Below, in pieces: positions 1 through 64,000 of a stretch of DNA of 64,000 nucleotides; the first letter of the stretch is position 1, and the number at the start of each line of letters is the position of its first letter. Below the pieces are notes generated by a model. It was not told the DNA's origin. It saw nothing but the letters and a program-made list of their open reading frames with translations, and made no database searches. The stretch is from Isurus oxyrinchus (taxonomy: Eukaryota): NCBI GenBank assembly GCA_026770705.1, contig JANJGN010000016.1:118234001-118298000 (forward strand). The letters run 5' to 3'. The translations under genes and the position numbers were made by a program.

Positions 1-739
1 TTCATAGAAAGGTTGAGATTTTGGACCTTCCACTTACTTCCGGCAAGGTTCACCCTTTAAAACCCACCACCCACTCCCCCAACCATCTCACGGTTATAGA
101 CTCCCAGTGCAACACTAGTGTCACTAATGCCTTTTGCATTGCCCCCTCAAGTCCTGATCCTGCTAATTTTCAACTCTGGAGGGTTGCATCTAAAACTCTT
201 CCTCTCTCTCTTTTTTCTCAGCTTGGCTATCCCTAAAAGTCCAACTCACCATTAGGAGTCCTTCTGTTAACAAGAGTTTTAAACCCTTTTAGTCAATACA
301 GAATTTTCAACTGAATCTTACTTGAAAAAGATGTTTCCTGCAGCAAGCTTGTCCTAAAACTAAAAATTAAAACCCTGTTTGAGATCAGAGTCATCTTCTT
401 CAGTTCTCTGCCCAAAGGCAAGTCTGACCCACAGCACCACAATCTCCACCATGGATACAACAAGGAGGCAGGTCCCGAATCCACCCCAGCCAGAACAAAC
501 AACGAATCCCGTTGGCAATAATTTGATCGACACTGACTGTCCAACCAACTGCTATGCCCACTTCCCCCCATGGAGTCCAAGTTGCTGTACACCTTTACAT
601 GCAAGTTGTAGTCCAGAGCTATGAGTAATGATGGTAGAGGCTCCAATTTCTTTTCTATCACATGGCTGACCACGAATCTGCCCCGCTCTTACCACCTGCA
701 ATTGGTGTGTGCTGAAAGGACTTGCAAGTTGATACACGC

Positions 740-853
740 CTGTTTGGCTGCATTATGAACACATCTTCCCTGGCCATCAAGCCCTGAAGTGGTAATTGAA
801 CCTGGAGCAGCTGGTTCAGAGGTAAGGTCGCTACACACTGCATCACGTAACCC
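740..853 (-). mobile_element. tRNA-derived SINE-like head (degenerate A/B boxes), followed on the - strand by an unclassified repeat body running toward base 1
   Basis: Reverse complement reads gggttacgtgatgcagtgtgtagcg...ccaggttcaattaccac, resembling Pol III A- and B-boxes. Confidence 0.5.
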
Positions 854-889
854 ACAAACTGCTCACCCCTATAATTAACTTTTTGTTAC

Positions 890-1285
890 TTTTATTCTTT
901 CAAGGATGTGGGCATCACTGGCAAAGCCAACATTTGTTGCCCATCCCTAATTGCCCTTGAACGGAGTGGCTTGCTAGGCCATTTCAGAGGGCAGTTAAGA
1001 GTCAACCACATTGCTGTAGGTCTGGAGTCACATGTAAACCGGAACAGGTAAGGATTGCAGATTTCCTCCCCTAAAGGACGTTAGTGAACTAGATGGGTTT
1101 TTATGACAAGTGATGATAGTTTCATGATCACCATTACTGAGACTAGCTTTCAATTCCAGATTTATGAATTGAATTTAAATTCTACTAGCTGCCATGGTGG
1201 GCTATAAACCCATGTCCCCACAGCATTAGCCCGGGCTTCTGGAATACTAGTCCAGTGACATTATCACTACGCCACCATCTCCCCC
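890..1285 (-). mobile_element. tRNA-derived SINE with a 3' tail shared with the CR1-like LINE family in this window
   Basis: - strand head gggagatggtggcgtagtgataatgtcactggactag. Tail tcaagggcaattagggatgggcaacaaatg...cccacatcc matches LINE 3' ends at 13960-14030, 53190-53260 and 61810-61870. Confidence 0.75.
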
Positions 1286-1951
1286 TTTGCTATTCGATTA
1301 TTTATCTCTCAGGCAATGTGGTCACATGATCAGTTACTGGACGCCAGGCGCTTTACCAGAAATCATCTCCTAGAGAAACCTAGTTCTTAAATTAATCATC
1401 ACCCCAACTTAAAATACAGGTTTTTCCCCAAAAGCACTTAAGCCATCACAAAACCATCCTAGTCAACTATCAGTAATCCAGCCCATGTTTATGCATTCAC
1501 AAAGACAAAAAAATGAACTTATCACAGAATATGTCTCTCCTTCCTGAACTTTTGCTCCTGAACTGAAATGTTGCATTTTTACCATCCTTGCTTGTTTTAC
1601 TTAATCATATAACAATGCATTGGGGACCTCACTGGCTGCCAAACTTGTACGCCCCATGATCCTAGTTCCCTAACTAACTGATTTAATGACTTTCCAATTC
1701 CATCCCTGCACCACCAACAATGTTCCAGAAACACAAATAATGTGGACACCACCTCTTGGTGTTAATTATCCCACCCCACCTCAGGATTTAGGACACATCA
1801 GTGCTAGCAATGGAAGCCAGAAATCTCATGCCGCTGTACTCCCAGCAGTTGTGAATGGGTCATATGAAGTGCCCTGCTCCCAGTTTAAACTTTGGTAAAT
1901 GGATGGCTGCATCATCACTCATTACAATGTAATTCCGCATAAATTTGTACA

Positions 1952-2238
1952 AATAGTCATTTGGTAGTACAGAATTTGAGAACTGCTGAAAAAAGATTTT
2001 TTTTTGTTGAAGCTTTTCACCTTGCACGCATCAGAACAACTCGCAAGAACTCTGAATGTAAAGGACACAATAATTTATACTGTATATGGAGATGGTGCTG
2101 ATTGGTTGGCAAGTGGACTCTGATTGGTAGAGGTGTTGCCATGGAGAATTCACTAGTTGATGGTGACTTTATTCTTGCGAATTGTCCTGATGAGTGCAAG
2201 ATGAAAAGCTTTGACAAAAAATGTCTCTATTTTCAGCA
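1952..2238. mobile_element. Penelope (Poseidon-like family) mini-element with inverted hammerhead-bearing arms
   Basis: Inverted arms at ~1984-2049 and ~2172-2238. 13-bp TSD ataaatttgtaca at 1939-1951 and 2239-2251. Homologous to the 3' end of the PLE at 16150-17020. Confidence 0.8.
2182..2217 (+). ncRNA. Minimal type I hammerhead ribozyme motif (degenerate); inverted partner at 2004-2039 (-)
   Basis: ttgtc-CTGATGA-GT gcaag AT-GAAA-AGCT-TT-gacaa: helix I ttgtc/gacaa, canonical CUGAUGA core, palindromic AAGCUU helix III. Cleavage triplet has decayed to UUU here but is UUC in the partner arm. Confidence 0.65.
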
Positions 2239-2559
2239 ATAAATTTGTACATTTCTAATGAAACTATGACAAAGAATTAAATATGCGGCTCATTTTTTAT
2301 TGTAGCTTTGCTCTGGCCAGATATTTTCTAAAGTAAAGGAAAAACCTGCATTCATGTAGCATCTTATCATGTCTCTCAAATAGGTGATGGCTTTGGTAGT
2401 GTAGTGGTTATGATACGAGTACAGTATAGCAAGACAGATATAGTAATCGGGACAGAAGCGAATCTCACTACAGTAATTTATGAAAACGCATTTAATAAAT
2501 TGGGTAGTTTGGATATTGGCATCCAAAATGAATAATGATCAATGAAACTCCTAATGTAT

Positions 2560-2910
2560 TTTAAATTAGTTTTTAGGATGTGGGCGTTGCACATCCCTAG
2601 TTGTCCTTCAAAAGGTGGTTGTGGGCTGCCTTCTTCAATTATGCTGCAGTCAATCTTGTGAAGGTGTTCACGCAATCTTGTTAGGCAGGGAGTTTCAGGA
2701 TTTTGGTCCAGTGATGATGAAGTAATGCCAACGTGTTTCCAAGTCAAGCTTTTGTGTGACTTGCTGGGGAATCTGGGTGAGATGTTGTTCAGATGCATCT
2801 GTTGTCAATGACCTTCTGGGTGGTGGAACTTGCAAATTTAGGCAGTGCCAAAGAAGCTCTGGCATCCTCTGAACAACAGCCACTGTTCATAAGTGGTGGA
2901 GAAGGTGGTT
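2560..2910 (-). mobile_element. Degenerate CR1-like LINE 3' fragment
   Basis: Homologous to 13950-14350 and 61795-62200. Confidence 0.65.
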
Positions 2911-3229
2911 ATTTTATCACATAAAAATACACTGATTCATTAAATTCCTTCAAGTAATGAAACCTGACATGAGACCCTGCCCACAACTGCACAGTTTTTG
3001 TCCTCTGAAATGGCCTAACAACCCAAGGAATCACTAAGGCCTACCAACGTTTCACAATAACTATAGAATGGCAATAAATATGACCTTACTAGCATTACCC
3101 AAGTCCCAGTGGCAAACATAAAAAGTGGTGCACATACAATTAAAAACTGTAAAGTATGATGGTCATCCTTCTGCAGGAAAAGGCAACAGGGATTTTGCAA
3201 AAGCAAGATCCTTCACATAATCAAACTAA

Positions 3230-4170
3230 CGACTAGTTAATCTGTTTTGATAATATCAGTTGAGGGAGAAATGTTTGACCAAGGGATGTCCTGTTGTTCT
3301 TCTAAATAATATCATGGGCAGAATTTTGCCCTTGGCGGGGGTGCTTGGAGGGGGTGGGGGGTGGGGAAGCCGACTGCCGCCCATGATGGGCACAGCATCG
3401 CGACTTTATGAGGGCCAATTAAGACCCGCCCAGTGTGGAATGCGAGCAGCAGCGCTGCCTGTGCAGGCGGGGGTGGGGGGGGGGTGGGGCGGTGGGGGAG
3501 GAGGGCGAGTGGGTCTAACGCGAACCTCGCGCATGCACGCGAAAGATCGCTGCAATCTCCCTGAGGCACTGAGCTACCTCAGGGAGATGAAGCGCTGTTT
3601 AAAAAAACTAATGCGCAAAATAAAAATGTTGTAAAACAGGTCCCCTCATGTGACACTGCCACATGTGCAGGGGCATGTTTTTAATTCAAGTGTTAAACTT
3701 CTATTTTCTTATTTGCTTTAGAAAACCTCATCCTGCCCGTGGATGTCCACAGAGAGGATGAGGTTTCCTTAAAAAATGCAAAGGCCGCTTGGCCTTTTCG
3801 CCTGCCCGTCAACCATTAGGTTGAACGGGCAGTGAAATATTCAGGACAGTTGTTAACCTAATGGCCTTAATAAGCCTTTTAATTGTCGGTGGGCGCGCTG
3901 CTGGCTCCAGCGTGCACCCACCGACCCAACTATCTCAGGGCTATGCAATGATGTCGGGATGCTCGCCCGATGTCATCGTGCGTCGTTTTACTTTCGTCCA
4001 GTTCGGGAACACACCCGTCCACCAAGCTCAATATCCTGCCCCATAAGATCTTTAACAAGCACCTGAACAGGCAAGATCTTGGATTAATAGCTCATCTAAT
4101 AGTGGACATTTTCTGCAATGCAGCACTCCCTGAGCACTGAACTAGACTGTCAGCCTAGATCATGGGTTGA
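3230..4170 (-). mobile_element. DeuSINE-like (SacSINE1/AmnSINE1-type) element interrupted by a Harbinger MITE
   Basis: Deu-domain-like text tgcagcactccctgagcactgaactagactgtcagcctagat at 4119-4160. The two halves rejoin across the MITE. A related copy lies at 29330-29740. Confidence 0.55.
3316..4041. mobile_element. PIF/Harbinger-type non-autonomous element (MITE)
   Basis: Terminal inverted repeats GGGCAGAATTTT / aatatcctgccc and 3-bp TSD CAT (3313-3315, 4042-4044). GC- and CpG-rich interior. Confidence 0.8.
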
Positions 4171-4375
4171 TTTTCCTGTCCCTCTATACGTCCCAGCCTA
4201 GTGCTGGACAGATGTAGCATTCCCAGAGTGCATGGTGTTCCCTACCTCAGGCCATTACTATGACTTAGGGGCCTACCCACTAGCTGGGCCTTGAACTGAA
4301 AAGAATCATAGTAACCTTGAGCTGGCTGTACATCATTTGAAAACCTGAGCTCATTTAAAGCTTGGCTAACTTGCA

Positions 4376-4810
4376 CCAAGTCCCATTCACCCATCATCCC
4401 AGTGCTCACTGACCTACATTGGCAAACTGACTGAAAATGTTGCAATTTTTAAGTTCTCATTCTTATCAGTCCCCTCAATGGCCTCAGCCCTTTCTAACTC
4501 TGTGATGTCCTCCAGTCCTACAAGCCATCAAGATCCCTGCACTCTCCCCCAATTCTGTCTTCAGGCGCAATCCTAATTTTAGTCACTAATTCATTGGTGA
4601 CCATGTTTTAACCTGCCTAAACTCTGAAATTCCATACCTAAACCTACCTACCTACCTCTCCTCCTTTAAAATATACCTCTTTGACCAACATTTTGTTTAT
4701 CTGTCTTAATACCTCTGTCCAGTGTCAGTTTTGGTTTGGTAATGCTCCTGTGCAATGCCTTCAGACATTTCACAATATTAAATATTCTGTACAAGTACAG
4801 GTTGTTGCTT
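4376..4810 (+). mobile_element. L2 LINE 3' fragment
   Basis: cacccatcatcccagtgctcactgacctacattggc (ITPVL.DLHWL-like) followed by an L2-type 3' tail ending gttgttg. Confidence 0.65.
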
Positions 4811-5184
4811 TTGCTGGGAAGCTCAGCGAATATCTACCTTGCCAACTCTTTTATTTTTGAGTTATTCTTGGGGTGGACAGAGGTCTCAACGCTACCCCAA
4901 TGCTTAATTTCTTCAGGCGACCTGCTGACTGGAGAAAAGGAAATAGAGGCTTGGAGGCTGCGAAAGCCTCATCTTGTCTTTTTTATTTCATCCACGCCTA
5001 TTGGAGGAGCAAAACTCAGCTTCATCACCACCAACAACACCTTGAACCCTCAGACTTCCCCCTGTTACCCCCACCCCAGCCCCCACACCCCCTTGAGGAA
5101 GTCCTGGATATCCTCAGGCAGCGTAAGTGGATCAGGAAGCAAATTAGTTGGTGTCTTTCCCTGGATCAGGGACATAGACACTGT

Positions 5185-5919
5185 GGGCTGAATTTTGCTG
5201 ATTATCAGCAAAATCCTGCTGTCTGGACTGAAAGCAGAAGCCGAATGCACTTCAGCCAGTGAGGGCCCATAGGGTGGGGTGGCATAGTACCGGCAGCAGC
5301 CGATTTGAAGGCTGCAGCCGGGGCTGATATCCAATTAGGGATGTCAGGCTGCCCCTAGGAACTGCCGATCCAATCAGAGGGGCCAACGGCTCAGCAGCCT
5401 CAGGAGGATGAACACTAGAGCTGACCATTGCTGAGACTGTAGCGACAAGGAGAGAAGGCCTCAATGGCCTCAAAGGCGAGTAAGTAAGGTGGGAGAACTT
5501 GGAGCCAGGCCCCAATCATTAGGGTGGGGCAATGCAGACTACCTATGACACCATAGCCGCAAGGGAGGCCATTGCTGCCAAGGGACTCCATGGGCCTCAA
5601 AGTGCCCATAAGTGAGTGCCCAACACTCCCTACCCCCCCAGAACATGTTGGAAGGGCACCAGGATTTACCGGGTGATCTCCTCATACGGTAGCAGACCTT
5701 CACGTCAAAGGCAAAATGTCACAGAGGCAGGAAGTGGCCCACAATTAGCCACAAGTGAGTCAGTTGGCCTCCTGGCTCCTTTCCGAGCCACCAACTTTCC
5801 CACTGCTGACCATACGGCTTGGCAGCAGAAAGACGTCCTCTCCTGTTGCCTTTTCTTGCCATTTACCAAGCCCCTTGCACCTTCCAGCCGGTCCCCAAAG
5901 GGCCCAGAAAATTCAGCCC
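5185..5919. mobile_element. PIF/Harbinger-type MITE
   Basis: Perfect 12-bp TIR GGGCTGAATTTT / AAAATTCAGCCC, flanks TGT and TAT. Confidence 0.8.
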
Positions 5920-6178
5920 TATAATGCTGACATGCTGGAGCAGGATTTGAATCCACAACCTGCTGTTACCAACCAAGCCAAGTGATTAAGTTTTCATTTG
6001 GGCATCTCTGCTCCCCACTTTGTGTTGTGCTCTGTTATTATATTAAAAAACACCTGAAGTATTGGGATTCAATATGTTATAGCCTTTGTAATGTTAGAGC
6101 CTCACAAAGTTTCACCGCAGTGCTCTGAACTCAAAATCTGTCACTGTACCATTTTTAGCTGACATTGATTTATATTGA

Positions 6179-6317
6179 GATAAAGCAAAATACTGCAGAT
6201 GCTGGAAATCTGAAATAAAAACAGTAAATGCTGGAAAAACTCAGCAGGTCTGACAGCATCTGTGGAGACAAAGACAGAGTTAATGTTTCTAGTCCATATG
6301 ACTCTTCTTCAGAGCTT
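6179..6317 (-). mobile_element. Older Neptune-like Penelope terminal-repeat fragment with a hammerhead motif (canonical CUGAAGA core)
   Basis: - strand reads gctCTGAAGAAGAGTCatatGGACTaGAAACATTAAC. Flanking duplication attgatttatattga at 6164-6178 and 6324-6338. Confidence 0.7.
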
Positions 6318-6829
6318 ATTTATATTGATTTATATTGATACTAGCGATACCAATTAAACTACATTTATACTGACCGAGTGTTCAGGAGATGATGAAACAA
6401 TAAGTAAATTTGGCTCACATCACTCCCTAGATACAGCTGACTGACAAGTAGAAAATAAATCAGAATTAATTCTGGCAGTGTGGCCAACTACACAAGCCCA
6501 TTTCTCTCCCTGACCCACCATCTGCGAAGGGCCATGGGACAATCACCTAAAGTGATTAAAAGTGCAAGTTGGTGTTGTCAGTAGACATCTTCTGATTTAA
6601 TTGTTTTTAGTTCTAGAAGCAGGGGAATAGAAATTGGTCTGTGTCATCTTTTTGGGCACAAAGGTCATGATTTGTGAGCTGCTCCCGCCTGTTGTGGTGG
6701 AGGTAGGCAACACCCAAATTTGGTCCTCCCTCATCTTTTACCTAATTGTAGCATTGGTCCAATTAGGGCCCATGCTGTTGGCCATCTGAGCACACAGCAG
6801 GGGGCTGAGCATCACTTTAGAAATTCATA

Positions 6830-9800
6830 GTGTAAGCAGACAAAGTCAACGTAGTTTTACAAAAGAGAAATCATGTTTGACAAATTTATTAACGTTTTTA
6901 GAGGATGTAATTAGGAGGGTGGATAAAGGGGAACCAGTAGATGTGGCATACCTGGATTTCCAGAAGGCATTTGATAAGCTGCCACACAGAAGAATAATCG
7001 GCAAGATAAGGATTTATGGATGTGGGATTATTATATTAGCATGTATAGAGGATTCAGTAATGGACAGGAAGCAAGGAGTAGGCATAAATGGGGGATCCTC
7101 AAGTTGGCTGTAGAGTGCCACAATGATCAGTGCTGGGGCCTCAGCTATTTACAACCCACATTAATGACTTAGACAAAGAGACAGGGAGTAATGTTTGCTG
7201 ATGATACAAAGCTAGGTAGAAATGTAAGTTATGAGGAGAACACAGAGGGTAGAATTTTCCAGTCCTGCCAGCGGTGGGTTTCATGGTGGGTGGGAGTGGA
7301 AAATTCAGAGAGAGGCCAAAAACCAGATTGCAGTCAGCAGGAAATCAGTTCAGAATTTTCCCTTCACAATTTTATGGCGGTTGGGTTTCCCGCTGATCCA
7401 TGTTGGGAACACCATTTGCATGCATTACCATGTCATGAATGCTCATTTAAAAATGCTACTCACCCTGAATCACTTTCCACCTCCCAATCTTGTGCCATGC
7501 CAGCAGGAAATTAGACCGGTCTAAATCATGTCAGGAAAAGAGCGGCGTGCAGCTATCTGCCCTCATTTCCTTCATCACTTTGAGGTGAGTGCATCATTCA
7601 AAGGCTGCCTGCAACAGCGCTGTTCCGGATTCTCACCAATGCCAGAGAGAGGCCGCATTGGTGAGGCTGTAGGGTTGATCTTCTCACTGGCTTCTGCTGT
7701 AGTCCGGGAGGGTGTGTTCTGTGGGTCTCAGGCAGGGCTACACTCTGAAGCAGAGACCAACATTGTGACTGGGGAATTGGTGGGAGGGGGGTGCGGATGG
7801 TGGTGGGGGGGGGGAAGGAGGACAGAGACACTGGGGACATTGGGCTGAGGTGGGGTTGAAGGTGGCAGGGGGCTGAAGGAGGATGGAGACACATGGCCCA
7901 TGGTGGGATTGGAGAGTCAGAGGACGATGGCAGGCAGAGCAGAGACCTAAGGTGGGGAAGCTGGAAACGGACATGGAAGACTAGAATGCAGACACAGAAG
8001 GAAATGGATGGGAATCGAACTGTATGAATGGGAGGGGATGCAGTCACATTCCAGAATATGAGGAGTGGGGGCGGTGGATGTGGGGTTTGTTAGTGTGGCA
8101 CAAGAGGGTTGGGTTGCACAAAGACTCATGGTGTGGGGTGTAATCAGTAAAGAAGGAACGGGAGAGTTCACTGAAAGACAGTCATAGCCCCTGGTCTGGG
8201 GCCAGGATGTCAGGATGAGAGATTAAAGGCAGTCCTGGGGCTTTACAGGCAAAGGCTACAGGGCTATGCATAGCATCCATGTTATAGTCCTGCTCCAGGG
8301 AGGGGCAAGTCCTGTGTGCTGAATTGGGATAAGGCACAGTTTGGTGTGTAAGTCATGGTCATAGTCTTACAGTCAGTGGCGACGGGATAGATGCAACAGA
8401 TTAATGAATACTGGGTATATGTATCGTACTTGCAAACAAAAATTCACTGTCATGCCCTCTCGCTGTCTGGCTCCCACTCAGTGATCGCCTCCCTTTGTGA
8501 GCCTCACATTCATGAGCTGTGTAGCTGAGATATGAAAGCTACTCTAGTCTTGTGTTATGTCAGGCGGATGTGTCAAACTCTTTACTGGAACTGTCTGCAA
8601 AATGCATTTGTAACCTATACTCCTTACAGGAGAACACGGGCAGAATTTTTCTCTTGTCAGATGGGTGCAAACCTGACCCAAACGAGCATGAAATGGCACC
8701 AAGCAGCCTTTGCATTTTTGCGAAACCTCACCCATGGACCGGATGAGGTTTCGATCCGTCATTAAAAAAAAGTTTAAATTTTCATATTAATTTCTAACAT
8801 GTCCCTGCTCAGGTGGCAGTGTTACATGAGGGGACATGTTTTTAACACCTTAAAATTCTTCATTTTTAATTCTTGCTGAGAGTCTTCGCTGTGCATTCCT
8901 GAGGGCCCTTGCCTAACCACTGATGGATCCCACCAATGTCTATAGCAAGGGAGTAAAGGTCTGAGCGCAAATCCATCAGAATCTGCTCGATCAAGGTCTC
9001 CAAGGCAGCTTCCCATGGAGACCTCAAGGCACTCGCATGTCAGAGCCACGGCATCAGCTGAATGCAGATGGACTCCTCCATCCTACACTCTAGTCTGGTG
9101 ACTGCCTCTCACAACTCTGCCTGATGTTCCACCGCCTGTCATCTCCAGCATGTGTGAGCTGGCTGTTTCCAGAGGCTCATCATCTGACTGATCCCAGCAG
9201 CCCACCGAGTGCCAGAGCCCTAAGCTGTCAGTGCCTCCGACTGCTGTGGAGACGTGTCTGTGAAGTGTTCCCCAGAATGTGACCCTGAGCCTAATCTAGA
9301 ACTATGACCCACCAGGTGTGTGTCTGTGTACTGGTGGAAGGTGTAGGTGAGCGCAGTGATGGGTGTTCTTCAAATGGATCCTCATCATCGTCCTCTGATG
9401 TAGCCTGAGGGCTGGGGCTTATGTTGGTTGTGCTGGTCTGTCTGTACCTGCTGCTGCCTGTAAGAGAGAAAAGATGGATTTAGTTCATGGACAGACTGAA
9501 TACAATATTACATGTCACTCACTGTGAATGTCAGGATGTGATCAACTCATGGAGGGCTTATCCATACTGGCTTGCTGAGAGGAGCCGATCTTACCTTTCC
9601 CACAGGAACGATCTCTGTCCTCCCCTGCTAACTCAGTGACATCCTCCTTGAATTTGGAGAGCTCCTGGATCCTTCTTCACTCTGGGATCTCTACGCCTTG
9701 TGGGAAAGCTTGACCTGCATGAAGATAAATGGAATGGAAAGTGATGAGAAAGGATGCAGAGATTGGGTAGCAGACATGCCTACTGTTGTGTGCTGAGCCC

Positions 9801-11280
9801 TCCCAGCAAGGGCTGAGAATAGAGCATGTGCAGCATGATTGATGAGAAGCTGGTGGTGCTAAAGCATCCATAAGATGATCAGTTCTGATGTTTCCCCCGC
9901 TAATATTGTGTGAGATCCCTGAGCAGTGTAACCCTTTGAGTTCATGATGCCATAATGAGAGTGTGAGATTGGAGTGAGCTGAAGGGTGACTTACCCTAGT
10001 GGAGCAGATGAGGTCATTCATCCCTCTTCCTGGATTGGATGGTATTTCTTGGGCGGACGCCTGGAGCCATCCCTCAGGTAGAGGACATCCTGGTGTTGGT
10101 GGACTTCACGGATGAGGGCCCCAAGATAGTTACTGCTGAACCTGAGAGCAGCTTTTTTCTTGGGTGCGGTCATTTCGCAGCTGGGTTGGAAAGAGTGAAG
10201 GTGTGTGTTAGGGTTGCATTGAAATATGGCACCCAGACCTTTGACCCCATTAGGTAACAGCGGGGCGGACAAATCAGTAGTGCCCGTGCCTGCCATGTGA
10301 TTTAGAGAGCCACTCGCTAAATGTGTAACTAATTAGCTTCTAAGCGTGAAATCAGGCGCAATTTTCCACCACGCCACCCATGTGCTGTGAAACTCACCTG
10401 CCACTACACTTAGTCTCCAAAATAGGAAATTCCATCCAGAGAGGCTGCAAAGAGATATAGACGGGTTACGTGAGTGGGGAAAAAAGAAGGCAAATGGAGT
10501 AAAATATGTGGAAGTGTGAGGTTATTCACTTTGGCCATAAAATAGAAAAGCAGAATATTTTTTAAAAGGCATGAAACTTGTAAATGTTGCTTTGGTGTAC
10601 TCATACAAGGAACTGAGAAAGTTAGCATGCAGATCCGGCAAGGAATTATGAAGGCAAATGGCAAGTTGGCCTTTATTGCAGGAGGATTGGAGTAGAAGAA
10701 TCATGAAGTCTTGCTACAATGGTATAGGGCTTTGTTGAGGCACTGGAGCACTGTGTGCAGTTTTAGTCTCTATGCTTGCCTTGGAGACAGTACAGCAAAG
10801 GTTCACTAGATTGGCCCCTGGGATGAGAGGGTTGACCTAGGATGAGAGGCTAAGTTATTTGCGTCTATATTCTCTCATTAGGAGAATGAGAGGTGATTTT
10901 ATTGAAACATACAAGATTCTAAAGGGGTTTGACAGGGTGGACACTGAGAGGTTTTTTCCACTGGCTGAGAATCTGGAACATGGGGACATAGTCCCAGGAT
11001 AAGGAGTTGATCGTTTGGGATTGAGATGAGGAGGAGTTTCTTCACTCAAAGGGCTGCGAATCTTTGGAATTGTCTACCCAAGAGGGCAGTGGAGGCTCCT
11101 TCGTAGACTAAATTTAAGGCTGAGATAGACATATTTTTGGTGTCTCAGGGAATCAAGGGATATGGGGAGGGGGCAGGAATGTGGAATTGAAGCCCAAGAT
11201 CAGTCATGATTGTATTGAATGGCGGAGCAGGCTCGACGCACTGTATGGTCTACTCCTGCCCCTATCTCTTGAGTTTTTGT
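6830..11280 (+). mobile_element. CR1 LINE 3' half (RT region), split by a Harbinger insertion at 7247-10437
   Basis: ORF 6877-7113 has TNLLTF...VDVAYLDFQKAFDK and FADDTKL follows at 7191. Sequence resumes at 10438 (gaggctgcaaagagatatagac) and runs to a CR1 3' end near 11275. Confidence 0.85.
7247..10437. mobile_element. Decayed PIF/Harbinger DNA transposon with Myb/SANT-like ORF remnant (-) and a nested MITE piece near 8638
   Basis: Ends gggtagaattttcc / ggaaattccatcc with TSD AGA (7244-7246, 10438-10440). ORF 10018-10296 contains KKKAALRFSSNYLGALIREVHQHQDVLYLRDGSRRPP, typical of the Harbinger DNA-binding protein. Confidence 0.75.
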
Positions 11281-11284
11281 GAGC

Positions 11285-12310
11285 CGCGTTGGGCTGTTAG
11301 CATGTGGTGAAGTAGGCCTGATCATTTTAACAGCAGTCTACCCCTCTTGAAGAGAAAGCTGCACTGAATCACAGGAGGTTCTACTGAATGTTATTGTTGC
11401 AATTCTAAACAAAGAACATGGAACACCAGGGAAGAGATGTGGCCTTGGAAGCTTTAGTCTTGGAAGTGGACTGGAGGAGAGACACCATGTTCTATTGCAG
11501 GGAGGGGGGTGCAGAAAGCCCTCAAGGATCAGCTTCAGATGGAATTGGAAGCAGATGACCACAGATGGTGTGACCATGGACATCAATCTCATCCCCTTCC
11601 CTCACCCAAACCTTCCCCTTTCTGATTTCCTGCTTTCAGACACCCAAGAACTGCCACCTACTTAGCCACAGCAAAGCCAGGAGAAGGAGACTAAGCAACA
11701 GATCTGTAGCTATGAAGAGGCTCTGTCATTTGATCTGGAACTTGCAACCATCAGCTCAAGTATTTGCACTGCATGTACCTTAGAGGCAAGTATGGAGTTG
11801 GTATCTGCACATGGTGAGTCAGCAGGCATGAGTGGGCTACAGCCTACCGGGGGGAAAGGATAGTTTATGTGCCAGCTCATCGAAATATCCCAGGTGAGCT
11901 CTGCTACAGGGGACTCGGTTAAGGATCCCGATGGCACAGTATACAGGAGAACGATGATGGGGATGTCATACTGAGACGCTTGGCCTGTCAGACAGCTTTC
12001 CTGTCACTGTCAAGGAGCATAGAGGAGTCAGGCTCCAAGCTGACAGACAGCGTCGAGCAGAGATTGCCCTCTCAGCCTCTCCTCCATCTCCCTGCCATGC
12101 TGCAGGCCTAGAGGCGCTGCAGCTTCATTCCTTATAACCTGCCACCAAATCCTCTGCCATGCAGCAACACTCCCTGCCAAGTCCAGCAACTCTCCAGAAC
12201 ATTGCACTGTGCTTGCAGAGATTTTGCAACAGCAGAAGTTATTCTAAATTACCTCACCTTCAAGTTGGGCGCTTGATACTTTAGATAATGCTAGTGGCAG
12301 GCCCCTCTTG
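11285..12310 (+). mobile_element. Harbinger Myb/SANT-ORF remnant
   Basis: 11440-11570 translates ALEALVLEVDWRRDTMF...WKQM, similar to the other Harbinger remnants in the window. Boundaries approximate. Confidence 0.5.
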
Positions 12311-13949
12311 AAGCTGAACATTTTGTTCTTTGGTGAGTGTCAAGCAAAATTACATTGAATTGTCCCCTGTAGTCCAAGTTCACCAATTGGACCATTCTTG
12401 GGCAGTGTAAAGGGCGACATATTCTGTATTACTCATGCTGTATTTGACCTGGAAGTGCTTGAAGCTGATTGAGTGAAAATAATTGAACAGTGCTCAATGT
12501 CCCAAGTTGCCTGCAAAAAAAAAGAATCTTACTGTCATCTCCCATCTCCAAACAGACCCCTGCTCAACACTACATTTCAATATTTATTTGGAGAAACTAT
12601 AGAAAATGATATTATTATTACTAACTGTAATGCTAAATTAAGATGCTAATGCATTACAAAAGACGAGGCCTAAGACTTTGGCATCTAAAATATATATCCA
12701 GAGGAACTATGAGTGGCAAAGAATCTCAAAAAGGAAGTGAAGAAGCAAGGCTGAATGGGAAGGATCACTAATTTATGGCACTCAACTTTATCCCAAAAAG
12801 CCAAAGCCAATGAGGCCTAAATTCATGCATATGTCCCAATAAAAAGAGCTTTTAAAACCTTAGCCCTTCATCATGAATATCTTTCCCACTTGCATCAAAT
12901 TTTACAATAATATTACAATGTTATAAAATGTAATTTAATAACTGAATAAAAGATCTATTCCTATTTAAATACTGCATTGCAGTGGTGGAATACCTATGCA
13001 TATTGACGTACTGTTCAGATGTGTTTTCCAAACAACAGAATTCAGGCCAAAAAACAAAAAGCAATCTACCTCAAAATTGTTCCTGTGCCTTCATAATCAA
13101 ATCAACATAATATTATATGATTCACATGATGAAGAAACTGATATTTAGAAGTTTGTGACCAGTGATATGGAAGGCTTTTACATTGATAAAATTGTTGAGC
13201 AAATTACATTATTCTATTGCCAGTCAACATGGTGAACTCAAACCTAAATGGCCAAAGATTGTTGAACATATGAGATATCCAAGTTACCAATTTGGCATTA
13301 GACTTCAGATAGTAAAAAGCTTTTGTGCCAATGGAGATATTTTCTGAATAGGATGTTGAAACATTAGTGAAGAGTTTTCTTGTAGATGGACTATCACTTA
13401 TCAAGCGGATATCATACTCTTCCTATGAAGTTACAAACTCTCACTGAAGGAGTGAGAAATGTTGTATTTTATCTTTTTAAGTATTTTATCCTTATTCAGT
13501 GATTTGCCTGATAGTTTCCAGTTTAACCTTTATGGCTTTGCTGAAAACATTTTGAATGCTTTTAGCCATTAGGTCCTTCTATGAACAAAATTTGAATTTT
13601 GAAAATTTGGCTTTTAAGGGATGAAGGAATATATTACTAGCTTCTGCATTGCTTGTGGCTATTTCAGCGATTATTTGAATCCATGTTATAAAGTGTGGAT
13701 ATTGTAATTTTCAGATATTTAAAATAACCCACACAAAGCATAATTTCCACCTAAGGCATAATGTTCTGAGACCACGTAACATGGCGAGGCCTCACACAGG
13801 GTGGATAGTGTTGCCAATATCTTGTTCATGGCTCATATGTTTGAGAATATACGTTTTAGTTTTAGACTATAGCTTGTAGTTTTAAGAATCAAAGTTTCAA
13901 CTGTAGAAATTGGTTGAATACAATATAAACAAGCCAGGAGGTAGGTCAT

Positions 13950-14755
13950 AATTTTTTTCATATTCATTCAAGGATGTAGGCCTCGCTGGCAAGGCCAGCA
14001 TTTAATACCCACCCCTAATTGCCCTTGACAGGGTGGTAGTGAGCTGGCTTCTTAAACTGCTGCAGTCCTTGTGGTGTAGGTGCACCCACAGTTTTGTTAG
14101 GGAGGGAGTTCCAGGGTTCTGCTCCAGCAACAGTGAAGGAACGGCGATATATTTCCAAATCAGGATGATGTGTGGCTTGGAGGGGAACTCCCAGGAACTT
14201 CCGTGTGCCTCCTGTCCTTATCCTTCTAGATGGTAGAGGTTGTGGGTTTGGGTGGTGCTGTCTGAGGAGTCTCGTTGAGGTGCTGCAGTTGCTGCAGCAT
14301 CTTGTAGATGCTACACACTGCTGCCACTGTGCTTTGGTGGTGGAAGGAGTGAACGTTTGTGGATGGGGTGCCAATTAAGTGGGCTGCTTTGTCCTGGATG
14401 GTATCAAACTTCTTGAATGTTGTTGGAGCTGTACTTATCCAGGCAAGTGGAGAGTATTTCTTCACACTCCTGACTTGTGCCTTGTAGATGGTGGATAGGC
14501 TTTGGGGAGTCAGGAGGTGAGTTACTCAGTGAGGATTCCTAGCCTCTGACCTGTTCCTGTAGCCATAGTTTTTATATGACTAGTCCAGTTCAGTTTCTGG
14601 TCAATGTTAACACCCCCGGGATGTTAACAGTGGGGAATTCAGTGATGGTAATGCCATTGAATGGCAAGTGGCGATCGTTAGATTCTCTCATGTTGGAGAT
14701 GGTCATTGCCCGGCACTTGTGTGGTGCAAATGTTTCTTTCTACTTGTCAGCCCAA
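13950..14755 (-). mobile_element. CR1-like LINE 3' fragment (RT C-terminal region and 3' UTR)
   Basis: ORF 14226-14465 KYSPLAWISTAPTTFKKFDTIQDKAAHLIG; co-linear with 61795-62600. Confidence 0.8.
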
Positions 14756-15045
14756 AAATAGATGATAGAAGTGTTAAAGCCATAAAACGGCAGGTGGAGG
14801 ACAATGCATGACCTAACTGAACACAGAAACAACAATGGAAACAGAAAAGGGAAACGTTGAAAGGAAACTGACCCTCCTTGTTTCTAAGGTAACAGAAACT
14901 GAACTGAGGTTTGGAAACCAAAACCTCTGGGCAGATTGAACCTGAGTGAAAGATATGAAAGGACAAAAAGATCAATCTGAGTAGTCATTGCGGTTTGGAC
15001 CTGGTCTGTTTGCCACTCGCTGAGAGATAGCCAAAGTAAATGATA

Positions 15046-15215
15046 AAAACAAAGAGAACTGCGGATGCTGGAAATCCAAAACAAAAACAGAATTACCTGG
15101 AAAAACTCAGCAGGTCTGGCAGCATCAAGAATCAAGTTTTGTCGAAGGGTCATGAAGACTCGAAACGTCAACTCTTTTCTTCTCCGCCGATGCTGCCAGA
15201 CCTGCTGAGTTTTTT
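15046..15215. mobile_element. Young Neptune-like Penelope fold-back mini-element; left arm lacks the hammerhead, right arm has it at 15135-15173
   Basis: 14-bp TSD caaagtaaatgata at 15032-15045 and 15216-15229. Arms are near-identical to the termini of 42722-47090. Confidence 0.85.
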
Positions 15216-16149
15216 CAAAGTAAATGATAGTTAGCTAGGCCTGTGCTATAGCAGAGCAAGAAACTAACTCCATTATTCACCATGTGGAATGCAGGTAAGG
15301 CTGAATCTCAGTTTGAATTTTGTGAGGGAACTGAAGCTGGAACATTAGTTTGAAACTAGTGGAAGAATCTATATTAGTTCCCACAGAGGCAAAGATAGCA
15401 ACCCACAGATCAGCTTAGAACTATTGGAAAAGTAACCAGATCAAGGGACTGAGACATCCTCAGTCAGGAGATGGTAAATGGAAATTTTACCTTAGGGAAT
15501 AGCTGGAGCAGAGGAGAGTCTCCAGAGAACTGTGGCAAACTTATTGGATTTATGTGTTGCATTAGAGAATTCTTGGGAGAAGTAAGGAGGAAACCTGAGT
15601 GCATAACATATACGTAGTTATAAACCATATTGTTAAGCCAATAGTAGTGCTTGTTTGTTCAAGTCTTTTTTTTTAAATAAAGTTTGTGTTTTTGTTTCAA
15701 AAACATTAAATGTTGTGGAGTAATTGTATTGGTTAAAACAAGGTGTTCAGATTTCTCTTGAAATGTTAATGATCCCTAACTGGATTGTAACAAAATCTCA
15801 AACTAGAGGTGATCAATCATTTTCTGATAGTTTATTCACACTCAAAGGTTCAGCCCATCTTTGTAACCACCATTATACATTTTGAATTAATTTTGATGTT
15901 GTTTTATGCTCTTATGGCATTCTTATATTAGGAAAGACGCACCCAGATCTAATCATCTTGTTCCACTATAATTGTGTCACATTTTCTACATCCAAAATGG
16001 CTCTTTTTAGTGGCAAATACCTTTTGGTATGCATAGGTGGTTGCTTGAACTCTCTCCTTGCATCTTTACTGTACTCAGTCACTGTTTCCTCCCTTCTCAA
16101 TCATCTGCCCAAACCTATTTATCAGAAGGAAAGCAGTTTAACTAAATAA

Positions 16150-17020
16150 GTGGGGAATAATGGCCAACCCAATCAGATCATTGCTTGCTGTTTATTGCAC
16201 ATACTCATGAATGGACCAAAGACCGCCATTTATTTCTTGGACTTCAAAAGTGCCTCGTCTACCTCAGATTACCCTGGAAGGGTAAGATATTTCAAAAATT
16301 TGAGCAACAAATGAAGCTAGCAGTTTCATGCTGATACTGTGCTGGAGCAACGCAAGTGGCATTATCCACTAACAGGATGCTGCCGTCAAGCCAAAAAGTA
16401 GTTCAGCATATCACATAAATGAGTAATGCGGGATATGAATTTCAGTGCCAGTGCGATTCCAGGTGTGTAGGCCACATGTTTCAAAGACTGACGGATTGTA
16501 TCAAACTGCATATCCCTTCAGGTGTTTGCAATGGCATATTAAGCATACTCAACCAGCCCTTGCCTGCACAACTTACCATATTGAGTCTACTATTAGATGT
16601 GATTCTGCGATTGGTCAGCAGTTGTTGGACAATCCTGAGTGTGCTAAGAATTATACTAACAGTCAATTTAAGATTATCAGTCAGGTTCACAATGTGGCTC
16701 ACTTATGCTTGCTAGAAGCTACGTATATTCATATGCAGGGACCTATCCTCTGCAGACAAAAGGAACTTGTTCAGGATTGCGCCTTTTTTGAATTAAATAA
16801 AAGTCTGGGGGACAGTAGCTCTTTGGTGCATTCTCCATGGCAGCGCCTCGGCCAGAGTCGACTTGCCAACCAATCAGCACCCTTTTGTCATGCCGTATAA
16901 ATTGTTGCCACCTTTGAAATTTGGCATTCTTGCATCTGTCCTGATGAGTTCAAGAGATAAAGCTTTGACAGAAAGTCTCTTTCTTCGGCAATACTCAAGT
17001 TCTGCAATTCCAAGCAACTA
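16150..17020 (+). mobile_element. Penelope-like element 3' fragment (Poseidon-like): GIY-YIG endonuclease remnant plus hammerhead-bearing terminal repeat
   Basis: ORF 16419 SNAGYEFQCQCDSRCVGHMFQRLTDCIKLHIP is a degenerate VVY.F.C.C...YVG.T.QRL..RI..H GIY-YIG. AIGQQLLDNPEC and LEATYI follow, then tgtcCTGATGAG...AAAGCTTTGACA at ~16937-16970. Confidence 0.8.
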
Positions 17021-17115
17021 GAACTTAAAAACGAAATGAAAGTAGATAATTGTTTGTGCTTGGATATACCTTAGCTTTCATTTTTATTTTGGTAACCTGG
17101 GCAGTAAATTTAGAT

Positions 17116-17348
17116 AAAAACAAAAAAACTGCGGATGCTGGAAATCCAAAACAAAAACAGAATTACCTGGAAAAACTCAGCAGGTCTGGCAGCATCGGCG
17201 GAGAAGAAAAGAGTTGATGTTTCGAGTCCTCATGACCCTTCGACAGAACAAGTTCTGTCGAAGGGTCATGAGGACTCAAAACGTCAATTCTTTTCTTCTC
17301 CGCCGATGCTACCAGACCTGCTGAGTTTTTCCAGGTAATTCTGTTTTT
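17116..17348. mobile_element. Young Neptune-like Penelope fold-back mini-element: 98-bp near-perfect palindrome of two hammerhead-bearing arms plus a one-sided tail
   Basis: Stem 17152-17249 / 17252-17349 with a 2-nt loop. 15-bp TSD gcagtaaatttagat at 17101-17115 and 17349-17363. Confidence 0.9.
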
Positions 17349-18189
17349 GCAGTAAATTTAGATGCCCGGACTTTTCTTGTGGGCCCCAGAGGAGCTCCCC
17401 TGTTTTCATTCAAAACTTTCTTTTTGGGGCCTCCATTTCATTGCCAGGTTTCACCAAATAAAGGACTTCAATTTGCATGTGTCAGTGAAGGTATCACCTG
17501 AGTTAGGTAGGCTGTCTTAAAGAAGAACCCAGTTATGGAGGAGGCTGCGAGGAATGGTGCAGACAGTTGTTAGAGGTCATTTGAACTGTGTGGCTGCTCC
17601 ATTTTTGCCACCAGGTTAAAATCATTCTCACAATATAACTGATTACCATTCTGAAATTGAAAAGCACATTAGAAATGTGTCCTGCAGCTGAAGAAGCCTG
17701 AACAACAAAAGCATATATGCTTAATGTGAGTTTCAAATTTAGATGTAAACAATTAAATATATTTAATTAAAGGAAACCAGATGGTTAAATGGTAGCTAAT
17801 GTTTTACTAATTTATAAGATTCAGATAACTGACCCTGTTTACATGTCAGTCACGTTGTGGAATCATTCTGGGGGATTGTAGCAATGACAGGCACTGTTAA
17901 CTAATCGTACACGTATTTCAGGAGGCAATTTATATAACGGAAATTGATCCTGTAACAGATATTTAGGAATAAAAACTCCCAGAGGTTTGTTTTTTTCACC
18001 AAAGCATATAATGAAAAAACCCTAAAAAGTGCCTTAACTATGTCATCAACATGAAGTTTTCAGCAATTGGACTGAACTCCAGGGAACAGGAAAAACTAAT
18101 GCTAAAAATCATGCTTACATAAATGGCTCATTAGAAATTGTAGGCTTCAGTTGCCAAGGCCACATCTGAGACCCAACATGTCAGGAAGT

Positions 18190-19320
18190 TAAAAGACTTT
18201 CCTTTAGAATTGCATGTGTGGGTTATGGGGGTGCGGGTAGAGGGCTAAAAGCATGAGGTAACACGAACCATGGCCACTCGCAACTATCCAGACCCTCGTG
18301 CTGGACATCTCGATATACTGCATGGGAGTTAGGTCATCGAGGGTGGGCATTCCCGTCATCAGGAATGTTCTCAGCAACACTGGTTGCAATGGCCTCAGTC
18401 ACAGCCGGCTCTGTGATGGGGAGCACTGTCTCGAGAGAAGATTCAGAAGATACAGTGATGTGTGTCACACATTCTGTGCTGCTCCCTGCGGTTATGGGCC
18501 CTCTTATCCTGCAAGAAAGAGGAAAAAGTGTCAGTGAGCATGTTGTAATATGTTTGGGTGATGTGCCTGCCATGCTGAATAGCTGGAGGTATGTAATAAC
18601 AGTGAAGGTGGGTGTGAGACTACTAGCTTTGTAAAGTGTGTGAGAATGAGGTAGAGTATCTTAATGTTAGGCACGAGTCCTTAATGCTGATAGGCAGCTG
18701 ATGGGACTATGGTGTATTAAACAGCAAGAGGTTGATTGGGTGGCAGGTAGGAAATAGCCTTTGAAGATGCATTCACTGATCTGAACCAATGATCTGAGAT
18801 CATTGAAGTTTTGCCAGCATTGTAACCAGCTCTTTGAGGCCAGACTCTGGGGATTGAGGTCCCTGACCAGATGCTCCTATTCCTTTCTGAGGGTGTACCT
18901 TGAGGGCTTCCAGCCCCCTTGTGCTACCTCCCTCTTCCTTTCCACCTCCATCATCAAGATTTCCAGCACTGCACCTGCAAACCTGGGAGCCCTTTCCCTG
19001 GCCTGTTTCTCCAATTGCTGTCCCTTACCTTCCAGGCAAGCCTTCTTGAAACTCCTGTTGCATGAATATAGCTCCCTTTTAAGATAGGTAGACTGCCTTT
19101 AAGAGATCCAGGCTAGCTGTGCTTTGTGCTGGCTTTGCATGCTGCTGGAACCCCTACTGACCTTGCAGCCAGTCAGCAGCACACATCGCACAGAACTGCA
19201 CTCTATAACCACTGAAATGAGCAGGGAGCACAAAGTTTGTGTGTGGCCTACCTCAGTGCGACCAGGCATGGGCTAACCATACATTGCTAACCCTTTGGCA
19301 GTAAGTGGGTTTCACTGAAC
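18190..19320 (-). mobile_element. Harbinger Myb/SANT-ORF remnant
   Basis: - strand near 18790-18850 gives KSWLQCWQNFNDL (RTW.QCRKKFNDL-like) and near 18990 ERAPRFAGAVLEIL. Boundaries approximate. Confidence 0.55.
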
Positions 19321-19959
19321 ATGTCTCCAAAGTCTTTTTGATACAAAGGGTGTTTGGACATATATGGGTGTATGTGAGCACCCCAAGAGTTATCCAAAAA
19401 GGCAATTAGAGAGGATGCAGAGAGCTAGAGACATATGTGCAATGTAAGCTAGATACAGACCGACATTAACATGCGTAGGAACAAAGGAACAGTGGTAGGC
19501 CATTAAATCCCTCGAGCCTGCTTCATCATTCATTTAGATCGTGGATGATATTCAAGTACTTTTTGGACATACAAGAAGTTTCCCGGAGAATATAAGAAGT
19601 GAAGTTTGAACCAGATCTCTTTCAAAATATAGCTGCCAATGTAGAAGATAGATCCACCCAGGAACAATCAAAAAGGAACAGATATCACAGCTGAAGATGG
19701 AGGTGCCATTCCAGCAGGCTGACACCATCATCTTGGAGGAAGAGGAATAACTCAATTAACTCTACTATGCGGAGGTTGTATAAGTGTCTTAAATTATTGA
19801 TAAAGCTTTGAGCATGTCTGCAGTAAGTTAAACTAATTAGGCTGCTAATATATCCAATCAGCTTACTATCAAATGTGCTGAATTGTCAAGGCTATAAGCA
19901 GCCTAACCATAATCTAATCTCACCAGCTTTATATAAATTGTATCTTAAGAAAACTTGCA

Positions 19960-20410
19960 TTAAGGAAAGCCTAGTAAGCCAACAAGCTCAGTTATTTTTG
20001 TTAGATCAATCCCACCTATCCACCTTCTAACTATATCCCTCAATCCCTTCAGAAACCCATCTAATTGTATATTGACCCCAAATGATGGTCTGTTTAAATT
20101 GAATACCTGATGCATGATTCCATAAGTCCTTTGGCCTTTGGATAAAGAAATCCTGCCTGACATGACCTTTTACTTCTAACTTTTTTATACCTTATGTCCC
20201 CCGGTATTTAAAATATTCAGCAGAGCGAACAACTTTTCCTGGATCAACCACTTCAATTTCTTTCAAAATCTGAAAAAATACAATTAGGTCACCTTGAAAC
20301 CTTCTCTTTTCCCAAAAGAAAATCAGCCCAACATCTTAAGCCTCTCTGTGACTTAAATTGTTGATACCCAGAATCCTTTCTGTAATGACTCAAGGGCAAT
20401 TATATCTCTT
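19960..20410 (-). mobile_element. Old CR1 3' fragment
   Basis: Degenerate similarity to the CR1 3' ends at 38200-38600 and 30850-31280. Confidence 0.45.
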
Positions 20411-23049
20411 TTAAGATAGTGAACAATATAACTTCAGTATAAAATGACTAAATATTTTTAAAGCAACAATAGTAAGTGCAGAAATAAAATGAAATGAAGT
20501 CCAATGTTCTTTGCATTCGTGCAATAAAATTATAGGTATGAAATATAAATATGTATCCTTAAATAATGGAAAATGTCATCTCATACAGAATTATCCAACA
20601 TCTGTTTAGACACCTTAAAATTACAGGTGCAGTTGTTCATTGGTTAATGGGACTAAAGAAAAGCTATGAATACAGCTACACTGATTTATTATGTAAAATA
20701 TTTTGAATGTGAAAACTTTTAAGATAATTCATGCAGATACAAATTACACACTCAAGGAAAAATTTGGGTTAGCAAAGATGAATGGCAGGCTTAGATGTGG
20801 ATTGGAATAAAGAGATATACCATGGTGATAGCTTTTCAGAAAACATAGTTCTCAAGTTTAGACATTTACTGAGACCCATTTCTTTTGTATGTCATGGTAA
20901 CTGCATGAAGCCTTCAAAGCACATTTGCCTGCTGCTGAGAGGCTCACTCATTAATAAAACCTATTTATAGAAAAATTCTCATGATTATATTTATAAAAAT
21001 TCTTTCATGTACCATTATGGTCCAAAACACTAGTTCAGGAATACAAACATTGTAATGTTCTCATTTTAAAATCCTGCCCTTTGTATTAATAAACAGAATT
21101 AAACTCTATGAACAATCACTGCATCATGCGTGTTTCTGACCTTGGGCTGTCAGAAAGTTTTCAAACTATTTTGTGATGGTAATTTTAAAATGCTAAAGAT
21201 GAAGATGGAGTTCTGTACAGGGCATTGGTCTTACCTGTCGGTCAGAATCCATAATTTATATTTTGTCCTTTTTATGATGCAATTACATTCAAGCAGCTTA
21301 CACAAAATTTTAATAAGGATTCTCAAACATGGTACCTTATTTCCCTTTCACCTTTTTACCCTTAATTGGAAATGTGCAGATCACTAATTGAGGCATGCTT
21401 AGTGAGCATCTTACTCAGGAGATTTACTGTGATTGATGTGGTGTAGGAATTCATTTGGGTTCTGTCTAATTGCTGAATCTTCCTTTTAAATCTGATTCAT
21501 TACCCTGGGAAAACCATGGTGCTTTCTGACTGCAACATAATTTCCAGAATAATGCAGTAGTATTAGTTGTCATAGTTTTGATGCCTTGTAAGCTATTTAT
21601 GCTAATTAGAACAATGAACATCTATTTCAAATGATTCGAGGACTCGTTTTGCTCTCTATTATTACTTTATATATGATAATAGAACTGAAAAGACTAACAG
21701 CAGATATATCTTTTGTTCTGTTTTAGTACTTTGATATCCACAGAGGTTAAGTATAGTGAGGATAACATGCAATGTAATCTGGCCTTTTACTTACAAGGTT
21801 GAAGGCTGTCTAACTAATTAGCATTATAGACACAAGGATTATTCTGATCCATCGTGTTAGTAAAGTAAAATATAAATTACATGGATATCATCATAAACAA
21901 TTGATATGTTGCCCTTTTTTTAATGTATTTTGTGCCAAATATGGACTTGAAATAGTTTTTCTGATTTGATGTTCACTGCCCAACTAATTTGCTACTGGGC
22001 ATTTACCCACTTTTTCATCTTATCTATTTGAGTTGGATTTGAATCCTGTCCCTAGAAGATAAAGGACACAATCCTAATTTACTGGCTCCTAGTATTTTAG
22101 TTTTTTGTTGCAGAATGACAGTATAAGCTGCTTATTTCACTAACATTCGCCTCACTAAACCAGGGTTAGCAGTGACTATATCATGCTACAGTACCTTCCA
22201 GTGTAGGGAACCTTTAAGCATAGACTGTAGATGTAATGTGTGTACTTGCATTTTGCATTGATAAGCTTTAGTAACAGTACAACCTACTACACGACACTGA
22301 TATAGTTCTCTAAAATAAAATGTATTGGCAACATTGGAAGAGTGCGCAATTAAGATGCAAAATTGATTGTTTTATAACCACTAATTACGAACAAAATTCC
22401 TCTGTTTGAGTGAGCTGTCATGGGATTTTGTGCAGACACGTGCATAACAAGGCACTGTAATTGTGTACTTGCCTATCATTGCTATAGAAATTAGTTAATT
22501 GAATCCCAGTTGATGTCATTTTCAATTTGCCAGCCCAAGAAACAACAGACAGCATGCTGACGAATTCACATCAATTTAGTTTTACATATAGAAGTATTTA
22601 AGGTGGACAGTTTTGCATAAAAAACCTAGTGACTACTTTAATTGTAATGAGAAGAAGGAAAATAAATTCTGCTCAAAGGTGGTAGCTAGACTTTTTGATG
22701 GAAGGTAGGCTAGTATGGATGAAATCAATGTTATGTTGACAAAATAACTTTAAGAGAAGTTAAACCATGCAAGATTATTTTGAGCACCGTATGGTTTCAC
22801 CCTTCTTGTTTCCCCTTTAAAATATTCTCACTCTAATGCTCATCCAAGCCCCACCCAAGATTCTCATTGAATATTCCTCAATCCTTTATTCCCTGTGTCC
22901 CTGCCCTGAGTGACTTTCAATGTCCAACTCTTTGCTCTTGCTCCTCTAATCTCACTGCCCTTCTGTCTTATTTTAATCTCTCACTCCACATAAACATTCG
23001 TACTCTTATTTAACACCAGTCCCTTCACCTTTCCAACTTCTGTGTCCCC

Positions 23050-23315
23050 TGTTGTAAGGTGTTTGGCACAGTTTAGCAGGTCCTATTAAGGTATTCGTAG
23101 TCTTAGGTATATCATCAGTAGGTATTTCTTAACTACTAGAAACTATATACACAGGTACAGTAAAGGTCCAAGCTAGGAATTGCTTGCTTCTACAACATGG
23201 CTCTGTCCAACATTACACTGACCCCTAGGTGTGGTCATGTGTTCTCTTCCATCACTGTGTGGGCAGTACTGTACTCAGTCTCATGTCCCTTTATGTGCTA
23301 GACCCTTATACGACA
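23050..23315. mobile_element. Solo LTR (266 bp)
   Basis: TGTTGTAAGG...CCTTATACGACA inverted termini with 5-bp TSD TCCCC at 23045-23049 and 23316-23320. Confidence 0.75.
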
Positions 23316-24829
23316 TCCCCTTATTCCCATTATCTCAGTCACAGGAAAGACATTCCTAACTCCCAGTCACTTAAATTAGAACTTTCAAATTCCATCTCTC
23401 TAGTCCTCGGTCCTCCTTTTTCACCATACTTTTGCAACTGTCAATCTGTTCATTCACATTCTCACCTCCGCATTTGATGCCATTATCCCTAGCAAAGCTG
23501 CTACTCCCTCCCAACCTGGTTGCTGCCCCTGTCTGCTGCCATCACCTTTCCTGAATTAAGCTAAGAGATGCAGACATCAATGTTTATGGGTTTAGTAATT
23601 CATCTCCAGATCTGGCTGGATGTCATTGAGCACATTCAGGTCCTGCTTTCTTCTGCCAAAAATGTTTTTGTTATTCAATCTCGAATTATAGCCTCCTTCT
23701 GTGCTGTAACCATTCTATGATATGAGTCTCATTACTAGTAATCTTTTAGGAAACTGTAGAGACCTTAAAGAGGGAACAGGCTTTGTATGATTTTTAATTC
23801 CACTTTTAACTGTACTTTCTCAGAACAGTGTTATTTTTAATAGGAAGTTTATCAAAGTTCCAGCTTTTCAATTCATTTTCCTGACATAGCTGGCATTTTT
23901 TGATAATCCCTACATGCTTTTGAGAAGGTGGTGGTGAGCCGTCTCCTTGAACCACTCTACCCTATGTGGTGATGGTGCTCCCACAATGCTGTTCGACCGG
24001 TACTCTCAGGATTTTGATACAGCAGTGATGAAAAAATGGCAATATATTCCAAGTCAGATCGCCACGTGACTTGGAGATAATGATACTCCTGTGCGCCTGC
24101 TGCCCTTGTCCTTCTAGGTATTTGAGATTGTGGGTTTGGGAGATACAATTGATAAAGCCTTGACAGTTGCTGCAGTGCACTTCTCCCTGTTCCAGGATCA
24201 TCGTAGAATACAACAATTCCCAACTTCTTTTTTCCACTGCCAACCACCCACTTCATCCCTCTTTCCCATCTCTCCTATCCCTCCGCCTCCCCCCACAACA
24301 AGTACAAGAAGCACATGGACTTCTTTGCCACTAAGATTGCAACCATTTGTCCAGCTGCTTCTGCTGCTTCCCTCCCTTCCCCTAGCAAACAAAATCAAGA
24401 TTCCCCTTGCCCTAGCCCTGAACCCAAATATTCCTTTTAACTTTCTATTATCTTCCCATATTGTCCTCTCTAAGCTGGTGCTGTCTTGATGCTATTTCTA
24501 TGAAACTGCTGACCACTCAACTTATCTTCCTGGCCCCTGGGTTGGCTGATTTTAAATAGTTCTTCCTCAGCAGATACCATCCCTTTCAAATCTGCTGTCA
24601 GCAGTCCTCTCTTCAAGAAAACACCCTTGTGCTTGCAAACCACCACCCCATCACCAATGTCCCTTTCTGCCCAAAGTCCTTGTCTGTGTCATAACCTCTC
24701 AATCCATATTCATTCTCCTCTCAGCTCTACTTTTGAACCTCGCCAATCAGGTTTCCACCCCTACCACAGCTTTGAAACATTTCTAATCAAAGACACAAAT
24801 GACACCCTGTATGACAGTTCTAGTGATAT

Positions 24830-26330
24830 TGTTGTGCTATCCATATGTAACACACATAAGGTACGTGGATTCTGTTTACTTGAGGGTCTCTGGTTGGTTC
24901 ATTTACTGATAAGTACAAGCAATAGAGCAATCTCTAGACATGTCTAGCGTACCACAGTGCAGAGAGAGAGCATGGCTCCTGGTCATATGATGACAGACAA
25001 GTACCTACCTCAGCTGCCTGTTGAGCTTCTTAAAGGGACATCACTCTTAAAGCAATATTACAACTTCCCCTTTTTTTCTAAAGATAAATCTTGTATTTTA
25101 CAAGTGGGACACATAGGAAGTGAGTAATAGCGAACTTAGCTATAGCTATACAGAGATAGGGATTGTAAGCTTTACAAGTACAGAAATAATGAATGTAAAA
25201 CTTATGAGTTTGGAAGTCTAGGAGCCCATATATCATTTCAGTGTTTTGACAACTCTTCCAGATCTTGTATGGAGTAATGATCTGGAGATGTGGGTTTTAC
25301 CTTTGGCTGTTTTTGATTTGCAGTTGTGTTGTTGGTGTGTTGGTTGTTGTCCTGTATTTCTATCCAATAATTATTGTCTGGTGTGTTGTTTCATATTGGC
25401 TATGCACAATTGGCGTCTTGTGCATTTCTCTTAGCTGGCTTCTGTTCCTCCTCAACGTTGCTCCATTGGGTGTTGTGACTTCGTAGACCTGGGCTCACTG
25501 CACACTTTGGATACCTCTATGGGTAACCATGTTCCCATTGTGGCGTGTGTGACCCTGGCCTTTTGTCCTATGTGTAGCTGAGGTAGTTCCACACCTGCCA
25601 GTCATGCATCATCTTCATCTCTTGTTTTTTGAGAAGTGCATTTTACATCTTGGAGGATTTGGATAGGTGATGGTTTGGCAAGATCGTTCACACCTGCCTT
25701 CCAAACATGACCTCTGCTGGCGATGGTAAACCCAGCTCCAGAGGTGTAACTCGGAGGTGTAACATGGCAACACAAAAATCTTGTTTTGTTGTCCTGCACT
25801 TCAGGATAAGTGATGTGAGGGTGTGGACCATCTGCCCGGCAAGACTGTTAGATCGGGGGTAGTGTGGTGAGGCCATCACATGGTTCATGTCCCATTTGGC
25901 ACTTATGTCCCTGAAAGGTCTGCCCCTATACTGTGGCCCATTGTCCAAAATAATTTCAGCAAGTGCACTGAACAGACTAAATATTGCATCCAATATGTCT
26001 GCCATGGACACACTTGACTGCCTTGCCTACCTGACAGTTGGAAAATTAGAGAAGTAATCGGTGACTAAAATAAAGTCGTCTCCATTTATGGTAAATAGAT
26101 TGTTGGTGATTTTGGACCAAGGAACCGGTGGAACCTCATGAGAGTATAGAGGTTCTTTACATTGCTGTGGCTGGTGTTCCTCGCACATCCTCACTAACTT
26201 GTCAATGTCACCGCTAACCCCAGGCCAATAGACTGTATCACGTGCCAATCGTCTTGTCAGCTCTATGCCCATATGTCCTTGGTGTAGTTGTGACAATATG
26301 TCCTGTCAGAGAACTTCCAGCACAAGTACC
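24830..26330 (-). mobile_element. Gypsy LTR retrotransposon 3' fragment: integrase remnant, polypurine tract and 3' LTR (24830-25062)
   Basis: ORFs LHQGHMGIELTRRLARDTVYWPG (integrase H2C2 region) and DNGPQY...SPHYPRSNSLA (rve core). Polypurine tract tagaaaaaaaggggaagt abuts TG at 25062 on the - strand. Confidence 0.85.
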
Positions 26331-27625
26331 TTGCAACTCTACAATCAGGTTTCCACCCCTACTACAGCATTGAAACAGTCCTAATCAAAGACACAAATGA
26401 CATCCTATATGACTGTGATCGTAGTGCACACACCTTATTATTCTCAATCTGTCTGCAACTTTTGACAAGGTTGATCATACCTCTCCTCCATTGTCCAGCT
26501 GGGCGGCCTGGTTTCATTTTTATCTACCAAATTGTAGCTTGAGAGTGAACTGCAATGGTTCTCTTCCTGTCCCCACACTGCTAACCAGGAGTTTCACAGG
26601 ATCAATCCTTGCCCCCTTCGTATTTCTCCAAAAACATGATGTTAGGTTTCACACGCATGCTGATTGCACCTAGATCTACCTCACCAACACCTCAGTCCCT
26701 TTACTGCATGTTTGTTGTCAGATTGTCATTCAGTTCTGGAAGAATCGCTATTTCCATGAACTAAATATTGGAAAGACCAAACTCATTGTCTCGGGTCTCT
26801 GCCACAAACTCCATTCCCTCTCCACCAATTCCATTCCCCTCCTTGGCCTTTCTCTACCTCAGCTTCGCTGTTCTCTTTGTAACCTCCTCCAGAATTCCAC
26901 GTAACAACTCTAAATTCTTGTACATAGCTGACTCGCTTGTCCTCACCATTAGCAGCCGTGCCTTTAACTGACTAGCTCCTAAGCATTGGAATTCCCTCCT
27001 TAAACTTCTCTATCCCTCAACCTCACTCTGCTGCTTTAAAATTTGCCTTTTAACCAAACTTTTAGCCATCTATCCTAATATCTATCTCTTTGATTCAGTA
27101 TCAGTTTTTGTCTCATTACACTTTTGTCATGCAATTTGGAATGTTTTTCTATGTAAAGGTCCTACATAGATGTAATCCATTGTTGTTGTAACAAATGCCA
27201 TAAGGGTAGGGAAAGTACCTCCCGAGGCATCCAAGACTTGTCTATATTTTGATGGAGTAAGCAGTGAATTTTTCAATCATCCACCAGAAACCCAAGAAAA
27301 CAGAGTATGCTGAACAACTCTGGAATAGAGTGTTTTAATCCTTCTTGAAATCAGTGTTGAAAATGCACAATTTCAAGGTAAGCCGAGTATTTACTGTAAC
27401 CGAATTTATATTCTCTGTTTTTCATTTCATCAGACTGTCAGCAATGTTCACTCAACCAGTTTCTAATATAATGGAGTTCTGCTGTGGCAAACAGGATTTT
27501 GCTGTCAAAGAGTTGCACCGTACTGCAGTGTCATCACATCCTAACTAGGTTTTCCAGCCCTTCACTGTGAATGCATTTCGATCAGTTTGTTTTGAGTATG
27601 CCATGCTTTTGCATATCTTTTCCAG

Positions 27626-27640
27626 ACGTTGCCATAGCAG
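27626..27640 (+). CDS. Candidate 15-nt alternative microexon of KCNT2 (phase 1-1, adds DVAIA)
   Basis: tgccatgcttttgcatatcttttccag|ACGTTGCCATAGCAG|gtatta. Frame-preserving with the phase-1 acceptor at 36957, UGC motifs just upstream, located in a repeat-free island. Confidence 0.35.
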
Positions 27641-29329
27641 GTATTATATCTGGTCTGGCAAAATTGAAGGAAGGGTAGGAGAAATGAACAAGGAAATTAT
27701 AGACCTTTCAGTTTAACGTCTGTTGTGAGGAAGTTATTATTCTCCGTGGGAAACTAAATTGGATAGCCCTTGTAAACAGACATGGGGACAGCAGTTCCTC
27801 TTGCCTGTTCAAGGAAGATCCTTGAAGATCAACTCATTTTAGTAAAGGCAGCAGGAAATTTATTACAGTCTCCACCACTTAATACTGCCAGACTTAACGT
27901 GAGCAGCCACCTGCATAGGGAAAATGGTGCTGGTCAATTAAAGGCGATGCTTCGAACATGTTAAACGTGCCGGCTACTTTGGACACTGTCTGCATTTATT
28001 TAAAAGGATTATTCTGACAGTCCTGCTTCATTCCGTGTCAGTTCAAAAGTCATGGATTAGAGACAATACTGCACTATGATTAGTTTATCACGGAGTAACC
28101 ATGGGGACAGAGCTGGAATCCAGTCGTCCATTTACTTCCTTCTGCATTCCCATTTTCTCTGTGTCTCTAAAAGATGATACTTTGTTTGGATCAGGAATTG
28201 ACTTTGGATCACCCCATGACAAACAGACCAGAATCCATCTCTTAATCACCAAGACAAAGGGAATGCTGTAAATCTTCTGCAGGGACATTTTCCTGAGCAG
28301 TGAGGAGGTCTTGCAAATTGTGGTGACTATTCTTATTAATACTTTTGACCACTCTATTATGGCTTTACTGTCCAATACTTATAGTGGACCAATTGCCTAA
28401 ACACCAACAAAGGGATGGAGATTATACTATTGAGCCTAGATCTTGCTTTGACCAATGGCTAGAACAGCCAAAGATAGCAACACAGTGAATGTAGGTAATG
28501 TGATATTTTCACTGCTTGCAAATCCCAGTTTTTCCACTTAATGATGATAAAGGGATTGCAAACAGCTTGAGGTCTTTACCTGAAGGGTTATTTGTAGACT
28601 TGGCAATTAACATGTCAAGTTACTGCAGAGCAGCAATCAAATAAACAAATAGAATGCTGAACCATATTGCTGAATCAGTAGAACATAAATAATTTGCTGT
28701 CATGCTCCTCAGTGTACAGTGATGTGGTTAGAATGAACCATTAGTGCTGTGAGCAATGTTGATAATGGAAGACTTTCATGCCCTAGAACCAAAGTAGAGA
28801 AGAACATCAAAGCTCATCTCTAGTGTCAGAGGATTGAATTACGAGGAAAGTTTGGAGATGTTTGAGCTTTTCAGCCTTGAACAAAAGCACCTAATAAGAA
28901 ACTTCAATAGGCATACACAGAATAGTAAACCATATAGAAAAGATAATTATGGAGCTTTAAGGAAACCTTAACAGGATTGTTAGGTGAGTGCTGAACTCAT
29001 TACATATGTCAAAAGAGAACTGAACTAGTTCCTATCTGGAGCAAACACCACAGTATACAAAATGTTGTTGGGATACTTAGTAATATAAATTCTGGATAAT
29101 GTGGTCTCTTGGGTTAGTTTGATAGCCTTTAAATTTGTTTTACCTAAATTGACCTTAGGTTTTTGATCTGTTTCTTTTTCCTCTCCCAGGAGATTATGTG
29201 GCACTGCTGTCAGAGCTGTTCTGAATAATAGGCTTGTGCAGCCTGCTCAATGTACCAGCTGGTTCCTATCTATTATTTATGTGCATGGGCATGACTAGGA
29301 AAGAATAACACTATTGTATAAAAGAAATA

Positions 29330-29740
29330 AAGACATGGATTTATATATCATCTCCACAATCTTAGGATGTCCCAACGCACTTTATAACGAATGAAGCATT
29401 TTTGGGGAATACTCACTGTTATAGGAAACATAGCAGCCAATTTGTGCACAGCAAGGCCCGTTGGATAGTAATGTGATAATGGGCAGATAGACTGTTTTCA
29501 GTGATGTTGGCTCAGGGATAAATGTTGGCTAGACGATCTATTCTGCTCCTCCTCAAGTAGTGCTGCGGGATCTCTCAACATTCACTTGAAAGGGCTCGGT
29601 TTAATATTTCTTCTAAAAGGCAGCACCTCCAGCAGCACTACCTCAGTACTGCACTTGAGTCCCAGTCTAGATAATATGCTTAAGTCTGGAGTGCAACCTG
29701 AACCCAAAATTTCCTGACTCAGAGGTGAAAGTGCTCACAA
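29330..29740 (-). mobile_element. DeuSINE-like element (tRNA-like head, Deu domain, L2-like tail)
   Basis: ctcggtttaatatttc...gcagcactacctcagtactgcac matches the Deu-domain-like segment at 4080-4160. tRNA-like head at 29690-29740. Confidence 0.6.
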
Positions 29741-30849
29741 TGAGTCACAGCTTTTGCAATGTTTATGCAAAACTAAGAACGGAATCCATGAAATTAAAAT
29801 GGCCCAATTATGCCCTAGCCTTGAACCCAGTTTCATCTGAGGCTTGCACTTGTTCAAGACTCCTTTTGCATCATGAAAGATGAACAAATAATATGAAATT
29901 AAATTTTTGAAAAAAATAAAAATAGAACGTATGACTTTAATTGGTGTTGAAATAAAAACGGGACAATGTTGGAAGTACACATCAGGTTAGTGAGCATCTG
30001 GAAGAAGAAAAAAATATGTTGTTGCCCGATATTAGTGAACTAAATTTTCAGACCAGAAGGTTACAAAATGCCTTGCAGGAAAGCAAGGCATAGTTCTTGA
30101 AGTTTGCACTAAGATTTGTTACAAGTATAATTGAAGAAAGCATTTTCATTTATATCGTGCTTTCACATGTTCATGATGGTACCATGCAACATAGAATCAC
30201 TTTAAATTTGCAGTCCCAGTTGCATGGAGGCAAACGTAGTGACAAAATTGGGCACTCGAAACTCCCATAAAAGCCATGAGATGAGTCATCACGCAATCCA
30301 TTTTGGTGCTCTTATCTTTCAGTTCTCTAGTCTGAACATTAACTTTCGTAACTTAAGACTTTTAAATATGGCCTACATTTTCCTCTCAGCATTGGCTGTT
30401 TGTGGGTTGAGTCTGTTCTCAGTTGGTGTCTGGGAGTGGGTTGGGGGCAGTGGGGAGGCAGGCTGATGTCTGTGGTACAGATTTTTCATCAGAACACAAT
30501 TCTGGTGATTGAACCCATGTTATTGATATATTCTTTCTGTACTTGGAATTGACAGCCCTGTTGTATTTTGCTTTCGTTTTCAGTTTGAATTTCAAATCTG
30601 CTGCATATGCAGCTTACTTTTCTGTTGTTTCTCCTTATTACACATCTATTCATTTGTTCTCCCATGTCTCCAAACGCCCACACACAAACACACAATATGG
30701 GAAACTTTTGTCCTTTTTATGTCGCTGCACGGTTAAATCTTTTATATCATCTAATAGTTTTCTACAAAGCAATTTGTAGCTCATTTAACCCATCTCCCTC
30801 TTTCTATAATTGGCATATCTTCTAATTCTTTCCCATCTCCATCCCCTTT

Positions 30850-31280
30850 TTAATCGAATCCTACACCACAGGAGGCTGCTCAGCCCATCATTCATGTGCT
30901 GACTCTTTGAAAGTGCCACTCCCCTGTACTTCACCCAAAGCCTTGCAAATTTTTCTTGTTCAGGTATTAATCAAATTCCCTTTTAAAATTTATTGTTGAA
31001 TCTTCTCACCATCCTCCCAAACCATATATTTCAATCATAAAAAATTGCTAGATAACAATATTTCTCCTCATCTCCTCTCTGGTCCTTTTGCCAATTATCT
31101 TGAATCCGTATCCTCTGGCTACCAACCCACACACCAGAGGAAGCAGTTTCTCCTTACTTCTATCAAAATCCCTCAGAATTTTGAATACCTCGATCAACTC
31201 TGCATTTAACCTTTTCTGCTTTAAGGCGAAAAATGCCCGCTTCTCCAGTCTTTTCACATAACTGAAGTCCTTCACCTTTC
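30850..31280 (-). mobile_element. CR1 LINE 3' fragment
   Basis: ORF 31048-31290 SYVKRLEKRAFFALKQKRLNAELIEVFKILRDFD is the CR1 ORF2 C-terminus. Confidence 0.75.
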
Positions 31281-31314
31281 TTCTTGACATTTTTCTAATT
31301 TTACCTGCTTCTCC

Positions 31315-31430
31315 TTCTTTCAGCCTTCAGTTCTGATGAAGGGTCATGCATGTGAAATATAAATTACCTACCTTTCTCGGCACAGATGCTGACTGGCGGC
31401 GGCTGCCAATTTCCAGCATTTACAGTTTTT
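31315..31430 (+). mobile_element. Old Penelope terminal-repeat fragment with a hammerhead-like core (CTGATGAAGGGTC...GAAA); a second decayed copy at ~31630-31728
   Basis: agttCTGATGAAGGGTCatgcatgtGAAAtat followed by cacagatgctgac...ttccagcattt. Confidence 0.55.
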
Positions 31431-34400
31431 CCTCTTTAGAATGCCCAACAGGTTGTTTGATTCAGGACTCCGCTAATCTTTGACTTATAGCTAAGCAAAT
31501 GGGGCATCTTTTGAAAGGACAGTGATGACAACTTTAATTTGAAGAAGTGTGAAGGACGTTTTTTGCCCTACCGTTTGACACTGGAGATATGTTAGTCTGT
31601 AGACTGCAGGCCAGGTGCTTTGACCCACAGATGCTGAAAATACTCATTAACCTGAAATATTAACTCCATTTCCTTTCTCCTCAGATGCTGCCTGACCTCC
31701 TGAGGGTCTCCAGCACTTTTTTGCTTTGACCTGTAGGACAGCTAGCAATCTCAATATTCAATCCAATTATGCTTCGTCACCTAGCTTGTGCAAGAACTGC
31801 ACAGGATGAAAAGTAATATTCATTCAGCTGTTGTCATTGTCAAAGTGCTCCTTTGCATATTTGAGGCTGGTTTGATTGACAGCATAATTGTGTTAAACCC
31901 AAGTAAAGACAGAAGGAAGTAACCCAAATTGCAACAGTGTCACTGCAAACCTGATCAATTGAAGATTGGACTACAGGCCTTGAATAAAATTGATTGATCA
32001 TAGCTACATTATTGAATTCTTCAGAGCAGTGTCATTTTCTAAAGTGACCACCAGTTAATCAGTAGAAAAGGGGCACAAATGAAGCTTCCTTTCACTTCTG
32101 TGTGGTTTGTCTGAACCTGATAATACATGTTCTTAATCATCATAATTTCGACCTACCTTTCCAACATTGAGAAGGAACTTCCCTAAAAGGATAAAGTAGT
32201 CTTTGTCCATTGCCAGAATTACTCACTAAATACATTTCACATCAATGAAATCCTAGTGCTCCCTGTGCTTAAAAAGTACTGCAATTTCCCATATCCCACA
32301 TATTTCACTTTAAGTAGGGTCATTGGTGCCATATGCTAGGAGATGAACATTTAAAATTTCATGTACGTTGAAGCAAGAGATCAAAGGCTTTAATTTGTTC
32401 TGTGAAAGAAACTCCGCCAACTTTCTGCTTTAGAACTAGCAGGTATGTAAAAATGTTCCTACAAATACAGCATCATATATCTTTCCTAAAATTTAAGGTA
32501 TGTACAATGTCAGTTATTTGTAAGAATAAACAAGCAGCACAAGCAATCTTGAGGTTTGTGTTTTGCAATGCTTGTTTGTTATTGCCTTAAATTCAACTAG
32601 CTGCATGGTTTCAGGAAAACATTCTGTCATTGCATGTTCAGTAAGTTACATTTTGGGTCATTGAACACTAGACACAAAACTATTTTACCCAATTAAGGAT
32701 TTCAGCTGCAGGCATCACTTAAAGCGTTGATAACTTTTACAAAGGGCACATTTTGTATTTACTGTTTAAAGGCTGAACAAACTTGCACTACAGTGATATG
32801 CATCTGAACACTAATTCATTGCAAAATACTCAAAAATGATCTCCCACTAGGCCTGACAAATACTCCTGACTCACCATCATTCTAAAAAAAAAACGAATGA
32901 GCTTGCTTTGATAACGACTTTACTGCTGTCAGTTAGTCTGACTGCCTACTTAACAAACAGTCTACCATACTGAAACCTTTGGGATATTTCCTGCTATATA
33001 ATTTATGAGCGTTGTTTGTCTTCGAGAATCAGTGATACTTGATTCTTATCAAAAAATACTCTGCCTATTAAAAAGAAAGTATATAGCATTTGGTAGCTTG
33101 TTAAAAATCAAAACCCTTCAATCTTTTTAAAGACATCTGCTGGAGAATTGTACAGAAACATTGTATTTCTCTCACCATACATGGGAAGCAATTGCTTCTT
33201 CTTGAGGTATCTTTTGCCAGCTTGTGGGCCAGTAAGAATGCTATAATACTTGGCAGGTAATTGGGGATTCGAAATAACACATTCCCTTTTTTTTCTGTTA
33301 ATTTAAGTTCCTAGTGCAGCTTTGAAGAGAAAAAATCAATTTTGTATTTTTTAAGGTGGTCATTTGTAGTTTAGTTCATTCATGGGATGGCTTTCTGTAC
33401 TGTGGGTGCTATTTGTTGTCTACAGGAACATTTGGGCCAATGTAAATCAGGTTGTGAGATGATGACTGGAGTGTAAACTGCACTGGGAAACTGACTGTCA
33501 CCTTCTGCCACATATATTTATTTATATGTGCTTTTTTTTTGTATTTTCAGAATTCAAATTTCTATAGCGTTTTAAGATTATTAGCTCATTACTGCAAAGA
33601 AGGCTCACATTGCAATTTATTTATAAACACTTCATGTTGCAGATTTTCAAGGTTGATCATCAAAAGAGGGAAAGCAGTTTACTGATTCCCAAAGGATGGT
33701 GTGATGACATTAATTGCAATAACCTCATTATCTGCTTGCTTGCCTAAGCTGCGTAACAAATGATGATTGCTGTTGAAGAAGAATATTTGAATAAAATTCA
33801 GACCATAGATTGGGAGCATGCAAAAATTATACCGTTAAAATTCAAAGTTAGGATTTAACAAATTTAATGAGGCCAACGTTTGAGCGTGGAATGGCTTCCA
33901 GTAGACTGTCACAGATGGAGATACCGGATGGCCAAGACATTCAGTTTATATCAGTCAAAACCAGGGACATTTCTCACTAAACAGTTGGAGTCTTAAAACA
34001 AGGTACTTCACATCGTAGAAGAGAATTGCAGGGCATTTGCACAATAACTAACAATGGTAGGTCTGACATTATGATTATAGTGTGAATGCAGCCTGGATCC
34101 AACCTGTGCATCAGAATGGGTTCGAGCTCTGTCCCCATGGATAACACTATAAACTTGGCAACAGTGTGCAACAGTTTTAGCTCTAAACCAAAGCTATCAC
34201 TGGAGTTTTTATACTCCCACTATAGTATAAGGGTATCTGGCATAGCAAGGGTTAATGTGGGACCACCCACAGTGTGATTTAAAGAGACACATGACCTGAG
34301 ACTAGAGTCAGTTGCGGACTGGACAGAGACCTGTGTAGAAGCAAGCTTGGAGTTAGCTCAGAACCTCTGTGAGGCTTACTGAACATACAACACCCACTAA

Positions 34401-35904
34401 TATGTAACATTGGACCACCAGGAAAATAGACAGTATGCACTGTCGAAACTATTCCAAACACACTTAGTCACTATCACTGCAAAAAAATACATAGAAACCA
34501 CTAGCGTATCACTGAAAAAAAAATGCATTTTATATGCAATGAATACCAGCAATGAAGCTTCAGCCAAAGATAGCCAGATATTTGACTGATGTCAATGGAA
34601 AAGAAAATCAGGTGGGTGTAAGATGGGCAAACAATTCACTAATGCCAGCTTAATACAACTATTGAAAACTAATTTCACCTCTTATTTGTTTTAGTTCAGA
34701 TTGTTGTCTAGCATTTGAAGATTATTGTTTGTTATCTCAGTGCTGATTTTAATGCAAACTTTATTTCACTATATCTTTTTAATAGTAGAACCTGAATATT
34801 CTGGCGGTATAACCATGGCCATAAGAAAGGTACTAACTGAAAAACAAAGCAAAACAATAAAAGTTCTCGCTTGTATTTATTTACCACCTTTCATGACCCT
34901 ATGATGTCCCAAAGTGCTTTAAAATTTACTGTAGTGCAGCCCAGCAGATTAAAACCTGTTTATGAAATGTTTACCATCCTCTTGGCAGAAATGAAATCCT
35001 GTCGACACTAAAATAAGAATTTTTTGTATGAATTTACCATGCTTTTATCTGATGTACTTTGAAGTAAAACAGCCGATATCACTTATTTTCATCTGAACGC
35101 TAAGATTGATTCTTCTGAAGGAATGTACCAGTTTTATTGAAGTAACAAATCTTATATTACAGATATAGCAGAGGTGGCTTGTGTGAATAGCTCTGTTAAC
35201 ACGACTCGTATATTTTTTTGGTGAGGCCCCACAGCAGGGTGGCTTTATTCAGGAGATCCTGTGCTCAAAAGGTAGATGATAGCTTGACCTTTGTTGAAGA
35301 GGGTGCTGGGAATGTATTAAATGGGATTTAGGGAATCGCTTGCAAATGTATTGAACAACACAAGGCAGTAGGAAAGGTCAAAGGAAAGGTTGCAAAACAG
35401 TTTGTCGTCAACAGATTGGGATACCACAAACATTACAGCAGACTTTAACGTATGTAATGAATTGCAGTGGTTTATGACAATATATTCTATTCTATGTAAC
35501 CTTTTAATCTGGGTAATGTAACATAAACATTCAATCCTAAACTGGCTTTGGAGGTTAAAAGGCTTTACTGTAGCCAGAGCATGTAATGAATACCTAATGA
35601 AGGTATATACAATATGGAATCCGGTTTCCTCCAGATTCACTCTTCCACCTACAGGACCTAGGACGTCTAAAAATACATAGAAATTAAATGAGTTCTCTAT
35701 AAAGTTCACCCACAGCTGGGTTCTATGAAAGAGCGTAAATAAAGAAGACTTGTGTTTCATTCAGTGCAAATAAGTGAGTATTTAACTTAGTTAATGAATT
35801 TATAATTCATGAATCTGCAGTGTGATATTTCTTGACCTGACTGAAGCACAAATGAGATGTGGCTGATGATCAGCACTGATCAACAGCATAAAGGGGATAA
35901 CATA

Positions 35905-36184
35905 GGGAAAGATGTTCCCCTTGTCAGCCGGGCACACAGCGGGTGGGCCTGCCTATTGTAAGGTGACCGTACATGCGCCAAACGTAAGGTTGACGGGCAG
36001 GGAAAAATTCATTTTAATTAATGGGCTTAACAGCCCTCTTGATTGTCAGCAGACATGCCGCTGACTCCCTCGCGTGCTGGCCAACTGAAATATCGCGCGG
36101 GTGCAATGACTTTGGGACGCTCGCCCAACGTCATCACGCGCTATTTCATGCTCGTGTGCCGGGCGCGTGCTGAAAATCCAGCCC
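35905..36184. mobile_element. Short Harbinger-type MITE related to 3316-4041
   Basis: Ends gggaaagatgtt / aaaatccagccc with TSD ATA (35902-35904, 36185-36187). Interior matches 3820-4020. Confidence 0.7.
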
Positions 36185-36609
36185 ATAAACTGCCATTCAT
36201 AACACTTTACTCAGAATGGAGAGAAGGTGATCTGGGTTGGGGGAATGAATATGTCATTGTTCAGATTTCAGTTTCTTTTTAACAAAAGATGTGGTTACTC
36301 CAAAAAAATGGAAGTGATCAATTTAATTATTTACTGTTTATTTATGAGGGACTGTGATTTTAGGAATAAATTTGTTCCTTAGTACTTAATGGTCACTTTG
36401 ATTAGAAAACAATGGTTAGAAAACATTCCTCTTATCAAAACATCTTTAGCTGTAATAAAATTATTTCATATTTCTACTAATGTAAGTAATTATCCATTTT
36501 GTGTCAATGTATAGCAGCTACACAATAAAGTTAATTTATTTTTAAGTTTCCTATACTATACAGTGGTCTATGTAAATGCCTTGAGAGCAACTTAATTTGA
36601 TACTGGCTT

Positions 36610-36880
36610 TTTTTTATTCGTTATTGTGATATGAGCAATGTTGGTAAGACTACATTTATCATCCATCGCTGTTTCCCCTTGAATTGTTTGATTCCTTTGA
36701 TCTGGATGGTAATGGTATTAGGTAGAGAATTTCTGGATAATGATGCAGCGATGATGAAGGAATGATAATATCTGCCCATTTCAGGATGTTGAGGGGAATT
36801 TGGAGGTATTGATACTCCCACAACATTGCCACCTCTAACACTCAAAAGGAGAGGAGCTGCAAAGGGGCAGGAATATACTG
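36610..36880 (-). mobile_element. Degenerate CR1-like LINE 3' fragment just upstream of the KCNT2 exon
   Basis: Homologous to 13950-14240. Confidence 0.5.
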
Positions 36881-36956
36881 TTGAGTTAAGGACACAGGGG
36901 CATTGCTTACCTTGACCAGCACATGTGACTGCCAATGTCCTCCCTTTTTTTTTTAG

Positions 36957-37041
36957 ATGAATTGAATGATCACCAGAACACTCTATCATATATTCTCATC
37001 AATCCTTCGCCAGATATAAGACTGGAACTAAATGATGTTGT
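36957..37041 (+). CDS. KCNT2: KCNT2 (Slick / KNa1.2 sodium-activated K+ channel), penultimate coding exon (85 nt)
   Basis: Polypyrimidine tract and ttttag acceptor, GT|gtaagt donor. Translates (D)[27 protein letters not shown](V), closely matching the recalled mammalian KCNT2 segment [29 protein letters not shown]. Splices in frame to the exon at 40685. Confidence 0.93.
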
Positions 37042-37239
37042 GTAAGTATTACATTTTTTCCCCCGGATATTAGATGGCATACCAACAGTTTCCAGCCAAT
37101 CAACTTTGAGCTGAAAGCTATAAGAGAGTTGCAGAATTTGTTAGGGTGCCAGAGTGCAAACTCTGACTCATTCTCTGGTCCAGTTCACGTTCTAGAATAA
37201 TCATGCCGTACACAACAATTCTCAAGTTCACATCTTCCT

Positions 37240-39990
37240 AGAATCGTAGAATGATTACAGCACAGAAGTGTCTGCATTTGAGTACCTTTTAGCCCATCGA
37301 ATCTGTGCGGGCTCTCTGCAAGAGCTATTTAGCTGATCCCGTTGACCTGTCCTTCTCCCGGGCCTTTAGCCCTGCAATTTATTTTCCCTTCAGATGCTTA
37401 TCCAATATTCTTTTGAAAGCCACAGTTGCTATGGCCTCCACCACACTCCCAGGCAGTGCATTTCCGGTCCTAACCACATGCTGGGCAAAAACTTTTTTCT
37501 CATGTTACCTTTTGGTTTTTTTGCCAAATCTGCATAACTCTGGTTCTTGACCCTTCTGCCAATGGGAACAATTTCTCCCTATCTACTCTCATGATGCACC
37601 GTGGTTTTGAACATCTCTATTTAATCGCCTCTTCACCTTTTCTTCTCCCAGGAGAACAACCCCAGATTTTCCAACATAAAGTTAAAACAGAAAATGCAGG
37701 TCTGGCAGCATCTGTGGAGAGAGAGAGAAACACAGAGTTAACGTTTCAGGTCCAACATGGTTCTTCTTTGGAACTGGAGCTTTTTCCAGCATTTTCTGTT
37801 TTTTAATTTCAGATTTCCAGCAGCCGCAGTATTTTGTTTTGCCTTCCAGATTTTTCCGAACTTTCCAGGTAACCAAAGCCCCTCTTCCCTGGAACCTCAT
37901 GACGTTTTTCCTGCATCCACTCTAAAGCCTTCGCACCCTTCCTAAAAGTTGGTGCTAAGAATTGGACAAAATAGTCCAGTTGAGGCTGAACCACTGTTTT
38001 ATAAAGATTCATCATAACTTCCTTGTTCTGGTACCCTGTGCCTTTATTTATAAAGCCCATGTGCTTTTTAAACCGCTTTCTCAACCTGCCTTTCTGCCCT
38101 TCAACAACTTGTGCACATATATCACAGAATTGTTCCAGTGCAGAGGGAGGCCATTCAGCCCATCGTGTCTGTACTGGCTCTCCAAGTGTCATTCCCCTGC
38201 CTTCTCCCCATAACCCTGCACATTCCTTAATAACAGTCTAATTCCCTTTTGAATGCTTCAATTAAACCTGCTTCCACCACACTTTCAGGTAGTGCATTCC
38301 AGACCTTAACCATTCACTGCAATAAAACATTTTTTCTCATATCGCTTTTGCTTCTTTTGCCAATTACTTTAAATCTGTGCCCTTTTGTTCTCGATCCTTT
38401 CAGGAGAGGAAACCGTTTCTCCCTCCCTATCTACTCTGCCCAGAATCCTCATGATTTTGAAGAGCTCTATCAAATTTCCTCTCAGTCTTTTCTCCAAGGA
38501 AAACAGTCCCAACTTTTCCAATGCATCTTCATAGTTGTAGTTCCTCATCCCTGGAACCATTCTCGTGAATCTTTTCTGTACTTTCTCCAATGCCCACAGG
38601 TGTATTCCTGCACCTACTTTAGAATTGTGCCCTTTAGTTCCTATTATCTCTCCTTGGTCTTGCTACCAAAACACATCTTTTCTCATTTCTCCATGTTAAA
38701 TTCCATTTGCCACCTGCCTGCCCATTTCACTAGCCTGTCCACATCCTCCTGGAGTCCATCACTCTCCTCCTCACAGTTCACAATATTCCAAGTTTTGTGT
38801 CATCTCCAGTTTCGCTTTGCGCCCTGTACACCCAATTCAAAGTCATTAATATATAACAACAGAGCAATGATCCTACTGTATATGTCCCTTCAACCTGAAA
38901 AGCTATTCACGGCTACTCCCTGTACTCTGTTTCCTGTCACTCATTCAATTTTGTACCCATGCTCCCATTGTCTCTTTTATTCCATGGGCTTCAATTTTGT
39001 TGACAAATCTATTACATGGCACTTTAACAAAAACCTTTTGGAAGTCCACCACACCACATCAACTCATTTCCCTGATCAACCCTCTGTTACCTCAATCAAA
39101 AAGTTCAATCAAGTTAAACACAATTTGCCTTTAACAAATCCATGCTGGTTCTCCTTAATTAATCCACACTTGTCCAAGCGATTTTAATTTTGTCCCAGAT
39201 TATTGTTTCTAAAAGGTTTCACACCGCTGAGGTTAAAATGACTACTGTGCAGTTGCTGAGTTTATCCTCACACCCTTTCTTGAACAAGGATACAGCATTT
39301 GCAATTCTTTAGTCCCCTAGCATTCGTCCCCGTACCTAAGGATCTAGAGAGGTTGGAAGCTTATGGCTAGTAACGCCACAATTTCCACCTTACTATCCTT
39401 GGATGCATCCCATTCAGAAGAGGTGACTTAACAACTTTTAAGAACAGCCAGCCTTTCTATTACTCCCTCTATCAATTTTTTAGCCCATCTAGCATCTCAA
39501 CTACCTCCTCATTCACTATGACTTCAGCAGCATCTTCTTCCTTGTAAAGACAGATACAAAATACTCATTTAGTACCTCAGTCAAACCTGCTGCCTCCATG
39601 TTCAAATCCCCTTTTTGGTCCCTAATCAGTCCCAACACTCCTCACACTTAACGTTTATTATTTATATGGAAGAGTATTGTATTACCTTTCATGCTATCTG
39701 CCAGTCTCTTTTCACACTGTCTCTTTGTCTCTCTTATTTTCTTCTTCACGTCTGAATTTTCTGTATTCAGCCCACTCTCACTTCTATAATTAACCTGACT
39801 TTGGTCATTGTGTTTCTGTTTCATCTTACTCCCTATCTCTTTCATCATCCAGGGAGCTCTGCCTTTGGTTGCTCTCCCTTTCTCCCTTGTGGGTATGCAC
39901 CTCGACTAGACTTGAACTGTCTTTTCTTTAAAGGCAGCCTATTGTTCCGTCAGCTTTCCCTATCAATCTTTGATTGCAAGTTATCCACTG
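37240..39990 (-). mobile_element. Nested CR1 LINE fragments in the last KCNT2 intron, with a small Penelope-derived insert at ~37677-37841
   Basis: ORF 38369-38590 EKVQKRFTRMVPGMRNYNYEDALEKLGLFSLEKRLRGNLIE. The + strand shows atccatgctgg (QHGF antisense) at 39138. Two CR1 3' ends are present. Confidence 0.8.
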
Positions 39991-40684
39991 AAATTGGCCA
40001 CTACTAATGTGGAAGTCTGGTGAAATAGCCAAGGAAATTCACCTGCTTTACCATTACTGGAATATGAGTTCAGTTTAAAATGCTGACATTCATGGAGCAG
40101 TTTTTAATCCAGTAATTAAAGCAATGAATTACAGGATTTTTTTTGAAAATGGTCTTTTGAAATGCTAGCATTTTAGAATTGAATTATTCAGACTTTGAGA
40201 AATGATTGCAAACTGACTTGAACAAATTTATTAGGAATTTTTATGGGTCTTTTCAGAATGGGTCTCTTCAGAAAGAGCTTATCCTAAAAGCTAAACATGA
40301 TATAACTATATTAATACTTTTATTAGAAAGAAAGGAATTAAAAAGTCAGCCATGTCCTCTTGTTACTATACATTACCTTGTTCCATAAAACATGGTATTA
40401 CAAAGTTTTGATTGATTTTAGTCTAGATCAAATAAAAGATCTCAATTATATTGTTTAATATAATTCAGCATCATGAACAAGGAGGTGTGCATTATTAATC
40501 AATGCTAAACTTAATTTGTGCATGAATAGTAAATGTTAAAGTAATCTTCAATTTCTACATGATATAAGGCATTAGCAGCTTGAATTTTATAGCTTTTCTC
40601 TTGTTTGAGTATTTTCCTCGATCTGTCCTTTTTATTCCGTGCCTCTTTCTCAATTAATTTTATCATTTTCTTTTGTGCCTTCAG

Positions 40685-40802
40685 CTACCTGATCCGCCCT
40701 GATCCGTTGGCTTATGTCCCAAACAGTAAACCCAGTCTCAAGATCAGTGTCTGTAACAATAGTGGGGGTGGACAGGACACCAAGGATGACACCCAGCTTT
40801 AA
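40685..40802 (+). CDS. KCNT2: KCNT2 last coding exon, ending in a class I PDZ-binding-like motif (DTQL*)
   Basis: ttttcttttgtgccttcag acceptor, then C TAC CTG ATC CGC... = (V)[38 protein letters not shown]. Matches the recalled KCNT2 C-terminus [18 protein letters not shown]...ETQL better than KCNT1 (YLIRSDPLAHV). The phase-2 junction GT|C fits the upstream exon. Confidence 0.93.
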
Positions 40803-42260
40803 TTAATCGCTCGATGCTCTGTAGAAAACGCCTCAACAAAAGTTTCCACAAAAAAGTATTACGGCTTTCGGCATTACATTAAAAAAACTGGCTGAGAAAC
40901 ATGTTTGTTTCTTATGGTTGTGATAGGAAATTGTTGGAAACACTGTAGCTTTGACTAAATCAAGCAAACAACGTACGGCATCATGCAGAGCCGATCAATC
41001 TGACTCACCGATGAAGTCACAGAACGATTGAAGTTAGCTTGGAGCTTTCCGTCAGTACCTAGCCTGTTATCGTATCTTTATGATCCTGTTTCTTAAAATG
41101 TCATTATTAATTTTGCAAATGAACATAATAGAGAGGAAATGCATTGAAATGACTTCCACTTACAGCTATCCATCTGTTGCAGTTTTATTATAGTCTAACA
41201 GCTAATTAGTCCTCAATTAATGTACACTGGGAATATAATTCCGTTAATGGGGTGGGGGGGGTGGTGGTGGGGAAAGAGAGAGGTGGTTTACTGGAAGTCA
41301 ATTAAGTATTAACATTCTTTTGTACTCAACAGGTTAATTTATAAATAATTCCACAGATATAAGTCAATTAAAATATAATTGAAAGATACAGGTTTCTGTA
41401 TTTTGGCCTGTTTTACATGTACCAAAACAGTTGTTATTTGATTGATCAAATTGCAAAAAAGACATCATTTTAGACCAGTGAACATCTGGTCAAAACTCCG
41501 CAGTGGGCTTCAGATGGGCAGATTGGAATTTTTATGCCCCTTCTCCAACCTCCCCTTCCCCTTTTGCCTGTTCCTTGAATCTATGCCCATTACACAAGCT
41601 CAAGGTCTATTTGCAGCACCGCTGGGAGGGGTAGGATAGAAGGTTGCAAAAAGCACTATTGGACCTTGCCAAAATATAACTGGGCCCACAATCCTTTAGT
41701 AACATAGGAAAAAAAAAAGTGTTTTGAAGCTTCTGGAAGGTTGAATACCAGTTTTTGCAATCCCAGCCCGTCACTTTTGCCTTTGCTAAAATTAACCTTT
41801 TGTTACCTAAATATCCACTCCCTCCCCCCGACCATTACTGACTCTGACACTGAGGGCACACAGACCTACGTACTGTCACTAATTCTGGAAACATTTTGGA
41901 GTAGACGTGGTGGGGACTCAGCACAATAAGTTCCAGTTGCATTTTGCACTATCAACCACCCAAATTGCGTTGATTTCTCTGGGCAGATTTGAATATTGTT
42001 TTCTTGATTGGATATTGTTAGAATATGGCCCACTCATTTTTTTTTTTAAAGAGGACACTCCCTTGTAGTTAAGCAACTAACAACGATGAGGTGATAACAA
42101 AACCAGCTTCATCGCCTTGAACCTATAGAGGGTAATCTAGGCTAACTAAAATGAAATATTAGGTGTTCGCAAGATAGCCCTTTTTAATATTTGAGAGAGA
42201 AGTATCCTTAATCATGTTTTCTATTAAATAAATATAAAATATATGATAGTAACTTAAGAA
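40803..42260 (+). other. KCNT2: Probable KCNT2 3' UTR; first AATAAA found at 42227-42232
   Basis: Repeat-poor sequence after the stop codon. AATAAA at 42227, with a weaker ATTAAA near 40878. The transcript end is inferred only. Confidence 0.45.
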
Positions 42261-42824
42261 AAAGAAAAGCAGATAAAATATAATATAAACTATGGTATAA
42301 ATATTAAAAAAGGAAAACTATTAAAACAGTTTTCTACAGCTTATATGGTTGATTGAGTAAAAGACATCAGACTATATGGTACTGAGTCATAGAGGTCAAA
42401 ACATCCCAGGTGACATTCCTGACAGAAAAACTGTTATAACTTTCTCATACCTTTGTGCATAAACAGTATGGTACAATACTGAACCAGTCAGACCTGCAAA
42501 TCCTGTGTTAGTAGTGCATTAACTGATCTCAGCAAACACACTCATTTCAATAGTTAATTAACTGTACTGGTCCTAGATCACAGAGGGCAAATTAGCTAGG
42601 ATGTGTCTGCTGATGAATTGTCCGGTAATCCACTTGGAAAGCACCATCACTTGTATCCCAGCTGGAAACAGAATTGGATTTGGATGTGATGTTCTCATTA
42701 GTTGAATAACCTATTGATTATAGAGATAAAAACAAAAAAAACTGCGGATGCTGGAAATTCAAAACAAAAACAGAATTACCTGGAAAAACTCAGCAGGTCT
42801 GGCAGCATCAATGGAGAAGAAAAG

Positions 42825-42863
42825 AGTTGACGTTTCGAGTCCTCATGACCCTTCAACAGAACT
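42825..42863 (-). ncRNA. Minimal type I hammerhead ribozyme-like motif in the PLE terminal repeat (variant core CUGUUGA)
   Basis: agtt-CTGTTGA-A-GGGTC atgag GACTC-GAAA-CG-TC-aact: helix I agtt/aact, 5-bp helix II, loop-less palindromic ACGU helix III, GUC cleavage triplet. Confidence 0.7.
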
Positions 42864-43224
42864 GAGTGAATATTAGGAGAGGGGGGGAAATATAAGCTGG
42901 TTTAAGGTGAGGGGGGTGGGGGGGGTGGTGGGTGGGGGGTAGGGACAAGCAAGCAGTGATAGGAGCAGATAATCAAAAGATGTCACAGACAGAAGAATAA
43001 AGAGGTGTTGAAGGTGGTGATATTATCTAAATGAATGTGCTAATTAAGAGTGGATGACAAGGTACAGTTCTAGTGTGGTGGGGTGGAAAGGCTAACAGGG
43101 CATAAAAGATATAGATTTAAAAATAATGGAAAAATAGGTGGGAAAAGAAAAATCTATATAATTTATTGGAAAAAACAAAAGGAAGGGGGAAACAGAAAGG
43201 GGGTGGGGATGGAGGAGGGAGCTC

Positions 43225-45505
43225 AAGACCTAAAGTTGTTGAATTCAATATTCAGTCCGGAAGGCTGTAAAGTGCCTAGTTGGAAGATAAGGTGTTGTTC
43301 CTCCAGTTTGCGTTGGGCTTCACTGGAAAATGCAGCAAGCCAAGGACAGACATGTGGGCAAGAGAGCAGGGTGGAGTGTTAAAATGGCAAGCGACAGGGA
43401 GGTTTGGGTCATTCTTGCGGTCAGACCGCAGGTGTTCTGCAAAGCGGTCGCCCAGTTTACGTTTGGTCTCTCCAATGTAGAGGAGACTACATTGGGAGCA
43501 ATGAATGCAGTAGACTAAGTTGGGGGAAATGCAATTGAAATGCTGCTTCACTTGAAAGGAGTGTTTGGGCCCTTGGACGGTGAGGAGAGAGGAAGTGAAG
43601 GGGCAGGTGTTGCATCATTTGCGTGGGCATGGGGTGGTGCCATAGGTGGGAGTTGAGGAGTAGGGAGTGATGGAGGAGTGGACCAGGGTGTCCTGGAGGG
43701 AAAGATCCTTACGGAATGCCACCAGGGGGGGTGAAGGGAAGATGAGTTTGGTGGTGGCATCACGCTGGAGTTGGCGGAAATGGCAGAGGATGATCCTTTC
43801 AGTGCGGAGGCTGGTGGGGTGATAAGTGAGGACAAGGGGGACCCTATCATGTTTCTGGGAGGGAGGAGAAGGCGTGAGGGCGGATGTACAGGAGATGGGC
43901 CAGACATGATTGAGGACCCTGTCAACGACCATGGGTGGAAAACCTTGGTTAAGGAAGGAGGAGGACATGTTAGAGGAACCGTTTTTGAAGGTAGCAACAT
44001 CAGAACAGATGCGACGGAGGCGAAGGAACTGGGAGAATGGGATGGAGTCCTTACAGAATGCAGGGTGTGAGAAGCTGTAGTTGTGGGAGTCGGTAGGCTT
44101 GTAATGGATATTGGTGGATAGTCTATCACCAGAGATTGAGACAGAGAGGTCAAGGAAGGGGAGGAAAGTGTCAGAGATGGACCATGTGAAAATGATGGAG
44201 GGGTGGAGATTGGAAGCAAAATTAATAAATTTTTCCAGGTCCCGACGAGAGCATGAAGCAGCACCGAAGTAATCATCGATGTACCGGAGAAAGATTTGTG
44301 GAAGGGGGCCGGAGTAGGACTGGAACAAGGAATGTTCCACATACCCCATAAAGAGACAGGCATAGCTGGGGCCCATGCGGGTACCCATAGCCACACCTTT
44401 TATTTGGAGGAAGTGAGAGGAGTTGAAGGACAAATTGTTCAACGTGAGAACAAGTTCAGCCAGACGGAGGAGAGTAGTGGTGGATGGATTGTTCGGGCCT
44501 CTGTTTGAGGAAGAAGCTAAGGGCCCTCAGACCATCCTGCTGGGGGCTGGAGATGTAGAGGGATTGGATGTCCATGGTGAAGAGGAAGTGGTTGGGACCA
44601 GGGAACTGGAAATTGTTGATGTGACGTAAGGTGTCAGAGGAATCATGGATGTAGGTGGGAAGGGACTGGACAAGGGGAGAGAGAAGGGAGTCAAGATAAT
44701 GAGAAATGAGTTCCCTGGGGCAGGAACAGGCTGACACGATCGGTCTACCGAGACAGTTTTGTTTGTGGATTTTGGGTAGGAGGTAGAAGCGGGCCGTCCG
44801 AGGTTGGGCGACTATCAGGTTGGAAGCTGTGGGAGGAAGATCTCCAGAGGAGATGAGGTCAGTTACAGTCCTGGAAACAATGGCTTGATGTTCAGTGGTG
44901 GGATCATGGTCCAGGGAGAGGTAGGAGGAAGTGTCTGCGAGTTGACGCTCAGCCTCCGTGAGGTGGTGGTCAGTGCGCCAGACCACAACAGCACCACCCT
45001 TGTCAGCAGGTTTGATGACAATGTTGGAGTTGGACCTGAGAAAACGGAGTGCAGTAAGTTCAGAGAGACAGAGAGAGAGAGAGATTAGAATGGGTGAGAG
45101 GAGCAGAGAAATTGAGATGACTAATGTCGCGCCGACAGTTCTCAATGAAAAGATCCAGAGAAGGTAAGAATCCAGAGGGAGGGGTCCAGGTGGAGGGAGA
45201 ATATTGGAGGTGGGTGAAAGGATCTGTTGAACGGGGAGAGGACCCCTGCCCAAAGAAGTGATGAAGGCAGCGGAAGAAGAGTTCAGCATCATGCAGAGCC
45301 CAAAATTCATTGAGATGAGGGCGTAAGAGTATGAAACTAAGTCCTTTGCTGAGCACTGAACGTTCAGCATCGGAGAGGGGAAGGTCAGGGGGTATAGTGA
45401 ATACACGGCTGGGGCTGGGGTTGGAAGATGGGGTGGGGACGGAGGGACAGGCAGGGGTGGAGGGACCTAGATGGGTGTTGGTGTCGATGAGTTGTTGGAG
45501 CTTGC
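43225..45505 (-). pseudogene. PLE reverse transcriptase plus GIY-YIG endonuclease ORF, 5'-truncated and frameshifted
   Basis: Split across track ORFs 45060-45548, 44456-45406, 43615-44442 and 43276-43551. Confidence 0.9.
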
Positions 45506-45509
45506 ATTC

Positions 45510-46630
45510 CATTCCTTGTTCCAGTCCTACTCCGGCCCCCTTCCACAACTCTTTCTCCGGTACATCGATGATTACTTCGGTGCTGCTTCATGCTCTCGTC
45601 GGTACCTGGAAAAATTTATTAATTTTGCTTCCAATCTCCACCCCTCCATCATTTTCATGTGGTCCATCTCTGACACTTCCCTCCCCTTTCTTGACCTCTC
45701 TGTCTCAATCTCTGGTGATAGACTGTCCACCAATATCCATTACAAACCCACCGACTCCCACAGCTACCTCGACTACAGCTCCTCACACCCCGCTTCCTGT
45801 AAGGACTCCATCCCATTCTCTCAGTTCCTTCGCCTCCGTCGCATCTGTTCTGATGATGCTACCTTCAAAAACAGTTCCTCTGACATGTCCTCCTCCTTCC
45901 TTAACCGAGGTTTTCCACCCATGATCGTTGACAGGGCCCTCAATCATGTCCGGCCCATCTCCCGCGCATCCGCCCTCATGCCTTCTCCTCCCTCCCAGAA
46001 ACATGATAGGGTCCCCCTTGTCCTCACTTATCACCCCACCAGCCTCCGCACTGAAAGGATCATCCTCCGCCATTTCTGCCAACTCCAGCATGATGCCACC
46101 ACCAAACGCATCTTCCCTTCACCCCCCCTGGCGGCATTCCGTAGGGATCATTCCCTCCAGGACACCCTGGTCCACTCCTCCATCACCCCCTACTCCTCAA
46201 CCCCCACCTATGGCATCTCCCCATGCCCACGCAAAAGATGCAACACCTGCCCCTTCACTTCCTCTCTCCTCACCGTCCAAGGGCCCAAACACTCCTTTCA
46301 AGTGAAGCAGCATTTCACTTGCATTTCCCCCAACTTAGTCTACTGCATTTGTTGCTCCCAATGTGGTCTCCTCTACATTGGAGAGACCAAACGTAAACTG
46401 GGTGACTGTTTTGCAGAACACCTGCGGTCTGTCCGCAAGAAAGACCCAAACCTCCCTGTCGCTTGCCATTTTAACACTCCACCCTGCTCTCTTGCCCACA
46501 TGTCTGTCCTTGGCTTGCTGCATTTTCCAGTGAAGCTCAACGCAAACTGGAGGAACAGCACCTCATCTTCTGACTAGGCACTTTACAGCCTTCTGGACTG
46601 AATATTGAATTCAATAACTTTAGATCTTGA
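45510..46630 (+). pseudogene. Inverted second copy of the PLE ORF 3' half (RT C-terminus, thumb, GIY-YIG), open for ~340 codons and then frameshifted
   Basis: Track ORF 45471-46577. The canonical end SEAQRKLEEQHLIF.LGTLQPSGLNIEFNNFRS* lies in another frame after cattttccag at ~46521. Confidence 0.9.
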
Positions 46631-46993
46631 ACTCCCTCCTCCATCCCCACCCACTTTCCGTTTCTTCCTCCTTCCTTTTGTTTTTTCCAATAATTTATAT
46701 AGTTTTTTCTTTTCCCACCTATTTCCATTATTTTTAAATCTTTTATGCACTGTTAGCCTTTCCACCCCACCCCCACTAGAGCTATACCTTGAGTGTCCTG
46801 CCATCCATTCTTAATTAGCACATTCGTTTAGATAATATCACCACCTTCAACACCTCTTGGTCTTCTGTCTGTGACATCTTTTGATTATCTGCTCCTATCA
46901 CTGCTTGCTTGTCCCTACAACCACCCCCCCTCCCCCCCACCCCCGCGCCACCTTAAAACAGCTTATATTTCACCCCTCTCCTAATATTCTCTC

Positions 46994-47032
46994 AGTCCTG
47001 TTGAAGGGTCATGAGGACTCGAAACGTCAACT
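46994..47032 (+). ncRNA. Minimal type I hammerhead ribozyme-like motif in the inverted PLE terminal repeat (variant core CUGUUGA)
   Basis: agtcCTGTTGAAGGGTCatgagGACTCGAAACGTCaact. Confidence 0.7.
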
Positions 47033-48364
47033 CTTCTTCTCCGCCGATGCTGCCAGACCTGCTGAGTTTTTCCAGGTAATTCTGTTTTTGTAATCTATTG
47101 ATCATTCATGTTTAAGCTCATTCATGACGGATGGTCACGTAGATAAGGAAAAATAGGACTGCTGTTAACCCTGGAACCTTACCCAAGAAAAGGGTGGATT
47201 ATTTTAGAACAAATTCTTGTTCTTTTTAAATCCATTTCAATAGATGTGGTATAGAATGCACTCTATCGGATTGGACAGAATTGGAAAGTGCTGATTTAAG
47301 ATGCACAATATTGTTTACTGGTTTTTCCTGAATATTAACTGTTGTGTGCAGCTTCCAAGATCTACGTATTTTCCACAAATGATCTTTGAAAAAATCCTAA
47401 TGGCATCCTGACAGAATATTCCAGGAATGGCAGGATAGTATATTGTACAATCATCAGCAAAACTGCTCAGGAAGAGGGGGAAGATTTACTTATTTTCCAC
47501 AAATCCATAAGCAGACAATGTGATGACATGAATTGTAAAGGAAGATTTGCCACTTCCACGCAAAGACGTCACACGTTGGCAATGTAATCTAAAAAAGGAA
47601 AGCAGTGGTAAGCTTGCTCATCCTTGAAAACCGCAGGATGGGAGTTCAGTCGGAATTTACAGATGAGTAATGCCAAAGCTTTGATATAGGGATTGAATAA
47701 TGAGATGAACTAAAATCAGGGATGTTCAGGAGTTTCACATGTTTGTCTTCAATGTGGTTGGGTGCCAGGATGAAGGGCAATGGGAATGATGGAGAAAATT
47801 CACTTGTGTAGCACCATTTTCAGTGGGTATGGGCAGCATTTCGGGTCTAAAATGGCATCCGCAGTGTGAAATTTTTGTAAGGGCATAATTGCAGGAATGA
47901 GGAGTACATGCTGAAGTATGCAGATTAGGCAGTTTGTCATGCTAATCTGCATGTAATGATGATTTGAAGTCAGCAGAGCTATTTCCAACCCGAATGCACC
48001 AACTATTAACCCTCTCTTAACCTGGCAAACTGAATATGTATTCAGCAATAGGGCCCATTTTGCATTCAAATGCATTCAAAGCATTCAGTAACATCATTTG
48101 ACATTATAAGGTATAATTTGGAACAAGTTTTTATAGCAGAAATAGTCATCATTTGCCATCAAAAGTGCTCGTGTCACATTTTAACATCATCTTGATTCCT
48201 TTTGATCACTCCTGATTACTTCAGGAGTTATCAAAGTACTCAGAAGCATTCAAAAAGCAATCACAGCTTTGGTAAATTTGGGAAAGCAATAATTAGCTTT
48301 CAGAGGTGAGCATTAGTGTTCAAAGTGCTTTCAAAGACATTTACTTGCACTCCAAAAGCATTGC

Positions 48365-48660
48365 TTAGCCCTGCAGCCTCTCTCCACTTTTGCAGTCCCC
48401 TCCCCAATTTGCAGCCCTTCTCCTCCGTAGGAGCCCCTTCTCCAGTCCTCCCTCCCGTTTGCAGCTCCCTTCTCCCTTTTGCAGCCCCTTCCGCTTGGCC
48501 TCGTTTCCCACCCATCTTTGCCTCCCCCCCGACCTCGCTTCCCCTCCAATCTTATCTCCCCCACTCCCAGCTTCACCTCCTAGCACCCCACCCCAAACCC
48601 GGCAGCCTGTCTCACCACCGTTGCTCCAGTCCTCTGGCTTCACTCTTTCACCCACTGGTC
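48365..48660. repeat. Degenerate C/T-rich minisatellite-like tract
   Basis: Recurrent tttgcagc(c/t)cct(t) units at roughly 20-bp spacing. Confidence 0.5.
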
Positions 48661-50130
48661 CTTTGCATTCATGGATAAGCCTTTCATCATTGTCAAGATG
48701 AGGTTACAGCCCAAGGGCCGGGCCATGCCCCAGCTCACATCTGTCATTGTCAGCCAGCTTGAGAGAGTAATCAGTACTCTACCCAACTACAAAATAAGGT
48801 ACAAACCGTTCATTCCATACCAAGTTCTTCCAACAGTAAATACAGCAAACTGTGACAATTGCATGCAAAATTTGAGCATCACTGAAGAATATTATTTATT
48901 CGGAGATTGTACAACCGGATTGAACACGTTCACTTTGCTTTCTCACTGCATGAGCCTATCAGCAGCAAGCGCTGGAGAGAAGGGGCCTCTGATTGCAGGA
49001 GCAGTTCCACACAGAATCTGTCACCTCCACTTACTGCGGGGGTGGGATGGGGGGGGGGGGGGAACCTTTTTTGAGATTGGTCACTCCTGTGATTGAATTT
49101 TCCAGGGCTTTTTAGGGACTGGAGGGCAAATATGTTTGCTACCCACTACCCCATCCCCCCCAACCATGTAATGTGAACACTGAACCAAACTGCTTGTAAC
49201 AAAAGGTTTAACATGAGCCATCTCCTAGTAAATTAACTACAAGTGCATAAATATTTTATTTCCAGAGCATTTTCTCAGTGTGGAATAGAAGGAAGCATTA
49301 TAAGCTACATATACACGTATGGTCATTCATACCTAGGAACTGGAAAAATGGCTTCACACAATATACCATTTCTTTACTACTTTACAGTCGAGGTATTAAG
49401 TGACTTGATATCTGCCCTACCATGATAATTTTGAAAAAAAAAGTTGGAAGTGTGTCCACTCCATATACATTAAGTATGGCAATAAAGCTTATGATTACAT
49501 GTACGTTAGACACAATGGAAAGCGTAGGATTCTTGAAAGGAGGGATGTGAAATGGCTTTGCCAGAAGTCCAGTGGGCTACTGCGTTGGAGACTTGATTGG
49601 TCAAGGCATCTTAGCTACCGTGGAGAGGTCTGATTGGCATGGACGAGATGAAAAAAAAAGAAACTATCAGTGGAAAGGAAAGAAGTTTCTTAAAAATCAC
49701 AGATGCCAGGGAAAAGAGAGGTGTGTTTGCACACCCACTAGGGATTTGTGCACTCACCCTATGCTGAACAAACTACACAAAGCATGCTTAACATATTGTA
49801 TCAGCTGAGACTTAGAAAAATCTGACATTGTTGATGTCAACTAATGCTTGAAACTTAGTTAAATTTGGCATGATCATTACAACTTTGAACTTTTCTTCAC
49901 GAACAAGCTCTGCGATTGCTTTTGTTATCATTCGACTGCTTCTGAGCACTTTAAATGCAATTAAATTATGCTAAATGATCACAAATGATGTTACTTGAGC
50001 TTTGTATGATTTCATTTGATGTCTTTTCACCACCAGTGATGTCATCTGATCACTATTTGATTACTTGGGATGTCAAATGATGGCTAAATGATCTTTTGAA
50101 CTCAGATAATCACAAATGAGCACATATGAT

Positions 50131-53100
50131 GGCTGCAGAATGCAAAACGATATCAACATTTTTCAGAAGGGAAAGACACCCCACCAGTATTATTTAAAGG
50201 GATCATCAGCTACTTTCAGGTTAGTTGCTACCGGTTGTTGCTAAGTTAGTGGAAGTGTTTGGTGATATGTAATGCTCCTTAAAGTTGGTGAATAAAGAAT
50301 GGTATGGCACATGCTGAGGGTCTTGATTCTGACTTCAATGGTTCTGCTCAGACCACGTTCTCCCAGGCATAGCTGCAATAGTTTGTATGCTACTTGTTCT
50401 GCAGCATGCAAAGGGAGAATGGGGGCGAATGAGCAGAGGTGACACATAAGCTACATGAAGAGGAAGGTGGAGAAGGAAGAGATGGGTTCTCAATAGGGGG
50501 CCACAACTGCTCAGGATCCTCAGAGAGCAATTCTCATGTAGCAACTTCAGTGAGGAACAGTGCGTCAAATGTCTGTGCTTCACCAAGGAGATGCTCACTG
50601 TCACCTGCCACTGAAATTTGCATCCTTCAAAGTGTAACCTCAGAGCAGGACAAGTTCCATTGAAGATGTAATAAGGTGACCATTCCCATAAACCTTTATG
50701 CATCTGGCTCCTTTCAGGCTGGACCAGGCAATATTTGCCATATTTCCCAGTTTGCTGTCCACTGTTGCACAAGGGAGGTCACTTAAGTCCATGTGTTACA
50801 AGAGAGCTGAATATATTTCATTATCCTTTACCAGAAAGAAGCAAGCACACACCTTTACCATATTAGTGGGCGGTCACCGCGGTGCCATTGACTGCATACA
50901 CATTGTGGATGCCGCATCTAAATTCAGAGATCTACCACAAGCGCAAAGGGTTCCACACCCTCAGTGTGCAGCAGTTGTGTCCATGCTCAATGCAACATAC
51001 TGGCATCAGTCATAATGCCTTCTTTCTGTGGCAGTCAGCTGTACCATCCGTATTTGAGCTACTATAATAAACTAGAGGGTGGCTGCTGGGTGACAGGAGC
51101 TATCTACTGATCACCTGGCTCATGACTCTGTACACAACTCACATGTGGCAGCATGCATGTGAGAGCCATGCTGTCACTTGAAGTGTGATTGAGCAGACAT
51201 TTGGGGTGCCTAACCAATGCTGCTTCTGCTGCATGGAGCGCTCTAGAGGAGCTCCACAGCACTCAGAGCTCATGTCATGATTCATTGTGGTCTGTTGCAT
51301 GCCGCATTACCTCACAGTCATGAAGGAACAATCCTTAGGATGAGGTATTCGTTGAGAAGCTGAGGAGGAGGAGGCGGTGAGGATGAGGAACAAGAGAGGA
51401 AGCGGGAGGAGGCAAACAAAATCTCTCCTTTCTGGCTAAGCTATCAGTGATCAACTCGTCTGACTGTGGTTATCAGTGAAGGCAACCACAATAACCCATT
51501 CAGCAACAGTCACACATCCACTCACTCTCACAATGTCTACAAGGCTGGAATAAAAGACACCACAGGACAAACGTTCCAAAACAGCTTTACAAATCAAATC
51601 ATCCAAGATTCCAAGAAGTCAATTAATCACTTTCTTGCAATCCTTTAATTTCAGTCTTCCATGTAGATTGCTCAGTATCCCAGCAAATGCAGCACAGTCG
51701 GTGAACATTGCTGAGTCCAGTGAGACATGGCAGATGGTCCTGCAAGATGACCTCGAGCAAGCCCGGAATGTCTGGCTACGGACCGCACAAACGTGTCAGA
51801 CTGGGCTAGCTGACTGACAGGCAACATCAAGGATATTGGTGGTAGTGATGAGAGGACAACAAGTTTGTGCACCACGGAGCTCTTGTCATTCCCTCAGAGC
51901 TGTGCTTCAGCTGTCCTAGCAATGTGTTAAAGGACAGGTTACTGGACTGCTGTGAGACCCTGCAAGCCCCTTTGCACACTGGTATCTGCAGCTTGTGTGG
52001 CAGAAAGCCGAGATTGCACGAGCGCAGTTTGAACTTCCACTGGGACGTGAGAAGGAGAAGTAGGTACGAGTGTATGGTTTCAGCCCTGCTTTTACCTTTC
52101 ACCTTACTCGTTCCAATGATGGTGGGCGTTGTCTCCTCTATGTGGTAGGGGCATGCAGCCATGCCTGCTCCCTGCTGCATGTGGTTATGTGCCGCATTAT
52201 CCTGCAAAAGGGTTGAGTGTCAGTGAATGTGGTGCAAAGTGTTTGGCTGATGTGGCTGTCAGTGTTGAATAGTTGGCAGTGTGTGAAAGCTGTGGAATTG
52301 AGTGCCAAGTGTGAGGGTGAGGTGAAGCTATGAATGCGAGGTGTGACTCATGATTGATAGAGTGAAGTCGGGATGCAGTAGATTGAACAGGTTTTGAGGC
52401 TACGCCTGCAGTTGTTAGGATATGGCATTTGAAGATACATTCATTGCGACCTTGTAAGGTTATTGAGCCTTTTATGGGACTGCATCCAAATTCTTGGGGC
52501 TGGTCACCTGGCATTGACTGCCATGGATAGCTGGTCCCACTGCCCTTTCGCAGTTTGCCAGTAGGGCTCCCTGCATATAGATAGCCGCTCTCCTCCTCTA
52601 CACCTTCTCGACTCAGGCCTCCAGTGCTAGATTTGAAAACCTGACAGCTGGTTCTCTGCCATGCTGATCTAAAATTCAGTGTTCCTCTTGCTCACACTCT
52701 TCAGCAACCCCTGTTCTAGCCAGGATGCATCTAACCTTTAAGAAGTGCAGGTTGGCCATCTTTTAAAAATTCATTCATGGGATGTGAGCATTGCTGGCAA
52801 TTCACATGCAGGCCACACCGGTAAGGACAGCTGATTCCCTTCCCTAAAGGACATTAGTGAACCAGATGGGGTTTTATGAAATTCCAATAGTTTAAGGAAC
52901 ACCACTACTTTTTATTCCAGATTTATTTGATTAACTTAATCTGCAGGAACTAACCAAGGCTCTTTAGACAGCACCTTACACAACAAAGACTACTACCATC
53001 TAGAAGGACAAGGGCAGCAGATAGATGGGAACACCGCCACCCAGAAGTTCCCCTCTAAGTCACTCACCACCCTGACTTGGAAACATATCATCGTTCCTTC

Positions 53101-53526
53101 ACTGTCGCTGGTTCCTGGAACTCCCTCCCTAACAGCACATGGACTGCAGCGGTTCAAGGCACCACGTTCTCAAGCTCACCACCACCTTCTCAAGGGCAAT
53201 TAGGGATGGGCAATAAATACTGGCCTAGTCAGCGAAGCTCACATCCCATGAATGAATAAAAAAAAAAAATCCCCCAGCTGCCATGGTGAAATCTGAACTC
53301 ATGCCTCTGAAGTAGAATAACTCTAAATGGTGCTCACCTCAATTTTGTGCCCCCTGCTCAGGCATGAAGACACTCAACCGCACGGCTGCCACTGCCCACT
53401 ACAATCATTTAAAGGAGTTGGCATCATGAAGTTTACATGCTGCCTACAGCAAAAGCAACCAGCACAGGTTAATTGCGCATTGTAATTCTCACTCCCATTT
53501 TCTGGCTTTAATCAGATTTTGCAGCC
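50131..53526. mobile_element. Decayed autonomous PIF/Harbinger transposon: DDE transposase pseudogene (+, ~50480-51330) and convergent Myb/SANT ORF remnant (-, ~51700-52680)
   Basis: Frame-broken motifs LYASGSFQ, GAIDCIHI, KGFHTLSVQQLC, GWLLGDRSY..TWLMT, VIEQTFG. Candidate termini ggctgcagaat / attttgcagcc, with no TSD recovered. Confidence 0.8.
52765..53310 (-). mobile_element. SINE of the 890-1285 family, interrupted by a + strand CR1-like LINE 3' end (~52940-53269)
   Basis: ttccctaaaggacattagtgaaccagatggg matches 1065-1097. The LINE tail ends catgaatgaataaaaaaaaaaaa. Confidence 0.7.
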
Positions 53527-54834
53527 ACAATCTCATTATTCTAAACCCCAACGCAGTTGAAATACATGTACTGATACCAGAATCCATTTGCTAGTGTATG
53601 TTTAGTGGTGATTTAAGTTTATCAGGATTTTTAATGCAGCCTCTTGATAATACTGCAAAATAAAGGCCAGTCCACCTAGACAGTCTTTTTACCCCCTCAA
53701 ACGGGAGCCCTTAAATGTGAGAGATTTTAGCATGGTGCATATCACACACACGTATGATTTTGAATGAAATGAATTGGTGTAGTGTACACAAGCAGACAGA
53801 AGGAACTGGCAAAGACTCATAGAAAGATAGTCATTTGGCAATATTATTAGGTGACAATAGCACTTGAATGTGATGAAGCAGTTTTGGACCAACTGAAGCC
53901 TTCTCAATAAACACAGATTTCTAGTGGAGAGAAATAACAGGAAATGTACTGTAACCTTCAAACAGAAATGAAACTACGTATGAAACAGCATGGGGTGCAT
54001 TCAATTTCTCATCCTTCATGCTTTGAAATAACACAGAAACTAAAGAAATGTAATTAGTGCTCCCACAGGTGTCTATGGGAGACTGTGACCAGAAAGCCAA
54101 CTAAGCTTGCTGCATGTAGGAGCATAGTGCAATCTGCAGACAACAGAAAGAATTCACTAGCCTATTGAACCGGTGGCCTTTCGACTGTCATTCTGTTATT
54201 AGATAAATCTGCATTAATTTGGCAGATCAGTATTAATTTTGAACTGAAAACCATCACTTTAGCTTTTTAAGTCCATTTCAAAGCACCCAAATCTATACCA
54301 CAAGGTACATTGCTTTTCTACTGATGTCAATAACATACTCAAATATATCTGACAAAAATGTCCATTCAATAAAATCGGACTCTGTCAAAGCATCTGTAGT
54401 TCAAGGGACAATAGTTCAAGGTGTTGTCTGGAATGCTGTTCTATAGTTTTTGAAGGAATGTAAAGGATAATGCAACATTAGTGTCTAAAAAAAAATGTAC
54501 AGTCTCATTTATGACATAATATTTTGATACATGTGTCTGTAATCTGTTTTTATTTTCCTGGCCTTTTTAATGTGAAACATTGATTTGTTGAGAAGATATT
54601 CAATTTGCAAAATGTAGAACTTTAAACTTTTGTTTTTGCAACTGATTGCAATTTTATACTGCACGTGTGTCTATCACATATTGCATCTTTTACTGTATTT
54701 GTTTGGTATACTGGTTTATCAGGTTTTCCTTTTTGCCATTAAAACTCAAAACTAATAACATTTATGATAAGCTCAATGGTTATTCATTGTTGAAACCTTA
54801 AAATGTATCTCAAGGTGGATTAGACGGACACTAT

Positions 54835-55568
54835 GAGCTGAATTTTACTGCGTTCTTTCGGACCCAACGTCAGGATCAGGATGAGTCTGCACCTGTCAGC
54901 AGCGAGACCGGCTCAGCAATTTTACCATGCGCGGGCTCCTAGTTGGCCAATTAAGGAGGGTGGACCGGCCCCTGATGCTGTCGGCCCAATTAGAGGGCTG
55001 TTATCTCTGACACCTCAGCAGCGCTACCGGGAGAGGTGGGCGCTCCTGAGAGAGCTGGGTGTCTCAAATTAGAGGCACCCTGGAGAGGCAAGTGTAATTT
55101 AAAATTCTTGATGGCTAAAGGCAGATGGCGCGCCCCTGACCCCCCCGCCCTCCCACCGACTGGAGGGGTTTCTGTCCAAAGGTGATTTGTGGGGGGGGGG
55201 GGGGGGTGCGGGGTGGGGAATGGTGATCATTTTTTTTTACTGGGGCTGCCTTATCTGTCCACAAACCCATCTTTGGCCTTGGAGCTTCTGACTCCAATGG
55301 GGTGTCCAGCTCTATATGGGACTGGAGCCTCCCCACATGGTGGAGGCTTGTCCCGTCACCGGCAGCCTCACTTAACCAAGGTTTTAATTATGCAAATTTC
55401 TGCCCATATCCATTGAACAAACACAACCAGTCCTGCCTCCTGCCCACCACTGGGAAACCATACCGGTGGGCAGACTGCTCCTGGAAACCATCCTGATGCA
55501 GTTTCCCTGCTATTTTACCATCAGCCAGCCTCTAATTCTGCCATTCGGCGGCCGGTAAAATTTGAGCC
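54835..55568. mobile_element. Harbinger-type MITE
   Basis: Ends gagctgaattttac / gtaaaatttgagcc; interior resembles 5185-5919. Confidence 0.65.
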
Positions 55569-56589
55569 AATAGATGGCAATTTTTGGGGGTGTAAATGTG
55601 CAGGTGGATCAATGAAGAGAATGGACCTTGAATGGCACAAGAAATGGATGCCAGCATGGTGAGGTATTCAAGATGAATGCATGGTCATTTCGTCATGAGG
55701 CAACAACATGCACTGTCTACATATGTAGACCTTAATACAACTGCATGGAAAAGGACAGGGAAATGCCGGTTGGTCTATCAAACTCTTCCTGTCCTGCGAC
55801 TTCTACAGACTATCACATACGTCCTTCTTCCCACCCTCCTCCTCAAAATAAAATCATTCTGTCTGTTGCTTGTTTACTGTTGTTCACTCCTGGCAGATCA
55901 TCATCAAATACCCGTCAAGTTGTGCACAAATGTACACATACTCAATCTGAGCTTAGAATTCCAAAGTGTAAGTTGAGTAACAGTCACACTCGCCAAGTCA
56001 AAAATGCAGTTCCAGACATGAATGTTGAGACTCCAATGTAATATTGAGAGTGCTGCATTATAGAAAATGCTTTTAAAATGAAGCCAGATCATAATGATAA
56101 TTTTCAAAGAAGGGCAAAGCCTCCTGTAGGCTGGACCAATGTCATCAAGAACAATAACTGGTTAGTTATCCAATTGCTGCTTCATGGGCCTGACTGTTCA
56201 TACAATACTACTTTATTTTCTTACATAACAATAGTGATTATACTTCAAAGTATTTCAATCCAGTGCTTTGGGACATCTTGAACAATGTGATCTGAGGCTT
56301 TATAAATGTGAATTTTCTTTCCTGTATAGAATTCCAATGCACAAACTAAGTCCAATTCACTCTCATTGTTCAGAATTCCTACACATAAGCAGAACACTCA
56401 AATCCTAAAGCCTGATTGATTATTCTCCGAATGCCTCTTGAGTATCCACTTAAAATATTCATCACACTAAATATTACAAGGTCATCCAGTCCAGTCCCAT
56501 TGCTCCAATTTTAACCCTGTACACTTAGTGAGAAAACTACAGGCAGCATGCTACCATCGGATTTGGGAACTTTCCCAACCAACCGGCAT

Positions 56590-58300
56590 ATTGCATTGAG
56601 TTACATCAAGCCTGCAGCACAAAAGCAGGCCATTCAACCCAACTGATATATGCTGGCATTTCTGCTCCACATGCTCCACCCCTCTTCAGGGGTAATCCTA
56701 TCAGTATATCTTCTATTCCCTTTTCTTTCATTTGTTTATTTAGCTTCCCTTTAAATGCATCTATGCTAACTACAACTACACCTTACAGCAGTGTGTTCCA
56801 GATTCTAACACTCTGGATAAAAGAAGATTCCCCTGTTTAATTTATTAGTGAACGTTTTACATTTAGGTTCAGTACAAAGGGTTGGGCATATGGAGTTGAG
56901 GCCGAATATCTGGATGGATAGCAAACTGGCTAAAAAAGAGAAAACCTTTTAAAAAACAGAAAGCAGAGAGTAGGGATAAAGAATAGTTCTTCCGATTGGA
57001 GAAAGGTAGAAGGCAATTCTCCACAAGGATCAGTGTAAGGACCACTGTTATTCTTTATATATTAATAATTTACACTTAGAAACAAGTTATTCAATAAGTT
57101 TGGACATGATTATCAAACTGGGGGAAATAGCTAACCCTAAAAAGAATGCAACATAATACAAGACAACATTAGAAATCCTGCCGACTGGGTAGTTAAGTAA
57201 AAAATTAACTTTAATGTAGGTAAATGTGAGGTGATGCACTTAGTTGGAAAAATAGAAGCATCAACTATACCTTAGAAAATAAGTAACTGAGTGGATAGAG
57301 GAACAAGGGGCTCTAGAGATACATCTGAACACATCATTAAAAGCAGCATTGCAGCTTGGCAAAGCAATTAAAATGCTAACAAAACACTAGGGATATGGAA
57401 TTCAAAAGTAGTGAAGTTATACTACATGAGAGAAAAAGGAATCAGAAGATATGTTGAAAGACTGAGATGGATTGAGAGAGAGGAGACGCATGTAGAGTAT
57501 AAACACCGGCACAGGCTGGTTGGGCCAAATCGCCTGATTTTGTGCTGCATGTTCTATATAATTCTAAGACCTGCGGTGTTGGACTCTCCCACTAGTGCAA
57601 ACATTTTCGTCACATTTACCCTATCAAACTCTTTTGTTATCTTAAAGACCTGTTAACCTTCTCAGGAGCTTCAGACTGTTCAACCTATCCTGTTCAGTAT
57701 ATCCTCTCAGTGATTGTATCATTCTTGCGAATCCTTTTTGCACCTTTTCCAATGCCTCTATACCTCTTTTTTTTTTAAAATATGGACATCAGATTTGAGT
57801 TCTGTGGAAGGGTCATGAGGACTCAAAAATGTCAACTCTTTTCTTCTCCGCCAATGCTGCCAGACCTGCTGAGTTTTTCCACTAATTCTGTTTTTGTATC
57901 AGATTTGTACACTGTTCTCCAAATGTGGCCTAATCAAGGTTTGACACAAGTTTAGCATACTATTTGTGCTCATTAATTCTATCCCTCTAAAATGAGCCAC
58001 AGTGCTTTGCTTCCTTTTTTGATGATCTTACTTACATACCTACTCTTAGTGATTTGTGAATGTGTACCCCTAGATCTCTTTACTCATGTATCCCATTCAG
58101 ACCCCAACCAATATATGGCTTCCTTAATCTTCTTACCAAAATGCACCATCCCACACTGTTCTTACTGGAAATCATTTGTCGACTACATGTCCATTCTTAA
58201 GTTTTCCCGCATTTTGTTGCATCATCTTCTCTGTTAATTACACCTCTTAAATTCGTGTCATCCACAAATTATGAAATTGAACTTCTGATTCCCAAATCCA
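56590..58300. mobile_element. Cluster of old CR1 fragments on both strands
   Basis: PQGSV.GPLLF-like text at 57021 (+). CR1 3' ends and antisense RT remnants at 56590-56850 and 57560-58300. Confidence 0.6.
57798..57897 (+). mobile_element. Single-arm copy of the young Penelope hammerhead repeat
   Basis: Begins at agttctgtggaagggtcatgaggactc. 10-bp TSD atcagatttg at 57788-57797 and 57898-57907. Confidence 0.85.
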
Positions 58301-58985
58301 AATCAAATACAGTTCTCTGCAACCAAGAGTGTTGCCCGTGTTGCCTGCCCAGGGCCAGGGGTAAGAACACCTCCTCAGGATTGGAGGGGAACTTGGAATA
58401 GGACTAGAAAGACCTCTTTTCAGTGGTCCACATGGGTACCAACGACATAGGTAGGATTAAGAAAGAGGTTCTGCTCAAGGAGAATTAAGAGGGGCTAAAT
58501 TAAAAGACAGAACCACAAATGTAATAATCTCTGGATTATTACCTAAACCACAAGCAAATTGGCATTGGGCAAATAAGATCAGAGAGTTGAATTCTTGGCT
58601 CAAAGACTAGTGTGGGAAAACTGGGTTTCAATTCATGTGGCACTGGTGCCAGTACTGGTGAAAGAGGGAACGGTACCCTTGGGACAGCTTTCACCTGAAC
58701 CACACTGGGACTACTGTCTTGGTGAATCCCATAACAGGGACTGTAGAAAGGGCTTTATACTAAATAGTGAGGGGTTGAGGGGAATGGTTCTGGAGGCAGT
58801 AGGATTCACATGAGGGGAGATTTGGAAAGTTAAAGAGAAGGGACAAGGTAATATTGCAGGTTAATAATGCAAGTAATGATAATCAGAGTATTACAGGAAG
58901 AGACAGAGCATACAAACATAAGTGTGCACTTGCAAATAGGTCAGAGTTAGCAAAAATGGCAAAAAGATTGAATTAAAGTTTCTTT

Positions 58986-59113
58986 GGGTGGAAATTTATG
59001 ACCCCACCTGCCAAAGGGATCATCCAGCCCCACCGAAATTGAATGGACTTTTGGCTGGTAGGCAGAATCTCCCATGATGGTTCCCAAAACAACGGAACTG
59101 GAAAATCCAGGCC
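58986..59113. mobile_element. 128-bp Harbinger-type MITE inserted at the CR1 ORF2 start
   Basis: Ends gggtggaaattt / aaaatccaggcc with TSD TTT. Removing it restores ttaaagtttctttatctgaatactcgcagcatt (LKFLYLNTRSI). Confidence 0.7.
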
Positions 59114-59139
59114 TTTATCTGAATACTCGCAGCATTCAT

Positions 59140-59528
59140 AACATTTGTTTCCCATCCCTAACTGCCCATGAGAAGGTGGTGGTGAGCTGCCTTCTTGAAT
59201 TGCTACAGTCCATGCGGTGTAGGTACACCCACAGTGCTGTTTGGGTGGGAGTTTCAGGATTTCGACCCAGTGACAGTGAAGGAACGGTGATATATTTCCA
59301 AGTCAGGATGTTGAATGACTTGGAGGGGAACTTGCAGGTGGTGGTGTTCCCATCTATCTGCTGCCCTTGTCCTTCTAGATGGTAGCAGTCATGGGTTTGG
59401 AAGGTGCTGTCTGAGGAGTCTTGGTGAGTTCCTGCATTGCATCTTTTAGATGTACACACTGCTGCCACCGTGTGTCAGTGATGGAAGGAATGGATGCTTA
59501 TGGATGGGGTGCTAATATCAAGCAGGCT
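59140..59528 (-). mobile_element. CR1-like LINE 3' fragment
   Basis: Co-linear with 14000-14390. Confidence 0.75.
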
Positions 59529-59920
59529 AAAATTGATTAAAGTGGATTGGAAAAATAGGTGAAACAGTAAGATGATAGAGATGCAGTGGCAGACATTTAA
59601 GGAGATATTTCATAACTCTCAACAAAGATATATTCCATTGAGGAAAATAGGCTCTACCAGGAGGATGCACCACCCATGGCTAATTATGCAAGTTAAGGGT
59701 GGTACCAAATTGAAAGAAAAGGCGTTACCATGCTGCAAAGGTTAATGGATTAATGGGCAGAACATCAGGCAAGTTTAGAAAAGTATGACCAAAAAAATAT
59801 AAACAGGGAGAAATTGGAGTAGAAGAGAAAGCGAACAAGAAATACAAAAACAGACAGCAAAAGCTTCTACAAGAAAATAAAAAGGAAAAGGGTAGCTAAA
59901 GTGAGCATGGTTCCTTCGAG

Positions 59921-60159
59921 AACAAAAACAGAATTACCTGGAAAAACTCAGCAGGTCTGGCAGCATCGGCGGAGAAGAAAAGAGTTGACGTTTCGAGTCC
60001 TCATGTCCCTTCGATAGAACTAGTTCTGCTGAAGGGTCATGAGGACTCGAAACGTCAACTCTTTTCTTCTCCGCCGATGCTGCCAGACCTGCTGAGTTTT
60101 TCCAGGTAATTCTGTTTTTGTTTTGGATTTCCAGCATCTGCAGTTTTTTGTCTTTATCT
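59921..60159. mobile_element. Young Neptune-like Penelope fold-back mini-element: 100-bp palindrome of two hammerhead-bearing arms plus a 37-nt tail
   Basis: Stem 59921-60020 / 60023-60122 centred on gaactagttc. 14-bp TSD atggttccttcgag at 59907-59920 and 60160-60173. Hammerhead motifs at 59983-60021 (-) and 60022-60060 (+). Confidence 0.9.
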
Positions 60160-61335
60160 ATGGTTCCTTCGAGGGTGAGACTGGGAAATTAATAAAGGAA
60201 AACAAGGAAATGGCAGAGAATTGAACAAGTATTTTATAGCTATCTTCATGGTTGAAGCATCCCAAGAATTGTTGAAAATCAAGAGGCAGAAGGGAGGATG
60301 GAAGAATAAACACTATTACTAGAGAAAAAGTAATGGGAATATCAACGGAACTTAAGCCTGACAAGTCACTGGGCCTAATGGCTTACATCTAGGGTCTTAA
60401 AGGAAGTGGCTGCAGAAATAGTGCTTGCATTGTTTGTAATCTTCCAAAATTCACTAGATTCTGTTAAGGTCCCAGTGGATTGGAAATCTGCAAATGTAAC
60501 TAGCCTGTTCAAGAAAGGAGAGAGACAGAAAGTAGGAAATTATAGGCCAGTTAGCCTCAGGTCAACCATTGGAAAACGTTCCTAAGGAGGTAATAGGATA
60601 TTTAGAAACTCATAATACAATCAGGCAGAGTCTGTGAGAAAGAAATCGTGTCTGACAAACTTATTACAGTTCTTTGACGATGCAACAAACAGGGTGGATG
60701 TGGTGTATTTGGATTTGCAAAAGGCATTTGATAAGGTGCTATCTAAAAACCTACTACACAAGATAAGGTTTGGGGGTGATATATCAGCACAAATAGTAGA
60801 TTGGCTAACTAACAGGAAACTGAGTCAGGATAAAAAGGTCATTTTCAGAATGGGCAAACTGTAACTAGTGGAATGCCACAGGGATCTATACGGGGGCCTC
60901 AACTATTTACGATCTATGTTAATGAGTTAGATGAAGGCACTGACTGTATTGTAGCCAAATTTGCTGACAATACAAAGATAGTTGGGAAAGTAAGTTGTGA
61001 GGAGGATGCAAAGAATCTGCAAAAGGATATAGATAGGCTAAGTGAATAGGAAAAAAATTGACTGATGGAGTATAATATGGGAAAATGTAAGGTTGCCTGC
61101 TTTGGCAAGAAGAATAAAAAGTAGAATATTATTTAAATGGAGAGCGAGAGACTGTAGAATGCTATGGTGCAGAGGGACCTGGGTGTCTTTGTACCTGAAT
61201 CTCTCAAAGTCAGCAGCAAGTAATTAAAAAGGTGAATAACATGTTGAACTTTATTGCAAGGGGGATGGAGTAATAAAGTAAGGAAGTCTTGCTACAACTG
61301 TACAGGGCATTGGTGAGACCACACCTAAAGTACTG

Positions 61336-61415
61336 TATACAGTTTTGGTCACCTTACTTAAGAAGGCTCACACTTTATACAGTTTTGGTCACCTTACTTA
61401 AGAAGGCTCACACTT
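61336..61415 (+). repeat. Perfect 40-bp tandem duplication inside CR1
   Basis: tatacagttttggtcaccttacttaagaaggctcacactt occurs twice in a row. Confidence 0.9.
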
Positions 61416-61794
61416 GCATTGGAGACAGTTCAGAGAAGATTCACTAGGCTGATTTCAGGCATGAAGGGCTCATCTTAAGAGGTTAGTTTGAGCATGATGA
61501 GTCTATATTCATTGGAGCTTGGAAGAATGAGAGGTGATCTTATTGAAATAAATAAGATTCTGATTGGGCTTCACAGGATAGATGCTGAAAGGACATTTCC
61601 CCTAATGAAGGAATCTAGAACTAGGGGGCAGAGTTTCAAAATAAGAACTCTTCCACTTAAGACAGATGAGAAGGAATTTGAAATAAAAACAACAATTGCT
61701 GGAAATATTCAGCAATTCAGGCAGCACCTGTGGAATGAAATTAAGTTAACATTTCAGATCAAGGTGGCCTGCCATCAGGATTGAAGATAGAATT

Positions 61795-62774
61795 TTTTAT
61801 TATTTATTGCAGTGATGTGGGCTTTGCTGACTAGGCCAGCATTTATTGCCCATTCCTAGTTGCCCTTGAGAAGGTGGTGGTGAGCTGCCTTCTTGAACCG
61901 CTGCAGTCCGTTTGGTGAAGTACACTCACAGTGCTGTTAGGGAGGGAGTTCCAGGATTTTAACCCAGTGACAGTGAAGGAACAGCGATATATTTCCAAGT
62001 CAAGATGGTGAGTGGCTTGGAGGGGAACTTCTGGTTGTTGGTGTTCCCACCCATCTGCTGCCCTTGTCCTTCTAGATGGTAGTGGCCGTGGGTTTGGAAG
62101 GTGCTGTCTAAGGAGCCACGGTGAGTTTCTGCAGTGCATCTTGTAGATGGTACACACTGCTGCTACTGTACATCAGTGGTGGAGGGAGTGAATGTTTGTT
62201 GATATGGTGCCAATCAAGCAGACTCTTTGTCATGGATGGTGTCAAGCTTCTTCAATGTTGTTGAGGCTGCACTCATCCAGGCAAGTGGAAAGTATTCCAT
62301 CACAGTCCTGACCTGTGCCTTGTAATGGTGGACAGGCTTTGGGCAGTCAGGAGGTGAGTTACTCGCCGCAGGATTCCTAGGCTCTGACCTGCTCTTGTAG
62401 CCACAGTATTTATATGGCTAGTCCAGTTCAGTTTCTGGTCAATGGTAACCCCCCCCAGGATATTGATAGTGAGGGATTCAGTGATGGTAATGCCATTGAA
62501 CATCAAGGGGTGATGGCTAGATTCTCTCTTGTTGGAGATGGACACTGCCTGGCACTTGTGTGGTGCATATGTTACTTGACACTTGTCAGCCCAAGTCTGG
62601 ATGTTGTCCAGGTCTTGCTGCATTTAGACGTGGACTGGTTCAGTATCTGAGTCATCGTGAATGGTGCTGAACATTGTGCAATCATCAGCAAACATCCCCA
62701 CTTCTGACCTTACGATGGAAGGAAGGTCATTGATGAAGCAGCTGAAGATGGTTGGGTCTAAGACACTACCCTGA
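61795..62774 (-). mobile_element. CR1-like LINE 3' fragment (RT), nested in an old Penelope 3' end (~61680-61790 and ~62775-62950)
   Basis: - strand gives QGSVLDPTIFSCFINDLPS...MFADDCTMF and MQQDLDNIQTWADKCQVT. Confidence 0.85.
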
Positions 62775-63249
62775 ATTTTAAGTCAGTGGAAAAGGAGAGA
62801 GGGCAGGAAGAACCAAAGAGAAAATCTGTGATAGGGTGGAGGGCAGGAGAAATTTAAAAAATATATTTCATGATGCAACATACAAAGAAATTTGGTTATG
62901 ATGGGTATAGTAAAGAAATAAAAATTGTATCCAAATGAATTGAGATTGGCTACATGGCAACCATTTCTTCTCTCAGAGGGTTAGTGTTTGAAGTTCTCTC
63001 CCCCAGTGAGCAGTTGGGCTGTGTCATTGAATATATTTTATACTGAGTTAGGCAGCTTTGTGATTGACCAAGAGAGTCAAGTGTTATGGGGGACTGGCAG
63101 GAAAGTGCAGCTAAGGCCACATCAGATCAGCCATGGTCTTAAAGACTGGCAGGGCAGCCTCAAGAGGCTAGATGGCCTATTTCTGCTCCTAGTTCATATG
63201 TTTAATGTAAATGCTGACCACCAGTGGTCCCAGCACAAATCTCTGTTAA

Positions 63250-64000
63250 ACACCATTTTCTACCTTTTGTAAGTGTGATTAGCTAGCTATCCCATTTTGC
63301 TTGTTTTCTGTTCTGTAGGCAGCTTGCTATCAGTTCTGCTACTTGTCTTGGTTTCACATATTCTAACCTTAGTCATGAGTCTGCTATGTGATATCTTATT
63401 AAAGTTCTTTGGAAAATCCAAATATATTACACCTATTGCATTAGCCTCATCTACTCTGTTACTTCAAATAATTTAATAAGGTTGGTTACACATGACCTTC
63501 CCTTTTGAAATCCTTGCTGACCATTCTTAACTATAATTTCAATTTCGACTACATATGAGAAACGATTCTATTATGTTTCCTACTACTGTGGTTTAACTAA
63601 TTCATTTACAATTCCTTAGATTTGTTCTATCTCCCTCTTCTTACAGAAATCATAGTAGCTATCCACCAGTCCAGTGGCACTATTCCCTTTCTAATGAATA
63701 TTTATATATATTTAATAGCACCTCTGCTATCTTTTCTTGAACTTACATACAAACATACGAATTAGGAGCAGGAGTAGGCCACTCAGCCCCTCGAACCTGC
63801 TCTGCCATTCAATAAGATCATGGGTGATCTGATTGTAACCTCAACTCCACATTCCCACCTATCCCTTATAACCTTTCACCCCCTTGCTTATCAGGAACCT
63901 ATCTACCTCTGTCTTAAAAACATTCAAAGGCTCTGCTTCCACCAGCAAAGACTCATGACCCTGTCTTATTGGGCAACCTCTTATTTTTAAAGAAACAGTG
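63250..64000 (-). mobile_element. CR1 fragments; a younger CR1 3' end starts at ~63745
   Basis: acatacaaacatacgaattaggagcaggagtaggccactcagcccctcgaacctg is the reverse complement of a CR1 tail. Confidence 0.7.

Follow-up and report, generated by a model that had tools for sequence, protein, structure and literature searches.

The short fold-back insertions in the window (the whole analysed stretch of 64,000 nucleotides) are probably the shortest class of ordinary head-to-head insertions of a Penelope-like element (PLE), remade at each insertion by two primed cDNAs that are joined back to back. They are not a new mobile family, being ordinary in kind and a known footprint of PLEs. The origin of the inverted and tandem structures of PLEs was called undefined in 2021 (PMC8557442), and these stubs provide a large natural data set on how such structures arise. 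The quantified end pairing, arm asymmetry and pile-up of 5' ends at position +1 add testable detail to this open mechanism. Specifically, self-priming fits the strict end pairing and the arm asymmetry less well than two primed cDNAs do, and the pile-up predicts a strong-stop cDNA and a capped transcript that starts some 30 nt downstream of a TATA-like box. For repeat annotators, the stubs are not to be split off as a MITE or retrozyme family.

Genome sample and numbering

The sample consisted of 100 stretches (1,047,037 bases). Besides the window itself it took in 4 stretches next to it, 34 at even spacing, and 61 selected because they surround exact arm matches, all within the first 3.3 Mb of contig C1. 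Among 186 parsed arms, 168 had a core at least 85% identical, and 163 were left after 5 at stretch edges had been dropped. The 30 best DNA matches were excluded from every count because they had been selected for likeness to the query. Arms are numbered from +1, the A that opens helix I of the hammerhead motif (17251, 60022 and 57798 in the window).

Short insertions in the window

The near-perfect palindromes and the single arm described in the earlier note are real features of the window sequence, and each insertion has, as claimed, its own target site duplication (TSD). The palindrome at 17116-17348 lies between two 15-bp TSD copies (17101-17115 and 17349-17363). It is composed of a tailed (L) pseudo-LTR arm on the minus strand (17116-17249, about +140 to +2) and a tail-less (S) arm on the plus strand (17250-17348, 0/+1 to +99, with +1 at 17251); the arms 17152-17249 and 17252-17349 are complementary at 94 of 98 positions, and the predicted fold of 17116-17348 is far stronger than that of shuffled sequence (z -25.65). 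When two DNA-like runs were aligned to 14700-17800, the right junction of this element was bridged by one contig, and no empty site was found among the joints listed. The second palindrome (59921-60159, 97/101 complementary) has its S arm on the minus strand (59921-60021, +101 to +1) and its L arm on the plus strand (60022-60159, +1 to +139), with a 14-bp TSD at 59907-59920 and 60160-60173. The deleted palindrome at 15046-15215, also with a 14-bp TSD (15032-15045 and 15216-15229), retains an L arm cut at +53 (15046-15128, minus strand) and an arm from about -3/+1 to about +82 (15132-15215, plus strand). The insertion at 57798-57897 is a single S arm on the plus strand that begins exactly at +1 and is flanked by a 10-bp TSD (57788-57797 and 57898-57907).

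Nine arms of the Penelope arm family are present in the window. Older arm relatives, 72-80% identical, are located at 6187-6317 (minus strand), 31327-31440, 31669-31737, 37696-37840 and 61675-61755. The one at 37696-37840 is an old head-to-head pair; a canonical core (CUGAAGA/CUGAUGA) is preserved in the relatives at 6187-6317 and 31327, which start at about the same +1 position. The window also contains a second dispersed repeat family that is unrelated to the arm, with copies 60-90% identical to one another at 881-960, 2679-2824, 13961-14764, 23877-24140, 52941-53269, 59104-59520 and 61793-62603.

The parent element

The arms of all the short insertions match the 3' end of the PLE at 42722-47091 with 90-97% identity. 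The match on which the earlier note had based the origin of the arms thus stands, but this PLE is itself a head-to-head insertion with one tailed and one tail-less arm, both longer, whose 3' ends point outward. Its tailed arm (42722-45500, minus strand) belongs to a 5'-truncated Neptune/Nematis-type PLE with a broken RT-GIY-YIG frame and has its 5' end at -2636, and the tail-less arm (45510-47091, plus strand) has its 5' end at -1470; the TSD is 8 bp when exact and 12 bp with one mismatch. A TATA-like box, TATATTT, is found at 46964-46970 on the plus strand, 30 nt upstream of +1 (46994), and another at 42888-42894 on the minus strand in the left arm, whose +1 (42863) follows 31 nt downstream. 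Both are putative promoter elements, and TATATTT is at most TATA-like as a candidate promoter box.

A Pfam search of the four broken ORF fragments in the window gave no match. A natural full-length copy of the parent (L155, G000:C1:516580-520050) encodes an ORF of 918 amino acids with matches to RVT_1 (E 3e-6) and GIY-YIG (E 0.002), both under the curated cut-offs. The ORF starts about 35 nt past the tail and has a C-x4-C-x2-C linker upstream of the GIY-YIG motif. Since a CX2-5CxxC linker before the endonuclease marks Neptune/Nematis-type elements (PMC8557442), the parent was assigned to this type. A pseudo-LTR formed by partial tandem, an inverted 5'-truncated copy and a one-sided 30-40-bp tail are all present. 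Judged from its sequence, the parent is an abundant EN+ PLE of the Neptune/Nematis type: the genome contains 105,604 exact matches to a 37-nt arm word and at least 2,881 to the tail-ORF junction, and near-symmetric apices at +1 number at least 3,610 (2,979 + 631 exact matches). Arm density is uneven: the evenly spaced stretches hold 19 arms in 340 kb, and the initial 3.45 Mb of C1 contains 100 exact matches. The arm and the ORF are covered by contigs of runs mostly guessed to be RNA, which carry no information on start, strand or level.

Head-to-head pairs

Among 48 head-to-head pairs in the sample, 46 combined one S end (about +100-105) with one L end (about +134-140; binomial p 4e-12), and all 20 further apices had one long and one shorter end. 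By size, 23 pairs were short on both sides (137-445 nt), 21 were long on both sides and 4 were mixed. TSDs of 12-19 bp, with a mode of 14-15, flanked 44 of the 48 pairs irrespective of arm length; random controls gave a TSD of at least 9 bp in 28 of 400 cases. The same TSD length and the same end pairing in long and short pairs indicate one process. Tail-less single arms with TSDs also occur.

The two arms of a pair often differ in 5' reach. Of 46 pairs, 20 have an S arm that outreaches the L arm at the 5' side by more than 8 nt, some of them by hundreds of bases; in 11 the L arm extends further, and in 15 the arms agree within 8 nt. Both arm ends fall within 12 nt of each other in 6 of the 21 long pairs (0.7 expected), as a single RNA end would lead one to expect. 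In 45 pairs, 29 variants were common to both arms of one insertion (6.3 in shuffled pairs), including 10 non-CpG variants (0.6 shuffled). The shared variants and the coincident ends of long pairs together point to one RNA template. Central deletions after insertion could mimic the arm asymmetry, and gene conversion could mimic the shared variants.

Several composite copies were observed besides these pairs. In L219, L229 and L166/L167, both arms of a head-to-head structure run through the tail-ORF junction, up to near full length on each side. In L081, L082 and L154, a +1 palindrome is followed directly by the ORF start and then by a second arm from +1, and the hairpin thus caps copies that bear the ORF. 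At L105:4942-5386, two arms ending at +1 are separated by 194 nt of unrelated DNA and enclosed by one 14-bp TSD.

Relation of the hairpins to longer insertions

The earlier note had weighed two origins for the hairpins, a non-autonomous, RNA-mobilised hairpin element and a highly stereotyped truncation product. The former, in which the whole palindrome would be transcribed and reinserted as a unit, is largely refuted in this sample and now appears highly improbable. It would agree with the shared location of at least 3,610 near-symmetric apices and with the recurrence of some apex types, namely TA (9), TTGAA (7), a single T (6) and TTGATCAA (5) among the first 50 apices of the main subfamily. 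However, these 50 comprise 23 types (hand count), and the additional letters at an apex match the upstream sequence of the PLE subfamily concerned. In 20 copies of the four recurrent types, variants shared by the arms were found in 9, but copies with a common apex type did not have the same ones; G22A is present in more than one apex type as well as in ORF-bearing copies. Comparison of 68 short with 69 long arms revealed no diagnostic site (smallest Fisher p 0.021 of 17 sites), and divergence was alike (2.1% and 2.5%, respectively). The short arms formed no clade of their own when 113 arms were placed in a tree of low resolution, which required 21 label changes compared with 24.7 after shuffling (p 0.07). 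The 23 short pairs include 20 distinct junction pairs, and no four-arm structure was found in the 1,047,037 bases. A MITE-like family with one master was rejected given the 23 apex types in 50 and the lengths of 137-445, and equal terminal inverted repeats of the MITE kind were rejected because 46 of 48 pairs have the tail at one end only. The truncation reading of the earlier note, on the other hand, is supported, with the hairpins as the shortest class of ordinary head-to-head PLE insertions. That note had named continuously scattered apices and a lack of palindrome-specific mutations as the marks of such insertions. Palindrome-specific mutations are indeed lacking, and the 5' ends are scattered as described below, except for a strong peak.

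Distribution of 5' ends

The 5' ends of the 163 arms range from +68 to -3189 and thus cover the whole 3.3-kb element. Nevertheless, 45 of them fall at -7 to +4, a density of 3.75 per nt compared with 0.003-0.27 per nt upstream; another 37 lie at +5 to +70. BLAST ends close to an apex are uncertain by about 6 nt. The peak comprised 36 of 118 arms at a stricter identity cut-off and 7 of 19 arms in the 34 evenly spaced stretches alone, and 8 of the 25 older diverged arms among those listed begin at 0 to +4. Contig joints from two other DNA-like runs fell at +1 (17251) in 7 of the 15 listed, with seven different partner positions. The 3' ends are bimodal, S near +100-105 and L near +134-140.

A TATA-like box lies at -26 to -32, mostly -29 to -32, among the rows listed from subfamilies with divergent spacers. 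Most subfamilies read pyrimidines and then AG at +1/+2, and +1 lies in an initiator-like context. Together, the box 29-32 nt above +1 and this context suggest +1 as the likely transcript start. The hammerhead begins at this very position, with helix I having its first base exactly there.

The behaviour of ORF-linked copies is different. Of 75 copies found with the tail-ORF junction, 2 had no arm and were dropped; among the remaining 73, 7 end at -4 to +2, 18 end downstream and 48 continue seamlessly upstream past -10. In the general sample, 45 of 126 stopped at +1, whereas the rate for cDNAs crossing the ORF start was 7 of 55 (Fisher p 0.0013). Since ORF-crossing cDNAs mostly pass +1, this position is not the only template end; templates must commonly be circular or longer than one unit, or cDNAs must often jump from +1 into the 3' pseudo-LTR. 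BLAST placed 6 of 14 same-strand jump junctions at -4 to +1, but two of these carry 17-21 nt of upstream sequence, which leaves 4 of 14, a number too small to carry weight. In 17 full-length copies, the 5' and 3' pseudo-LTRs share 26 variants (6.2 in shuffled data); these are largely subfamily markers, so circle, strand transfer and tandem master are not separable by them. Three internally deleted copies of about 1.2 kb (L163, L197 and L218, near 3.73, 51.08 and 78.03 Mb of G000:C1) exit the ORF at the same point, about 957 nt past the tail, and resume in the pseudo-LTR at three positions (about -16, +1 and +2), a recurrent internal RNA end or jump site.

The hammerhead motif

Each arm had been said to carry a minimal hammerhead. 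The skeleton is present, but the core of the family is CUGUCGA or CUGUUGA instead of CUGANGA, and the left arm of the palindrome at 15046 (+53 to +139) is without any hammerhead. An Rfam search at E<=1 returned no hammerhead and only generic hairpin matches below gathering scores. With a relaxed descriptor, 148 motifs had helices I and II, the GAAA box and the NUH site in order. Their cores were CUGUCGA or CUGUUGA in 141, CUGCUGA in 3, CUGUGGA in 2 and canonical in 2 (older copies). Core position 6 was U in 143 and C in 3 of the 148, at variance with C3U4G5A6NG8A9. The arms in the window have further changes in the core or the GAAA box; for example, the skeleton at 17251-17289 (plus strand) in the S arm 17250-17348 combines a U6 core with an altered GAAA box. 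The isolated motif has no stable predicted fold (z about +0.5). The A6C change strongly lowers Mg-dependent cleavage (PMC7151607), and A6U was not found in the accessible part of that source. The hammerhead in the Penelope arms is likely weak or idle. As for the proposal that a transcript of either strand would pair a ribozyme with its own antisense, the motif would indeed be locked in the predicted duplex, but its core is non-canonical.

Cleavage was also rejected as the origin of the fixed end: the end lies 35 nt upstream of the predicted cut, and none of 118 young 5' ends fell around the cut at +33 to +39. The core at 60026-60032 (CUGCUGA) has the letters of an A6C variant reported to prefer Mn (PMC7151607); it is probably a chance change in one copy.

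Proposed mechanism and alternatives

The arm orientation, with a cDNA start at each flank, implies that each nicked strand primes, and the TSDs suggest a staggered cut with 3' overhangs. In the mechanism we favour, the cut would leave 3' overhangs of about 14-15 nt, and both nicked target strands would prime cDNA synthesis on one Penelope RNA, one nick using a start site near +100 and the other a site near +139. The two cDNAs would likely run off the RNA 5' end at +1, a transcript start presumably set by the TATA-like box and initiator. The first 100-140 letters of the element RNA would thereby be copied twice, once from either cut end, and the copies linked back to back, probably by microhomology. 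The resulting stubs have no TATA-like box upstream and are predicted to be dead ends. There is biochemical precedent in an anole PLE protein, which in vitro cuts and extends both strands, uses two internal RNA start sites bounding the tail, has been modelled as a dimer and needs no hammerhead cleavage, uncleaved RNA serving as template (PMC11167929).

The dual-primed reading has to be weighed against self-priming, in which a single cDNA would turn back at the apex and serve as its own template; cleavage would afterwards produce the tail-less end, and later central deletions would blur the apex. This model was proposed for PLE inverted repeats from palindromes at their junctions (PMC3846280). 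It accounts for the shared variants and the symmetric apices, and one subfamily has a small natural palindrome around +1. However, under this model the tail-less arm should never extend beyond the tailed one in the 5' direction. It does so in 20 of 46 pairs, an outcome that simple fold-back of a tail-initiated cDNA cannot produce; moreover, the tail-less single arms with TSDs mark the S site as a start in its own right, as also seen in vitro (PMC11167929). We therefore regard self-priming as very unlikely. Somewhat less remote, but still doubtful, is that the templates are short +1 transcripts of 3' or solo pseudo-LTRs (SINE-like single-arm RNA) used in trans in place of ORF-bearing RNA, which would be compatible with twin priming. 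The higher +1 stop rate of arm-initiated than of ORF-crossing cDNAs agrees with such a source, and pseudo-LTR sequences are enough for mobilisation in trans in a rotifer (PMC3846280); the TATA-like box also appears to be retained in tens of thousands of arms. Against it, the anole protein needs template ORF sequence downstream of the tail (PMC11167929), shared variants are not commoner in short than in long pairs (8 and 21 of those listed, the overlaps of short pairs being shorter), and at least 2,881 copies with the tail-ORF junction are available as sources.

A further alternative alters one step only: +1, at the 5' border of the hammerhead fold, might be where the reverse transcriptase pauses, or a splice-acceptor-like AG, and not an RNA end. 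The coincidence of +1 with the first base of helix I and the many cDNAs that pass +1 would fit. In D. virilis an intron extends up to the 5' boundary of helix I (PMC4209133), here pyrimidines are followed by AG in most subfamilies, and the Penelope promoter of that species is an internal one that has no TATA box and whose start lies well ahead of the hammerhead (PMC2377424); for these reasons a pause or splice-related site stays a rival. However, the spacing of the TATA-like box (-29 to -32) is constant over divergent spacers, one of them purine-rich, and the isolated motif does not form a stable predicted fold. A pause would also be expected equally in both cDNA sets, yet their +1 stop rates differ. 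No recurrent upstream exon occurred in the junctions seen, on which ground splicing as the cause of the +1 end was rejected. On balance, a pause or splice-related site is unlikely, though less so than the two preceding alternatives.

Under dual priming, circular, tandem or strand-transferred templates are needed besides run-off at +1. In retroviruses, a short cDNA known as minus-strand strong-stop DNA is made when synthesis runs to the 5' end of the RNA. By analogy, we tentatively raise the possibility, which the balance of evidence does not yet favour, that Penelope copying is LTR-like: putative strong-stop cDNAs of 100 and 139 nt would be made from the 5' pseudo-LTR to +1 and jump by homology to the 3' pseudo-LTR. 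The stubs would then be failed jumps, and a palindrome two strong-stop cDNAs from one protein dimer. If true, the jump would regenerate the promoter and give seamless partial tandems. In the literature covered, neither hairpin stubs of this kind nor PLE products of strong-stop synthesis or strand transfer were found described, and the interpretation of the +1 pile-up as putative strong-stop cDNA with failed strand transfer may be new.

Comparison with known systems

In L1 twin priming, two primed cDNAs are joined by microhomology and the second primer lands internally; here, both cDNAs start at fixed sites on the 3' side. Head-to-head, 5'-truncated inverted pseudo-LTR copies with a one-sided tail are standard for EN+ PLEs (PMC8557442, PMC3846280), and the present element resembles Pen2a of Adineta vaga (PMC3846280), Penelope of D. 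virilis (PMC2377424) and the general scheme (PMC8557442) in its inverted 5'-truncated copy, one-sided 30-40-bp tail, TSD and partial tandems. A pseudo-LTR with TATA plus an Inr-like motif and palindromes at the inverted junction are likewise as in published EN+ PLEs (PMC3846280, PMC8557442, PMC2377424). Beyond the published insertions, the copy number here permits statistics, which reveal the strict pairing of end types, the 14-15-bp TSD and the sharp +1 peak; the arm asymmetry argues against the self-priming model of PMC3846280.

Two internal start sites bounding the tail, cutting and extension of both strands, and an uncleaved RNA template are features that the proposed mechanism has in common with anole Poseidon PAc (PMC11167929). 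PAc belongs to Penelope/Poseidon and its ORF starts inside the hammerhead, whereas the ORF here begins past the tail and encodes a CX4CxxC linker; events at the RNA 5' end were left unresolved in the accessible text of the PAc study (PMC11167929). The motif is similar to the minimal type-I hammerheads of metazoan PLEs in its short helix I, the bulged base before helix II and the near absence of helix III (PMC4209133). Unlike those, core position 6 is U here, in keeping with the 141 CUGUCGA or CUGUUGA cores among 148. Dual hammerhead motifs 100-700 bp apart on opposite strands, together with many single motifs, were reported in 2014 (PMC4209133). The stubs also resemble non-LTR retrozymes in being non-coding, pseudo-LTR-derived, hammerhead-bearing and of similar size (bioRxiv 10.64898/2026.07.22.740005). 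Retrozymes, however, are head-to-tail tandems with a hammerhead per unit, and identity with them was rejected because the insertions here are head-to-head pairs or single stubs with variable junctions (bioRxiv 10.64898/2026.07.22.740005).
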